From: Laetmonice hystrix | Taxonomy: Eukaryota | Reading direction: 5' to 3' | Length of the DNA stretch: 64,000 nucleotides | Assembly (NCBI GenBank): GCA_965235115.1 | Contig: OZ249444.1 | Coordinates: 18,848,001-18,912,000 of the forward strand | Shown here: positions 1 through 64,000 of the stretch, piece by piece | Layout of the letters: every line of letters starts with the position of its first letter | Numbering within the stretch: position 1 is the stretch's first letter | Made by a program: the position numbers and the translations under genes | Notes under the pieces: model-generated | What the model saw: only the letters and a program-made list of their open reading frames with translations | The model's database searches: none | Told to the model about the DNA's origin: nothing

Positions 1-139
1 GCTCCTTGTAAGAAAGCCATCATTCTGTCTGAATCTCTCAGAGTCCACTGCTCCTTGTAAGAAAGCCATCATTCTGTCTGAATCTCTCAGAGTCCACTGC
101 TCCTTGTAAGAAAGCCATCATTCTGTCTGAATCTCTCAG
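1..139. repeat. 49-bp tandem repeat (~2.8 copies, may extend beyond the window start)
   Basis: Unit gctccttgtaagaaagccatcattctgtctgaatctctcagagtccact at 1-49 and 50-98, with a partial copy at 99-139. Confidence 0.95.
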
Positions 140-3100
140 GCTGCTGTCTGTCAAAACCTCAGAAAGCATGAGAAAAGTTGATTCAACAACATGATTACAT
201 TTCTGTCGATTGCTTGTTGCTCATTAGTGTAGGATTATGAATTTCAGCGTTTTGCCCGAGCAAGTGCTTCCTTTAATGGCTCCCTGAGGGAGAGACGGGC
301 AAAACAGAATTAATCTTCGCATCGAGGTGGGGTAAATGGATCAGAATCATCTCCCGCCATTATTTCTTAATCTTGATTAAGTAGATTGAGAAAGCGTGCT
401 GTATTGATGCGATCTCACGGGCATTTCTCAGTAAGTGCACGGAGCATTGCCACACCGTGGTGTTTAGAGCTGTCGTTTACATGCAATCATTGGCAATGCT
501 TCAAGCCTCATGGAATTGCATTCCCCGAGTTAGTCATGAGGTTCATCCTTAGCATTAATCCCTAATAAAAAGTGCCGAGTCAATCTCGCCTTCCATGGTA
601 CTGTCATAACCGGTTTTACTGAAAGATTCACGACTGGACTACAATGAGAATTTATCAGTTATTTGTTCTGCTGCCGCTCAGGGTTGTGGCCTTGCTTCAG
701 CCGATTGATAATAAATTTATAGAATCGTCTTACAAAAATAGGGACTAATGTTTATGGATCTGGGTCCAAACATGATCATTTAAAACGGTTGCACTTTTTT
801 CATATTTTCCATTATCGAAATGATGGAAAAGTGTAGAACACATGCCTCTTGTCAACAGGCATTAGTATGACGCAGGAAATTTATCGCCAAGATTTTGCGA
901 TAAGGAACAAAGAAGGACAAAGACATCATTCCAGTTTAACTGCTAGGGAAGTACGTGTAGTCGGAAACTTTGAACAAGTGTCAAATGTCTTTCAACTTGG
1001 TGTACATGAACATTTTTATGGACACAATAGTTTCCCCTGTGGAATGCTTATATCTTGACCAGTCATTTTTCTTCCTATCGATTTAAACAGTATGAATATT
1101 TATGAAGTGACACAACGGTACAATATGATCGATGTTTCCAAACCTGCACCTGACCCACTAGTTGTAATCTTGCAGCGTGAAATAGGAATGCACCGTTAGA
1201 ATCTTGATAACCATCTCCAAGCAACAGAATCCGCTTCCAATACACAGATCCTATCTGTATAGTAATCAACCCAGAAACAGATCGGGATGTGAAAACCAAA
1301 CCGACCTAGGTCATCCTCATGAAACCTATTACTTCGTTCACTTCTCTTCAATATTCATTGCCATAACATCATTCCTCTTGTGTAAAATGGCACACACAAG
1401 ACTCAACTTTTAATACGTCTGATAGGACGAGTCCTAGGAGAGGCGTTAGCAACAGATCAGAGGAGTCACTGGGGCAGAACAATGTGATGGATGTGGATCT
1501 TCCATGGTGAATCCTGTCTGTCACAATGATTGAAGACAGTAGCCGAGTGATAATACAGCAGGTGGACCGACCCCAACCATGACTCATACTTGTCACAAAA
1601 TCTTCTTCGTGTTGGAAGCCATTTAGCATGCGGAATGAATGCCAGATTACATAAATAAAGATGGTTCAGTAATGGAAACTGAGGGAAAGTGAAACCTTGT
1701 GTAAAACACCTGTTACATCTCTTGTAAACATCAAGTTGAACCATGGGAACTTCCCTCCATATATTCACAACCATTTTGACATCCCTCATTTACTCATGGA
1801 GTGGAAGCATTCTACATACTGAGAGGCGCTAACAACACAATAATAGTAGGCGCTAGCTTATTCATTGAGAAAGCCCTCAGACTTTTTCATTTTCAACTTT
1901 TTCCCCACCAATGTAAATTAAAACACACATTATCTTGTCCAAACAGTCACTATATCAGGCAAACATCAAAGAGTATAATCGCTAATCCCGTACAAAAAAT
2001 TACATGTTCCATTTCAGTATACATCAGGAGTAAATACAAATTTATAACAAAAACTCAGTTGGTCCACATGATGTAGGGAATTACATGTCGGAGATATTTT
2101 GAATTATGACTTTATATTTTTTTCAATGGAGAGCTGTAATGGATTCGGTCTAGACATGGCCGTATTAGTACTGCCTGCAGGACCTCCTGTCATTCAGTGG
2201 AGAGTTGTGCTGGTTGTGTCCTACAGTCTGATCAGCCTACAACCCTCAGGTTTTTTTAAATAACAGAGTGATTTGCATATCATATCCATGACTTGGTTTT
2301 GCATCCCTAAAATACCCCTTCCTATGTATTTACATCATTCCACGATCAATTTACTCAGAAGATTGACGCCCCCATCAAATGGCTGGCATTTCATTACAAG
2401 GGCCAGCATACTTATACCACGATGGTTCTCATTGCTGAATAGTCCAGATTGACCCATTTCCAATGAAAGTCTCTCATTAGCCCTGAAACCCCCTTTCCTC
2501 TACATTGGTTATTCATTATGAAACCAGGGTCGAATTGGATTTGATTCATTCATGGATACAGTACCATTTTGTTCTCGCTCTCATATTCCGGAGATATTCG
2601 CCGACATGTTAGAGGTCGAACCACAATGTGTGAATCCATTGAGGCTCGCTGTCGGGAGTATTTACCATCAATACTTCACATCTCTAACATCTCACCGTGG
2701 AATATGGCTTTACTCAGAAACATTTCCTTTCTTTCTAAACCCCTTCCCATCATAATCAGAATATAACATGGGCTTTTTTAGTCCTATAAAACGACAATTT
2801 TCAGTGTGCGAAGGTATGGCGCCGAAGTTATTTCCATGATGTAATTAAATGCCTCAGCTGACCTCAGTGCCCTACCTGTTGACCTTCAAACCATAACCTT
2901 GACTCATGACTACGTAAATCTGGGAGACACGTTTGACCCCCGGCTCACATCAATTCATCCCCTTCATAAACCTGACGCTGGCCACAATCGACCTTGGAGC
3001 TCTACGTAAAATTACAAATTATAACCATAATGAAAACCGACAATATCTCAACTTTGTAATTCATATTTCCCCGCTAGAGCAATTTCCTTTTATTTCTATA

Positions 3101-3468
3101 TACTATTTTAGAGCTTTAATCTTTCTGCGTATACTTATATTTCCCTGACTAATATATAATGAGCTTTCTTCATCATTCCATTACAGCAGCTGTTTTAGAC
3201 AAGACCTAAGAAGTGAAATTATGTCAGCCGTCTACTCCACGCTTAATGATTAGCTTCAATTAACTGTGGTTGCATTCATAGGTTAGAAATTAACATTAAT
3301 TGGGACCCTCATTACACTCAGATAGGCATCTTCATAGTGACAGTTAAATATAAATAACTATATACAGTCACTGCATCACGAGGAGATGTTTCATAATAAC
3401 CAATAAACAACCACCACTGTCAGCAACTGATGAAACCATTACGTCAGCAAACGGCTGAATCCTACAAG

Positions 3469-3578
3469 ATACAGGCGGCAGAACAACTAAATACAGGCGG
3501 CAGAACAACTAAATACAGGCGGCAGAACAACTAAATACAGGCGGCAGAACAACTAAATACAGGCGGCAGAACAACTAA
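3469..3578. repeat. 22-bp minisatellite, 5 perfect copies
   Basis: atacaggcggcagaacaactaa repeated head-to-tail with no spacers. Confidence 0.97.
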
Positions 3579-6500
3579 ATGGACGGAGAACTTGCATATT
3601 GCATGTTAAGCACGGCTAGAACATCTTCTGTGAACATGACACTTTTCCAAACTCAGATTTTTAACGGAACCATTATTGATTAAACCTTTTTTTTAAACTA
3701 AAGTCATCGAATTATATAAAAGAAGTGTTGATTGATATCACCAAAGTCCAATCAATAGTTGTCTTCTTTTTAACCACGGTGAATGCCAGAATTTACGGTT
3801 TCCCTATTATGCGGAAATGTCCATGGACATATAGAAAAATAGAATATATGCATCTATGTGCCCGTATATATGTGTGCTTATATCTGTGTGTATACAAAGG
3901 CCGGTGACTCATGTCTAACAGTTAACATAAAAGAGCAGATTTTTCTTGGTCAAGGACTGGTGATAAGAACAACTAGACTGGAGCACACACTGTGACAGCA
4001 TATAGAGCATAGATGCCCACGACAGGACTATGGATCTACGGCCAGACTTAGTGGCTCCCGATAGTTTATGACTGTGAACTATAAAACAAGCCAGGTGGCC
4101 TACATTTTTATCCCCTTTTTAATACCGTAGCTCGGAGGTGCTTTTAAGAAGCTTTGTATTAGTTGATTGGTTGGTTGGTTAAGGCTGGTCGCTGACTGCA
4201 GCCAAGGCAGCAGGTCTGTCTGGTACGTATAGGAGGGGGCGTTACAGCGTAGCACAGTTTCCCATTGTCTATTGTGTCTGACATGACACGCGTCCATATA
4301 GCACCCACACTGACCCCTGCTACACCGGAGTACCTTGACAAAAAACGGGCGGGTCAGTAAAGGGCTCATCCTTTATCATCAGTGACAGCACTCCGTGGAC
4401 ACAGAGGCGAGAAACCTGGCAGCAAACTACTATTATTGTTCATCCGTGTTTACACACTGATGAAAAAAAGTATTTCTGAAAGGTTCCAAATGCGCAGCCT
4501 ACTCCCTACCCCCCAAACACCTATCTGCATAATAGAATGATACTGTTCATCCTATACCATTTTTGTTACGCTTGATGTGAGACAAATTTTAATGAAAGCT
4601 GACCTGTCAGATTTGCCTGGGACAAGCAATAATCTAATGACAGATTATGTACTTGCTATCATAACGTCCCCTGATACTGCCATACTACACCAATGAGTGC
4701 CATTAGTTTCGGTACTTCATCACCAGTTGACTACTCTGAACAAAAGATCCACCTCCAGCCTCCACTTTCTAAAAGGCCAGACAAGAAAATGGTGGAGGGG
4801 AAGAGGTAGTTCTCACAGACCTGCATGAGAACCAATGTTGGTATAAATCCAATTATGGCTTGTTGGCATGAAATCTATCATAGGGTTATCAGATGCAGAC
4901 TGCGCTGTTTCAAAGCCATTAACGCCCGCTTTCAGTTCATGTCCAATCCAGCCATAAAATAGAATCTGCGTGTAAAAACCTTCCGATCGTTTCCAAACTA
5001 ACGAGCGGGAATATGGCTCACTACTGGCCATAGTTACTGCATAGAGCACCCACATTTTCAAATTGCCCTAACCCATTTATTCCGAAGTCCCTCATAATAT
5101 CCAACTTGCCCTACTTTCAGAGTCATTAAAATAGCCAAGCACAATGAGTGCAAGCGTGGGGTTCACCTCAATCAGGGCAAGGCGTAACTACTTAACTAGT
5201 AAAACGTCCTCTTGCTTCTTCTTAAAAACTTCAAATGTCAAACGTATTCAAGATAAGAGTTTCACTAAGAAATGTGGGTGGTCCAGTGGCCCGCAGAGAA
5301 AGGTCCTTTTCAGAACGATCGTTGGCTTGTTGGTCACCCTCACTGCAGTGAATCACATTTGATGAGCCTTTTCCTGACATTCATGAAAACCCACATCGGA
5401 CTGTGAGTGCCCATTGACGACTTATTAGGGTACGTACAAGATAGATCACTCGCAGAGGGACATCTCTAGGGGCCGCATCGTCACTATTGTCTGCTAACAC
5501 AATGGGGGAAAACACCATTTCAACATCAATGCGGGACTTGACGGGAAGGGAATATTTACTAGAACATCAACGAGACGCAAAGTGCTGATGTTGAGATGCA
5601 TTAATCTGATGATCCGAGCTCCTTGTGGTCACCAACACGTTCCAACAGAATGCCACTGAATGCAGTCCGCCCTCTGTGCACACTCCCAAGAAATCAAAGA
5701 ATGTCATCTGTATCAATCAATGGATGCCCGCGTAATTGCGGCCGATCTGTGTGAATAAGGCGGTGTGAATCACGTCCATTCCCGTCCTCATCCGTCATGA
5801 TTGCCCCTCCTGATGAAGGATCTGCCTGTCGACATTCACTCCTGAAAGGACCCCAACAAAAGGTACCCAGGGCAAAGACATCATTTTCTCCTCAGAAATG
5901 TGGTTCTCTTGACCTGAGAAGGAAATACCGCAAGGTGACTAACCTGCGTGTATTCGCTCGTATTTTCAATACATTTCCTACACTTTTCCCTAATACGGAC
6001 TATGGTATAGTATACATACTGTGCAGTGTTATTCCAAGAGTGCCATTTTGGACATCAAAGCCACATACAAATTTGGGGACAGCACTTGGCTGAACTTGAG
6101 CCAAGAGGCAAGCAGTGCAATACAACATTGAGCACATCAATCTATTTGCTTCAAGCTGTTTGTCTGAGTATAATTCTCTATTCTCTGGTCATTATGAATG
6201 CTGTTGAGCAGGGTCGATTAATCAATGGAAAACAGGTCTTGTCACATGACAACGATGTGGCATCAACCGCTGTGCTGGAATTTCAGCTTCAGATATGACC
6301 TGATAACTCAGTGACCCCCTTCTCACAACGAGTCCCACTAGCACTAGTGAACTGCAAAGACTTTACCGTGGACACATAACCTTTGAACTCTGACACAATT
6401 TTTTTTGTATGATGTCCAGAGAGCACATCAAAAGGTCCAGTAAATTAGGAAGCCTTGTCATGACTGGACAACCATGACACAGTCACAGAGGTCTCATCTC

Positions 6501-9500
6501 TGCTGCAAATGACCTTGAACTTCAGCGTCACCCTTCAGCTGACCTTGTCAGGTTGCACTCTGGACCAAAGGCGTTTCAATGCAAATGATGCGAGACATAG
6601 GAACATACAATAGAGTAAAATGAATATGGCTGTAAACAGTGATGCATGGATGCATTGTTATAAACGAGACCGAAGACATAATAATTAGCATGATATAAAA
6701 CATAGCACTAAAATAAAGCTGGTACTTGTATGCAAAGATCTTGGAAGAATGAATTACTCATCGGTGGGGATTGTTACCGTAATTATACAACCTCTTGTCC
6801 CCCCCCCCCCCACACATAACAAAAGGCTAAACTCTTAAGAAACTTATGTCATACTGAATGCGGTGTCTTGCCGCCGAGAATAGCCAGCCAGTCCTATAGA
6901 CACACAGGCAATAACGGCTTGCCGGGGTGGTCTTACGTGTGATTCTGAAGGCCCTGGATGCAGGATACAGATCCAAGATTGTGGACACATTGTGGACGAA
7001 GACAGTCTGTCTCCGAAGATCAGGGTTACTGACCCGCGAGTTTTTTTTATGAGAGGGGGGTTTTAACCATTGGTTCTGGTATTAAAGATGATTAGCATAA
7101 ATTTTCCTGAGCCTGCAGCTGTGTTTGAAATGCATGTTTGACCGATCAACTCCTCGGAATGGCAGAGGCTGCCCAGGAGGAACCTGATCGTGGGTACAAT
7201 CAGGCATATAAACACGGCATCAGTTTCTCTGTGGTTTTTGTGCTAAGATCCAACAGATCCGAGGCCACAAGTTCACATAGAGCCTCATCAGTATGAGTAA
7301 CAACCAAGGGCTGCAAGCCGCTCTCTCCATTCTAACTTAGGGATTGTATCGGCCCGACATCCCTGCTCTATCCTCAAACACAATTGCCTGAAAATAAACA
7401 TGCAGTTATATATAGGCGACTGTTAAGTCTGCATAATTCCAGGTGGAGCTGTTGACCTGTCTGGTGTATCGACGGGATTACCTTACTTCTGTCACCCAAC
7501 GCCGGTCTCTCAAAGACGGAAGGTCAGAGGTCAGACCATGGCCACTTTTATCAGCATGATTTATGCTCGTATTATTGTGTGTTGTAAACGGATCCGACTA
7601 ATGCCACCGAATATTCTCATAAAGACGTACATCAACGGCAAACATGTCGACCTGGCGCCTTCTTCATCACTCTGCTGTCAAGTCAACCCTTTTTTAAATC
7701 AATATGAATTTATATATCCTCTATGTGCTCAAAACTATTCGGTAGGGCCTATAACTTATCTGGAAGGAATGAGGGGTTTAAAATACCTCAATACGCATGT
7801 ACCTCTAGGTAGTCTCGTTTGCTTGCTTTGGTGCCTATCTATAGTACTTTATATAACTGAAGGATATACTGAGGCAATTCATGAAATGTTCATGCTGAGA
7901 TTTCTTTTTAATACGTGTATTTTCCACTGTCGTTAAAAGTTTGAAGTCAAATGCTCAAAATTTAAAAAGTCTCCTAGCAGAACAATCCGCTCAGCCCAGA
8001 AGTGACAGCTTCCTGAGACAAACTTCCGCTAGCCCGTCAGAGGAATCAGGTTGCCGCGGGCTGTAGGGCAGACCCTCTTTGACCACACATTCCTGGCAGG
8101 AATATGAACAGACAGGTTACAGGGAGGTTGGCGCCCTCCACAGCCCGCCAACTCTCTGGTGTTTGTCCTCGTTTGTTTACCCTATAGTAACATCACACGT
8201 CCTAAAACAGCAGGCGAGTTTTTTCAACCAACAAAAACTATTTTCAGCCTTTTGGCCCAGTTTTTCCCCTATGGGGATGACCACATAGCTTTCTCTTTTT
8301 TCATCCGTGTACACATTCGCCGACAAGAAATACAGCACCTACTTCACATACTTTTTCACTGTTATTCAAATCAACAGGTAACTTCACCTTCCTCCTTCCC
8401 TAAGGGCTTGCACAAAAAAAATCTTCTTTTTGTTAACTGCCATCTGTTTTGAAATAATACACTCATTATAAGGGACTCAAACATGCTATGTGCCAAGAAA
8501 ACAACGTGGAAAGTGGAGAGAGAGGTGAAGTTGGAGAGGAGCTGAGGTAGCCACAACCGGTCTGTCCTCCGTCTGTGAAATATGAGTAAAAGGTGGGAAT
8601 TCCTGCTCCTGACAGTTGAAGGGATTTCCCTGTTTACCTGCGATTATCAGCCTATCAGAATTACTTACTGTCATGTTTACAAAGCAAATTGTCTCGAAAC
8701 CTGTGCAAACATACTAACAAGATCTTGACGTCTTATTTCTCCCGAGGCATTTAGGTGTGTATGGCTAGTCTTCTTTTTCATCTGGAATGTAGTATTACCG
8801 ACAACTCGGGTATTCTCAGTGGACAAACAACACGGTTATGGCACTCTAAAGAAGAATCCATCAAAGGTACATGAAGAAAGAACTTTCCATCCTAATGTTT
8901 TGTCAATCAATTGCTCTACAATTTAGAGCTGCCATCACATCTTTTACTTCATGGAACTTTTGACGTTTCGAGCGACTCTTTCATTTCCACATTGGGAAAT
9001 GTTACTCCACGAACTAGACAACGATTTCTGGCAGTATTTGCTTCAGGATTATTTTGAGACTTGTCTTAAAGTAGCTCATAGATAAAACAGGCTAGGACCT
9101 TCATTACGTCCTGCTGTTATGTGATGGAGATGAAATCCCTATTGGGATACATCACGTCCCAATGGACCTTCCAATCAGAGAACCATTTCAGTGGTGTTCT
9201 TTCCTACACAATTACTTACCGAAATTACCGAAGGCCCACTAATTGGCTTCTCAATCAGCTGCACTAAACCTGAAATGGAGCTTTTAGGCCGCAAAGCAAT
9301 CTGTTCCTAAAACACCTGCTTCCTTTAACCTGTGACAGATATCAGTTCAGGACCTCCCAGTCTGGACCCAATGTTAGACCCTGACTTCACGTATGGTATT
9401 TTTCTTGACGTTTCCTTGTAAACCATTAACCCATCTTATTCATGAAAACAATCATGTAGACTATAACCTGAACATGTGGACTATCAGTTCCTATGTCCAC

Positions 9501-12500
9501 GGAAACCCGCTGTTTGGTTTCCTGAGTGGGAGCCACAGGTCGACTACAACACTCTCCATGAAATTCTTCAGTTTGCCCCATGGTACGCGGACGGTACACA
9601 TGTTCTGAATGTCGTGAATGCATGACTACACTGAAGCAGTTTCGGGGTCTACCTGTTCGCCTTACAAACACCCTAGCCTCACGGCCAAGAGTGTTTAGAA
9701 TCTGTCCATCAGTCAAGTATCTCCTATCATATGGCTAAACAAACGCCTGTCTGTTTTGATTTTAATGTGTCACTGGAGAAGTTATCTCTGACTTGCACAA
9801 CGGCGATTTCAGTGCTGTATTTGGGCTTCATTTCTTGTTTGGATTTGAAGGTGATCTTTTCATACCCAAGCATGCCAGGAATTTCCTATCTCGCTGCTGT
9901 GCTAGGATGCAGAATGTTAGGGGGGTAGCAATGGGAGCATCTGACTTTAGTGCTGTAAGACATAAAGGAATAACACCTCTTCCAAAGGGTAAGGAAATTA
10001 TTCACTGCTTGGGAGGCTACGCCATTTTCTACAAAATTCTGGCACAGAATGAAACACTAGTGATTTTTTTCCTGCGAGGCTATGAGAGAGTAAGTTCTCC
10101 AGATATTCAAAATCTAACTTCAAGCTACAACTTATGCTTCAGTAATTTCGTAGCGGAGTATTAAAGAAAATCACGGATATCAACACTCCAGACTAAATTT
10201 GATTGTGATAGTTTTTCCTCTACATTTTGTGATAGAACAAAGGAAGGATCACAATCAATGCCCTCAATCCTCCGATCCATTTCCAGGTGCGAGTCGAAAT
10301 GCTGCCGATTCACGGTCACAAGGCGTCACACTGAACATCCTTTGGATACAATGGACTTGTCGGACAAAGAATGAGTTTTATATCTACATACAAAAAAAGA
10401 AGCCTTCTCCAGAGTGGATGCATTGAATGTCTATTGTGCAATCCTTGACCCCGTTTGCTATCATTCCCAAGGGCTACGGCCTAAATATAACATCTACACA
10501 AAGGTGGAAACTGGTAGACTAGAGACCCTTACGTGATAAGATTACTTTCTAACCGGCACAACACCATTTCCCTTTCATCTGGTGTCAGCAATTTGTTGGG
10601 CCAACAACGTATATCGGTATATGTACCTCTGGCAACAAGGGGGTCTGTAGAATTTAGACGTAATCAGTTCTTAGCTTGTTCTACCACCGGTACCATGGCT
10701 ACCAAAACCAATCTCAAGCTAACTCATTCTAGCCATGATGTTGAAACATTCTCAAGTCTTTGTATTCCAAAACATACCAGCAAGCATACATTTTCACAAA
10801 TAATGTAGAAAAGACCATTTACCCAAAGCTACTGCAACGAACCATTTACTGTTAATTACTGTTACATTTTAGACAGCCTCTGCAAATTAATTATCAAATA
10901 ATCACTGGTAGAAACAAGAGCAGCATGTCAACAAACTTGCCTTAATCGGTTTGTCATCCCAGCCGCCGAGGAGGGCTACTTGGGCAGGCAATGCAAACTT
11001 CAATTAACACACGGTGGAGTGGTTAATAAGCGTCAGTAGAAAGGGTGGTATGGAGAGGCATGATGTTAATATTTACAACCCAAACACACTGGAGTACAGA
11101 TGTTACAAGTAAACTCAATGTGGGGGACGCTGAGTCCTGGATGGATGACTTAACCCTCGGGTTTATAAACTTGAGCTCTAAGTCACCCTTGACAGAGTTC
11201 GCCCTGACAGCTTCCGTTCATTCATGCACACTGAATTGCACTTCAAAGATAATTCTTATTTTCACATCCGACACGAAGAAATCTTTATGCATGACGAATT
11301 TCGCTGACATTTTTAAGTACCCCACAGTACATGTGCAGCATTCCATTTGGTCAGAACAACGAGACACCTCGGTCGTGATCAAGCACTAACTTCCGTCATG
11401 TACTGTTTTGTTCAAAGTAAGCTTCTTGTAGAGTCCGCATCTTTTCTTGGCCAGATTCAATAGAACTCCCCCTAATTCTGTGCAGCAATGAAAAAGCAAT
11501 TTGACACCCATGGTGGCACATTCGTGTAAACAAGCTTAATCAGAATCAATCTGTCTCAGGCTCTGTGACAACAGGCAAAGTCTGACTCTTGGCGCCAACA
11601 ATATTGGTCCAAGAGCTCAGTTACCTGCGGCCAGTCACCCAGTCCAACATATACCTCTATCGTCCAGGTAAACTCGTACCTGTGGAAGTATTGTCCTCCC
11701 ACAGCCCATAGGTATACAGAAATCTGTGGTCACTTTCAGCGTGGACTCTCTAATGCAGGCCACTCTCAGGTAGCGGCACTGTGGTTTGGTGCGGATTTAC
11801 CTCCGAGGACAAGAGAAGACAGAGAATAGTTGTAATATCTGAATAAATGTATAAAACATGATAGGCATCCAGTAAGTACGAGTAATCTATGCAAGGCACG
11901 CCATTTATGCCTCTAACTCATATACGGCGACTTCTACGGAAAGAGATCCTAATGGAAGGCACATTATGTGTAATGTATTATATATTAAAAACTTAATGTT
12001 GGTAAGACTACTTTCTAATACATTCTACTAACAACAAAGTCCATATTTAATTCTGAGAGTACATCTAAGAAAATACGCGCGGGGTTTCTTTTCAAGGCTA
12101 AGCATCTGGCAGCCATAAAACAACAAAAAATCTTGTAGGCGACATAGCTTTACTTATTTGTTCTCACAAATACTGGGACTGCAGACCTTCAAACAGACTA
12201 GCGTTACAAACCTGAGTGGGTTTACACAATCTCTAATGACATTTGTGTGGAAAGGTTGTTGAGAGTTTACACGAGTTGAAGCCAGGTAATATTTACCACT
12301 TTGATAGGTAGAAGATATTCTCCTCATAAAAAATGTCAAGACTTTTTCTGCACCCAGTAGCCGTGTATCCTTGAAGCTCATCCTTGTCTGCTAGCTATCT
12401 CAGCAGAATGCAAGTTAAGGGCAAATATCTTAACGTCTCTGATGCGTTGATATATGGCATATCCCCGTCTTAACACGCCATCATCATCTAAATCACACCA

Positions 12501-15422
12501 TAGAGTAGTCGCCTATACTCTCTGATCACATGATGTATTTAAAGGTAACCTTTTGATCAAAATATGATGAGAGGAACTTAATGTAAAAATAACTTAACTT
12601 CTGACACTTGTCCCTTGTACGTTGTTATTAAATTACTATAAAAATTATTCTCACCACACAATTCTCAAGCTCTGGTGCCATCAACCTAAATTTTAATTTT
12701 CATAAATCCAGCAAACTTCCCCCAAGATCCTATCTCGACCAACTTTATTTATACACAATAAAGGTCAGGCCAGGGTCAGAGTGCAGTACAGCCCCTTTCT
12801 GCGTCGAGCTTCAACTTCAATATTATGATTTGGTCATTTGACACCAACTGCGCAAACAGCCGCCAGCATCCGCCATTTGGAGCTACCGAAATGCCTTACG
12901 GAAATATTTATCGGTGTCGGAGACAACGGATTAGTTCTCAGGTTGACAGGATCGCTCTGTGGTCAGGCAGCTCCAGTTACTCGCGGACAGCAATGAGATC
13001 GGGTCGATGGCTGCGATCTCTGATCAGTAAGCCAGACCCATGGCCTTGTTCAGACAAGAGTTCAGACCTGGCTGTGGACCTCTTGTTTTCCTGTGCACTT
13101 TACGAGTCTTTGATAATCAACGCTTACCAACGCTAATCAACGCTTACACCCATCTCAGGGGGCTTTACCGGCTTAGAAATCGGGCCCTGAAAAACGCTAC
13201 GGTGTGAGACATTCACAACTTGACCATGTGCCAATTAATGTACCTTCTGGTCCCTTCACTAATGATTAGTAATGTAATGGTTTTGGAGTAATCTCTCTTT
13301 ATGTCATGATAAAATACTCTCCTTTGTGATGTTTTTTTTTGTGTGTGAAATAATCTGCAAGGACTATAAATATTTCGTCGTATATTTTGACAGGCCGTAC
13401 TGTCAAGGTGATAAAGATTTGCCTGTTTGCCTTTAAATGTTAAAAAAAAAGTCTCAGGCTATCTGTCTGATATCAAGACAAGACCAAAGAGAACCTGAAA
13501 CCTTTTTGGCGTAAGGTTATCTGTAATAGGACACCCCAGTCTGGTCTGAGCACATGCCTGGCACAGGTTATTCTAATCATACAGTGTGCCACAGCAGCTG
13601 CAGCACTTACTGAAGTTTCATGACATCTGAGAATAAAGACATTACATCTGCAGCAAGCAACAAATGTCAAGTACATCAGCATGGTACTTGAGTTGCATTT
13701 CACGGACTGCAGTCTTCCTTTGTTTGCCTTCTGTAGCCAAATCCAGGCATAAGCTTGCTTTCTTCCTATGCTCTCACACTGTTGTATGCGATCTTTTAGA
13801 TTACCGGATAGCTTTCGACAATACGTAATGCGTTGAAATAACTGGCAAACGTGTCTGGATTTAAAACCACTGAATTCATATTACTTTATACAGGCGTAGT
13901 TCAAGAGATGGAAACAATATACATTTGTATCTTTAAATGGAAGCTATCTGTCTCATGGTGTCTACCGGCCATACTTGGCCCATCAACACTGGCCATCATG
14001 GTCTATGTGAGATAATACCTCTCATGGTATGTCCTCCTACCACTGACAGACTGATCTCCCATCCTTCCTGTCGAACACCAATCGCAGGTGCTGGGTAGCC
14101 ATATCACCATCAGTCATATGCTATTCTACCATTCTCTATCATAGGGGCTCATCATATCCAGGCATTCAGCCAGGTAATGGACATCCTCTCCAGCTTCTTG
14201 ATGAGCATTAATGAGCCAATAAAATGGCCCTAGATTAATCTCCATCCGCTGGTATGCATGGTATCCTTATTAGGTGCTTGGTGATAGGTGCAATTAGCAC
14301 ATACATAGTAAACTACATTAAGACTGACAGTGATAAGTTGTTCTACTGCCAGAGCGTATAGATTTAAGTGTCTTCTACATTCTACCTAGAAATCTGGCCA
14401 GTAAAAATTTACTTTTTCACCTACATGTATTTCGAAATGCCTTTATATGAATAAGTATTCGATATGGTAAGAAATAAAAGCAACATTAGTGCATACACTG
14501 ATCTTTGAGTCCCAGATCTTGCGTATAATTTTAGAAAGGTTACACTTACAGACCGTTAACGATGTAATATTCATGATACATGATATGGGGTCTTCCTTTG
14601 TTTGAACCTTCCTGTTCACAGGCATGGGAAAGTTATAAAGCATTAACAACAATTATAGTTAGATGGTTAGCTATGATTATAGTATACATAATCTGTCATA
14701 TTTTTAGATTTACTCCCATGATCTTTTCTTGAAACCTTTTTAGCAGCTCTGTCTTTGTTTGCCTATAATGCTCAATATATGACATATTTTTCATTATGCT
14801 GGCCTACACCAACTAAAAACTCCTAGAGACGCACTCTGTGACTCACCCCTTCTAAGTCATGATAACGCCACTTCAACCTTATCTATCATATAAAAAATAA
14901 ATAAATAAGGTTCAAGCTAACCTCTATCTTAGACCTTCATGTTTATAAGCCTTGCAGATGAAGCCCTGATTATATATAATTGGATTTTTTTTCTTCAACG
15001 TCTTACTGAGTTACTGTTGACTATCTTCTGCTGTGACTACCAGAAAGTATTACAATAATAAACCACGCCGTTCCTATACACACTGTAAGAAAGTGCAACA
15101 GGACTCGGACAGAATGATATTGTTTTAACACCCAAGTAAACATTAATGATCACTTTGCCGCATTTTTGCACCGACATCAGTAAACAGCACCGCTTCTGCT
15201 GAACAACATTATACCCACAGTTCATTCAACACATACATATAAAAACCGGTTAAATAGTGACCACTACTGGGTAAAAAGGAGAAACGGTATGATACTAGAG
15301 TTAGGCTTGTCTATCCCAGGTACAGCAGGTTATCATACACCAGATGACAAACATGCAAGGGTGCTAATCATGCCATTCAACCACCAGCTAAAGAAGCATG
15401 CTACAGGAATCACACAAAAACA

Positions 15423-18400
15423 CTAGGTGCATACCTTGGTTGACTGTAAAGTCCCATATCCTTCATCAATGCGAGGAGATTTGGGGGTGTCTCGGAGTTG
15501 GGTATGCGGCATGGTATCCACCACTACAGACACTGTGGCATCGCGTGGCCCTTCCCCTACTGATTTTATTGGTACTCCAACCAGTCTGCTTCGAGATGTT
15601 GTGGCTCTAGGGATTGTATTATCCAAGATGACGGCTGAATGCTGCTTCACGGTTGCCAAAGTATCCTTTGGTTTATCATCTTTAGTGCCAAGAGAGTTCA
15701 GGTTAGGCTGAGGAGCTCTCGTGTCTCCACTGGAGTCTTTGTTAACTCTTGGCAGTCTACTTCTGAAGACAGGGAGTGCACTTTGTGGTTTGTTAGCAGT
15801 GTCCACATTATTGTTGGTGTTGCAGTTTTCCTTTCTGACAATCGTACTGTTTGACTGCCTTTCTTTGCCTACATCAACCTGAGGCGAGTTGAGTTCACTT
15901 GTCTTGTCTCGCTGGGACTTCGACTTTTCAAGTTCACTCTCACTATGGTTAGGAAGATGTTTGTTCTCGACAGAGCTGGCGTCACGTCCTTTTGAGGGTT
16001 GTTCAGTGGCTAGATTTAAAGGTTCCACCTTCTGTTGACTCGTGCTACCTAAATCTGTTGGAATTTTTATCTGGCTGCATCCATTTCGTTTTTCTTTCTC
16101 ACACCTCTTACATTTTGCACTGGCCTCCATATCCGTTTGCCCCGATTCCTCATCGACAGTACATGTGTGGATTGAACTATCTGAGACTGCTGTTTCTTTC
16201 ACGAACATTTTGTCCTCCTTTTCCTCTTCAGAACCCTGCAGGCACAGGTCAGAAGTTGCTGTGGTACGTTTCAGACCTGAAGTGTCCAACAGAAAAGATG
16301 TGCTGAGATTCTGTGAATAACGTCGTTCTGGATCAGATTTACGCTCCAAGTCGGGTGAGCTTGAACAGCGCGATGGTTTCGATGCCGACAACCGTTTGCT
16401 GTTCTTTCCAAACGAAAGCCCACTTGGATTACAACCTAATCCCTTGCCGAGAAAATCCTTATCACCATGCTCAGGCTCCTCTTCCATTGAATCAGAAGAG
16501 GAATCCTTGATGATCCGACTTTCAATGCCTTCCAACATGTCATCACAATAATACTCATATGCGTCTGAAGTAACAAAGAACATAGGCTTCCCATTAACAT
16601 AGATGGGAGATTCGTTTTCACCTGATGTTGGTGGGGATTCCATTTTCGAAGCAAGACACCTTTTCCTGTTTGACTGGCCACCAGTCAAACTCTGTGGACG
16701 CTTAAGAAACGATTTACACCTTCCTGGTGATTGTGGTGGTGTTTTGAAGTTCCCTTCTTGAGACGAGTCCCTTCTCAAAATGCTCTCTTCGGCCTTTGAA
16801 GATTCCACAGCCTGTGAACTGACCTGACCCAAGTCACATTGGCCCTTATCACCTTTGCTTACTTGAGCTTTTCTGGCATCTCCTTCAGGTACCTTTTCAT
16901 GTCGTAGACTGGGCTCAGAACAGGTGGGCGTCAACAAAGACCTGCTGTTACTATCAATCCTTGGATTACTGAAAGGCTCTCTGCCATGGTGCCTCACGTC
17001 AACATGTAAACTTGAGTCTATTTGTTGGCTGTCCTTCTTTTCAGTTATACTTGACCCAGATTCCGGCTGGCTTGGCCCTGCCGAATGTGAATCACTTCCA
17101 TCTAAATCAAGGTTGTCATCAGAGAGCATAATATCAGGGGTGATAGTGCTGGTACTTGTGAAGCACTCAAGCTCTGCATCCTCCAGGTTATTCAAATACT
17201 CCTCCATTTTTATGGTCTCCTCAGATTTAGCCTTTTTCAATCCTTCGACCTTACTGTCCTGTCCTGCTGAGCTGGACATGCGACTGGAATTTTTAACACA
17301 TTTCGGACTTGCACCTAAAGTTTTTGATTTGTTCACAGTTGTGTTTGATATTGATGTTCCAAGAATCTGATTTGACATAAATAGACTACAGTCTAATCCT
17401 TTATCCTTTTTGGTCGTGTCTTCGATTGCTAGGCCATGAAAGCCACCTTCAAGATCGACATATTTAGCAGAGCGGAGAACGTCATCTTCAGGGCTGCACT
17501 GTTCCCTTTCCTTTGAATGGCCTTCTGTCTCTGCCTCAAGTTCTGAGGCAGTGAGCGTGTCCTCTGAGTCTGTCCTCAGCATGTTGCACTCATACTCAGT
17601 GTTTTCTTCTAGTAAATCAATGGTTTCCTCCTGTAGGTTTTCAGAGCTGCTTCCAATGGTCGTTCCGTCATCATCAGTAGGCGAGGCTACAGGTGTTATA
17701 GAATCTCTGTTTGGGGCTTCAGTTGTTGTGGAACTGTCCGTTTCCGAACTCAGGAAACTTTGTCGTGAATCACGTTTTTCTGCTTCAACATCTTTCTTGT
17801 CTTCCATGGTAAAGTTGTGAGTTGACTCTTCACTAGATTCACTGTTGATTCCGCTGTCAAAGGCTGAATTGCTCATACTCTCCTGGCGAAAACTTTCACT
17901 CATCTCGCTCAAGTCAGCGCTGGCTGGTCTGGAACTTCGCCCACACCCCTTAGATTCTGACTCCTCAGTTGCCGCTGATAAAGCATCTTCACTCTCTCTT
18001 CTTTCGGCAGCTGGTTGGCATGCTGGCTCCTCAGATTTAGTCGATTTTCTAGCGGCCTCCTGTTGACTCATTTGCATTATCTTAGGTTTTTGTTGGGGTG
18101 CACATTCTATTACCAGAACAGTATCATTGTCATAACAGGTGGTGTATGGATCAGTATCCTTTGTGCTTACATCCTCATCCGACTTTGACACATCAGGTTG
18201 AGGGGGAGAACCAGCAGTATCAGTTTTAGCTGAACTTTCCTGGGATGGTTTTCTCAGATATGTCAGTTTAGATCTGTATGTATTGTATCCAGCATAGGGT
18301 TTACGCAGTTTGTTAGGGAGATCACTTAACGATGCTCCTGATGAAGGCTCCTTGGACTTTCCGTAATCATCCTCTGTGGTCGATGTTTTTGTAGGAATTG

Positions 18401-21400
18401 ACCGGACAGGTAATGTTTTGTTCTGAGCTTCTTTAGGTTGTTTCACAGACTTCCTTTCTGTAGTCTTTGCCGTGGTATTAGATGTCTCACTAGCTGCCAT
18501 TTCGATGGCCTCATACTTAGCTTTCACTGACTGTAAGGTCGGTTTAGTTGGTCTCTTGATACCACTACTTGAAGAACCTGGTGATGCAATCCTTCTTATT
18601 GGCACCTGGATCCGACTTTGTGCTGTCCTCTCTGCCACCTTTACTGCAACGCTCTCTGCCCTTAAGTCAACAGATGACGATGATAAGTTTGATGCTTTAA
18701 GATCAGCTTTCACTGATGCATCCTTTACGGTCCGTCCAGTCCCCTTCATACAGTTGTTATTAACTTGCGTTGAATTTGCCTCACTGGTAACTGTCCTTGA
18801 TGACTTAACATCTGTTCTTGAACGTAAATCACTTCTTGATGACCGTATATCTGTTTTTGATGACCTTATATCAGTTCTTGAGTGTTTCAAGTTGGTCCGA
18901 ATATTATTCCGTACATGCCCTACATCAGGACAAGTGGACTGTGCTGACCTTAAATCATTTTGATTTGCATGACCTTGAGTTGACCTTGGCTTCTGAAGAC
19001 CTGACGGCTGCTTTAACCCAGGCTTGGGAATGCTTTGCTTAAGTGAACCCTCAGCACTTTGTTGCGAGTTTTCAGTTTGTGGCCCCGTTCGTTTGGAACT
19101 GTACGCTTTAGTTGCCCCTTTGCCTGCAGCCGAGGACTGACTTTGTGTTGACCTTTGCTCTGAAATTCTGCTAAGATCCGACTTTGATGCCCGTGTTAAA
19201 TCTGTTTTGGAAGACGAGGGCAAAAGACTTCTTTGTAGGATTCTGGGTTGAGTGATATTTGAAGCAGGTTTCTGTCCATTTGGCTTCCTGTCATTCCTTG
19301 ATGAAGACTTCTCTAGCCCTGAGCTTGTCTGCTCTTTAGGAGCTGATATTCCCGATGAACTCCTCTCAGAAGGTAACCGCCGTGCTGGTCCTGCTGGTAC
19401 TTCAACATTTTTATTTCCTTGGTTTAGTCTTGCTGATGATCCTAGCTTCTTTATTGCACCAGTGAGGGTGGCAAAACTGGCAGCACTGGACAACTTGCTT
19501 TGCCCTCTGGGTGGTGGAACTGGCTTTTGATGGTCGCGGTCAGAATTTGTATTCATTTTGGGCTTTGGAACACCTCGCCTTGGGCTACTGGGCTGGCTGT
19601 TTGCTGGTGATCTTAATGCCGATTCCCTCTCTGGTGTTGCACCACGGCTTGAGGTTGGCGTGCCAATCTTAGACTGACCTTGTTGAGAACGATCAGGATA
19701 TCTCAATCTGCTTGGAGCATGTGAAGGCGAGGATAACGGAGACTGTGCAGTTTTTGATACTGACGCCGACTGACTTGTACTTTGTCTGGCCTGGGGGCCT
19801 GATGATGCTTCAGACGACACAGGCACAACATCTGGCGCAGGCACAACGGTATTCGGACTTTGGGCAGGTTTAAATGTTGTCAACTGACGTCGGGGGGAGC
19901 CAGGACTTTGAGGTATTCCACGGCGCACTGATGCTGGGCTTGGATGTGGAGACTGTGGATGAGAAGCTGGCTGAGATCTAGATGGCTGAGGTAGGCTCCG
20001 ACGAGGTGAAACAGGACTGGGCGGTACAATTCTTGAAGGAACAGCAGATCCTGCAACTCTGCCTTGAACGTGCTCTGTTGGTTGATTCTGAATGCGAGTC
20101 TCGGCTTGGGATCGCACGGAATGTTCTGTAATTTGAGGTAGGGTCCTTCTGGGCAGATATGGACTCTGTGATGGTGATCTTGGATGTGGTGGAGTTGGAG
20201 GTAAAGCTCTGTGTGGCACCGCTACACATGTAGTAATCCCCGGCGTAGTTGACCCAGTTGAATTCAAATCTCCGTCACTGCCAGTAGCACTGCAGCTCTC
20301 TTTCACTTTTTTCACTGATGAATAATTCAAACACTGTCTGGGTATGACGGAAGTTTTCTCTTGTGAAATATGAGATGTCCCCGTCTGGTATCTGTCCGTT
20401 TTTGTGTGAGTTCCAGGGTGAGGAACTTCAGCAGAAGTAGCTTCAATAAAGTCAGTGTCTTCTATGTCATCAGTGTGCCGGTTGATATCAACCACCGCTA
20501 ACTGAGTAATCCCAACGGCTGACTTATCCTTTTTATCGCACCTGACACGCACTCTCTGGGACACAACCTCGGTGTCACTCGAGTCAGATTCAGATAAAGT
20601 TAGAGGGCCGACGCTGCCTTCCGCAAACCTGTGTGGATGTTTTATGGCATTCCTGGACCTGGACTTTGGCTTGGTAGTTACTGTAGAGCTTGGTAGGAAG
20701 GACGGCGCGTGGTCCCGCTTCCTAGGCAGTGACGGAGACTGGGATGGGGAGGCGACATTCCCAAGCGGTGGCGGTAGGCCCCCTGCAGCAGCTGTTGTCC
20801 TACCTGAGGGTATGATTCGTTTCCCACCTGTAACACCGGTATATCCTCCAGCTACACCTGCCGATCCTCTCATCAAACCACTATGTTTTTTCAACTTGCC
20901 CTCAGGACGAGATGCACTGCTTCTCTCATCAACCACACCAGCGTGCTTCTTTCCACCCTTACGCAGCAACTTGGATGTTACAGGTCTTTGCCTTGATGAA
21001 CTGTGAGATTTTTCGTTAAGATCTTGCTCACTTGAGGAAGAACTAATAAGGTCACTATTACTGTTACTAAGACTAGACAATGACAGGCTAAGATAACGAT
21101 TAGCTGTTGATTTTGTCCTGGCAGATTTCACTGACGTCATCTTCCTTTGGTGAGATAAAACTGGTGAGGCATGTGCTTGCCGTTTAAGATGCGGAGACTG
21201 TTTCTTTGATACAGTTCGTAAGCTTACATAGGTACCCTTACCAGTCATGTCATCCTCAACATCATTTTCACCAGCAGAATCATCACATGATCCTGAAAAC
21301 TCACTCTCAGTGTTCACCGCTTTTGCTTTTACGGTCACTTTCTTTACCTCAATCTTGGATAATTGTTTATTTAACACGGAACATTGCTGATCATTTCGGT

Positions 21401-24400
21401 GAGGTTGGCAGTCTGCCGGCAGTGCAACATCATCATTAACATCATTATGAGGTACACCTGTGTTCATTATGGTATCACGGTCCTCACCACCTGTCTGCCT
21501 CTGGGTTGAGCCCTCAGGTGTGTCACCAGTACCTCTAACACTCGGATCACCGGGCCCACAAGCCTCCTTGCTGAGGTCTCTGGGGACTGTATCCACAGTT
21601 TCCTGCTTGTCTCCAGCTGTTATTCCCACCACACGTGGGTCCCTATTGTCAGGCACCCTATTGTTCCCCGAAACAACGCTTTTGGCATTGGGTATCTGAA
21701 CTGTGTTGATTTTTAAATAGTCTTCATACTCATCACAAGTGGACGCTCCCATCGTGTCCTCCACCCTGGGGCGACGATATAGAAGGTGTGGGCGGGGTCG
21801 TAGACCGTGACCAGAACCATCAAGGCGTGACGGGTCTGGCTGCCGTTGTGGTGGGGCTGGGCCAAGTTGCCTCTGAGGACTTCGCCGAGACTGACCCGCA
21901 TTTTTCATCATCATCAGCCTTAATCTCTGGTTGCGCTTAGCTTCAGCTGCGGCCCTCATTAGAGAACTTTTAGGAGTCTGCACTGCAGCATCACATTTTG
22001 TGATAGTGTTTGGTAACTGACCAAGCTGGTCCCGGGCCTCAGACCCAGCTTCAGACAAGGTGTCTGCGGTCTCCATATCCTCTCCCTGAACGTCCATACC
22101 TTGAAAAACCTGCTGTTGGTAAAGTACTCCCTCGGAGCCACAATGTAGATTGCTAACACAATTACTATCAGTCAACAGTTCGGTATTTGTGGCTGAAGTT
22201 TGTTTTTGGCTACAAATTACCAGTTGCGGTTCGGAGCTGTGCATGTCACCACTGGCAAAGCCAGTTTTCTGAAGTGGCGACAACGCTCTGCTAGGCTGCA
22301 CTGGTCTTGAGTAAAGGCCTGTAATTCCTTGGGGCCTAGCTATACTCCTCTTTGTGGCCCCAAGACAGACAGCATCTCCATTTGTCGACAATGAGCAGTT
22401 CGTGCTAGTGGTTTCACAACCTAATACATCAGTAAGAGCACCATTTAGGTCCTTAACTTGCTGTGCACTACGACTGTCTGGTATGGGTAGCTCACTATAT
22501 ATGTGGTCTGCACCTTTAAACTTCTCAGTCTTTCCACCCGCTGAACTAACATGATCAACACTATCACCATTATACCTCAATTCCTCTGATGAATACAAAT
22601 CTGGTCCATGTGTATGATCCCTTTCAGAAAAAGTCTGTGACACAGGATTCCAGAGTCTCCCCTGTTGGCGGACTTTATTTGCATTTGTATTTGCTATTCC
22701 AACTCGCTGGAGTGAACTAGAACTTGAGGCTGAACTGGAACAGTCTTGTGTTGAGATTTGGTCTTGGTTAAGTCGGTCAGACACAGGTCCGTCCCAGCTG
22801 ACACCTCTCCTGTACAATTTATTATCAGTGCTACAATACATATCTGGGGTGAGCACCTCATCTATAGTTTCATATATGTGACTGTCTGGGCTGACGGGGG
22901 TCCACCTTCTGGAGTCGGTTTCTGCCTCAGCTGGGGGTAGGTCGTATATCGGGGAGACATCAGTCAGGGATCTGGAGGTATTTGATGCTGAAGACATGAC
23001 CGGAGACACGACTGCGGAGGTCGGGGTCTGTCTGCGCTCAACATAGTGGGCCATGATGGGTTGGCTATGTCTCCGCTCAGCTGCCAACTCCAACTGGATA
23101 CTGTCCTGGGATGATCCACTCGCTGTGCTGAACCGCTTCTGCTGTTGATCCCGCATTTCAAACGCATCAAGACTCGTATTGGAGTAGCTCTGCGGCAGGC
23201 TGAGAATAAACTGTCCATCTGGTGAAGGTGAAGCACTTGGAGATGGTGAAGGTGTTTGGCATCCTGGGCCAGTGTGCCTCTTGAATCCCGCACGGAGTTC
23301 TGCCATCCTTATCCCACATGACGGGCTGCTGTATAAAGGCCACTTAAGCCCTGGCAGCGCTGATAATGGAGACAAAGGGGACACGGACCGCGTCATGACT
23401 GGAGATGCCGATGTCCTCCGATAGGACATCACAGGACTAGCAGTCACCAACTTTTGTTCATCACTCGGAACTGTTTGTAAAACAGGCGAAGCAGAAACTT
23501 TACGCACATGTTTAGAAGAATTGGTTGCTTTCATTTGTATGCCTGAGACTGGGAGCGCGGATCCCTGGCGCAGATAGAGTCTTTCATCTGAACTGACTGA
23601 CTTTAGATTCATCAACCTCAGCGTTCCTTGTGATAAACCAGCTTCGCCATCGTTAGACTTTGACCGCGGAGGGCCTTTCCTTGGACACATCTCCAGTTGA
23701 CTAGCCAGTAAAAATTCCGGGAGAGAACTCGTCATACTTTCATTTATGTCATCCCTGGCATCAATGTCAGCATTAAATACATCCTCAGCTTCATCACTCT
23801 CATCCCCATCCACTGCTACATCATCGTAAATCCTGTGATTAGTGTCCGTGGTGAGCATGCCAGGAGGCTGCCTTAGTCTCCTCCCAGTGTCATTCTGGCT
23901 GTCTCCTTTCCCCAGCATCTCACCTTTAAGGTGGCCTGAGATGCCATGCGGATGGCTCATCACTGGCTTAATGTCACACGGCGACGTTACTGTGGCCACT
24001 ATTGTGTTAACTGAACCAGCAGGTGGGTGGGATAAATTTACACAGTCATTTTTTACACCCTCCGATCCCCTGCCTTTGCCTGCTGTCCCCAGGCTCATAG
24101 AGATATCCGCTGGAGCTGCCGAGTCAGGAAATTGTATGAGAGACGCACGAGAGTGGGGGGATTTCATTGAGCCATCACAAGCCTGTGAGCAAAGCGGCCT
24201 TGACAGCTGACCGTCACACTTATCACTGCACTTCCTTGGCCCAGCTGGGGTCCTCCCACTAATGAGAACGGTCCTATTATCATCCACCTCAGTGACCTTA
24301 GCCCGGAGCAGGCTTGAGTGGTCAGTACATGTTGCTACACTGGACGTGACTTTGCCATGGGTGTTGTTGTCCACGCTGCTGGTGCTGCCCTCCTCTGCCA

Positions 24401-27305
24401 TGGTTATTGAGGGCCGTGATTCCCATGTCTGACCGGGAGGCGGTGACGGGTCGCGGCGCCCCGGCCGACCGCCGCCAACATGACTGACCCCGTCGTACAC
24501 ATCAGGCTCAGTCCCACCACCACAGTGGTCGTCACCGCTGCATGCTGATGTGGTATCGCTGTGGTTAGACCCCGCTGTTACCACTGTCACATACGATCCT
24601 AGCTCTACTTCACACACGTGATCAACAGTAAAATAAAGTAAACTTTCCTCCTTGTCAACTGCTGTTGGTAGCTGAGTGAACACACTTGCTGGACTACACT
24701 GGGCCAAAGTCTCACCGCGATTGTCCATGCCATTGCTTGTGAATGGGCATTCAGTGATGCAGGCCGGCTCCTTAAGTTGACTGCTCCATTCACACTCCTT
24801 ACTCACACCCCTTACTACAGCATCGTGGCCTTGAGTGACACTATCACTAAACGTATGTCCACAGATACCATCATCTATACTCGGCGCTTCACATCCATGC
24901 TTAAATCCACGCACATCTTGACAACCACCATTCCTAGTATCCACGGAGTTGTAGGGTCCCTGCGTGCAACAGTTTCCAGTGTTTAGCTCCTGTTGAGAGT
25001 TCCCTATGCAATGCCGTTTGTCCCAGCGCTCACGACTGTGATGTGTGGTGGTGTCTTGCCTCACTCCATGTGGCACGGTCGACTGACCCGCCGTCCACTC
25101 CCCCACTGCTACACGGCCTGCCGCCGCCTGGCCCCCACTGCCCGCGTGGTAGTGTTGGTGGTAGCTCCGTGCCTGTGACGACAGTGAGGATGATGACAGT
25201 TGTGGGCCGCTGAGAGTGCTGTCACCACCAGCGCTGTCATGGATGTGAAGGTCGAGACCGGCGAGGTGTGCTCCAGCAGAACTTTCTTGGCTGAGTGCAC
25301 ACGGAGCAGCAGCCAGTAGATCACTTGAAGGCACAGACGGGTAGTGACAGTTGGAAAACTTCCCATCCTGTTTCAGAGCCTGTGGCGAAAATGAATGATG
25401 AGGCAAGGCTGGGGGATTTGGATCAGGCCTGTTTTCACCACTAACATGAAACTGTCTTAGATCATCAAAGTGTTCACAAGGCTCAGCACATTTACATTGA
25501 GGTTTCGTCACGGAAGCACCATCATGACATGCAGAACTGTTACCACGGGCGTTATGCTGAACTAAACTTGTTGGGGTTCTGATGCTCACGTAATCACCAC
25601 TAGAATCTGACACCACTGTAGCTATACTTGGTAATCCGGTGGGCTTGAGCTGTTCCCCATCTTTTACCTCAACTCTCCCGGTATTAACGTCACTTATGTC
25701 TGCATCACATACAGCATCAGCACAAATGGCCGGGATGTTTAAAACATGTATTGTAGAGTTATCCGAGTTCACCGCCCTCTCCCCCTGCCCATCACCACAT
25801 ACACTGCTGACAGAGAGATTATCGGCCACTCCACAAGTGTCCTCACATCCAGGGGGTTGCTGCTGCCCATCACTCGTGGCTGCAGCCACCACCACACTGT
25901 CACAGTTCACAGGGCACTCCGATGTCACGTCCAAGCGGGCATTCTCAGCATGCCTAACCTGAGCCCCGGTTGGCTCATCAATGTTGTCCCTTGGTAGCGC
26001 ACCACCCAAGTCATCTGCAGCTGGCTGTACGTTGCAGCCAGCTCCACGAATAGAGAAGTTCTGTTGAGAGTCAAGTATGCTCTGCCTCACTGGAATGAAG
26101 CCAAAGGCACCAGTACTTAGGCCGCCATTTCCAGCATTTTTAACATTGTTATTCCTGGTATTTTTACTACTATGCTCATTGGAAGCACTTTGTGTTTTGA
26201 CTACGTCAGTCGTTGCCGTGTCAGCGCTCACTTCAATGTCTGTAGTGGAGGTGCCCTGGACACTTAGTTCAGCATCACGGCTCAAGTGCCCATCCTCCGG
26301 GTCTTCAGGCAAGGATAATACATGCTTAGCATCCTTAACATTTGGGGCTTTACCAACATCCCTTTCCACTTCACGTGTCCTATTTTTTGCTGACACATAA
26401 TTAACACTTTTTACACATGGTTTGGGGATTCCTCCATACCTCATGTTGGCAGTCGGAAGACAACTTACTTTGGTCACTTCCTTAGTAGTTTCAATTGATC
26501 TCTTATTATGTTCACACACATCCTTTGTTTTCTCTTTGCTGGGTTGGTCGTTTTCTGTGCCACAGCTGGGAATACTGTTCGGCTCTTGAGCCTTCCTGAG
26601 TGACCTTGGACTCAAAAAGAAAGTTTTTCTTTGCAGTTTTGAATTCGGCTTTGAATTAACCGTAGGCACTTTCGAAGTAGACTTGACTGCACTAGCTTTT
26701 GGAGACGTACCTGAAATATTGCTTGTACACACAGTGGGTGGGCAGGTTTGCGACAAAGTCTGTTCACCACCTTGATTAACACCGCCTGCATTTACACTAA
26801 CACTCTGAACACCTGATATACACTTTGCACTTTTCTTTGAATCAGATGTTTGCTTTCCATCTGTTTTAAACCCAGGTAAAAGTAGACTCCTAAACGGCTG
26901 TTTATGACATTTGGCTCCTGAGGAAGGGGCGGCTGTTTTTGTTTTTGAAGCTGCACTTGGGACTGCTACACCTTTAGATAATTTGTGTTCTTTCTTCACA
27001 CCTGAGTCACATTTCCCCTGATCAGATTTTTTTGTGCATGATTTAGGGGTACCTTTCTTTTCCCTACCTGAGCTAGTATGGGTGCCGGTGCCACCACCAA
27101 AGAGTTTTGCTTGCAACTCACGCACAATTCCGCCCCCACCTTTATCCGGGGGTGGGGGCAACTGTACTGGGGGTCCTGGGACCTCTTCGGGAACCGTTGT
27201 GTGTTTAACATTAGACTTATTGTCCTTCCTGTCCGTTTTCCGCCTTTTCATAAAGACATGCCGGCCAAATAACGGCAAGCGCGACTTTTTGGGTTCCTTT
27301 TCCAT
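15423..27305 (-). CDS. Giant 3960-aa low-complexity, probably intrinsically disordered scaffold-like protein; single uninterrupted ORF or giant exon
   Basis: 11,883-nt stop-free frame, far beyond chance, and more GC-rich than its flanks. The ATG is in a strong Kozak context (aacATGG) with an in-frame stop 5 codons upstream. S/P/T/K/R/E-rich with no recognisable globular domain. A possible donor AAG|GTATGC lies at 15435/15434, just before the stop. Confidence 0.9.
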   Translation of the reverse strand: MEKEPKKSRLPLFGRHVFMKRRKTDRKDNKSNVKHTTVPEEVPGPPVQLPPPPDKGGGGIVRELQAKLFGGGTGTHTSSGREKKGTPKSCTKKSDQGKCDSGVKKEHKLSKGVAVPSAASKTKTAAPSSGAKCHKQPFRSLLLPGFKTDGKQTSDSKKSAKCISGVQSVSVNAGGVNQGGEQTLSQTCPPTVCTSNISGTSPKASAVKSTSKVPTVNSKPNSKLQRKTFFLSPRSLRKAQEPNSIPSCGTENDQPSKEKTKDVCEHNKRSIETTKEVTKVSCLPTANMRYGGIPKPCVKSVNYVSAKNRTREVERDVGKAPNVKDAKHVLSLPEDPEDGHLSRDAELSVQGTSTTDIEVSADTATTDVVKTQSASNEHSSKNTRNNNVKNAGNGGLSTGAFGFIPVRQSILDSQQNFSIRGAGCNVQPAADDLGGALPRDNIDEPTGAQVRHAENARLDVTSECPVNCDSVVVAAATSDGQQQPPGCEDTCGVADNLSVSSVCGDGQGERAVNSDNSTIHVLNIPAICADAVCDADISDVNTGRVEVKDGEQLKPTGLPSIATVVSDSSGDYVSIRTPTSLVQHNARGNSSACHDGASVTKPQCKCAEPCEHFDDLRQFHVSGENRPDPNPPALPHHSFSPQALKQDGKFSNCHYPSVPSSDLLAAAPCALSQESSAGAHLAGLDLHIHDSAGGDSTLSGPQLSSSSLSSQARSYHQHYHAGSGGQAAAGRVAVGEWTAGQSTVPHGVRQDTTTHHSRERWDKRHCIGNSQQELNTGNCCTQGPYNSVDTRNGGCQDVRGFKHGCEAPSIDDGICGHTFSDSVTQGHDAVVRGVSKECEWSSQLKEPACITECPFTSNGMDNRGETLAQCSPASVFTQLPTAVDKEESLLYFTVDHVCEVELGSYVTVVTAGSNHSDTTSACSGDDHCGGGTEPDVYDGVSHVGGGRPGRRDPSPPPGQTWESRPSITMAEEGSTSSVDNNTHGKVTSSVATCTDHSSLLRAKVTEVDDNRTVLISGRTPAGPRKCSDKCDGQLSRPLCSQACDGSMKSPHSRASLIQFPDSAAPADISMSLGTAGKGRGSEGVKNDCVNLSHPPAGSVNTIVATVTSPCDIKPVMSHPHGISGHLKGEMLGKGDSQNDTGRRLRQPPGMLTTDTNHRIYDDVAVDGDESDEAEDVFNADIDARDDINESMTSSLPEFLLASQLEMCPRKGPPRSKSNDGEAGLSQGTLRLMNLKSVSSDERLYLRQGSALPVSGIQMKATNSSKHVRKVSASPVLQTVPSDEQKLVTASPVMSYRRTSASPVMTRSVSPLSPLSALPGLKWPLYSSPSCGIRMAELRAGFKRHTGPGCQTPSPSPSASPSPDGQFILSLPQSYSNTSLDAFEMRDQQQKRFSTASGSSQDSIQLELAAERRHSQPIMAHYVERRQTPTSAVVSPVMSSASNTSRSLTDVSPIYDLPPAEAETDSRRWTPVSPDSHIYETIDEVLTPDMYCSTDNKLYRRGVSWDGPVSDRLNQDQISTQDCSSSASSSSSLQRVGIANTNANKVRQQGRLWNPVSQTFSERDHTHGPDLYSSEELRYNGDSVDHVSSAGGKTEKFKGADHIYSELPIPDSRSAQQVKDLNGALTDVLGCETTSTNCSLSTNGDAVCLGATKRSIARPQGITGLYSRPVQPSRALSPLQKTGFASGDMHSSEPQLVICSQKQTSATNTELLTDSNCVSNLHCGSEGVLYQQQVFQGMDVQGEDMETADTLSEAGSEARDQLGQLPNTITKCDAAVQTPKSSLMRAAAEAKRNQRLRLMMMKNAGQSRRSPQRQLGPAPPQRQPDPSRLDGSGHGLRPRPHLLYRRPRVEDTMGASTCDEYEDYLKINTVQIPNAKSVVSGNNRVPDNRDPRVVGITAGDKQETVDTVPRDLSKEACGPGDPSVRGTGDTPEGSTQRQTGGEDRDTIMNTGVPHNDVNDDVALPADCQPHRNDQQCSVLNKQLSKIEVKKVTVKAKAVNTESEFSGSCDDSAGENDVEDDMTGKGTYVSLRTVSKKQSPHLKRQAHASPVLSHQRKMTSVKSARTKSTANRYLSLSLSSLSNSNSDLISSSSSEQDLNEKSHSSSRQRPVTSKLLRKGGKKHAGVVDERSSASRPEGKLKKHSGLMRGSAGVAGGYTGVTGGKRIIPSGRTTAAAGGLPPPLGNVASPSQSPSLPRKRDHAPSFLPSSTVTTKPKSRSRNAIKHPHRFAEGSVGPLTLSESDSSDTEVVSQRVRVRCDKKDKSAVGITQLAVVDINRHTDDIEDTDFIEATSAEVPHPGTHTKTDRYQTGTSHISQEKTSVIPRQCLNYSSVKKVKESCSATGSDGDLNSTGSTTPGITTCVAVPHRALPPTPPHPRSPSQSPYLPRRTLPQITEHSVRSQAETRIQNQPTEHVQGRVAGSAVPSRIVPPSPVSPRRSLPQPSRSQPASHPQSPHPSPASVRRGIPQSPGSPRRQLTTFKPAQSPNTVVPAPDVVPVSSEASSGPQARQSTSQSASVSKTAQSPLSSPSHAPSRLRYPDRSQQGQSKIGTPTSSRGATPERESALRSPANSQPSSPRRGVPKPKMNTNSDRDHQKPVPPPRGQSKLSSAASFATLTGAIKKLGSSARLNQGNKNVEVPAGPARRLPSERSSSGISAPKEQTSSGLEKSSSRNDRKPNGQKPASNITQPRILQRSLLPSSSKTDLTRASKSDLSRISEQRSTQSQSSAAGKGATKAYSSKRTGPQTENSQQSAEGSLKQSIPKPGLKQPSGLQKPRSTQGHANQNDLRSAQSTCPDVGHVRNNIRTNLKHSRTDIRSSKTDIRSSRSDLRSRTDVKSSRTVTSEANSTQVNNNCMKGTGRTVKDASVKADLKASNLSSSSVDLRAESVAVKVAERTAQSRIQVPIRRIASPGSSSSGIKRPTKPTLQSVKAKYEAIEMAASETSNTTAKTTERKSVKQPKEAQNKTLPVRSIPTKTSTTEDDYGKSKEPSSGASLSDLPNKLRKPYAGYNTYRSKLTYLRKPSQESSAKTDTAGSPPQPDVSKSDEDVSTKDTDPYTTCYDNDTVLVIECAPQQKPKIMQMSQQEAARKSTKSEEPACQPAAERRESEDALSAATEESESKGCGRSSRPASADLSEMSESFRQESMSNSAFDSGINSESSEESTHNFTMEDKKDVEAEKRDSRQSFLSSETDSSTTTEAPNRDSITPVASPTDDDGTTIGSSSENLQEETIDLLEENTEYECNMLRTDSEDTLTASELEAETEGHSKEREQCSPEDDVLRSAKYVDLEGGFHGLAIEDTTKKDKGLDCSLFMSNQILGTSISNTTVNKSKTLGASPKCVKNSSRMSSSAGQDSKVEGLKKAKSEETIKMEEYLNNLEDAELECFTSTSTITPDIMLSDDNLDLDGSDSHSAGPSQPESGSSITEKKDSQQIDSSLHVDVRHHGREPFSNPRIDSNSRSLLTPTCSEPSLRHEKVPEGDARKAQVSKGDKGQCDLGQVSSQAVESSKAEESILRRDSSQEGNFKTPPQSPGRCKSFLKRPQSLTGGQSNRKRCLASKMESPPTSGENESPIYVNGKPMFFVTSDAYEYYCDDMLEGIESRIIKDSSSDSMEEEPEHGDKDFLGKGLGCNPSGLSFGKNSKRLSASKPSRCSSSPDLERKSDPERRYSQNLSTSFLLDTSGLKRTTATSDLCLQGSEEEKEDKMFVKETAVSDSSIHTCTVDEESGQTDMEASAKCKRCEKEKRNGCSQIKIPTDLGSTSQQKVEPLNLATEQPSKGRDASSVENKHLPNHSESELEKSKSQRDKTSELNSPQVDVGKERQSNSTIVRKENCNTNNNVDTANKPQSALPVFRSRLPRVNKDSSGDTRAPQPNLNSLGTKDDKPKDTLATVKQHSAVILDNTIPRATTSRSRLVGVPIKSVGEGPRDATVSVVVDTMPHTQLRDTPKSPRIDEGYGTLQSTKVCT
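18789..18881 (-). repeat. Coding ~21-bp repeat within the giant ORF (SRTDIRS-SKTDIRS-SRSDLR-SRTDVKS-SRTV)
   Basis: Direct translation; units start TCA-AGA/AAA-ACN/AGT-GAT. Confidence 0.85.
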
Positions 27306-30300
27306 GTTTATAGAATACTGTATTCAGTACTTAACCAGTTTTGTATGTTCACTCAGCACATAAAACACATGTCGTGTAATAAGTTCACATAGACCACACT
27401 GGACATCAGCATTTTGCACACAGCTCGCCACTTAAGATATTTCTAATGTGAAATATTTCTAATGTGAAATCCTTAATGTGACAATACCAATATGAGCAGT
27501 ATATATGTACCGGATCAGCATACCATCAGGTTACCTTGTTCAGTTAGCTCCTAATTCAAGTGTTTCACCACATGAAACTATCCTCTCAGTAACTTCCTCC
27601 TTTGAAAAAATACATCCTCACCAGCCACACCAAAGTTGCATTAATATGCAGTTAAGCATGCTACCATATCCAAGATGGGCGACTTTAGGAAAGCACCTCA
27701 TGAACCATGGATATCAGTATGGATGAACTCGTAGGGATTCATACGTGACCCCTAAGCTCTTGAACCAACATTTGCCGATGTGAAACTGGATTCCAGTAGC
27801 TCTGCTTACAAAGAATTCACGATGGTTTATATCCGAACACGTATGAATGATCGCTCAGTGAAGTGGGTCACACCCATCCTAAGCTGCAAGTTCGCGTATG
27901 TAATACTGGCCTCACCGTTCTCACCGCTGTACAACACTATCTATACCATATCATCTAGACCCTTTCAAAACTAGCTTGTCTGAACTTGATGTACCATCCT
28001 CACAAACATACGTGATAGCATGGTCAAAGGCGGAGCAGTCCCTTTTTACCACAAGGATTTCTGTATTAATCAACCAGTCAAGTTCCATTCCACTTAATGC
28101 AATACCTTGATCCATCCGTCCCTCAACAAGCAGAGATAACGGGCTAGCTGTAAGGTTTCCATGTAGGTTTAGCAGTAAGTTTCCCCGGACCATCAGCAGC
28201 AGACCGCACGTGTACAAGTCACGTGTATTACATGAGGTCCTGATCAAAGGAATACCATAGTCGAGTCACAGCAGATGTTTACACGGGCATCTCTAGGCAA
28301 TGGTTAAAAAAACACTGTAAAATAACCACTATGATTTGGCTGAGCACTGTCGGATCTGTAGCCTGTGTACTGCAATGTTTAACCCCTTGTTCCTCTGTAG
28401 ACTGGAGACGGGGCTGGAGACAGATTACCGCTCTTACATCGCGATCATTACACTTTGTGTTCAACGCAAGGAAACTTTTGTTACAGTAGATTCAACAGAA
28501 CATTCTTCGAAAGATGCACTGACCCTGCACTTAAGTGACTTTCCGCTTGTTGTCGCGGGAGGCTGAGATGATTTAAGGCCCCCTTTAAGTCGTAACGTCT
28601 CAAGGACTACGTCATAAACACCTGTAGATGGCAACTCCTACGGATGACCTTCTTGTTGACAACCGGTTCCTTTTTTCTCCAGCGGGCACGTACCCTATAG
28701 ATCACCAATGGAAACCAAACAAACCAAAAGTTGTAAGGGTGACACTCTGTGGGGCTTCACCACCTGGCGCTTGTCAAGTGCACAATTCCCGCTGTTACCT
28801 CGTACAGTCACCCCCGAATTGCTCCAGTTGCTGGCAGGGTATCATATTGTAGGTTAAGCAGTCCCCTTTTGTGTGGCCCGGTCACAATATTGTCAACTTC
28901 AGAGTTATAAAGATCCCGAGTGTTTGAAGTTGGCGCCGCCGTTTGACTGTAGGGTTTGTGACCTCCAGTTGGAACTCGTCGATATTCACTGGAGAGGTTT
29001 ATGTGTCCTAACGAGTATTCCTGAGTCTATCCAACCAGTTTACTGCTTTCGTTAGCTTCTTTCCACTTTATGGTCCTCTTGAATGAAGGCACACTTGTCA
29101 CTCAGAAATGCGAAATTGCGACGATATTCACACATTTCCAGCGGATTTAAAGTTGCTCTTATTTATAGGTTAAGTATTAACGGATGTATCCTTACGTGCA
29201 GTCCTTGTGCTAATGCTATCCTCAATGTTGTCTGACCTTGTAAGGTTTTGCGATGGTCCTCTGTCGGCTGTTAACGCTGGAAGACCGATGATAAGTAAAT
29301 GATAAATGACCCTCTTTGCTAGCGATGTGATAAAAGTATAGAACTCTACCACTGTATCCTAGCAGGCCTGTGCGGGTCCACACCAGCGAATTGATTGGGT
29401 CGTGTATAATGTGGTCAATTAATATGGTCGCATGAAAATGAGGACTGAGAATATGTTGTTGGTGGACGTGCTGACACTGACTTCCATCCTTTTGAAAACA
29501 GATGATACTGGCCAAAGTCACAAGCTCAGTCTGCAGTCATTTCGAGAACACGCTCCACTTCCAAGCACACGTCCAGTGAAAGGTTGATGACTTGATGTTG
29601 TAAATGTAACTGCAATCCTGCGCACCTGTCTCACCAAATAGAGGGGATACTGGAGTTAGAGTCCTACCATTACAGTTCATGCATGACAGGGTGCAAACAG
29701 AAGGCCTATGTCCATTCAGCTCCTGTTAAATTTGAATTCCTCTTTGGTATTCACCTCCACAGCTGTGCTCTTGACTTACATCTCAGGATTCAGTAGGTAC
29801 ATATAAATATCATATACACACATGCCTTGCTGGTTGATGATGTGACTTCTGCTGCCATGCACACTTACGTCCTTCAGCCTCAGTTGGCTCTCCACGGCTA
29901 CTATATGCTGGCTGTTTGTATGTGACTCATGTAAGGAGCTTTCAGCCTGAATACCTTCTCACCTAAGGACAAGCGCTTGATACAGCCCTGATATTTGAAC
30001 TAGTTGGCTTGATCTCCCTCTGAACCCAGCACTGCTGGGTGGCCGAAGCGCAAAAGCAACACTTCCTTTAAACTCTTTGCTAGGTGTGCACTTTTTAACC
30101 GGAGCTCCCTTCCGGTTTCCATAAATTTGACATTTTTAGGGATGAATAACCATATCAGTCTGGATCCCCACGCTTCGCTCTGATATCGCTTGTCAGATTG
30201 GGACGAATAAAAAATGGCTCCTCACCGGATGAGGCGGGTAGATGAGTGTGGGAAAACGCTGCCGCTGGAGAATCATATTTATGTAAGACTCTCACTGTAA

Positions 30301-33300
30301 ATCCAAGAAAAGTATGCAAAATGAAATGTAATACCTCTTGTCCCCAGCTGTCTTATGTCCTAGTTGTTGTGGTGTACTATTTATAATCATTCACAGATCT
30401 GTACCTCGGCAGGAGGCTGAGCTATCTGCGGCGTAGTCTCCACAGAGAGTTGCGCTGTAGTTGATGCTATCTGTCCATCTCTTGATCATCAATCTGAACG
30501 GTCACCTTCATCTTGCCAGCTCCTCACAGTTCACGCTCTCCCTACCACTGGCACCAGCAACTCCTTTTTCCTACACGGGAACCGTACCTGTCAGTATTCC
30601 TCGCAGCTATCTGCAAATCCAGGCTGGAAAACCTACAGGTGCAACGTTTGTACCGTATTCACATTTCTGTGAAGTCCTTCACTCAGGGGATCAAATTGCA
30701 ACGTAGGCAAAGAATCCCATGCAATTCCATCCACCTTCAGACATTATATTGCTACTGAAGCAAGAAGGCTAGCATCTCTTGAAGCGTTATCTGTTCAGAT
30801 GCAGCCACGGAGTCTGAGCAAGCGCCCAGTGTCCTGTCCTGGGCGCAGGGAAACTTTCAGCACCCTGCACCCCTCACCGACTCGCTTTGCCCCTCTTGTC
30901 AACAGAGTCTGTATACTAAAGATATGATCACTGCATATCAACTTGCCCGGCTAAAACTGGTGCCCGTCCTCCCCGGGCCTTGTGTCAGCTCGCCGCTCCA
31001 TCAACAAATCACTTTTTTGGCTGGTAAGTTGCCGCAACCTGTTCCAGGCTCTAACAAAACACATCCATCCTCACCGCACTGCGACTCAATGTTTATGAAA
31101 AAATATCCTCTCTGTCAAAATTTACACTTGGTTTCCTATTTCACACGTGGTGGAAGAACTGCTAGCGGTTTCAGTATTAAACTCCAGGTAAGGGCTAAGT
31201 CCGTGCCGCAGTATTCAAGCTTTGGTCAGAGTGAAGGCCTGCTACATGTCAACTGTGTCAATATTGAGACATGTGTCTGTATACATGTGTCATGCTTGTA
31301 TATACTTGCAAGGTATAGGCTGGCCACGCACATAACGCTGTCTCCATCTCTACTCTACTGACACTAAGTCTCTGCCAGGTGTATACAGGTACGCCTATGA
31401 CCTTTCCTGACCTCTATACACACCTCCACGTGCTTCTCACGCCTCTGGTGCCAGTAAAGCTGCACTTCCCTCCGTCGGAATCTCCAGCAGTCTGTCAGTC
31501 AATCAATCAAGTGTTGCCACCAAATCTGACATTTATGATACCTTGCTCGCGTAGCGTTACGAATCCTTGCCAAGTCTGCTGCACCCTAATAGCAACCCTT
31601 TACTCGACACCTGTCCCGACTTCCATCAATGATCCAATCAGGATTCTGTCAGATGTGAGCATTCTTGATCCCTCGGTCAGCGGGTGGTTACAGGTTCAGA
31701 TAATCCGGCTACACAAGCTCGACTCCAATGCCCCCTCATCCATATCATGCTAATTAACACATGTCACTGTCAGGTGCGCCATCACGTGAGGCACTATGAG
31801 TAGCATCGATCATGGGTTCTCCTTCTCCAAGATCACACAAACATATAGGAAGCTACCAACGTGTCAAGAAGTACGACAGATTTTTCTGTCATTGAATTCT
31901 TCTATTCCTGGATTAAAGTACAGGTATATCGCGGCAGTATCAGGAAAAATATTCCGTCAAAGTGAGTATATAAGTACCTTTTTCTTCAACTGTACTATCC
32001 TGTATTAAACTGTCGCTCTCTATATCCTCCTCGCCGTAGCTATTATCCAGGGCTTACAGAAGCCAACATAGTATGCACAGTTAACTTCAAAGCTCGCAGA
32101 CGATACTGCACTATAAACTCCTTTTTTACATACCACACTTAGGTAGAGAAAGATCCTGATGTTGTTTAACAGCTGCGGCGTGCGTGTGTAGAGATTCCCC
32201 TGCTACACATCCGCGTGTATTCACTCCTGTTCCTCGCTCCTCTTGCGAGTATAAATACAGGTCTGTGTGAGGGTACCTGGGGCAGGGGTCTGTATCCACC
32301 CAGTGCCGCCTTCACTGCTCCGTACCGATGACAGTGGACGTTTCACGTAGTACCCCATCATTGTCTTCTTCACACCCCACCTTACTAATCCCAACCTCTG
32401 TAATCCCACCACGCATGGCAACATGGCCCAGTGTTTCAGATGGCTGATGATGTGTGGTAGCCTTTTTTTCTCAATGCAGTTACACAATTGTCACAATTCC
32501 TTGAACTTTGACTGCCTACGTTAATCCATTTTGTATGACTACCACATCTAAATGTCACTTGAGGTCACACTCTGTAAAAGGGCTGAAGGTCTATGTCCAC
32601 CATTCTTCCATGCTGTTTAACTGTTCTATTCTGACACGATTCCTTGCATAAAAAGTCAAGTTACTCTAGTTCCTTGTTAATTCTTCAGAGCGTCTGCGTA
32701 CCAGAGACGGCCTGCTGTTAGAATTTATCATGTCTGAATTACATCTACTCTGCCTGTATTACTGTGCGTGCTTGTATGTATGATGTATGATTATATTGGC
32801 GTATTCAAGAGAGCTCCATATCCTTGACACTGCGATAAAGTCACGTCCTGTTTTATGCACAATGGAAATTGGCATTTGATGAAGTCTTCGCATATATGCA
32901 ATCTCCACTTGGTCAGATTCCCTGATATGTTGGACGACAAAACACAGCACTTTGCATGGATCAAATCCTCATTTTTGTTGTTCCAGGATCTGTTTGCGAA
33001 GTTTACCAAAGAGCAAAGTGTATGACAGAGGTAAGTCTCTGCCTAAGTGTACATAGCTTCTCAGGTTACTCTGGACAGATTATACATTCATGAAAGAACT
33101 CCAAAATCGTGAAGACTGCAGTCACCTACATCTGAGGTCAGAAAACACATAAAAGGTACACATGAAAGTTTCATCTCTGTCAGAAAGTGTTTTTGCTGCC
33201 AATGAGAATTAAAGAAATGGGACTTCTTTTGAGTTTTCTGATGAAGTTATTGTAGATTATTTGACCCAGTCAGCCCAGGTTCTTTGGCTGCCAAACACTC

Positions 33301-36300
33301 GAGTCATACAAGATGTACTTCAAGCTTGCTTTGGTCTCACAAGAAAGCTTGGCTGGATCCTTTGCATTTAATCTTGCGTCAACGTGATAATCTCCGGTCT
33401 GCATAGTTGGCGTCAATCAAGATAATCTCTTCATTGTGATGCGATGCGGTGCAAAACTGTAATCTCTGGCATGTTCAGCTGCCGCCAACTACTTCAAAAG
33501 TGGGTCCAGATGAGAGAGACTTCGCCTTAGAAATGTTTTTGCCATGTGTTAAGTGTCTTATCCTCTTGTGTGGATTACGTCTGGCAGATTGCTTAAGGTG
33601 GCTGATTTGATAATCCACAACCAGGTGTAAGATTAAACACACCTGGTTTTCATGATAGATAACTCTCCAACTGATATAGCCTTTGATGCTGTAACACTGC
33701 AACCCTTCGGTCAATTATTAAACGTGGTGACTTTAATTAGCACGAGTCTCGTAAACCGGTTCTATCGAACTCAAAACTTCACAAGTGATTTCCAATCCCG
33801 TTTTTTTATGTGGCATACTCCACAATTTGGACCCGTTTTATTTCAGATCACCGTGTAGTGGAAACATTGACCCTGGAGGCATGGCTTATCCATACCCTGT
33901 CTGTCAATTCCTCCAGCAGGCAGCCACATGCTAAGTGCCACACTCCAGGCCTGGATGATGGAGCCGCCAAGTAAAATAAATCCTCCGGGCAAGGAATGTG
34001 CTCAATGTAGCTGTGAGTTGTATTTGGTGAGAAGGCGTCGGCAGAGTAAGTCTAGTCATTCACACGTACACCATCCACATACTACCATGTACCTGGCTCT
34101 TCTTGTTTTAATATTCAATTCTGCGGTTAAAAGCGCTGCCATGGGGACGGTCCCACGCTGCGGTTCTCGAGAAACCCCCTCTCCACGCAAGGTTCTTGTC
34201 TTCAGGCTTCAATGTCACCTACAATTACCCGTTTGAGAAATACGGGATCCAAGCTTTCCAGCCAGACTGCCGTAAACCCTTGCCGCGTGGAAGTGCCCTG
34301 GTCCTTAGCATAGAGGGTCACTTGAACTTTGCTGCTGACCAACAGGCTCCCAATAACGTTTTTACTGTAGTTCTGCGGACAGGATAATCAAGTTTAAGTA
34401 TGCCCTTCAGATGTCCACATTTGGATATTAGAGTTGCACTATTCTGCCAATCAAAGTGTCGACAAGAGGTCTGGGGCGCTGTGGCAGTACGCACAGTGTT
34501 GCAGACAAGTGCCCGTTTTAGGAGGTTAAAAGGTTAGAAGTGACTGTTCAGCCTGGATCAGCCTGTCGGTTAACCCCAGAAGGGTCCTCTTTTGGATGGG
34601 ATTATATTTGTATTCGGTGAGGCAGAAATCTCACACCCCTTTGCACAGCTACATATGATCCTCAACTCAGAGATTAGCGTTTCAATCCTGCTATATGCGC
34701 GGTCAGATAATCTGCAGTAGATTGACAGGACATTAGTGACCTCACTTAGGGATAACCTCTGTATCATCAGATAGAACCGTACATCCTGGGCCTCAATATT
34801 TGTGATCCCCTCAGATTTCCATTCAGGCAGCGTTATTTACGAAAAATACACTTGACATCGGCGCTGTTCCTGTTGATTCTAGGACATGACCAAGGACATG
34901 TCGGGGCAGTGATCTTGTAAACCCTAGGTTTTCTTTGGGGACTGGTCGAGGAACCGGAGGAGATCCTCTACGTGCCAGAGGCGGTGGTGATTTGTACGCT
35001 GTATCAGTATCTTTGGAATGTGGCGATTTGAGCAGCCGGATTTTCTGGTTTGTCGTTGTAACACTGCACGTTACAACACGTGTGGATCCTGTCACGCCCC
35101 TGCGCTATTGACACGTCCTTTTGGTGACAGGAGGACCTGTAATGGGAACAATGGCTTGTAATATGGCAGTGATTGATGAACTCTACAGATGACAATAGCA
35201 TGTATGTCGCTACCGATAGCGCCACACCCATCAGGTGGAATTAAAACTGGGTTTGAACAACTTATAAAAATGGTTGCCTGTCAAATTTTCATATTCTAGC
35301 TGCATTTCTGGACAATAGTACGTGGAACGAACGGCCTCAACGAGGCAAGTGTGAGGTTCACTAACAATGTCAAACCCATTTGTGACTAAACAGCACACTT
35401 GACATGCAAGAAAAACATCTAGTTTATATTAATCTAGTTTATATTAATTAATCACAAAAGCTAATAAAATTAATGAGTATTCTGGCTACTTTGCACCCTG
35501 GTGCTTCGTGGGGAGTTTGAAAAAAACCCAAGTATTTTGCTCTAGGATATCAACATACGCAGTAGACCTTAACCTGAAAAATATTTGTTCGCTATTTACG
35601 CAAATAAATTTTAATAAATGTTTGTTTACTTCCGTTGCTATGGGGGACACGGTCACCACTTCAATATTATTGGCGCGCCTCGCCAGATACTCATATAAAA
35701 TACTCATTATGTGATTCCGTCAGAACTCACTGTAACCTTACCTGTCTCACACTGCACTGTGCCTGGATGAATGTTCTACATAGGCAGCATCCATTAGATG
35801 TAATAGTCGTTTGTTAATCCACTTATCACATCCAATCCACTCAGGCTGAAGTCATCGCACACAAAAACGTCACCTTCAACGGGAAATCCATACAGAATCG
35901 GTTAAGGCCATTCACCTTCTTTCACCGACACTGTGTCTGTGGAAACTGTTTTTGTAATTTGATGAGACAGTGTCATTGAAGACAAACCGCCTCAATTTCC
36001 ATGAGCTCAGCAGCTGTGTCACACAAAACACTTTATATTTGATTAATCTTTCATGGTAGACAGAAAACCGTTTCTTTTCTTAGCACACAAAAACCTGACA
36101 TCGACCTAGTTTTCAAAGGTCGCCTCAAAGTTAAGTTGTATATTTCTGTCTCAGTAATCTGATGATAACTATATATATATATAGTGTCAGTGTATCTTTG
36201 TTCAAGGCAGCTGGTTATCAAACAAGGTCATGGGATCCCAAACACCTCAATCTGCCTATGTTACTCTCCTCCTTGAACTGATCACACTCAGTCTCTCGTC

Positions 36301-39300
36301 ATTGATATTTCTATCGATCCCAGACTCTCAAACCCCTCTGTGTCTGTCAGTGCTAGGGTGCCTTATCTATCTGATCGTTATCATACAAACATTAGCAACG
36401 TGGCTACTGAACGATCTCATCTTGATCTTCCTCTATGCTTCTGTTGCGAGTTTTTCTGGGTTCCGCTAATGTTCCTGTTTGGTTATCTTATCTAAGTACT
36501 TCATGCAGTAACGATATCAATGACACAGAACAACTGGTCACAACAGAAAATAAACTACTTCACGGCATGTACGTCCTATTTATGAGCATGTACACAGGTA
36601 TTCGATCTCTGTGTACATTTTGGGTACATTGAGTCGAGGCCAAATGAGGTGAGCGATATGAATGACATGGACGAGTGCCAGATCCACCACCACCACGCTC
36701 ACACCAAATTCCCAACAGTCTTCAACGGGTGTGGTCCAACCAAACTGAAGGGGGTTTCTGAGGAATTTCTACATTCAGCTCCAGTGCGTGTGTGTGCCCG
36801 CATGTGTCTGCATGTGTGCATTCACTCCTGATAGCGCGCCCTACCGCTGCAGGGCCTGGAAAACAGACTCACGTGCCCACGTGGTTGTTTGTTGTCGTTA
36901 GCCGGGCCAGTGCCCCAATCAAATGTCAGTGAAACATGGCTGGGGGCCCTCCAGGCTCACGGGACTGCCAGGGCCTTTAAATCCAATCCACCTAGTATTA
37001 AGTCAGTATATACATACACGAACGGCAGTTGGACCGGATGGATGCAGTCATGTTACAGCGGAGTACCGGTAAAACCTTCGGATGGCTGGGTTCGGTATGC
37101 CACCCAAAGTGCAAAAAGCCTTGGCACTTGATGCATTCTACTCCAATAAAATCAAACTATCCCTACACTGCACATCTGGCACGACTGCATTCACACTGCT
37201 TCAGTGATACCCATGATATTTCTTCCGAGCATTGCCGACAAAAGGTCTGTCTTACGTTGGTGTAATTGATACTGAGCCTATTCCATGACGGCCAAGAGTC
37301 GCGCGGAGTCCTTCATTGCCAGCTGGTAGACGTCTCATGCAGTTATCCTGTACCACTTATATATTAATACAGATCGTGATCTGTCTGGCCTGTCACGATC
37401 AACAGTTAGATTATCCACGTTTAGCGACTGCTCACTTGACCTGCATTCCCCTGCTCCCTAATCAGTCCTTTAGTGATAATCCACCCAGCTTAGGAAAATC
37501 TTTGTTTCAGCAATGCTTTGATCCCTTGGATATCGAAGTAATCCAGTGTGCAGACCTGTGGATTATTCCTCTTTACGTACAGAGAACTCCACGACAATTG
37601 GATATTTATGTTAATTGTACTCAACACCGACATCTGGGGCTCTCATCTGTTGCTTACTCGGTGAGCATTGCCTCGAAGGTTGTTGCTACCTGGGGTATGA
37701 GTCATACCACCCTGGGTTACAAGCTCACCTGTGTGCGATCTGGAATTATAACTACCGTTAATTTCTTTCTATTCACTCCAGATACTCAGTCTTAATCAAG
37801 TCTGTAAATCGTGGGCATACGGAAGCTCTGTGTAATGACGTTTAGAGTCTTCAAGAACTTGTTTTTCGTTTTGTAATCCTGGGAATCCTGGGAAAAGTAT
37901 CAGTTCAGCCCAGACTGGTGTCATCTAATCCTTGCATGTGATTCATCAGTCTTAGCTCACGTCCGTTACACCATCATGTTACTGTTGCATCACTCATGTC
38001 CCAACATTTCCGTTGGTAAAGCTCTAAGACTACAGTTTCTCCTCAAGTATATATAGCATGGAATCTAAGGAAACTGGGCTCCAGGCACCAGAGAGTGCAA
38101 CAAAGTCAATCCAATCTGAATGTATCATGCCTTTAAAACAAACTCAATTTTTCTGACGGCCACGGCTCCACTGACACTGAACCATACAAAAGTCTAGACT
38201 TCCAATCACGCTGTTTTTCAAGGCGGTTTCTTTTGAGAATATGTGAAGACGTGTGTCGTTCATATCACGGGTACTTGTCTATAGTGGGTGTTCTTTACGA
38301 GTACTTGTTTGACACCCAGCAGTGGAAGCATATGTTTTGAGTTATGTGTGACACTTTTCACTGTGATGATGCTGGTATAATGGCCTTTCCACTTTTCAAC
38401 ACCCTGACTTTTATGAATATGTCGGGAGTCCACCCCAGGCACAGAGTGCTGCCAACAAGAGGGCGTAGACACGGGTGACTGATGGGGTCCTCCACTCTAA
38501 TTGTGATCCAGTTAGCCTGTGTTGTGGCTGGCGACAGGAGGACCTTGCGACGTGACCAAGTGGGCACTTGACGATGTCCTGATACAGAAACATTCACACG
38601 CTGAGGTCCTCCAAACCGGAACGTGTCTGACACGTTTTAGGAATTTGTTTGTCCAGCCAGTAGTATACTCTCCTGCTCTGTGTCATGAAAACTAAGGAAA
38701 CGAGATCCACATGGCGCCTTGAGCAAGAAGTAATATTGCGATCTTATACAAAATCTCCATGAATGAAAGCCACACGACACTGGTGATTTGGATGGATGAA
38801 GGACCTTGGGCCATACACACGAGGATGAGATGTGCCGATGTGCTCCAAGCTCTTTAACGTTCTCCTTTCCAATAATGCTTGAAATTCCATTAAATGTCTG
38901 CTTAGCTATAGACAGTGTTTGGTAATATACTGTCAAAATCCACTCATACACTGATCCGTAGTCCAAGGACCATCCTCCTCTGCTCATGTAAACTGCATCA
39001 CGCCATCTGATAAGAGAGTTTCAGAGTGGCAAATCCCATTAATAATGTGTTCATAAGCCTATTACATAATTCCCCATGCTGTTCTAGCCTGGGTTGGTAG
39101 AACGTTATTCCCAGCAAGCTGAAGACAGCTAGTCACACCATCAGCAGGCTGCTGCCGCCAGTAGGCATTGTCTCCTGGGGCGGTCGTGTACGGCTCCGTC
39201 ACTGCATCCTGCGCCCATATCAATTACACGTAGACGTCATTGTCTGAGATTCACATATACCAGACACCAAACATCAGCCAGGAAAATATGCTGACAAATA

Positions 39301-40093
39301 CAGGTGACTAATAACTTGGTCAAGCGTCACTTATCGTGTGGTCTTAATCCGCCTGTTGAGTCTTGTTGATGAAGTGTAAGCTGTGAAATACCAACTCACA
39401 TTACAAGGTGGTCTTGTTTATGGGAAATGTTTCACATGGATCGCTAGATCTGGCAGAATAAGTCTCTTAGATCGTGACGCCCGATCGTGCTCATCTTCAC
39501 ACAATATGTCCTCAATCATTACATGAATCCTAGGGGTTAAGTCCTATATTTTCCGCCTTGAGCTTCAATGACCTCAACAAAAGCTTTGGTTGACTTTTAA
39601 TAAAGTCATCCTAGGGACCTGCTGGTAACAAAAGGTATCCGTTAGCATTGTCTATCTGTTCACGTTTATCAGGTATTCCGGAGAAATCAGGTATAATTCT
39701 GATGTCTTCAGCACTGAGATGCTCTTGATGGAGATACAGATGACGAGCCTAACTCTTGCGGCTTAGTGACAGCCAGCTGGTAGCACATGGCCTTGCTACC
39801 CGCTGTCGCCCAGAACAGGCTAAACCCATTGTCTCCCTTGTCAAGGCTGAGCACATCCAGGTCTGAATAAAATAATCCAGTGTAAGGTTGATAAGACAAA
39901 ACTGTCACGGCATACGTGTCCTTGGCTGGTCGTCTGATAGCCAGATGAGGCTGTTCAGGCTCAAGATAATGGTCGGTATTTACGTCCTGGACTTGTATTC
40001 CTGGGACACCCAAACAAACCCCAGCATGCAGGCCATGTTCGGTCGTGCACAGTGCATTTTCAATTTGCAGTGAAGCACGGTGGTGGTTCCACC

Positions 40094-40280
40094 CCCGCCC
40101 CCATTGGCTCCCATTAACCAATCAATGACGAGCATCAGCTGCTGCTGCTGCTGCTGCTGCTGTCGCTGGCTGTCGCCATCAGCATCAGATGCACTTGACA
40201 AAAACAGACCTGTGCAATCTCCAGTCTTTTTTCCATCTGGCGATGGAAAGATGTGAGAGTGACAGGATAGCCATGGCAAC
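40094..40280. promoter_or_regulatory. Promoter-like module: GC box, two CCAAT boxes, CRE half-site, RFX X-box-like site
   Basis: CCCGCCC at 40094-40100, ATTGG at 40103-40107, AACCAATCA around 40116-40124, TGACG at 40126-40130, ATAGCCATGGCAAC at 40267-40280. Confidence 0.5.
40138..40161. repeat. (GCT/CAG)8 microsatellite
   Basis: Eight perfect GCT units. Confidence 0.95.
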
Positions 40281-41416
40281 TGCCTGCCTCCCTCCTGTCA
40301 ACCATGCATAGATTAACTTATTTCTCAGAACTGTAATTGAGTATTTCCTGAAAAGGTTCCTTGATTAGACAGCTGTCGCCCAGGAGGTCAACAGGCTGTA
40401 CAGAATGTCACTACTTAGAATGAAAGCAAGGAACGTGTACTGATAACCAAGACCTTCCCATACACATTTACGCCATATAGTCATGAAAAGAAAAATCTGT
40501 AAATTCAAAGAAGTCCTATTTATATGTTCAATTGCCAAAGGTCTGTTGGAGACCTAATAAAATAACTTCTGGAATAGATTCCCAAAATTTGTCACAGTCG
40601 CCCTGAAAGAAGAGATTTATAGCACTCTCCTTAACCGACAAAGATTGCCTACCCCTTGCCATGTCCATTTTTTTGGGGGGGGGGGCGGATATTTGATGGA
40701 AAACAGAAACCAATGAGTGAGCAAAGATTGAAAAGAAAAATGAACTGCAAAGACCAATGACAACACAAATATATTAAACAAAAATGTTCACACGTGAAAG
40801 AAAACACCATTTTTCTATGAGAGACCAGCAGTTCTGGGTGGTCATTATATACAGTTAATTGAATGTTAATAGCATTTTCCTCCTATAGAGTTAGCTTTTA
40901 TAATGAAAGTACAATAATGAATAGTATAAGCCACCTTACATTATAACAAGGAAGCTTCAAACTTAGATGCAAACTGTTCCATACACCTTATCCTAGTGCA
41001 TGGGTTATAATGCATATTAGGCATTGGTTAATTATAATCATTTTTAAAAGGCTAAGGAAGTTTCCGCCTTCAGATCCTGACATTTTAATATACGAAGAAT
41101 AATATGGCAAGCGACTAAACTGCACAATTATGCTATGAAAACGCTTAAACTACTTGGTAAGCATGCAGATTATAAGCATTGCAGAATCCCTGCAAAGGCT
41201 CAGACATGTATACAGTGCTGCCAGCTGGTGAGAAATAACATCACCAGGACAGAATTCCAAAAAGTTGGGTTCATGCACTTTTCCCCATTTCACATTTATT
41301 ACGGTATTTAATTTGCAGGGACTTAAAGATTATAACAATCATTAAAAGCAGGTTCACAAGAGCTACTAAAATTATAGGCATAGGCTTATAATGGAATTCC
41401 AGGTGCACCCGTGACC

Positions 41417-41560
41417 TGGGCCCTTCACAAGCAAAGTTTCAAGCCCAAGTTCATTAATGAACTTGGCCAAGTTAATTCTTCTCATTGACTTGAATTGGGT
41501 TCATAAAGTGAAGTCAAGTCAATTCAGTAATTGACTTGGCCAAGCACAAGTCGAGAATGT
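41417..41560. mobile_element. Degenerate palindrome-rich repeat, possible MITE remnant
   Basis: Begins tgggcccttcacaag. Contains a perfect 22-bp palindrome ccaagttcattaatgaacttgg (41445-41466) and two cttggccaag palindromes. No matching second terminus found. Confidence 0.35.
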
Positions 41561-41879
41561 GTAAAAGCTGGAATAAAAAGCACGGCACCGGATATTTTGA
41601 CCAAATAAGTGTGCATCCCCCTAGCGGCAAAGCTACAAAACTAACGACATGACGGACAGCCGCCCAAATCTTCCACTCAACGGGAGATGAGACAATAAAT
41701 CACAAATTTAAGGACTTTTCTGTCGAGGTAGAGAGTAAGCCTAGCTAGACATAGGCTAGCGTAGCCGTCTAGGCCCAGACTCTAGCCTACAACGACGTTA
41801 CGTCTTTTAGTTGGTCTAATGATCTTTATCTCAAAATCTCCCCATGAATCCACGTTCCACATGAAATAGGCCTACTTAC

Positions 41880-41997
41880 GTGAAACAGGAAGGTGTAAAA
41901 CATTCTGTCAGCCAGGGATCCAAAGGGTGTTAAAGGGTGATACAATGTCAATGCCATCTTTGTTCTCCTCCCAGTCACATCCAGCCATGTCCCAGGC
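41880..41997 (-). other. Putative spliced exon (118 nt), 5'UTR or coding
   Basis: Strong acceptor ctttgtttgtgttgtag| and strong donor CAC|gtaagt; one open frame (PGTWLDV...FLFH). Confidence 0.55.
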
Positions 41998-42541
41998 CTA
42001 CAACACAAACAAAGAGGTCACTCAGCCACTGTAGAAATAATTAGGCCTAGCTCAAAAAGTCTTCCATTTTGTACCATTTATGGCACGAAAATCCCTTTTG
42101 TAAAAAGCCATAACTCAGGGTGGAGGGGGGGGGGCAAAGATATGTTTGTGCCCCCCCCCCCCCCCACACACACACACCTACTGTAAGACCCAGAATTTTC
42201 AATATCCGGGTTGATTACATTTAAATTCTGCTAGACATCAATTTCAACTTAGGACTAGATCTTTGCTTTGAGAAACTCACAATTTCTATCTCCTGATGCC
42301 GGGAAATAGCGTCACGGTTTTGGAGCCTTCTTGGGGGAGGATCTTCGGCGCCCCCCTTTCGTGCAGTGCTGGTTTCGCGCCCCCAGTTGTCGACATTGTG
42401 AGCCAGTTGCTGAAGTTTTAACTAACTAGGCCTACCTAAGCTGTTACTGTTAGACTAGAGTCTACGCCTAACTCCGAATTTCTCTAATTTCAGCCCTAAA
42501 ATAACTAAGTAGTTTTTGCAAGGAGACTGAATAGATCTCAC

Positions 42542-42561
42542 GTCTTCAGACTCAGTGCTTC
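42542..42561 (-). other. Putative 20-nt micro-exon
   Basis: tacctttcag|GAAGCACTGAGTCTGAAGAC|gtgaga, with a branch-like cttaat about 25 nt upstream. Confidence 0.35.
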
Positions 42562-42782
42562 CTGAAAGGTACTCAACGCCCAAGATTAAGAAGATCAACG
42601 ATTTTCGCGTTCATATAGGCCTAGGCCTAAATAATCACATGCACGTGACAATGCATTCTATGTGCGTTCCGGAAGTCACGTTCTGCCATTACGTAATACT
42701 TTGGACCTACAAAAGAGAACTTTGACCTCACAAGGCGTTCTACTGAATCGAACAAAATATATTACAGTCACCAAAATTTTAC

Positions 42783-42800
42783 CTGGAAGGATTCAGCCAT
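42783..42800 (-). other. Putative first exon end with ATG (MAESFQ) and phase-0 donor
   Basis: agtATGGct Kozak context and CAG|gtaaaa donor, in a CpG-rich region with ETS-type CCGGAAG motifs at 42669 and 42852. Confidence 0.35.
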
Positions 42801-43165
42801 ACTGAAACGCTCCGGCGACGTCGTTCTCGCTAGGAATAGTAAGAGTTTTCTCCGGAAGAGGGCAGTCCTAGATCCATAGGCTACTGTGGCAGCGTCGGTG
42901 TTCCGAGTGCCACACGGTCGAGATGCGGCAGCGCCTGCTGGCGGAAATTTTGATAACTATGGCAGGGGCATGGTCGAGTTCGTAACGCAGCTAAAATATT
43001 ATGATCATTTCAGACTTTGATAGGGGCCTACCTTATTCAATCTTCATAAATCTCCGGGTTTGTTAGACCTTACTTTACTGCTCGAAAGGGGTGGCTGGGT
43101 TCATTCTGTTCGTCGTTATATTGAAGTTGAAGTGCCGATGTGCATCGCAAGACGGTCCCAGCGAC

Positions 43166-43318
43166 CATTGATTAGCTCCATAATACCCGCTGGATGGCAC
43201 TGAATAGGGTGCTGCCATCTATCGTTTTAACTCTGAACTAATATCGAGTTCCAAGTCAAAAGGAGATGGCAGCACCCTTTTTCGTGCCATCTAGCGGGAA
43301 TTATGAAACTAATCGACG
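43166..43318. repeat. 153-bp palindromic element (55-bp arms, 46/55 identical, 43-bp spacer), MITE-like
   Basis: Left arm 43166-43220 aligns without gaps to the reverse complement of 43264-43318. Confidence 0.85.
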
Positions 43319-43486
43319 AACGAAATAATGCGTATCGCGTGTCAAGAGGGAGTTAAGGGTCAAATGTTGAAATGATGATTGGATGACCCGTCAAAGAAAT
43401 CGTGCCGAACGTGTGTTTTTGATGTAAAATCATTTCAGCTTTTAAGGTTTCATAAAGTGCTGCCACTAGGCGCTGGTGTAGATCTA

Positions 43487-44039
43487 TACCGCTTTGTGTT
43501 AGGTATGTGTTTACGTAACAATGGCATACTTAGACCTCTACATACTATAATATTAAAACAGTATTGTGTTCTTATCCCCCCCCCCCCCAGTCCCCCCCTT
43601 TTAGAGGCAGAACACAACTAGAAGTCAGAATCGACTCGCACTCAGCGAACGCCATCTAGCGGAAAACTTCGGAACCAATTGACTGTGTTTCAAATACATC
43701 GTTTGTAGGCCTACAACATAATACCGTACCATTTGAAGACTCAGTTATAATCTTTAATTTTGTTTTTAAGATCAATTCAAACTTTTATTATATTTTATCT
43801 TCTTGACATGAGATTTTTACGTTTCTATTTGTCGTTATGAATAAGAAGTGCCGAGGCGAAGCACTAGTAGGCCTATAGCATAGTAGTTGGCAACTCTACC
43901 GCTTTGTGTGTTTTACGTCACAATATTATACTTCCATATTTTTATAACAATGTGTTCTTACCCCCCCCCCCCCCCTAGTCTCCTAATTTAGTCACAAAGT
44001 CTTCCCCGTTTAGAGGCAAAACACGACTAGAAGTCAGAA
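43487..44039. repeat. Diverged ~145-bp direct repeat pair (43487-43630 and 43897-44039)
   Basis: Both copies read taccgctttgtgt...ttacgt...tgtgttctta-polyC-agtc...tttagaggca...acac.actagaagtcagaa. Confidence 0.85.
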
Positions 44040-47000
44040 GACAAGGAGAAGCTGTGGGAATCAACATCACTCCCCAAAACCCCCATTAGGTAGGCCTACT
44101 AGGCCTAGGGCCTATATACGATTGCCTTCTGGCAGACCCTCCCCTGCAGTGGCAAGCCATCGAGGGTCGCCACAATATTTTTGCAGTTGTCGGTAGGCCT
44201 ATACTATAGGCCTAGGCATATTACACCGAACGCCTAGAAATTTCTGAAGAAAAGGGGACCCGGACCATTGTTCCATAGAGGATGCCAATGGATACGATAA
44301 CAAAATCTCACGAAATAGGCCTACTGTATTAGCCTAAGTAGACTCTATTAGGGGGCAGCGGTGTAGGCAGAACCGAGATAAGGCGGGGGGGGGGGGGGGC
44401 GGGTCCCAACCATATTAGTAATTCATTCAGATCTATTTAGTTATTGAATTATTTATTAATTATATTTTTGGGGGAGGGGGGGGGGGGGGGGGTCCAGGCA
44501 ACGCGGAAATCCCCTTGCACCACCCCGTACTTTATCAGTGAGCAATTATTGTTCAGTGGTTTCACGCCATCTTCACGGTAAAATCAAGGTCAGGCTATTG
44601 TAAAGTAGGACCCGTCCTTTATAAACTCAGGTAGGGCTAATGCCGTAGTGTAACCCCTATATTATGCCTGTAACACAACAATCCCATCGTCAGGTCAATT
44701 TCGGTCTTGGCTGAAGGTGGGGACTAGGTACTAAAATATGGACGTGAAAATTTTACTGAGGGCAGTATGTGGAGGTGCATAGAATAAATACATCATGTAG
44801 TAAAAGAACAATGATTTTATTCAAACAATTTTACAATGCGGCAGCTTTCTACAATACACACTAATACTTGAGGCATGACCTGCGTTAACGTAACCTCAGT
44901 TCCCATCTACGACACCAGGGGGCTGCTTTTGTTGGCAAGACAACAGTGCACTCTATAGTGCACCATTATTACACTACTTCACAGTACACTCAAGATAGAT
45001 ATCAGAAAGTCACTCACAGAAAGTCAAGCCCCAAAAAATCACTAATTCCTTTCTCCCGACATTTTCTCTGATGGAATGCTTTTTAGTAGACCGGTACTTT
45101 CTTCTGGAATAGTTTCCTTGCCACCAGTTTGCTGATATTTGAGTCAGACTTCCCCATTGAATGTTTTTACGACTAAGTACGCCTCCCTAAATAGTGCACG
45201 GATGAAGCAACACACAAGCAAATTTTTGTTGGATTAGCAAATATCTAAAACATTAAATACTCAAACTGGGGTATAAATCCACCTGGTGTCGCGGAGGGAA
45301 TGAGCTGGGTTGGAAACTCAGTCCGAAGGCCAGCTGTGGGTGAAAATAGAAAGGTACGATGCCCGTGGCAGCCTTCATACTAAAACACACATTATTACCA
45401 GTATTTTGCCTCACAACGTATGTTCCATTACGAAGCTCTCCAAGGAACAAACCTACCCGGTCTCTACCTCTCATGTTTTTCAACACGTAACGGAATCTCA
45501 ACCATCTTCTCAAGTTTCTGACCCAGAGAATGGAAACGGAGGCAACACTGAAGTGCTGGGACTGATATGAAATAAACAACTCCTGTTTGGAGCTGCACGA
45601 AATAAAATGATTGTTATATACGAGGTAATCATTTATGCACATGTATTCAGTGGGTTTCTGTGTGTTACTTATATTATGTACTGATCTGGTGGTGTTCTAT
45701 CACCATCAGCCTAGGCCCTTCACCACACATGCATACGCTAAATCCTAGTCATGCTCATTGTTAATTTGGTGATCAATACCAGCTCTACCTTGATCCTTAT
45801 TTTTTGCTTGGGCCTAACTCTTTTTTGTATTTTTGTGTGCACTGTAGAATTCACCTATGGTTAATTTCTCACTGATAAACCTGGTAACTCATATCTAAAA
45901 TCTTCACTTTGTGGTATGTACGTAATGATGCAATGCTCCAGATACCAGGGCTGGTAATCAACCAGCATGGTGTAGACACATCGTCTCAAACCTTTGGTGT
46001 CCCTAATGCATAGACGTTCATTCTCACATACCAGCAAGCAATCAACAATATCAATAAAAATCAATGTACAACGCTAAAAGTATCCACTACGCATCAATCG
46101 ATCAATCAATTAATCAATCAAAAGATGGCATTAAGTTACACTCAATGATTATTTCCCTGTAATAGTAAGACCAATAATGACATCTCTAACACACCTAGGT
46201 ATGACAAGTCAGGATTATGTATAACACGGTTTGTGTCCTCTTGCATATTGCTTGCAGTTCTTTAAACTTTTTTATTTGTAGTATTTTTTCCATTTTCTTA
46301 TCTTTTCTTTTATCTTTTTTTTCTGCAGGTGAGAAGTGACTGTAATTATGAAAGCAAATTGAAGGAGTTGATAATAGCAACTACTACTGGCCACAAACAA
46401 CATTTACAGATAGCAGACTGCCTGATCTATTCGGGTGGGACCATCTTCCGAGCTTCAGCCCAATACGTCTGGCAAGTGAGTTCCAGTCTACATAGAGGTG
46501 AAGCTCATACTGCACTTATATACAGGGCGATTTGTCTCCAATCAAACGGATTAACAATAATTTCCCCGTTTGTCTATGTGATAATCTTACACCACCAAAC
46601 GTCAGAGCCAAGCAACAACTTGATGACAAGCAATTAATCGACTTCCTGTCATTACATGATTCTGTAAAACCACAAATTGGTAGTATTCCTAAGAAGACGT
46701 CATTTAGTATCAGTATTGTTATTAGTATCTACATATTAGGCTAGCCAATTCCAAGCCATCGTTCATGTGGTCCACGACCTGTTTTACAATGCGAGGCACA
46801 CACTTTTCAGGGCCACCGGCGGCCTGCCTGGACAACTATCCCCAGAGAAACTCATCCGCACACTTGATCAGTATGATATGCAAGACGTCATGACAGGCCT
46901 TTCAAGCTAAGAACAAAGATAAGATGCTAAACTCTCACTGTGTCTGTATCTGGTCTAACATCTGGGTTGGTGCAAAAAAAGAACAATAAAAACGGTCTCA

Positions 47001-47976
47001 TATAAGAGAGCTGGCCAACGAGAAGAACGCCTGAGCAGCACCAGTGGCTGGATACACAGACCACACAAACGATGCCTTATAATAGGTGTTGTCTACAGGG
47101 TTACTCGTCTACGTTGTGTTCCGAACAGGCACCGCTACAGAGTACAGGATGACATTCAACTCTTCGGAAACGCAGAATAAGTTCACATACAACAATTCAA
47201 ACAATTAAAAAATCACAGCATTGGTGTGATTACCCCTAAAAACATGATGATGTGTTTTATTCTTTACAAACTATCAAAGTTATATGTGTATATATAAGTA
47301 TGTATATAGGAAAAGCTGTCACCCGTTCACTTGGAGTGGGTAGCATGTCTCTCTGATATTGAACACCTTGCCCTACAAGTTTTGACTGAGACTTTGGTTT
47401 GTTTCTGTTTCGCCATATAAATTTGAAAGTAGAGTTTCTGTGAGACATCCTACACCAGCATCCACATACATTCTTGTGGTAGGTACACACATAAAGCTGT
47501 TGGATGAACACACAAGAGAGAGAAAAGAAGAATATTTTACACCCATTCGTTGAGCATTACACTGTACAGTCCTTCCTATGTTGCATCGTATAGTATGTAA
47601 TGTTATGTTGGTCTCACACTAGTCGGACTTGACTGTAGGTGTTGCAATGTACATGTGGCCCACGTCTGCGGTGAATAACTAGCTGTACAAGAGAACGGGA
47701 ACCTGCCGACCTTCATTCAAACGTCAAACTCTCAGACACCGAGTGTGCCACATTATTTAAAATTCCCTATATGAAATCTTAGTTGCTGGATCTTTCATTG
47801 TTTATCTACATTTTATATCTATTAAACCCGTGATGTTAAAAGGGTTGTTGCTAAAAAAACAAATCTTGATTCCCAAGTGAGTGTTTAGTGTAGGAAAAGT
47901 TCAGTTTCCTTAACTCTGCACTGGGCGGCACTGCAGTTGATGAGTGTCCACTCCTGTGAGAAGTGAGTCCTCTACT

Positions 47977-48216
47977 CTAGTTAATGAGTATTTCGAAATG
48001 TGTGCTGCCAGCCTTGTCGTTCTTGTGATGGTAGATGTTATCTGCCCACACTTTGCACCATAACTGAAGGAGTTGGCCTTGGGTTGGGGTCTTGAAGCGG
48101 GCCATCACCAATGGGGCGCGGTATCCCTTCTGCTTCTGGTATGGGTAGAAAGCTTTTGGGAATCCACCTGGTGGGTAGAACTGGACCTGGCCAATGTTGT
48201 CCTCGGTGGCGTATTC
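47977..48216 (-). CDS. ATP1B: Na+/K+-ATPase beta subunit, alternative terminal exon B (EYATEDNIGQVQFYPPGGF...WCKVWADNI...EILIN*)
   Basis: Typical beta-subunit C-terminus (FYPY motif, PLV..RF, WCK.WA.NI); acceptor gttcttgcag|, phase 0, TAG stop. Confidence 0.92.
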   Translation of the reverse strand, partial: EYATEDNIGQVQFYPPGGFPKAFYPYQKQKGYRAPLVMARFKTPTQGQLLQLWCKVWADNIYHHKNDKAGSTHFEILIN

Positions 48217-48423
48217 CTGCAAGAACATACAAACCAAAATACAATACAGCTCTCCCACGGAATCATGGAACAGCGACCTTCGGATTGACCACATAATCTA
48301 ATGACTGCAGGTAATCCTCACGATGTCACATTTATTTATAAACATAGGGAACATCTCCTCTATCGTTTGGTACACTTCTCTGTACGTGTGATAGATAGCT
48401 TTCTTATATTGTAAAACCCTCAC

Positions 48424-48525
48424 CTCTCCCTCACATGAGACCGGCAAATGATCATCCGTCCACGAGTTGGCAATAATCTCTGGCTTAGTGTCATTGGAGT
48501 ACAGCTCGGGCTCCCATCCAAATAC
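48424..48525 (-). CDS. ATP1B: Na+/K+-ATPase beta subunit, alternative penultimate exon B (VFGWEPELY...PVSCEGE)
   Basis: 102 nt, phase 0/0; acceptor ttttcacgtttgcag| and donor GAG|gtgagg; carries the FGW.P motif and the conserved Cys. Confidence 0.92.
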
Positions 48526-50142
48526 CTGCAAACGTGAAAAATAAACAAATCTATCAATAAAATACACTTTAATATCCACTTATCACGAAACACTCGTTGT
48601 CCTAACAGCCATCATCCACTTTGTTGTCTATAATTTACTAAAAATAAGAACCACTAAGTTTTCCTTTTTTGTCACTTTCTGCAGGTGTCTGCTACCTGAC
48701 TTTAATATGCTATCCAACATGTAGTTCAGAAAGAAAATGAGGTATTTTCCAGACTTATACCAGTGACCACGTACTTAGTTCAAAACATACAAGACTTAAC
48801 GACCTATGGTACTGTTAATTCAACGTGAAAAAAGTTAAATTCTGAAATGTAACACTGAACACTCACAATGCTTTGGAATATAATGCCATTACCTTATCTG
48901 CGAACTACTGCGTCAGACTACTGTGTCAGTGCTCGGGAAAGTCTGACACATCATTACTGGCATAAATATTATGGTATCTGGTACATGTATTCTATTGCAA
49001 ATACAGTACATGTAATCAACATTGGCCAACATAAACTCTGCTGCATATCCAAACAAACAGAAACAGGGACAAGGGTTAACATAAATGTCAAAAGGACCAT
49101 GATTCACGACGCCATTTTCCCTTGTTTGTCCTGTTGATATCTGTCGCAAGGTAATTCAGTAGACTGTACAGAACAATGTTCACTTCATTTACAATTTATA
49201 ACACACTTTACATATATTATACGGGAAGAAATGGGGAAAAAAAATTATCAAATACTTTTATTGTTCACAGAAACAATTACATCAAAAACTTAAGTAACAT
49301 TGACAACTTCTGCTAAATGATAGTAAAACCTAAAACTTCACTGGGATGATTAAGTAATATTTACATACACACTGCATTTCCACCTGGTCTTATACCAGTG
49401 TATAGTGGAAACCTTTTATTCTACTGATACAAGATTCTACTTATACAATTTACTACTCCGATTGAGGTTCCTCTCCTTGGTACTGCAACTGACATCCACT
49501 TGGATGGATGGTTCTTGACAACATTATGTACATAGAATAACTTTCTCTGCCTTTCTTTCATTATTATACATCACTAATGCCTACTAGTTCTACCTCAGTA
49601 CGTCCACGTGCCTCATGTACATACACAACATCAATTCAGGCTTAGTTCGAGAATCACTTGGGTAAGAATAACTTCTAACCTCTTTACATATAATAGCAGA
49701 AAGATAACGAGCTCATTTTTAGCAATGTCATTTCAAATTCATCTTTTTTCTCTCTCTACTATTGGAACGGCTTTGTTATCTTGCACTATCTGAATGCAGC
49801 AAACAACAGCGTAGCCTTCATCACAACATGGATCTACTCTACAGCACATCAAAATAGTTATTTCATGTGAAAACTTATTTATTTTAAATCAACTTATCTT
49901 AAATGTTCCCTACATTATGGATACAAGTTACATTCACAACCAATGGGTTTCTCAGCTTTCAGTCCTCTATTTGCCGTTCACGGACCACCTTGGTTTTCGC
50001 CAGTATCCGACTTCATTGTTGTCCCATCACTCCCGTTTGTTCTACATTTATTTTTTCAGAGCTCAGAATAATCCTACCGTTTTCAAATTACACAATTGTA
50101 CAATCCCCACACTTTGTATGATCAGGGTGATGCTGAGTAATG

Positions 50143-50391
50143 TTAACTGCCCTCATGGACGTGGACTGTGAACCGCACGCTTCCTGCCTGGTCACGACGG
50201 TCATGGTAAATGTTGCTGGCCCATGCTTTGCACCAAACGCCGACATCTAAGTCCTTTGCAGTGTTGTTGAAGCGAACAGCCACAAGTGGAGGCAAGTACG
50301 CTTTCTTGTTCATGTATGGATAGAAGGCGGCGAGGAACCCTCCAGCAGGGTAGAACGTTATCGGACCTACTCTACCGTGATCCACAGTATA
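50143..50391 (-). CDS. ATP1B: Na+/K+-ATPase beta subunit, terminal exon A (YTVDHGRVGPITFYPAGGF...WCKAWASNI...HEGS*)
   Basis: Beta-subunit C-terminal motifs; acceptor ttattacag|, phase 0, TAA stop. Confidence 0.93.
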   Translation of the reverse strand, partial: YTVDHGRVGPITFYPAGGFLAAFYPYMNKKAYLPPLVAVRFNNTAKDLDVGVWCKAWASNIYHDRRDQAGSVRFTVHVHEGS

Positions 50392-50692
50392 CTGTAATAA
50401 ATATTTGTAAAAACTTCATAAAATAATAGATAAATTCTTTACTACTGCAACTAAACTACCCACTACCTTTCGGCTTGAACCATTTAAACAAATATGCATC
50501 TAGTTATTTGAAATGCATGGACAATACTGGGAACTCATTATGTACAGGAGTGACAAAAATTTATTTTACTAAAGGCAATTTCATTCTTAACTTGACGTGA
50601 TCTGTCCAACAAAAACACGAGTTTCAAGAAAACGTGAAATTGGGTATGTTATTTATGCTTATTTTCAACAGGAAATGAATCAGAAGACTTAC

Positions 50693-50794
50693 CGCTCCAC
50701 TGCAGGTGACAGGCACACTATCGTTGGTCACCAAAAAGTTTCCATCGGCAGGTTGGGTATCATTAGTGTACAGCACCGGTTCCCAGCCATAAAC
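50693..50794 (-). CDS. ATP1B: Na+/K+-ATPase beta subunit, penultimate exon A (VYGWEPVLY...PVTCSGA)
   Basis: 102 nt, phase 0/0; acceptor gtggcag| and donor GCG|gtaagt. Confidence 0.92.
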
Positions 50795-52396
50795 CTGCCA
50801 CACCATGTAAAAGAGACACCTATAACTTTCTGTCACGCATTTCTCTAAATCTTCATTAAAATTGTGAAGATAAATGAACGTAAATCAACATCAGACCGTC
50901 AACTTTAAATACAAGTGGAGGGTTTAGCTTAATGGGCCCAGAACAAACTGCCATAAAAATGAACTTAAAGCTACTGCAATCTGCATAAAAAGGGGTCTGC
51001 TAAATTATAAGAGTAGGCCTTTCAGAGCAAGGTAAATAATTGTACAATACAACACTTCCATACATCCCCTGAACCGGCTACACCAACACATACAAAGAAT
51101 AAAAAAACACGATCACATATCAAATGCATTACATGAAAAAGAATACCTATACAGTCGTGCCTTTTGTAAGTTTTTATAAACATCAGGATTGTTGATTCAT
51201 GAACCATATATTGTCTCTTGTAACTTGCTTTCAAAAACGCCACAGATACTACAGTATAATGTCCAAATCTGTCCATATTTAAAAGCCAATTTATTTTCTT
51301 TAAGAGGGTTATTTATGTTCATAATAGATCTCAAGGGAAAATAGTTTCTCAGATGTATTTTTCCAGAGTTATTATCAGATGAAATTTAACTCTTACTTAC
51401 CATTATACAAGTTGCCAGTTGTCTTTGAGGCTTCGCTTAAAACTTATCAATGATACTTCAACTTCTGTATGAATAATTCTTTATCCTATGCACGAAAATG
51501 GTATCCACTTATTCTTAATATTCCATATTCACCATCCATCTTCTCTGGCGGGGCAGCAACGAAAAAAAGGGCTGAACTCTGCAAACTAACTTCAACTCAC
51601 AATTTTACGGCCACTATGGATTTGCATGGTGTTTCCAATTTATGCTATCCTTATGTTACCAATGTAACTGTAATCTGTTCATTAACAGTTTTTCCTTATT
51701 AAGATCACACTCTTCGCTCAGAGAATCATGCAAATCCAAAGTTTTGTCTTCAAACCAAAAAAAAACAACCAAGAAACTCCATTGTCAAACAGTACAATTG
51801 TCCTCATCACAATAATCAGGATTCCTACCAACATACAAACAGTTAACTCGTCCATATCACAGGTATATACAAGGATTGGGTTCCCACTGGTCAGGTCGTC
51901 CTATTTCTGGCGTTATTGTTTTATTTTCTAGGCCAACTCAGCCATCCAGAGGTCAACAGAAGGGTCTGTATACATTTACGAGGGAGCAGTGAAGGGGCCA
52001 ACTGCAGAATACAGGTATAAAGAAAACAGTGTTTCTTGGGGCACTCTGAACGTATCGATAACCAAACTCATTTTGTAAGCCAATGGTGTGTGAGCTTGCA
52101 AAATAATGATTATGAATGAAGCCAAATTTTTAGCCCTCGATGGAAAAAAAAAAACCACTTGGCTTGCTCATTTGCCCAACTGACGGATTTTCTGACGATC
52201 AAACCCCATGGGAACCCTGCATATACAAGTCATGTTTTGAACACTTAACACCTTTTCCCGCCAAGGTGAAAAATGCATCTTGTGCACAACTTTCACCAGG
52301 TCTTCCTCCTGTTCCGTATTACTTGGCTGTTACTTTTGAGCATGGAGAAAGAACTGGCCTCATTTCACTTACAATTCTGCAATTTTTAGTACATAC

Positions 52397-52575
52397 CTTG
52401 TTCATTTTTAGTATAATGCATGGCTCTCCCTCATAGAATCCAAAATTATTTTCCTCCGTACACCAGTCCCCAAGCATGCCCATGTCAAACTTGCAGGGAT
52501 CCGTAGCACCTTCTGGTCGGCCATTACTGCAGTCAACTGTTGGACCTTCCTTATCAATAGCCTCTGATTTGTACA
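52397..52575 (-). CDS. ATP1B: Na+/K+-ATPase beta subunit, shared exon (VYKSEA...VDC...PCKF...WCTEENNFGFYEGEPCIILKMNK)
   Basis: Four conserved Cys and the hallmark N.FG....PCIILKMNK; acceptor tctttcag|, donor AAG|gtatgt, phase 1/0. Confidence 0.95.
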
Positions 52576-52743
52576 CTGAAAGACAAAGATCAACCAATCT
52601 CACATACATATTTTTATACCTGTCTCATTTAAGAATATTACATCTTGATTTCTGGTTCGAGTATATTCAAGCAACAAGTTGTGTTGGCATTTAGAATTGT
52701 ATAAACAAAATGGCTAACCTTTCTCTTTAAAACATTCACTTAC

Positions 52744-52854
52744 CTTTAAGAAAATCTTTCATGGAATCGATATACTCTTTAAAGGTGTCGGGTTGACCAG
52801 TCTTGAATTTTATCAGAGTGCTCTCGACATCAGGCATCGGCCGGAATCCAAGAC
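52744..52854 (-). CDS. ATP1B: Na+/K+-ATPase beta subunit, shared exon (GLGFRPMPDVESTLIKFKTGQPDTFKEYIDSMKDFLK)
   Basis: Hallmark (P)GLGFRP motif that follows the TM helix; acceptor tgttgtag|, donor AAG|gtaagt, phase 1/1. Not in the ORF track; translated by hand. Confidence 0.93.
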
Positions 52855-53379
52855 CTACAACATACAACATGAAAATATGAGTACAAAATCTACAACCTCC
52901 ATTTTGCAGAATAATAATACTATAATTGCTCTACTAACGTCCCCTTCACCCCTAAGCGTGAACATTCCAACGACATCTCCTCTATATTTATAATGAATGC
53001 GGATGAAGCTAAGTCAATGACACATTTTGAATCTAATCCACTACTTTTGACAATTTGTTGGAACCTCTCTCCCTCTTCCCCAATCCCATCCATATGGATA
53101 CTTTTAGTTTAGTAGCATTGTTAATGTCACTTTGAAAAAACCTTCACTTACTACCATAGAATTCAAAACATCTGATCACAGCCTGCATATGAATGTTTTA
53201 AAAAATTTACTACACCAAGGACAAGGGATATGTAGTCCACTGCACATATGAACTCGGAGTCAGATGTAGTTTAGTTCAAAAGAACTACAGTTACTTATAT
53301 ATATTTGGAGACGATTTCAAGAATCTTGAGAGGCACGGTATACCTGATCAGTATTCAGGGCAGGCGACAGCTGTGGAGT

Positions 53380-53404
53380 GGGGGGGGGGGGGGGGGGGGG
53401 GGGG
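53380..53404. repeat. G25 homopolymer in an ATP1B intron
   Basis: Direct reading. Confidence 0.9.
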
Positions 53405-55316
53405 AGGGGTGTCGGTGGACAGCCATCACAATTGCAGAGTTTACCTTTAGGATTTCAGACACACAACAATAGATACTATTCCTGGCCTCTGCCTGCCACT
53501 GTCAGCCCCCTGAAGGAGGTAACAACCATTCCTGTACTGTTTACTGACCTGATTGGGAGCTGACTGCTCCACAAATGCCGGTTATGCAACACAAATCCGT
53601 CCATTGGCAGGATCAACCCAAGGTCATGAAAAGGATTCGTGTGAAAGAGATTTCTACGTTTAGATGAGAAAGGTTCTTGCTCCAGCATAGATTGGAAAGA
53701 GGGCACAATTATTGTTAGGCATATATAGGCAGAGTTGTGTTGAGAAAGATTTAAAATGCTTCCTTCAACCCCTGCAATGGTAGCTGGTCCCATTGAGGGT
53801 TGGGGAAAGTATGCCGTTCTGTATCTGATGGATGAATACATGGCCCCATTATTGGTGTGCCTGCTATGGCTTCAGCCACCACCACCACCAGCTGCATCAA
53901 ACTAAATTTACCAGATGGCCAAGAAGGCAATCAATAAATCAACATCGACTGCTGCTACGGTCCAGGATGTGAGGGGCGCTGGCTGGAGGAGGGTGGGGGT
54001 GTATCCTGACTAAGGAACCGGCTCACACGATCGTCACCCCACCTGGCGGGCACAATCCACCTCACCTCAGGCCCAGCGGCCACACGACCGGCCCCACCTA
54101 CCACTTCACCCACCGTCTCAATGGCCAGTGTTTGTGTCTTGTAAAGGAAATCTTTACAGGTCAACTACTTTTTGATAATATGAAAGTATTAATGGGGTTT
54201 CCCCTCAGTAAATCTATGGGGAAAAATGAATCCATGACTTGCAGGCTTCAGAGATTGGCCATTTTGAACCATAAACCTAAAAATAACGAGATTTTGGAGA
54301 AAATGAAAAAGATGCTTGCCAAATTTGTGTGAAATTCACTTTTTCGAATTTCCATGACCAGGGCAAACCATACCACGGCCACATATTTGTAAATTAGATA
54401 TCCATCTCCCCCCCCCCCTACCAATCACTCGGTGGTAGCGTTAGAGGCTGGTACCACTGACAGCCATACCAATTACGCAAAGTGGAAGCCTGGGTCAGAA
54501 TTTGCCTTGTTTACTGGCCAGCAACTACATACAGGCTTCGCTACGGTTTGCAGTTTGCCCGAGGCATCGAAAAAATGGATGAACTTCGGCCTTTTAACAT
54601 GCATACTGGCAGGCAATGTTGTAATATCTCGTCAAATGCCAGTACATGGGCCTTTTCAGTGCAAACTTACCGGTAAAGAATCTCTGACTACAACCTATTC
54701 CATAAACTACAGGACCGATTTAGTAGATCCGCACATGGTAAGACAGTAAAGAAAAGAAAAGGAAAAAAAATGGCCAGCATTATCAACAAACACGCATCTA
54801 ACCATCACTATATCAGTATGCTTTCATCATCTAGGTTTGAAGAGCAACTGAGAGAATATTGCTAGATGAAACCGACATTTGTAATAGAGTTAGTGGCGAG
54901 ATTGGGTCTCACTGATCCAATAAATCATCACACCCAGGCTCACAGAGTCTTCAGACCTAGCCAGAAGCTGGCATGGCCGTCAGAGCTGACATTGGCAAGG
55001 TCACAATGCTGGGGTGGTCAACCAAAGCCAAAAATGTGATCAACTGCAGATCTAAAGCAGCTCCAAACTCAATTGTTTTTTTTTTTTTGGGGGGGGGGGG
55101 GGGGGTGTAATCAACACTCCTATTCAGTGTATTTTCCTGAACACCTTAACAACTTGCATTACAGCAGATTAGTGAATACAAAGTTGTTTTTCAGTCTAGG
55201 TATCTTACTAACTTCTTCTATCCCTCATGACAGATACCATTTAGCATTTGTCAAACTTAGGACTCAATTATAGCCTGCACCAAAGTAGCATCCGGTAAAA
55301 AATACTTTGGACTTCA

Positions 55317-55456
55317 GGGGATCGTTTCACTAAACACTCGTATTTTACGAGCTCGTATTTTCCGTAGATCATATCAAAATGTACGAGTTTGCTCTTGTTT
55401 ACGAGCTATAAGGCCATACATGTATGAGCTCGGTCAGTCTTACTGAAACGAGCTCC
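55317..55456. mobile_element. MITE-like element with imperfect 17-bp terminal inverted repeats and internal CTCGTA/TACGAG repeats
   Basis: ggggatcgtttcactaa ... ttactgaaacgagctcc (14/17 match); no ORF. Confidence 0.55.
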
Positions 55457-58400
55457 AGCTCAATATGAGGGGTAACCTTCAAACTGCTAATGTGCAGCGA
55501 GCTTCACCTTTTACTTACATTGTATTTGTAGCTATTTGACCTGGCCCAATTACATCTTATCACTGTCTGCCTTGAGATCTCCTCCCTCCACGCCCCTCCC
55601 CCACTCCAATTCCAAAGCACATCATGCCATGCCATCCAGCCTCCCATACACAGGAGCTGGTCTGCTCCGGTCTGGTACAGCACCTCTGGCCAGACGCGGA
55701 AAATACATTAGTACGGCTTTACACATCATGAAACCTGCTGAACACACAGAGCGTGAAAAACACACTATCATTTTGACTTGAATCCGTCCCTGGTAGGATT
55801 ATGATGTCAGCACACGGCGGCAATAATCTTGGGTAAATTCTGAAATGGAGGTTATTATTTACGGCCGGCGGGTAGTACCTGAAGCAAGTGATCGATAAAC
55901 GGATCTCGTTTACTGGTTATAAATACAGCCCGGCCCCCCGGCTGACGGCCTGCTTCCATGCTGGTGTTTGCGAGGACCAGGAGTTTGACCTTCACAAACA
56001 CAAGGTTGTTCCAGCGCCCAGACAGTCACCAGCCCTGTGCTGACGGAACACGTTGGTTAGTAGCACGTGGTCCAGGGAGAGGGGATTCCTGGCCACCGGG
56101 GCTGACTGAGGCGGCGGCTGACCCACTGATCCACATCCATATTATTACATCACGTACCCTCTCCCATCAATAGAAACATCCTGCTGTGTCTGGTCGCATT
56201 ATCATGTCTGTCAAGTGATTCCTGACATCCTAGTCGTAAATATTCATCACTGCAGACAAACATATCCACAAGCAAGCATGCGCAAACATGTATCAAAGAG
56301 GGAAAATGTATTCCTTATTATCATCCCCAAATTATTATTACCATACATGTATATTTCACATACATGGTGTTCCAAATGAGTAATGTGGTGTTATAACGCA
56401 ATTCCAGAATGATTTATTACGTACCGTATATATCATTATCTCTCTAGTCCCAAATGAACTCATTTTGAATTATTAGCCTGCTCATAACAATGCATAAAAC
56501 TGTACTTAGCGCCTGCAATGACTTTGCCAACTTTCCTCGAACCATGCAGTGCTAGAAGAAACACTTGACCCTTGAGGAGTGGTCGTCTGGACTTATTCTT
56601 GGAAGCAGCCCCTGTACTTCCCAGTAGTGATCTACTGCCTTAATAATGCCTTGGGATGGGCTACGTTCAACTACGGTACCATCGTTTCCAAACCACTCTA
56701 TCCAACCACGCATGCTATAGCGTGGGTGGAAACTGGGGATCAGTTTTTGCTGACTTCACACTTCATACTAAGTTTTCTTCATCCTGGTATCACCATACAA
56801 CTTCCATTCAAGCTTCGCTTATTGTGCTTTCTCATAAATGTGAAGAAGTTATCTTGCTTATGTAATCTGGACATTAAAAATCTGATTTTTAATGAACTAT
56901 TGCAGTTGATTCAATCAATCAGTTGCTTGAAGTTGCTAAAAATAAAGAAAAAAAGTCCTTGTAAACACTGACTGCTGGCGATGTCACCTATTACAGCCTG
57001 CAAAAACCTCGAGCAGAATATTCCATCAACCTGTAACTAGCGACCAGATGAGGTCAATGACATGCCGGGCAACTTCGGCTGGAGGTGGCAACGGCGGCAG
57101 CCAATCGGCCACAACAGATTCTGCGGCGACCAAAGTGCAGCATGTTTCATAGGAACCCCTTCAAACATTCATCAATATTTGCCGCCATAGCGACCAGTAA
57201 CAGTTCAAACAAATTAATCTTCCTGAACTGAAACTAGCCTCTATTTTCTGCAGGATATTTGCTACAGTTTGCGCTTTCATGACTTTGATTTGTCTATCAA
57301 ACTTGAAGATTGCAGAAAAAGGGAGCGAAGTGCTTGTCGCCCACAACCTATCAATGTGGTTCTACCAGACACTTCCAGGATGTTCTGGGTGTTTCCTGCC
57401 GCCAAGGTGACATTCCCCTCCGGGGGTCAATTACAATAAAGCTGAGCTCTGATTACACTTACAGCACACAACTGGCCGTGATTCTAGTGATCTGGTCCCG
57501 TACAGGAAGATAACAACGAACACGTGTGACACTCCCTATACCAGTAGATGAACGTCATCAAGGGACAATCCCTGAAATCTGTCTATTCCTCAGGTAAATC
57601 CCCTTCTGCTGATGTCAAGCAAACTTCACATTTCACACTCACTGACCAACTATTCCCTGTAACTTCCCTACAAAATTTTTGGCAGGGGTTCAGGTTAAGG
57701 TCAAGAAAAGGATATATTTTAGGGAGGGGTAAGGGTGATAATGTCAGGGCTATGGATCTTTACTTTCAAACAAATTTTGCTGGGTTTAAGTTATCACGGG
57801 GCGATGTACTCACTGACCATGCTGACAATATTCCTGATAATCTGACATTAGGAACATCCGTGTCATGCCAAAAGCAACGACTGATCGTCCGCCTCGTTTT
57901 TTTAAGCCCATTAGTTATTTATTTACTCATGTCATTTTTCAACCATGTCCATGGTTCAGGTGCAAGTGTAGATGTACTTTCACCTGAATAATCGCCCGAC
58001 AGGACAGTTTTCATGCTGCAGGACGGCCTGCCCAGTGTAAGTCAACATATCAACCCCTGGGTGTTGGTATCTGATTGGATGACTGCTGAATAAAATCTGG
58101 TTTACTATTGGTATAGCATGAGACGGTGATGGGTATTTGTTTGCTGTTCTGTGGTAAGGCAAGTAGTGGTGGCACTAGACTGGTAGTAGCAGTTGGTTGT
58201 CAGTGGTGACCGTGTCACTCATGATCATTACTAACTGGGTCAACATGGCAGCGCCTATCCCAACCCCTACCATACACACCCATCAAGCTACGACCTTGTC
58301 AAGGACAAAATACTACAGTGGAAAATACCAGCGCCAACAGCAGGAGTTAATCGACAGTGCACCTGCTCGGCCGGTGTCATGCACGCTCAATGTCCTGTAG

Positions 58401-61400
58401 GCAGCTCGATGCTCACGGCATTGTGTAGTCAATAGATAGACTGCCCTTTGACGAAAACCCTGCGAGAAGGGGAGGGTGCCACAGTTTAAGAGTGGCGCTT
58501 ACAATAGTGGGGAGTTTCTTACACTACAGGTCTCCTGCACTTGCTCTTTCAATAGTAGGATCGTGTAAGTTCAAACCCAATAACTTTCAACTACATTTGT
58601 ACTTCAAGGGATTTTTATCTTCTACACTGAAACGACAATCCGAGTCAATAAATGTGGATTGCCGCCTTTCCATGTGACAGTAGACTTTGATACCATCCAG
58701 GTATGAGAAATAATCCTAAAACCTCCGCAAAATGCACTAGACCAGCCTGACAGACTATACGTACACGAGTCCCGGCTAGTAGCAAGAAATTGGATTTTCC
58801 ATCCTGCTATCCTTGTCACTTCTGTTTTGAATGATGGATCATTTTGTAACGTTCATTTCCGTATCATGAATATTCCACTCTAATAGAAGCACCAGGCTCG
58901 AGCACTGAGTTTGACCTTGTCTAAATCCTATACATCCCACCCTGACTCGACTATAGGGACCCTATTTAGGGGTCACGGCCCCTGGACAGGAGTGACATTG
59001 AAGCACTGTGAAGGACCTTGCCACAAGCGGAGGATGACATTGGGGAACAAATGGTGCAGCAACACGACAGTGCATCGCTCTATATCCACAGACACACTAC
59101 CAGCTCAGATTCCCCCAACCGACCATAGTTCAAAGAGAAAACATAACCACCCTTTGATTGAACGAAACACAAGGTCTACGACACTTCCATGATGTTTGGA
59201 CGAGTCTGGTCTTGTTCATACAACTTGATACATCCATGAATTGTGATAAAGCACAAAGATATCCTGGTTTGTAACTTTAACTTGTATATATATACAATAT
59301 CAATGATGAAAAAACAATGACATCACAAATATTTTTCTAAGACCATCTACCAGGTGTTCTAATTTACCCTTGAGCTTTCTCCTCTGAAAGTGACTTTGAA
59401 AAATTAAAATCAACTCATCTTCACCATTACTCTGACCTATGCCTCAGGCGAAATAAAAGTACACATAGATGTGCTCGATAGAGCAATATATGACTAAAAT
59501 GATTTAGTATACCTAGCTTTGAAATCATGTGCTACATTTAGCAGACGGCCCATGCTGAAAACTGAATATTTTGGATAAAATGGCTTGTTTTACGGATTGG
59601 ACGAATGACACAAATTTATTTCAGTATTTTTACAGCTTTTGCCTAGAGCTGTAAATTGTAATACCCCAATAATGCTGAGATCCAATAGCAACACCTGAAC
59701 TTGACCACCTCCTTCACCATGTGATATGTTATCACATTTATAATCTGAATGTAAATGTTGTTGGAGAGGTATATCCGTAATATCGACACACTTCCTACTC
59801 CAAGCATGTAGCCATTTACACGCTGACAACAACACAACGGAAACTTGCCTCAACGGCAATGGCAAGCTTATCACAATAAGTGCAAAAGGGGGACAATATA
59901 CAGGTCATCAACATTTGTCATGCAATCTTTCATCAGAAACATATTACTGAAAAAGAATGCCTCCTAGACTCTCTGACATGTTATCAGTACATTTATCTGA
60001 GATAAGGTACTTCTCCACCGGGGAGGATTTGTGATATAAGTCTGCGACCGGAAACTTATAAAAAGGTAGTACTATATCTACCTAACTTTACCTGCAGCAG
60101 GCGACTCTCACACAATAGACTCTCCAATGTCCTGCATCTTACATATATACGTATTCCTCGAGATGAAACTTTTCAACATTACAAAATGGTTTCAAAAGAT
60201 ACAAGAGAGTAGTATTTAGCCTGCTCTTGTAAGTTGCTTTCAATTAACACAAACTGCCAAAAGCACTACTCTTAATAAAATTTATTAATTATGCACATAC
60301 ATAATGACATGACACACTCTGACCAGCAAGAGCCCAGTCTTAATTATGACGTCGATCGTAAAAAACTGATACACGACTGAGTCAGTTTTACATGCTGATA
60401 ACCAGGACGTAAAGCACTACTCATCTTTCTGGTCAGCATTTTAAGACCTATCCAGTGTAATCTGAAGAGCAGCACTTCTACTACCGGTAGTTACTATACC
60501 TGACTGTAATCATCAATGAATGGAATTGACCCTGATCCCTTCTTGTCACAATATATCCATAAAACTGACATTGAAAGTTAACACCTTATCGGCCATGATA
60601 AAAGTGATAATAGTAATACTATCTCAATCTGACTCTGATCATTTCATTCTATGGACAGACCAGCTGCTGTAGACAATGTGATTATATATAACAAAGCATC
60701 ACGAAGATAATAAAAATACATCCCCAGCATCCACCCCCCCCCCCAATGTTTTTGGATTAAATATATCCTATAGAGCAATTCTCTACTTTAAAAATAAAAC
60801 ATCTCCATTTGAGTCACGTTTGTGAATACACTGACTGGAAGTATTTGGTCGGCAGATCCATTCTAAATATGAGAATGTTGGCAAACATGCTCACAGCCAG
60901 TGCTATAGACCTGTAGTGGTCAATGTACTGGCTTTGTTTCTCTCAGGAGTCCCTCAATCTCAAAATCTTACCATTTCCTAAGATTTCCTAACCTGTGTGA
61001 TATCGACTGGTTCTTTTGGGTTTGTTGATGGATAGTCTTTGCAAATTACATCACGTAACAACTAACACCCAAATTATGTTATTGATTAAAAGGTCGCTAC
61101 AGCTGACTGCAGATTCTCATTAATGCATGAGCATGGCTAGACTCACTGCCATTTCTAGACTAACCCTTGCCCCTCCCAAACGGTATCACAGGTCCTAGGT
61201 GACCTTTACAGCACAAGCAATGATGAATGGGTGGCGGGCAAGCCACCAGCGCACAACTACCTCTGACTCTGGCTGGCCTAATGTGATACCATACCCTGCC
61301 TGTCACTGGCACGGGTCAGCTAAACAACCAACTATTTCCGAGCTCTACCCACGGTGATAGCCGTCCCTAGACGGCCTGTTAAACCGGCAGCATACCGGCA

Positions 61401-62504
61401 CACATGCCCATAAGCCCTAAATGTCCTTGGCCCGAACTACCAGGTATGGATACATTGTGCTATATTTAGCCCGTACGCTCTCGTGTGTTTTGCTATTTTC
61501 TGCTGTTCTCAGCATTTTTCAGCAGCAGATCTCGGCTCGGACTGGTTGGCAGCATCGTCTGCATCTACTACCAACCAGATGGCCTTGTCCAGGCAGACAA
61601 TGTCACACTGACATTTTTATGTCCAAGTCGCTACTAATTTGTAGAACATGAACTGGAAACTGAATAAATAATGTCGTATTTTACAGATGGCACAGTATTA
61701 ATATACTCAATTAAGCCGGTGGAACTGGAAGTCTTTAATTGGAAAAGAGTTAGGTGGCGCACCCCCCCCCCGTTTTTTCCTAACAGGACACTAGAACAGA
61801 TGTGTTCAATGAGGTTGTAGCTAGTCAAAGGCCATCCGCCCACCCGCAATTCCCCTAGACCCGACTGCCGAACAGTCATGACTTATTTTCCTCACTGGAG
61901 ACATGCCAACCATTCTGGGCAGTAATTGCAGGAGCAGGGAACGCTCCTGACGCTTCAAGGCAGTTGCAGATTTTCACAATGCTAGAATTCCTTATAACCT
62001 AGTGTAGACTTACTTACACCGACCCGATGTGTGAAAACAATGCCAATCCTTCCTAACAGTACTATGGCAGTTGGTACTGTAATAATTGCATCACGCCCCA
62101 CTTCAAAGAAGGTAAAGGCCAAACTACAAATGATAACGTGGCTTTATTTAAAGGGTTTAACATAGTTTGGCTTTTTTCAATTTCATTTTCACACTCTGAG
62201 TCTGAGTATGAGTGGAGTAGTTAAACTGAGTGTTTTATACCTGAGGGCAGAAACTACCCGATATATTTGATTTAATGGTGATGGGGATACCTAGGAGCAT
62301 GCAGGAGAAAAGTGAACAATGGGTCAAGAGGCCCACCGGTTTTGTGTGAGGGGTCAATGGTTCTAAATTTAACTCAACGGCTTTTCTCTAAGTGACCTCA
62401 TGACTTCTTTACCTCCTATCTACAAAGTCTTTCTGCACCACCTTGTGCCCAATGCATATTCATCATTTCATGCAAGGTCAGCTTTGTTGACTGCCGGCTG
62501 TCGA

Positions 62505-62688
62505 CCAATGGGTGAGCTGGGTGCTGGGGACTACCCACGTGTAGGGGGGCAGCACATGGTTTGACCACAGGCACCCAGCTGGCCACTGTCATTGATAATT
62601 TGCCGGGCCCCTCACGTCCCCCATTGGCTGGTATTGGGTGACGTCAGCACTGGGCAAACCCCCACCGTTAATGAGACCCCGCCCCAAT
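62505..62688. promoter_or_regulatory. Promoter/enhancer-like module: CCAAT boxes, full CRE, GC box
   Basis: CCAAT at 62505, ATTGG at 62623 and 62633, TGACGTCA at 62639-62646, CCCCGCCCC at 62677-62685. Confidence 0.5.
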
Positions 62689-63567
62689 TTAACGCGGACA
62701 GACTATAGGTAGGGTAATTTATTAAAAAATACTACTAGACATTCAAAAATATATCCTGATTTTCGCACTCAAGACTACATATCATGTCTCCACATGAAAT
62801 GGCAGGCTGGTAAAAAAATAAAGACTCATATATTGTGACTGGTATGATATTGATAAGGTTAACGGCACTTCTTATTCCTCCAGGTTAGGTACGGGGACCC
62901 TGGAGATACAAGTTGTGATTAGAATCCAGACACACTGTGCATGCACAGACTAAATACACCCCCAAGGTTCCCGGGTATCGTAATCCACAATGGGGTCCAG
63001 AGTTCAACAGCAAAACGGACAAGTACAACAACCAGTTGATGTTTTCCCCATCATATTATCAGTCACACACACCTGTTCTTCTCTCAGTACTCTGGATGCA
63101 TCAGTTAGTTACTGCACCAGGTATGACACAGAATGAGATGATACAATTTACACCTGAGGCGCCTCTTCCTGGGGCTCAATTTGCACTTTCTACTTACAAT
63201 TTGCACATAGAAAATGCCAGGAAGAGTCTGGTGGTATATGCCCAGCGTACACACTACACATTGTACTTAACTGTAAGAAGGCCTTGTCCTTGTGAAAACA
63301 CCCCTTCTTTGTGTATGCCAGATGAGAAATACTGTGCACACAGAATCTAAACTGTGTAAAATAAATTATGTAAATAAAAAAAAGAGTTACCTTTTTAAGA
63401 CTGATAATACGTTTGTACTTATCCTGACAATACTGATTTAAAAGCTTCAAATTTTCTACTTTTATTATTAGTTTTAACATGAAATGCCCAAATTTGACAC
63501 TATAGCCCAACTATTAACGTACATGTCACTTAATGTGACAGTGAACTAAGTCAAAATTGTGTAAATA

Positions 63568-63732
63568 CCGGGCTCGAAATAACCAGGTTCGCAATTGCAA
63601 TTTGCGAGTGAAAATCAGCCTGTTGCAAATCATTAACATATGAGTCGCAAAATATTGTCTATTACTGCTTCTACAAACTAGATCACTCAGTAATTATTGC
63701 GAATCAAAATTTTTAAAGTATTTCGAGCCCTG
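63568..63732. mobile_element. 165-bp MITE-like element with C[AC]GGGCTCGAAATA termini
   Basis: ccgggctcgaaata ... tatttcgagccctg (12 bp perfect, 13/14 overall) with internal tcgcaa/ttgcga sub-repeats; no target-site duplication seen. Confidence 0.65.
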
Positions 63733-64000
63733 AAATGGCACAGAAAATGCAAGGCCTGGCACTCCAACATACACTGAACCTGGACCAAGGGCCATTTGGC
63801 ACCCAGGTGGAATGTGCACTTAGCAAATGCCATCCTCTAGCTTTACAGGAGCGGTACACTCAAATTTTTATACATGTACAGGAACTTCTCAAGACTTCTT
63901 TGGACTATACACTTCACTTGCAGCCAACATCATTTTCCAAAAATGTTCAGTATAATTTAGTACTAGTATAGCGAATCAAACTTTCATTTTGCTGGTCAAA

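What the first reader, a model, noticed from the sequence alone, without database searches (positions are those of the whole stretch)
15423..27317. 11.9-kb uninterrupted coding block with no folded domain, possibly a symmetric giant exon
Seen: 3960 codons without a stop, in a genome whose other exons here are 100-250 nt. A CAG at 27318-27320 lies 12 nt in frame before the ATG, and AAG|GTATGC lies at 15435 just before the stop. Using both gives an 11,883-nt phase 0/0 exon that could be skipped without a frameshift. The acceptor has a poor pyrimidine tract and the ATG has a strong Kozak context, so a stand-alone single-exon CDS is equally possible. Established: giant IDR-encoding exons create giant isoforms in genes such as ankyrins. 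Inference: this is a giant isoform module or an orphan giant IDP. I could not identify flanking host exons.
Basis: partly seen in the sequence, partly recalled or inferred. Interest (0 to 1): 0.7.

Follow-up and report, generated by a model that had tools for sequence, protein, structure and literature searches.

The report
Giant one-exon disordered orphan protein gene
An invertebrate genome carries a real, single-copy gene whose roughly 3,960-residue, almost entirely unfolded protein is written in one 11.9-kb exon; a related species keeps it, no known family matches it, and it most likely starts at its own ATG and splices on to a downstream exon that I could not find.

Summary
The other five frames stay open for at most 178 codons.

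It is a real gene. A related species keeps the whole ORF at 59% amino-acid identity, with 40 strongly conserved islands. It is single-copy in its 627-Mb genome. It has no Pfam or PDB match. An exhaustive profile search of 1.84 billion proteins with its middle part found only that relative. AlphaFold finds only four short local elements in the 1,626 residues folded.

The cassette reading is not supported:
- Conservation starts exactly at the ATG, which the relative shares.
- The only possible in-frame acceptor is pyrimidine-poor.

The stand-alone reading is also unlikely. Near-perfect conservation stops exactly at AAG|GT, and the two species then read VCT* and VSRPVILGSIAPGMALY*. That is the pattern of a shared donor followed by an intron.

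The best model is a giant first coding exon joined to at least one unfound downstream exon. I obtained no RNA evidence; the only runs offered were DNA.

Function is a guess. It looks like a multivalent docking scaffold, with an enriched, conserved S-x-L-P motif that resembles EB1-binding SxIP.

The scan noted a similar giant one-exon orphan elsewhere in this genome.

The parts
15435..27305 (-). Giant coding exon from the ATG to the last codon before the donor: 3,957 codons for a disordered protein.
   Evidence: the ORF, with other frames closed; one relative keeps it at 59% identity over 3,931 aligned residues.
27303..27305 (-). Start codon ATG (A at -3, G at +4). The Met is shared with the relative.
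   Evidence: sequence. P0003 begins MEKEAKKSRLPLFGR against MEKEPKKSRLPLFGR here.
27318..27320 (-). CAG, the only AG between the upstream in-frame TGA (27324-27326) and the ATG. It is the candidate acceptor of the cassette model. It is judged unlikely as a coding acceptor but could still be a 5'UTR acceptor.
   Evidence: about 9 of the 19 preceding bases are pyrimidines. No comparative or RNA support.
15429..15437 (-). Donor site AAG|GTATGC (exon ends at 15435, phase 0).
   Evidence: sequence; conservation with the relative ends exactly here. After the shared V (GTN), this genome reads CT* and the relative reads SRPVILGSIAPGMALY*.
15423..15425 (-). TAG that closes the open frame 4 codons past the donor. 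It is a true stop only if the donor is not used.
   Evidence: The relative has no stop at this place.
27273..27284 (-). SRLP (aa 8-11) in the basic context KKSRLPLFGRH; an SxIP-type motif, conserved.
   Evidence: SRLP is a working EB-binding SxIP motif in myomegalin (PMC5626540).
27147..27161 (-). LPPPP (aa 49-53) inside the conserved island VPEEVPGPPVQLPPPPDKGGGGIVRELQAKLFGG. It fits the EVH1-ligand pattern.
   Evidence: The link to EVH1 ligands is my own knowledge.
22863..23828 (-). Conserved central block (aa 1160-1481) with tyrosine motifs RIYDDV (aa 1160), PIYDLP (aa 1454) and HIYETI (aa 1478), and RRHSQP (aa 1411).
   Evidence: identity is 68-90% here. The SH2 and 14-3-3 readings are pattern matches only.
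21891..21971 (-). Predicted basic amphipathic helix (aa 1779-1805, KSSLMRAAAEAKRNQRLRLMMMKNAGQ), nearly identical in the relative (2 of 27 residues differ).
   Evidence: helix at residues 659-685 of the folded part, pLDDT 68-81. (conservation).
18306..21185 (-). Strongly basic Ser/Thr/Pro-rich region (aa 2041-3000, net charge about +80) with four conserved RRx[LIV]P motifs.
17841..17858 (-). DSGINS (aa 3150-3155) in an island identical in both species. It fits the DSGxxS phosphodegron pattern.
   Evidence: Pattern match only.
16506..16604 (-). Small predicted hairpin plus helix (aa 3568-3600, IYVNGKPMFFVTSDAYEYYCDDMLEGIESRIIKD), almost invariant.
   Evidence: pLDDT 54-69..
16071..16205 (-). 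Small predicted hairpin plus helix carrying conserved H-x-C ... C-x-x-C ... C (aa 3701-3745). Possibly a zinc-knuckle-like microdomain.
   Evidence: pLDDT 59-79. His and Cys are kept in the relative. Metal binding is an inference.
15750..15782 (-). Tandem SALP and SRLP (aa 3842-3852, KPQSALPVFRSRLPRVNK), basic, with no acidic residue, identical in the relative.

Best explanation
This is the giant first coding exon of a single-copy, lineage-restricted protein-coding gene. Translation starts at the ATG at 27305. The exon encodes 3,957 residues of non-repetitive, almost wholly disordered protein and ends at the donor AAG|GTATGC (15435|15434). From there the message is spliced to at least one downstream exon that I could not locate. 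The protein has about 40 conserved short islands (1,339 aa) separated by fast-evolving linker. Its parts are a basic N-terminus, a conserved tyrosine-motif block, a 960-residue basic Ser/Pro-rich region and an acidic C-terminal third. This is the build of a multivalent docking scaffold that works through short linear motifs. My specific guess is a cytoskeleton-associated scaffold that reaches growing microtubule ends through EB-binding SxIP-type (S-x-L-P) motifs and recruits SH2, EVH1 and 14-3-3-type partners. Shown: the ORF, its conservation, single copy, lack of any family or fold, and conservation that starts at the Met and ends at the donor. Inferred: use of the donor, expression, and all of the function. 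My odds: a real selected coding gene 0.9; ATG start plus spliced donor about 0.7; scaffold acting through linear motifs about 0.5; the EB/microtubule-end part about 0.2. The overall confidence given (0.6) is for the gene-structure statement together with the general scaffold reading.
For: The ORF is 3,960 codons, against at most 178 in the other frames. One relative (ENA assembly, 588-kb contig) carries it as three adjoining calls, P0003, P0001 and P0002. Identity is 59% over 3,931 aligned residues, with 40 islands at 13 or more identities per 15. An ORF this long cannot persist in two diverged species without selection for translation. It is single-copy in the 627-Mb genome, with no paralogue for N-terminal, middle or C-terminal queries. 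There is no Pfam family and, for the C-terminal part, no PDB match. A profile of aa 1121-1900 against 1.84e9 representatives found only the relative. AlphaFold mean pLDDT is 36.8 and 34.1. Composition is S 14.4% with few aromatic residues, mean hydropathy is -0.82, and no membrane-span-like stretch exists. Start: the same Met begins the relative's call and the N-terminal island, a TGA lies 6 codons upstream, and the acceptor is poor. Donor: identity is 33/34 up to K, then nothing, and the two species' frames close at different places. Motifs: S-x-L-P occurs 11 times against 2.4 expected (0 of 1,000 block shuffles reach it) and 10 are kept in the relative. [ST]x[IL]P occurs 14 times against 5.3, more than any of the 23 other orderings of the same residue classes. 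SRLP is a proven EB-binding motif in myomegalin (PMC5626540).
Against: There is no RNA evidence at all. The run search listed no RNA holder for 10 kb of the ORF, although earlier notes of the scan report RNA for other genes of this animal. Expression may therefore be low or tissue-restricted. No downstream exon was found in 55 kb. The relative's copy has two frame breaks, near aa 316-329 and 3107-3135. These could be assembly errors, but I could not check because its DNA was not obtainable. The motif enrichment was found post hoc among about 30 patterns. Thirteen of the 14 motifs have Leu rather than the preferred Ile, and four have an acidic residue in the core. Language-model look-alikes (MTUS2-like, AMER2, NCKAP5, APC) all score 0.76-0.86, which is chance level by the tool's own statement. 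A bipartite-NLS-like N-terminus (KK-x12-KRRK) would fit a nuclear role equally well.
Confidence: 0.6

Rival explanations
1. Stand-alone single-exon gene. The message is not spliced at 15435, and the protein ends ...QSTKVCT at the TAG at 15423.
For: A complete ATG-to-stop ORF exists. No downstream exon was found in 55 kb. Earlier notes report another giant one-exon orphan in this genome (unchecked).
Against: The relative has no stop there and reads 17 unrelated residues after the shared K-V. Conservation of 33/34 collapses exactly at a good donor, AAG|GTATGC. The nearest AATAAA lies 2.7 kb downstream.
Confidence: 0.15
2. Symmetric giant cassette exon (27317-15435, phase 0/0) of a larger host gene, as in giant ankyrins.
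For: The arithmetic works: 11,883 nt, in frame at both ends. The donor is supported.
Against: There is a single possible acceptor, and its pyrimidine tract is weak. Conservation and the relative's gene call both begin at the Met. No coding-like open stretch lies in the 20 kb up to the end of the ATP1B gene on the same strand. The ORF holds no ankyrin-type or other domain.
Confidence: 0.07
3. A fast-evolving orthologue of a known giant scaffold (for example an MTUS, NCKAP5, AMER or APC-like microtubule-end protein) whose defining domain lies in the unfound downstream exons.
For: The same three look-alikes turned up for two separate parts of the protein. To my knowledge these families also combine a large disordered exon with SxIP motifs.
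Against: Scores are 0.76-0.86, at chance level by the tool's own figures. There is no Pfam hit for AMER, NCKAP5 or APC repeats at E<=1. The exhaustive profile search found no relative. No coiled-coil-like exon was seen downstream.
Confidence: 0.12
4. Not a functional protein gene: an untranslated or decaying ORF, a mobile element or an assembly artefact.
For: There is no RNA evidence. The relative's copy has two frame breaks.
Against: An 11.9-kb open frame, and 2,809- and 838-codon frames in the relative with islands at 80-100% identity, cannot be neutral. It is single-copy, not repetitive, and has no transposon or viral domains. DNA contigs of three runs from a single sample (possibly the one the genome was assembled from) hold 85-90% of its words.
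Confidence: 0.03

Closest known systems
Giant ankyrin exons (440-kDa ankyrin-B, 480-kDa ankyrin-G)
   Same: One exon of many kilobases encodes thousands of disordered residues that act as a docking platform, in part for microtubules (PMC7401806, listed).
   Different: Those are in-frame cassettes between folded ankyrin domains. Here conservation starts at an ATG, the acceptor is poor, no ankyrin-type domain or flanking exon was found, and there is no sequence similarity.
SxIP-motif microtubule plus-end tracking proteins (myomegalin SRLP; by my own knowledge also MTUS2/TIP150, NCKAP5L/CEP169, AMER2, APC, CLASP)
   Same: Basic Ser/Pro-rich disordered regions carry [ST]x[IL]P motifs without acidic neighbours. 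SRLP is itself a proven EB ligand (PMC5626540). The motif is enriched and conserved here.
   Different: There is no detectable homology to any of them. EB binding is untested. Most copies here are S-x-L-P and several lack the basic context.
The other giant one-exon orphan of this genome
   Same: Same genome; one exon; thousands of non-repetitive disordered residues; kept in very few other genomes; no family; scaffold role guessed from motifs (unchecked).
   Different: It is not a paralogue: own-genome searches with three parts of this ORF found only this locus. This one appears to splice on at its 3' end, and I have no RNA evidence for it.
Tyrosine-phosphorylated docking adaptors (p130Cas-, Gab- or IRS-type) - from my own knowledge
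   Same: A long disordered region with conserved [IL]-Y-[DE]-x-[PVI] sites (IYDDV, IYDLP, IYETI) of the kind bound by Nck, Crk and Src-family SH2 domains.
   Different: Only three such conserved sites in 3,960 residues. No SH3, PH or PTB anchoring domain. No homology.

Membership tests
Giant-ankyrin-type cassette exon | Usable in-frame acceptor and donor, so the exon can be included or skipped | tested here: inconclusive
   The donor is supported by comparison. The acceptor is weak, and conservation begins at the ATG. No RNA was available to test either junction.
Giant-ankyrin-type cassette exon | Flanking exons encoding ANK repeats, ZU5-UPA or death domains | tested here: not met
   No Pfam domain in the ORF. 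No coding-like open stretches in 20 kb upstream or 55 kb downstream, by codon score and by eye. This is a weak test, because short exons would be missed.
SxIP-motif +TIP (functional class) | [ST]x[IL]P in a basic, Ser/Pro-rich disordered context without acidic residues in the core | tested here: met
   aa 8 KKSRLPLFGR, aa 3842 and 3849 KPQSALPVFRSRLPRV, aa 2693 QRSLLPSSSK, aa 281. There are 14 motifs against 5.3 expected, and 10 are conserved.
SxIP-motif +TIP (functional class) | Direct binding to the EB homology domain and tracking of growing microtubule ends | not testable with these tools
   Needs a binding assay or live imaging. The animal's own EB homology exon was located for such a test (L002:1495-1647).
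AMER / NCKAP5 / APC (Pfam PF09422, PF15246, PF05923 and related) | Match to the family's Pfam model | tested here: not met
   0 families at E<=1 over all 3,960 residues.
MAP2/tau/MAP4 | Tubulin-binding repeats (PF00418) encoded just downstream of a giant projection-domain exon | tested here: not met
   All 23 PF00418 matches of the genome lie on another chromosome (C21:12.27 Mb), none near C10:18.8-18.9 Mb.
Intrinsically disordered protein (descriptive class) | No stable fold over most of its length | tested here: met
   Mean pLDDT is 36.8 (aa 3115-3960) and 34.1 (aa 1121-1900), with 748/846 and 747/780 residues below 50. The composition is typical. Only 41% of the protein was folded, and with a two-sequence alignment.

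The most novel reading that the evidence does not exclude
A protein family found so far in only two related invertebrates: a scaffold of about 4,000 or more residues, almost domain-free and written in one exon. It would carry an array of about ten conserved S-x-L-P motifs, with SRLP sites at both ends of the chain, and so tether cargo or signalling partners (SH2, EVH1, 14-3-3) to EB proteins on growing microtubule ends. That would be a newly evolved giant +TIP with no counterpart in model organisms.
Probability: 0.15. Interest if true: 0.55.

Novelty: new member of a known kind. Interest (0 to 1): 0.38.

Why it matters
Giant disordered proteins encoded by single huge exons are known (giant ankyrins are the case cited here). 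Almost all described cases belong to old, recognisable families. This one has no detectable relative among billions of proteins apart from one related species, yet a third of it is under tight constraint in short islands. That makes it a clean case for studying how long linear-motif scaffolds arise and are maintained. Together with the other giant orphan exons noted in this genome, it suggests that this lineage is unusually rich in them. In practice it also warns annotators: the gene has an ATG and an in-frame stop, but the comparative evidence says the stop lies in an intron. Without transcript or functional data its wider importance is modest.

Tried and rejected
1. RNA test of the junctions. 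The look-up of sequencing runs (kind rna) listed no RNA holder. The three runs offered, laid on 9700-15699, were DNA contigs with unbroken cover and no joints. They say nothing about splicing, and both capped calls are now spent.
2. DNA of the relative, for dN/dS and for the donor letters: not obtainable, because the sample file is too large.
3. Homology. Pfam at E<=1, a PDB profile search with the C-terminal alignment, three word-indexed searches and one exhaustive profile search found nothing but the relative.
4. ESM Atlas look-alikes: EXPH5, MTUS2-like, AMER2, NCKAP5 and APC, all at 0.76-0.86. That is within the range shuffled proteins reach, so they are leads only.
5. Complex prediction with two copies of the animal's own EB homology exon plus aa 3830-3869: no verdict (score 0.02, controls not run). 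By the tool's own statement this is no evidence either way, and peptide interfaces are untested there.
6. Hunt for flanking exons. I used a codon-usage score, a listing of all minus-strand open stretches, a coiled-coil-like composition filter over 55 kb downstream, and the longest open stretches in 20 kb upstream. Nothing was convincing, and exons under about 25 codons would be missed.
7. MAP2/tau idea: rejected, because the tubulin-binding repeats lie on another chromosome.
8. ATP1B read-through or fusion: rejected. That gene ends 20.7 kb upstream on the same strand and encodes an extracellular C-terminus (own knowledge).
9. AKAP-like reading of the helix at aa 3583-3600, and FFAT and LIR readings of the same island: considered by eye only and not pursued.
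10. CDK-type [ST]Px[KR] sites and generic [ST]P sites: not enriched.


Full report
**Observation**

The window holds one open reading frame on the minus strand from 27305 to 15423. It has 3,960 codons plus a stop and begins with ATG.
- ATG at 27305-27303, with A at -3 and G at +4.
- A CAG at 27320-27318, 12 nt upstream and in frame.
- An in-frame TGA at 27326-27324. The CAG is therefore the only AG through which coding sequence could enter from an upstream exon.
- AAG at 15437-15435 followed by GTATGC.
- TAG at 15425-15423.

The proposed 27317-15435 exon is 11,883 nt, which is phase 0 at both ends. The ORF is not a chance feature. The other five frames of the same stretch contain 105-388 stops and stay open for at most 178 codons. 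The three codon positions differ in composition in the way coding sequence does. The ORF is not repetitive: the only tandem repeat inside it is a 21-nt x3 array at 18819-18881.

**Is it a real gene?**

A word-indexed search of 5.8 billion proteins with the whole ORF found one protein, P0001. It has 2,809 aa, is 55% identical, and comes from a 588-kb contig of an ENA assembly. On that contig it is flanked, on the same strand and almost without spacing, by calls of 339 and 838 aa. Separate searches retrieved these as P0003 and P0002.

Together the three pieces cover the ORF from residue 1 to residue 3957, at 59% identity over 3,931 aligned residues. Conservation is strongly uneven:
- 40 islands totalling 1,339 residues keep at least 13 of every 15 residues.
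- Stretches such as aa 481-960 fall to 32-40%.

An 11.9-kb frame kept open here, frames of 2,809 and 838 codons kept open in a species this diverged, and islands of 80-100% identity between variable linkers are the signature of a translated sequence under purifying selection on short segments.

The relative's copy is broken into three calls by two frame changes, near aa 316-329 and near aa 3107-3135. Both lie in poorly conserved linker. I could not tell error from reality because the relative's DNA could not be fetched. Conservation resumes at full strength after each break, so the downstream parts are still selected.

In its own 627-Mb, 35-contig genome the gene is single-copy. N-terminal, middle and C-terminal queries each find only this locus. 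DNA contigs of three runs from a single sample, possibly the one the genome was assembled from, hold 85-90% of the sampled words of 15200-25199. One 15.9-kb contig runs from 13136 well past the part of the ORF I laid. The word share implies roughly 0.4% difference per base in the ORF, against about 0.7-0.9% substitutions plus several indels in the non-coding 6 kb laid. That is a rough hint of constraint within the species, no more.

**What family?**

None that can be detected:
- Pfam gives no family even at E<=1 over all 3,960 residues.
- A profile of the C-terminal 846 residues finds nothing in the PDB.
- A two-sequence profile of the best-conserved 780 residues (aa 1121-1900) was scored by HMMER against all 1.84 billion cluster representatives. 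It found only P0001.
- The language-model look-alikes score 0.76-0.86, which the tool itself says shuffled proteins reach a third of the time. They are EXPH5, an MTUS2-like cluster, AMER2, NCKAP5 and APC.

**Is it unfolded?**

AlphaFold2 with the two-sequence alignments gives mean pLDDT 36.8 for aa 3115-3960 and 34.1 for aa 1121-1900. In these two parts, 748 of 846 and 747 of 780 residues fall below 50. Only four local elements rise above that:
- A basic amphipathic helix at aa 1779-1805.
- A helix at aa 3354-3383.
- A hairpin plus helix at aa 3568-3600 (IYVNGKPMFFVTSDAYEYYCDDMLEGIESRIIKD, almost invariant).
- A hairpin plus helix at aa 3701-3741, whose conserved H-x-C ... C-x-x-C ... C could be a small zinc knuckle. 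Metal binding is an inference.

Composition fits an IDP. Serine is 14.4%, F, Y, M and W together are 4%, and mean hydropathy is -0.82. The most hydrophobic 19-residue window scores only 1.24, so there is no membrane span. Two caveats apply: only 41% of the chain was folded, and the alignment was shallow.

**The two ends**

At the 5' end, the relative's gene call begins at the same methionine (MEKEAKKSRLPLFGR against MEKEPKKSRLPLFGR here). The first 75 residues are among the best conserved of the N-terminal third. About 9 of the 19 bases before the CAG are pyrimidines. The acceptor of the EB1 exon of this genome, read, is strongly pyrimidine-rich. No coding-like open stretch stands out in the 20 kb upstream. 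That region is bounded by the last exon of a sodium-pump beta gene on the same strand. I therefore take the ATG as the start. The CAG could still be the acceptor of a 5'UTR intron, which would not make the exon a cassette.

At the 3' end, 33 of the last 34 residues before the donor are identical in the relative (...VSVVVDTMPHTQ[LF]RDTPKSPRIDEGYGTLQS-TK). After the shared valine (GTN), the two sequences have nothing in common and close at different places: VCT* here and VSRPVILGSIAPGMALY* there. A coding C-terminus would be expected to keep its stop. An intron after a conserved AAG|GT explains both sequences at once. The valine-serine that follows K in the relative is what GTA-AGT, the consensus donor, would encode. 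That cannot be verified without its DNA.

I conclude, at about 0.7-0.8, that the exon is spliced at 15435 and that the TAG lies in an intron. I could not find the next exon. The following gave nothing convincing:
- A codon-usage score trained on the ORF.
- A listing of every minus-strand open stretch of 30 codons or more in 1-15422.
- A composition filter over a further 40 kb fetched from the genome.

Exons shorter than about 25 codons would escape all of these. The nearest AATAAA is 2.7 kb past the TAG.

**RNA**

This is the main gap. The three runs it did list proved, when laid on 9700-15699, to be DNA: unbroken cover of exon and non-exon alike, contigs up to 160 kb, and no joints. Earlier notes of this scan report RNA support for the neighbouring sodium-pump gene and for another giant exon in this genome (unchecked by me). 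The silence here may therefore mean low or tissue-restricted expression, but it proves nothing.

**How it probably works**

Charge is laid out in blocks:
- aa 1-240 is basic (net +32).
- aa 241-1200 is weakly acidic and poorly conserved.
- aa 1201-1900 is a neutral, conserved core.
- aa 2041-3000 is basic and Ser/Thr/Pro-rich (net about +80).
- aa 3001-3720 is acidic (net about -48).
- The last 240 residues are slightly basic.

Within the conserved islands, several patterns match known docking motifs:
- LPPPP at aa 49.
- RIYDDV, PIYDLP and HIYETI at aa 1160, 1454 and 1478.
- RRHSQP at aa 1411.
- Four RRx[LIV]P motifs between aa 2386 and 2580.
- DSGINS at aa 3150, in an island identical in both species.

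One motif stands out statistically. S-x-L-P occurs 11 times against 2.4 expected from composition-preserving block shuffles. None of 1,000 shuffles reaches that count, and 10 of the 11 are kept in the relative. The wider [ST]x[IL]P occurs 14 times against 5.3, more often than any of the 23 other orderings of the same residue classes. The copies at the two ends of the chain sit in basic, acid-free contexts: KKSRLPLFGR at aa 8 and KPQSALPVFRSRLPRVNK at aa 3842-3852. That is the context described for EB-binding SxIP motifs. SRLP itself is the working EB1/EB3-binding site of myomegalin, abolished by LP-to-NN mutation (PMC5626540).

My committed reading is a multivalent linear-motif scaffold, with EB-mediated association with microtubule ends as the most specific guess. 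I hold the scaffold idea at about 0.5 and the EB part at about 0.2. Several cautions apply:
- The enrichment was found post hoc among about 30 patterns.
- Most copies carry Leu rather than Ile.
- Four have acidic residues in the core.
- The N-terminus also fits a bipartite nuclear-localisation pattern.

**Comparison and novelty**

As a kind of thing, a giant exon encoding a giant disordered docking platform, it resembles the giant ankyrin exons. It is not a member of that family: the acceptor, the flanking domains and the sequence similarity are all missing. It behaves on paper like an SxIP +TIP, but no family membership is supported. MAP2/tau is excluded, because all tubulin-binding repeats of the genome lie on another chromosome. 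The scan has already described a similar giant one-exon orphan elsewhere in this genome (s1-344605). The two are not paralogues.

I rate it a new member of a known kind. It is of moderate interest, limited by the lack of transcript and functional evidence.

Noticed in passing
G000:C21:12265600-12282905 (+), outside the window: All 23 matches of the tau/MAP2 tubulin-binding repeat (PF00418) in this genome lie in one 17-kb stretch. About ten are back to back in one 530-aa open frame, and two more are in a 941-aa open frame. To my knowledge, tau, MAP2 and MAP4 usually have three to five repeats.
   Followed up: no
window 47995-48219, 50170-50379 and 52382-52606 (minus strand); first exon beyond the window end at about 67037-67180: The sodium-pump beta-subunit gene is on the same strand as the giant ORF and ends 20.7 kb upstream of its ATG.
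   Followed up: partly
relative's contig (ENA ERZ26222911), at places matching ORF aa ~316-329 and ~3107-3135: The relative's copy of the ORF is split into three gene calls by two frame changes, both in poorly conserved linker. They could be assembly indels, real lesions or small introns. This could not be decided without its DNA.
   Followed up: partly
window 18819-18881: The only tandem repeat inside the ORF: 21 nt x 3 at 80% match, encoding the heptad-like TDIRSS(K/R) run in ...SRTDIRSSKTDIRSSRSDLRS....
   Followed up: no
window 9700-15699: The three DNA runs differ from the assembly at about 0.7-0.9% of bases plus several short indels in this non-coding stretch, and the differences are partly shared between runs. 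The ORF's word share (0.85-0.90) implies roughly half that. This is a rough sign of heterozygosity with constraint on the ORF.
   Followed up: partly
L002:1495-1647 (-) = G000:C2:11009975-11010091 region: The EB homology domain of the animal's EB1 gene lies in one exon (LEETRVSVESLEKERDFYFGKLRDIEVLCQETESSELPVVKNILDILYATE). A possible donor GAG|GTACAG follows, so the usual acidic, aromatic-ended tail (known to me from other EB1 proteins) is probably in a further exon.
   Followed up: partly

What the first reader, a model, noticed from the sequence alone, without database searches (positions are those of the whole stretch)
47977..50794. Na+/K+-ATPase beta gene with two intact tandem copies of its last two exons: a candidate swappable ectodomain
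Seen: after the shared exon ending ...ILKMNK (52397, phase 0) come two exon pairs, A (50693-50794 + 50143-50391) and B (48424-48525 + 47977-48216). The penultimate exons are both exactly 102 nt and phase 0/0. The pairs align without gaps at 17/34 and 33/79 aa identity, and all splice sites and reading frames are intact. Each pair keeps both Cys of the third disulfide plus the FYPY motif. I found no 5' beta exons in the 1.6 kb between the pairs. Each terminal exon has downstream AATAAA signals (A: 49878, 49415, 49257; B: 47256). Established: the beta ectodomain governs alpha-subunit assembly, K+ affinity and cell adhesion, and vertebrates diversify it with separate paralogous genes. Inference: one gene makes two beta isoforms by alternative last-exon-pair/polyadenylation choice, an intragenic alternative to gene duplication kept under purifying selection.
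Basis: partly seen in the sequence, partly recalled or inferred. Interest (0 to 1): 0.8.

Follow-up and report, generated by a model that had tools for sequence, protein, structure and literature searches.

The report
Sodium-pump beta gene, two alternative ends
One sodium-pump beta-subunit gene of an invertebrate carries its last two exons twice in tandem, and RNA from the same animal shows both copies spliced onto the shared front of the gene, so one gene makes two proteins that differ in the outer half of their extracellular domain.

Summary
On the minus strand, two intact exon pairs follow the shared exon that ends at 52397: A (50794-50693 and 50391-50143) and B (48525-48424 and 48216-47977). 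They are 17/34 and 33/79 amino acids identical. All splice sites are canonical, and both terminal exons match Pfam PF00287.

One run from the assembly's own sample behaves as RNA. Its contigs hold the joints 52397>50794, 50693>50391, 52397>48525 and 48424>48216. The three DNA runs of that sample hold none of them.

The gene has four shared exons, two of them upstream of the window. It yields isoforms of 305 aa (A) and 302 aa (B) with 189 aa in common. By contig depth, A looks like the major form in that library.

Both modules keep almost all family-invariant residues (21/21 and 20/21), and synonymous sites are saturated. The duplication is therefore old and both copies are constrained.

Not shown: protein products, regulation, functional difference, or the same layout in another species. 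One annelid homologue has a single pair.

Alternative duplicated terminal exons are a known mechanism. I found no report of it for a pump beta subunit.

The parts
52744..52854 (-). Shared exon 3 (phase 1 to 1), start of the ectodomain: GLGFRPMPDVESTLIKFK...
   Evidence: Pfam PF00287 positions 76-112. RNA joint 52744>52575. The loose end at 52855 equals the end of the transmembrane exon, which lies outside the window.
52397..52575 (-). Shared exon 4, with four Cys (two disulfides), ending ...ILKMNK in phase 0. This is the branch point for both alternative pairs.
   Evidence: Pfam positions 137-180. Joints from 52397 to 50794 and to 48525.
50693..50794 (-). Exon 5A, 102 nt, phase 0/0: VYGWEPVLYTNDTQPADGNFLVTNDSVPVTCSGA, with two N-glycosylation sequons.
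   Evidence: Joints 52397>50794 and 50693>50391, contig depth 1918.
50143..50391 (-). Exon 6A coding part (82 aa plus stop), with one sequon (NNT).
   Evidence: Pfam E 4.6e-15. Best solved relative is 8k1l_B, E 4.1e-16. RNA contig.
49377..50142 (-). 3' UTR of isoform A as covered by the RNA contig. The contig stops about 35-38 nt after the AATAAA at 49420-49415.
   Evidence: record 10. Contig ends are only suggestive of a poly(A) site.
48424..48525 (-). Exon 5B, 102 nt, phase 0/0: VFGWEPELYSNDTKPEIIANSWTDDHLPVSCEGE, with one sequon.
   Evidence: Joint 52397>48525 (depth 92; 24 letters plus 6 ambiguous on the short side) and joint 48424>48216 (depth 257).
47977..48216 (-). Exon 6B coding part (79 aa plus stop).
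   Evidence: Pfam E 3e-15. 64% identical to the C-terminus of a spliced transcript of another species (P0001/L015).
45807..47976 (-). 3' UTR of isoform B. 47001-47976 is covered by the RNA contig. The contig holds 1,194 further letters beyond the stretch laid, so the lower bound of about 45807 is inferred.
   Evidence: record 8 (2,515 nt; record positions 1195-2410 equal 47001-48215). AATAAA at 47261-47256 and 46276-46271.
48526..49376 (-). Spacer between the end of the A contig and exon 5B. It is intron for the B isoform and is covered at low depth by unspliced RNA.
   Evidence: record 9 (48498-49212, depth about 20). No beta-like exon here.

Best explanation
This is a single Na+/K+-ATPase beta-subunit gene of about 35 kb on the minus strand. 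It has four shared exons. Exon 1 (start codon) lies at window-equivalent 81320-81185 and exon 2 (membrane anchor) at 67179-67039; both are outside the window. Exons 3 and 4 are in the window. After them come two tandem, homologous, mutually exclusive pairs of terminal exons. The donor at 52397 is joined either to the proximal acceptor at 50794 or to the distal acceptor at 48525. The proximal choice gives exons 5A-6A, with the transcript ending near 49380. The distal choice skips the whole A pair with its poly(A) site and uses exons 5B-6B with a 3' UTR longer than 2 kb. The products are type II membrane glycoproteins of 305 aa (A) and 302 aa (B). They share the cytoplasmic tail, the membrane anchor and the first half of the ectodomain with two disulfides (189 aa). 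They differ at 56% of positions in the C-terminal 116/113 residues, which carry the third disulfide and correspond to about residue 187 to the end of pig beta-1. A has three N-glycosylation sequons in this module and B has one; B is more acidic. Shown: the exons, the junctions, transcription of both forms, and sequence constraint on both. Inferred: both are translated, assemble with the alpha subunit, and give pumps or cell contacts with different properties.
For: The gene model rests on the six-frame Pfam scan, tblastn and reading of the splice sites. RNA-like contigs of run X4 hold five GT..AG joints exactly at the predicted borders, including both branches from 52397. A loose end at 52855 equals the end of exon 2. 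DNA runs X1-X3 of the same sample hold none of these joints. The short sides of the two branch joints (29+4 and 24+6 letters) are what k=31 graph contigs give when two paths leave one shared exon. No A-to-B joint was seen. Constraint is shown by several measures. Family-invariant columns are kept 14/14 and 13/14 at >=90% conservation, and 21/21 and 20/21 at >=80%. dN is 0.47 with saturated dS. Third codon positions are 43% identical against 61-65% for the first two. The B module is 56-58% identical to the ends of homologues whose front halves resemble the shared exons (L015, P0151, P0153), so it is not a decaying relic. The six ectodomain Cys are kept in both isoforms.
Against: The RNA evidence is one run of unrecorded kind, read as assembled contigs, from one sample and an unknown tissue. 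The joint to B has only 24 unambiguous letters on its short side and a depth about 20-fold below the joint to A. No protein evidence exists. No second species with both pairs was found: an annelid homologue (Ridgeia piscesae) with the same six-exon layout has one pair only, and protein searches found no A-type partner elsewhere. Any functional difference between the isoforms is inference.
Confidence: 0.85

Rival explanations
1. The B isoform is tolerated read-through and splicing noise. Pair B is the former end of the gene, displaced by pair A, still spliced at a low level but without a role of its own.
For: In the one RNA-like run, the joint to B has depth 92 against 1918 for A, and the B contig 257 against 1918. 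No relative with both pairs was found.
Against: B keeps 20 of 21 family-invariant residues, an open frame and all splice sites, although synonymous sites between A and B are saturated. B is closer than A to homologues of other species. Its internal intron is removed efficiently (depth 257 spliced against about 19 unspliced). Contig depth is a poor measure of expression, and only one library was read.
Confidence: 0.08
2. Pair B belongs to a separate downstream beta gene with its own promoter and 5' exons, and the exon 4 to 5B joint is a read-through chimera.
For: An unspliced RNA contig covers 48498-49212 just upstream of exon 5B. It could in principle be a first exon.
Against: No sequence resembling beta exons 1-4 lies between 50143 and 48525 or anywhere else in window-equivalent positions 1-74000 apart from the shared exons. 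A transcript starting in the spacer would lack the membrane anchor. The only joint into 48525 comes from 52397.
Confidence: 0.03
3. The joints are not RNA splicing at all. Run X4 would then contain DNA of processed copies or contaminating cDNA, or the contigs are mis-assembled.
For: The run's kind is not on record.
Against: There are five joints, all with GT..AG ends and all at predicted exon borders. Depth falls from up to 1918 over exons to 0-20 in the four introns removed. The three DNA runs of the same sample span the locus unspliced. The genome scan found no processed copy of this gene; the intronless beta genes on C8 and C12 are only 30-47% identical.
Confidence: 0.02

Closest known systems
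Alternative tandem-duplicated 3'-terminal exon clusters, e.g. Drosophila PGRP-LC and pip (reviewed in PMC9013439)
   Same: Homologous 3' exon groups in tandem are chosen one at a time. By my own knowledge, in PGRP-LC a common cytoplasmic and transmembrane part of a type II membrane protein is joined to alternative extracellular modules.
   Different: Here there are two choices, each of two exons. They replace half of one fold rather than a whole autonomous domain. No competing RNA structure that could govern the choice was evident.
Tandem duplicated exon substitution (mutually exclusive homologous exons) in ion-channel, tropomyosin and other genes (PMC9741552, PMC8373072)
   Same: An old duplication, equal exon length and phase, and isoforms identical except for a homologous segment, with both copies under constraint.
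   Different: The classical cases swap one internal exon and keep one poly(A) site. Here a two-exon terminal unit with its own stop codon and 3' UTR is swapped, so the choice is tied to the choice of transcript end.
Beta-subunit diversity through separate genes: vertebrate ATP1B1-3, insect nervana 1-3 (PMC9862990)
   Same: The outcome is the same: several beta subunits with different ectodomains available to one alpha subunit. This genome also has at least five other beta-like loci.
   Different: Those isoforms come from separate genes that differ along their whole length and have separate promoters. Here the two forms share promoter, tail, anchor and the first half of the ectodomain.
Laboratory chimeras between Na,K- and H,K-ATPase beta subunits (PMC2290884)
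   Same: Exchanging the extracellular part while keeping the N-terminus and membrane anchor. In that work this changed ER retention and the apparent K+ affinity of the pump.
   Different: Those chimeras swap the entire ectodomain between distant paralogues in vitro. Here nature swaps only the part from the equivalent of about residue 187 onward.

Membership tests
Na+/K+-ATPase beta subunit (Pfam PF00287) | Significant match to the family profile | tested here: met
   Exons 3, 4, 6A and 6B match profile positions 76-112, 137-180, 210-284 and 208-284. The terminal exons score 55.9 and 56.5 bits against a cut-off of 23.3. Exon 2 matches positions 32-75.
Na+/K+-ATPase beta subunit (Pfam PF00287) | Type II topology: short N-terminal tail, one membrane anchor, large C-terminal ectodomain | tested here: met
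   The spliced model has a tail of about 47 residues, then the hydrophobic run ITGFYLVYYALLAAFCAIMMTIFFTTI, then about 230 residues. This is read from the sequence; no topology predictor was run.
Na+/K+-ATPase beta subunit (Pfam PF00287) | Six conserved ectodomain cysteines (three disulfides) | tested here: met
   Cys at 145, 157, 168 and 182 are shared, and Cys at 220 and 277 are in both modules. They align with the conserved Cys columns of 81 homologues. The bonds themselves were not tested.
Na+/K+-ATPase beta subunit (Pfam PF00287) | Assembly with a P-type ATPase alpha subunit | not testable with these tools
   Needs co-expression or co-purification.
Alternative tandem-duplicated terminal exons | Homologous exon units adjacent in one gene, with equal phase and matching length | tested here: met
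   102/102 nt and 249/240 nt, all phase 0, 44% amino-acid identity, lying 2.2 kb apart.
Alternative tandem-duplicated terminal exons | Each unit joined to the same upstream exon in transcripts, and never to the other unit | tested here: met
   Joints 52397>50794 and 52397>48525 are present and no joint between A and B exons was listed. Caveat: contigs drop rare variants, and this is one library.
Alternative tandem-duplicated terminal exons | Separate transcript ends for each unit | tested here: inconclusive
   The A contig stops at 49377, after the AATAAA at 49420-49415. The B contig runs on past 47001 for 1,194 letters. Contigs cannot fix RNA ends.
Alternative tandem-duplicated terminal exons | Arrangement conserved in related species | tested here: inconclusive
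   The Ridgeia piscesae homologue has the same six exons but one pair, and its orthology is doubtful (39% identity in the shared exons). The closest transcript, L015, has a B-type end only. No closer genome could be reached.

The most novel reading that the evidence does not exclude
The two exon pairs are an old, regulated switch. By choosing the proximal or distal terminal pair, the animal changes the outer half of the beta ectodomain (glycan number, charge, third disulfide loop). This would retune the pump's K+ activation, its surface delivery or beta-beta cell adhesion by tissue or salinity. It would be a splice-encoded equivalent of the vertebrate beta-1/beta-2/beta-3 paralogues, and a natural half-domain chimera that maps which beta properties reside after residue ~187.
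Probability: 0.35. Interest if true: 0.6.

Novelty: new member of a known kind. Interest (0 to 1): 0.42.

Why it matters
Beta subunits decide whether the sodium pump folds and reaches the cell surface. They also set how strongly it binds K+, and they act as adhesion molecules. Textbook diversity of beta subunits comes from separate genes. Here one gene delivers two versions that are identical up to the middle of the ectodomain and then diverge by 56%, with both versions transcribed and both constrained. This is a ready-made natural chimera pair for asking which pump and adhesion properties depend on the C-terminal half of the ectodomain. It also shows that annotation of invertebrate pump genes should look for alternative terminal exon pairs. 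The mechanism itself is ordinary, so the value is specific to the gene family rather than conceptual.

Tried and rejected
- **Sequencing-run searches:** neither listed a run recorded as RNA. Run X4 (kind unknown, 59 million letters) proved RNA-like only when laid on the locus.
- **Protein search with exon 6A alone:** no candidate was found. The length rule excludes full-length proteins, so this says nothing about whether A-type ends exist elsewhere.
- **Searches with P0001 and with the N-terminal 189 residues of the L015 protein:** only B-type or more distant beta subunits were found, with no pair of isoforms sharing a front half. This is inconclusive.
- **Dating the duplication:** the free tree puts B with L015 (99/82) and A outside. 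The AU test does not reject A and B as sisters (p = 0.40). So it is unresolved whether the duplication is older than that species split or A simply evolved faster.
- **dN/dS:** dS is saturated (2.9 or undefined), so no ratio can be given.
- **DNA-level repeats:** only a 57-nt core of the terminal exons is still 70% alike, and there is no intron similarity.
- **Long-range inverted repeats:** none link the intron after exon 4 to the B acceptor. Two short AT-rich nested pairs around the 6A acceptor could be chance.
- **Literature:** I found no report of C-terminal alternative splicing of a Na,K-ATPase beta subunit. The library is incomplete, so this is not proof of absence.
- **Earlier findings of this scan:** nothing relevant.
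- **Structure and complex prediction of the two spliced isoforms:** not run.

Full report
**What is in the sequence.**
- The two penultimate exons are each 102 nt, phase 0/0, and 17/34 identical. Over both exons the pairs share 50 of 113 aligned residues.
- Every acceptor ends in AG behind a pyrimidine-rich tract and every donor starts with GT.
- Both terminal exons match the Na_K-ATPase beta profile PF00287 over its last ~75 positions, with E 4.6e-15 and 3e-15. The two exons upstream in the window match positions 76-112 and 137-180.

**The whole gene.**
- The window is C10:18848001-18912000 of a 627-Mb assembly.
- The six-frame Pfam scan placed the membrane-anchor exon 3 kb beyond the window's end. 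I read it at window-equivalent 67179-67039.
- A spliced transcript of another species (L015, below) located exon 1, with the start codon, at 81320-81185.
- The model is therefore: exon 1, exon 2 (anchor), exon 3 (52854-52744), exon 4 (52575-52397), then 5A-6A or 5B-6B.
- It gives in-frame proteins of 305 and 302 residues with 189 in common.
- tblastn with an intronless paralogue over window-equivalent 1-74000 found no other beta-like exon. In particular, no copies of exons 1-4 lie between the pairs.

**Transcripts.**
- No run on record as RNA holds the locus. Of the four runs from the sample that also gave the DNA, however, the small one (X4) behaves as RNA.
- X4 contigs show five joints with GT..AG ends: 52744>52575, 52397>50794, 50693>50391, 52397>48525 and 48424>48216. 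These are exactly the predicted exon borders.
- Contig depth is about 1,200-1,900 over exons 4, 5A and 6A, 257 over 5B-6B and its UTR, and 0-20 in the four introns that are removed (about 350 in the two bins that also hold exon 3).
- Contigs of the three DNA runs cross the region unspliced.
- A loose end at 52855 equals the end of exon 2, which confirms that junction too.
- The two joints leaving 52397 have short sides of 29 and 24 letters. This is what k=31 graph contigs give when two paths diverge from a shared exon, and 24 letters next to an exact splice border cannot be chance.
- No joint between A and B exons was listed.
- The A contig stops at 49377, shortly after the AATAAA at 49420-49415.
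- By contig depth, A exceeds B about 7- to 20-fold in this library. The tool warns that such depths are a poor measure of expression.

**Constraint and age.**
- I aligned 81 beta subunits from the protein searches and from this genome.
- A keeps 21 of 21 and B keeps 20 of 21 of the columns that are at least 80% conserved. At 90% conservation the counts are 14/14 and 13/14.
- Between A and B, dN is about 0.47 and dS is saturated. Identity by codon position is 61/65/43%.
- Only 0.7% of simulated neutral copies at this divergence remain open.
- At the DNA level only a 57-nt core is still recognisably alike.
- The duplication is therefore old and both copies have been kept functional.
- B is the more conventional end. 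It is 56-58% identical to L015, P0151 and P0153, whose front halves also resemble the shared exons. A reaches at most 50%, to a Ridgeia piscesae protein.
- The tree joins B with L015 (99/82) and leaves A outside. The AU test does not reject A and B as sisters (p = 0.40).

**Relatives.**
- L015 is a 1,237-nt contig from another species' run. It holds a full 301-codon reading frame with a B-type end and no introns, so it is a transcript.
- The Ridgeia gene has the same six-exon layout and identical exon borders. It has only one terminal pair, and the next gene follows within 4 kb.
- Searches for an A-type partner in other species found nothing.
- This genome also has other beta loci, each with a single terminal exon match. 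They comprise two intronless loci (C8, C12), twin multi-exon loci on C10, and one on C19.

**What differs between the isoforms.**
- The swapped module starts right after ...ILKMNK. By alignment to solved structures, the terminal exon corresponds to residues ~220-303 of pig beta-1. The penultimate exon then corresponds to about 187-219.
- The first two disulfides are shared and the third lies in the module.
- Module A has three N-glycosylation sequons (N200, N213, N265) and a net charge of about -1. Module B has one sequon (N200) and a net charge of about -4.
- Ectodomain exchange between beta subunits is known to alter ER retention and apparent K+ affinity (PMC2290884). By my own recollection, segments of this half of beta-1 take part in beta-beta adhesion. 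I did not check that here.

**Mechanism proposed.**
- Shown: one promoter, four common exons and two alternative terminal units.
- Inferred: the choice is a competition between two events. One is splicing of the exon 4 donor to the proximal acceptor, whose pyrimidine tract is interrupted by purines, followed by cleavage at the A poly(A) site. The other is continued transcription and splicing to the distal acceptor, which has a cleaner tract.
- Unspliced RNA across 48498-49212 at a depth of about 20 fits transcription through the A end.
- No selector-type RNA pairing was evident.

**Comparison with what is known.**
- Mutually exclusive use of tandem-duplicated terminal exons is described for Drosophila pip and PGRP-LC (PMC9013439). 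Tandem duplicated exon substitutions are typically old and functionally important (PMC9741552).
- Beta-subunit diversity is described as coming from separate genes (PMC9862990).
- I found no report of this arrangement for a pump beta subunit.
- I therefore file it as a new member of a known kind. It is well supported at the transcript level and of moderate interest.

Noticed in passing
window 15426-27323 (-): A single open frame of 3,965 codons (11.9 kb) starting MEKEPKK.... It is serine-rich (14% S), looks disordered and has no Pfam match. It is probably one giant exon of the neighbouring gene.
   Followed up: partly
L003/L007/L011 (C10:11263901-11265606, +) and L004/L008/L010 (C10:15729025-15730755, -): Two beta-subunit loci 4.5 Mb apart on the same chromosome, in opposite orientation, give identical translated exons in tblastn. 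This is either a recent inverted segmental duplication or an assembly duplicate. Each has a single terminal exon pair.
   Followed up: partly
L001 1444-2358 (+) (C8) and L002 about 1261-2169 (-) (C12): Two intronless beta-subunit genes. The C8 copy is a complete 305-aa frame (Pfam E 1e-60). The C12 copy is very divergent (longest branch in the tree). Both look like retrogenes.
   Followed up: partly
L002 about 2554-3584 (-): An array of some 18 or more tandem 51-nt units, open in two frames (unit SSYVRPTCHIGAYVLLE), lies next to the C12 beta-like gene.
   Followed up: no
window 50377: In one DNA run (X1) the contig carries C instead of G. This changes codon 5 of exon 6A from His to Gln. It is the only coding difference among 18 single-letter differences in the 6 kb laid.
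   Followed up: partly
window 50384-50416 with 51168-51262: Two nested 16-nt inverted-repeat pairs (88% complementary, AT-rich) join the acceptor region of exon 6A to the intron upstream of exon 5A. They could mask that acceptor or could be chance.
   Followed up: no
window about 53340-53420: A long G run on the + strand (translated as a stretch of 8-10 Gly in several frames) lies in the 14-kb intron upstream of exon 3.
   Followed up: no
L015 1-1237: The gene call on this transcript contig starts at an internal Met (203 aa), but the frame is open from an upstream MASTEIDF... start, giving a full 301-aa beta subunit. The database protein P0001 is therefore N-terminally truncated.
   Followed up: yes
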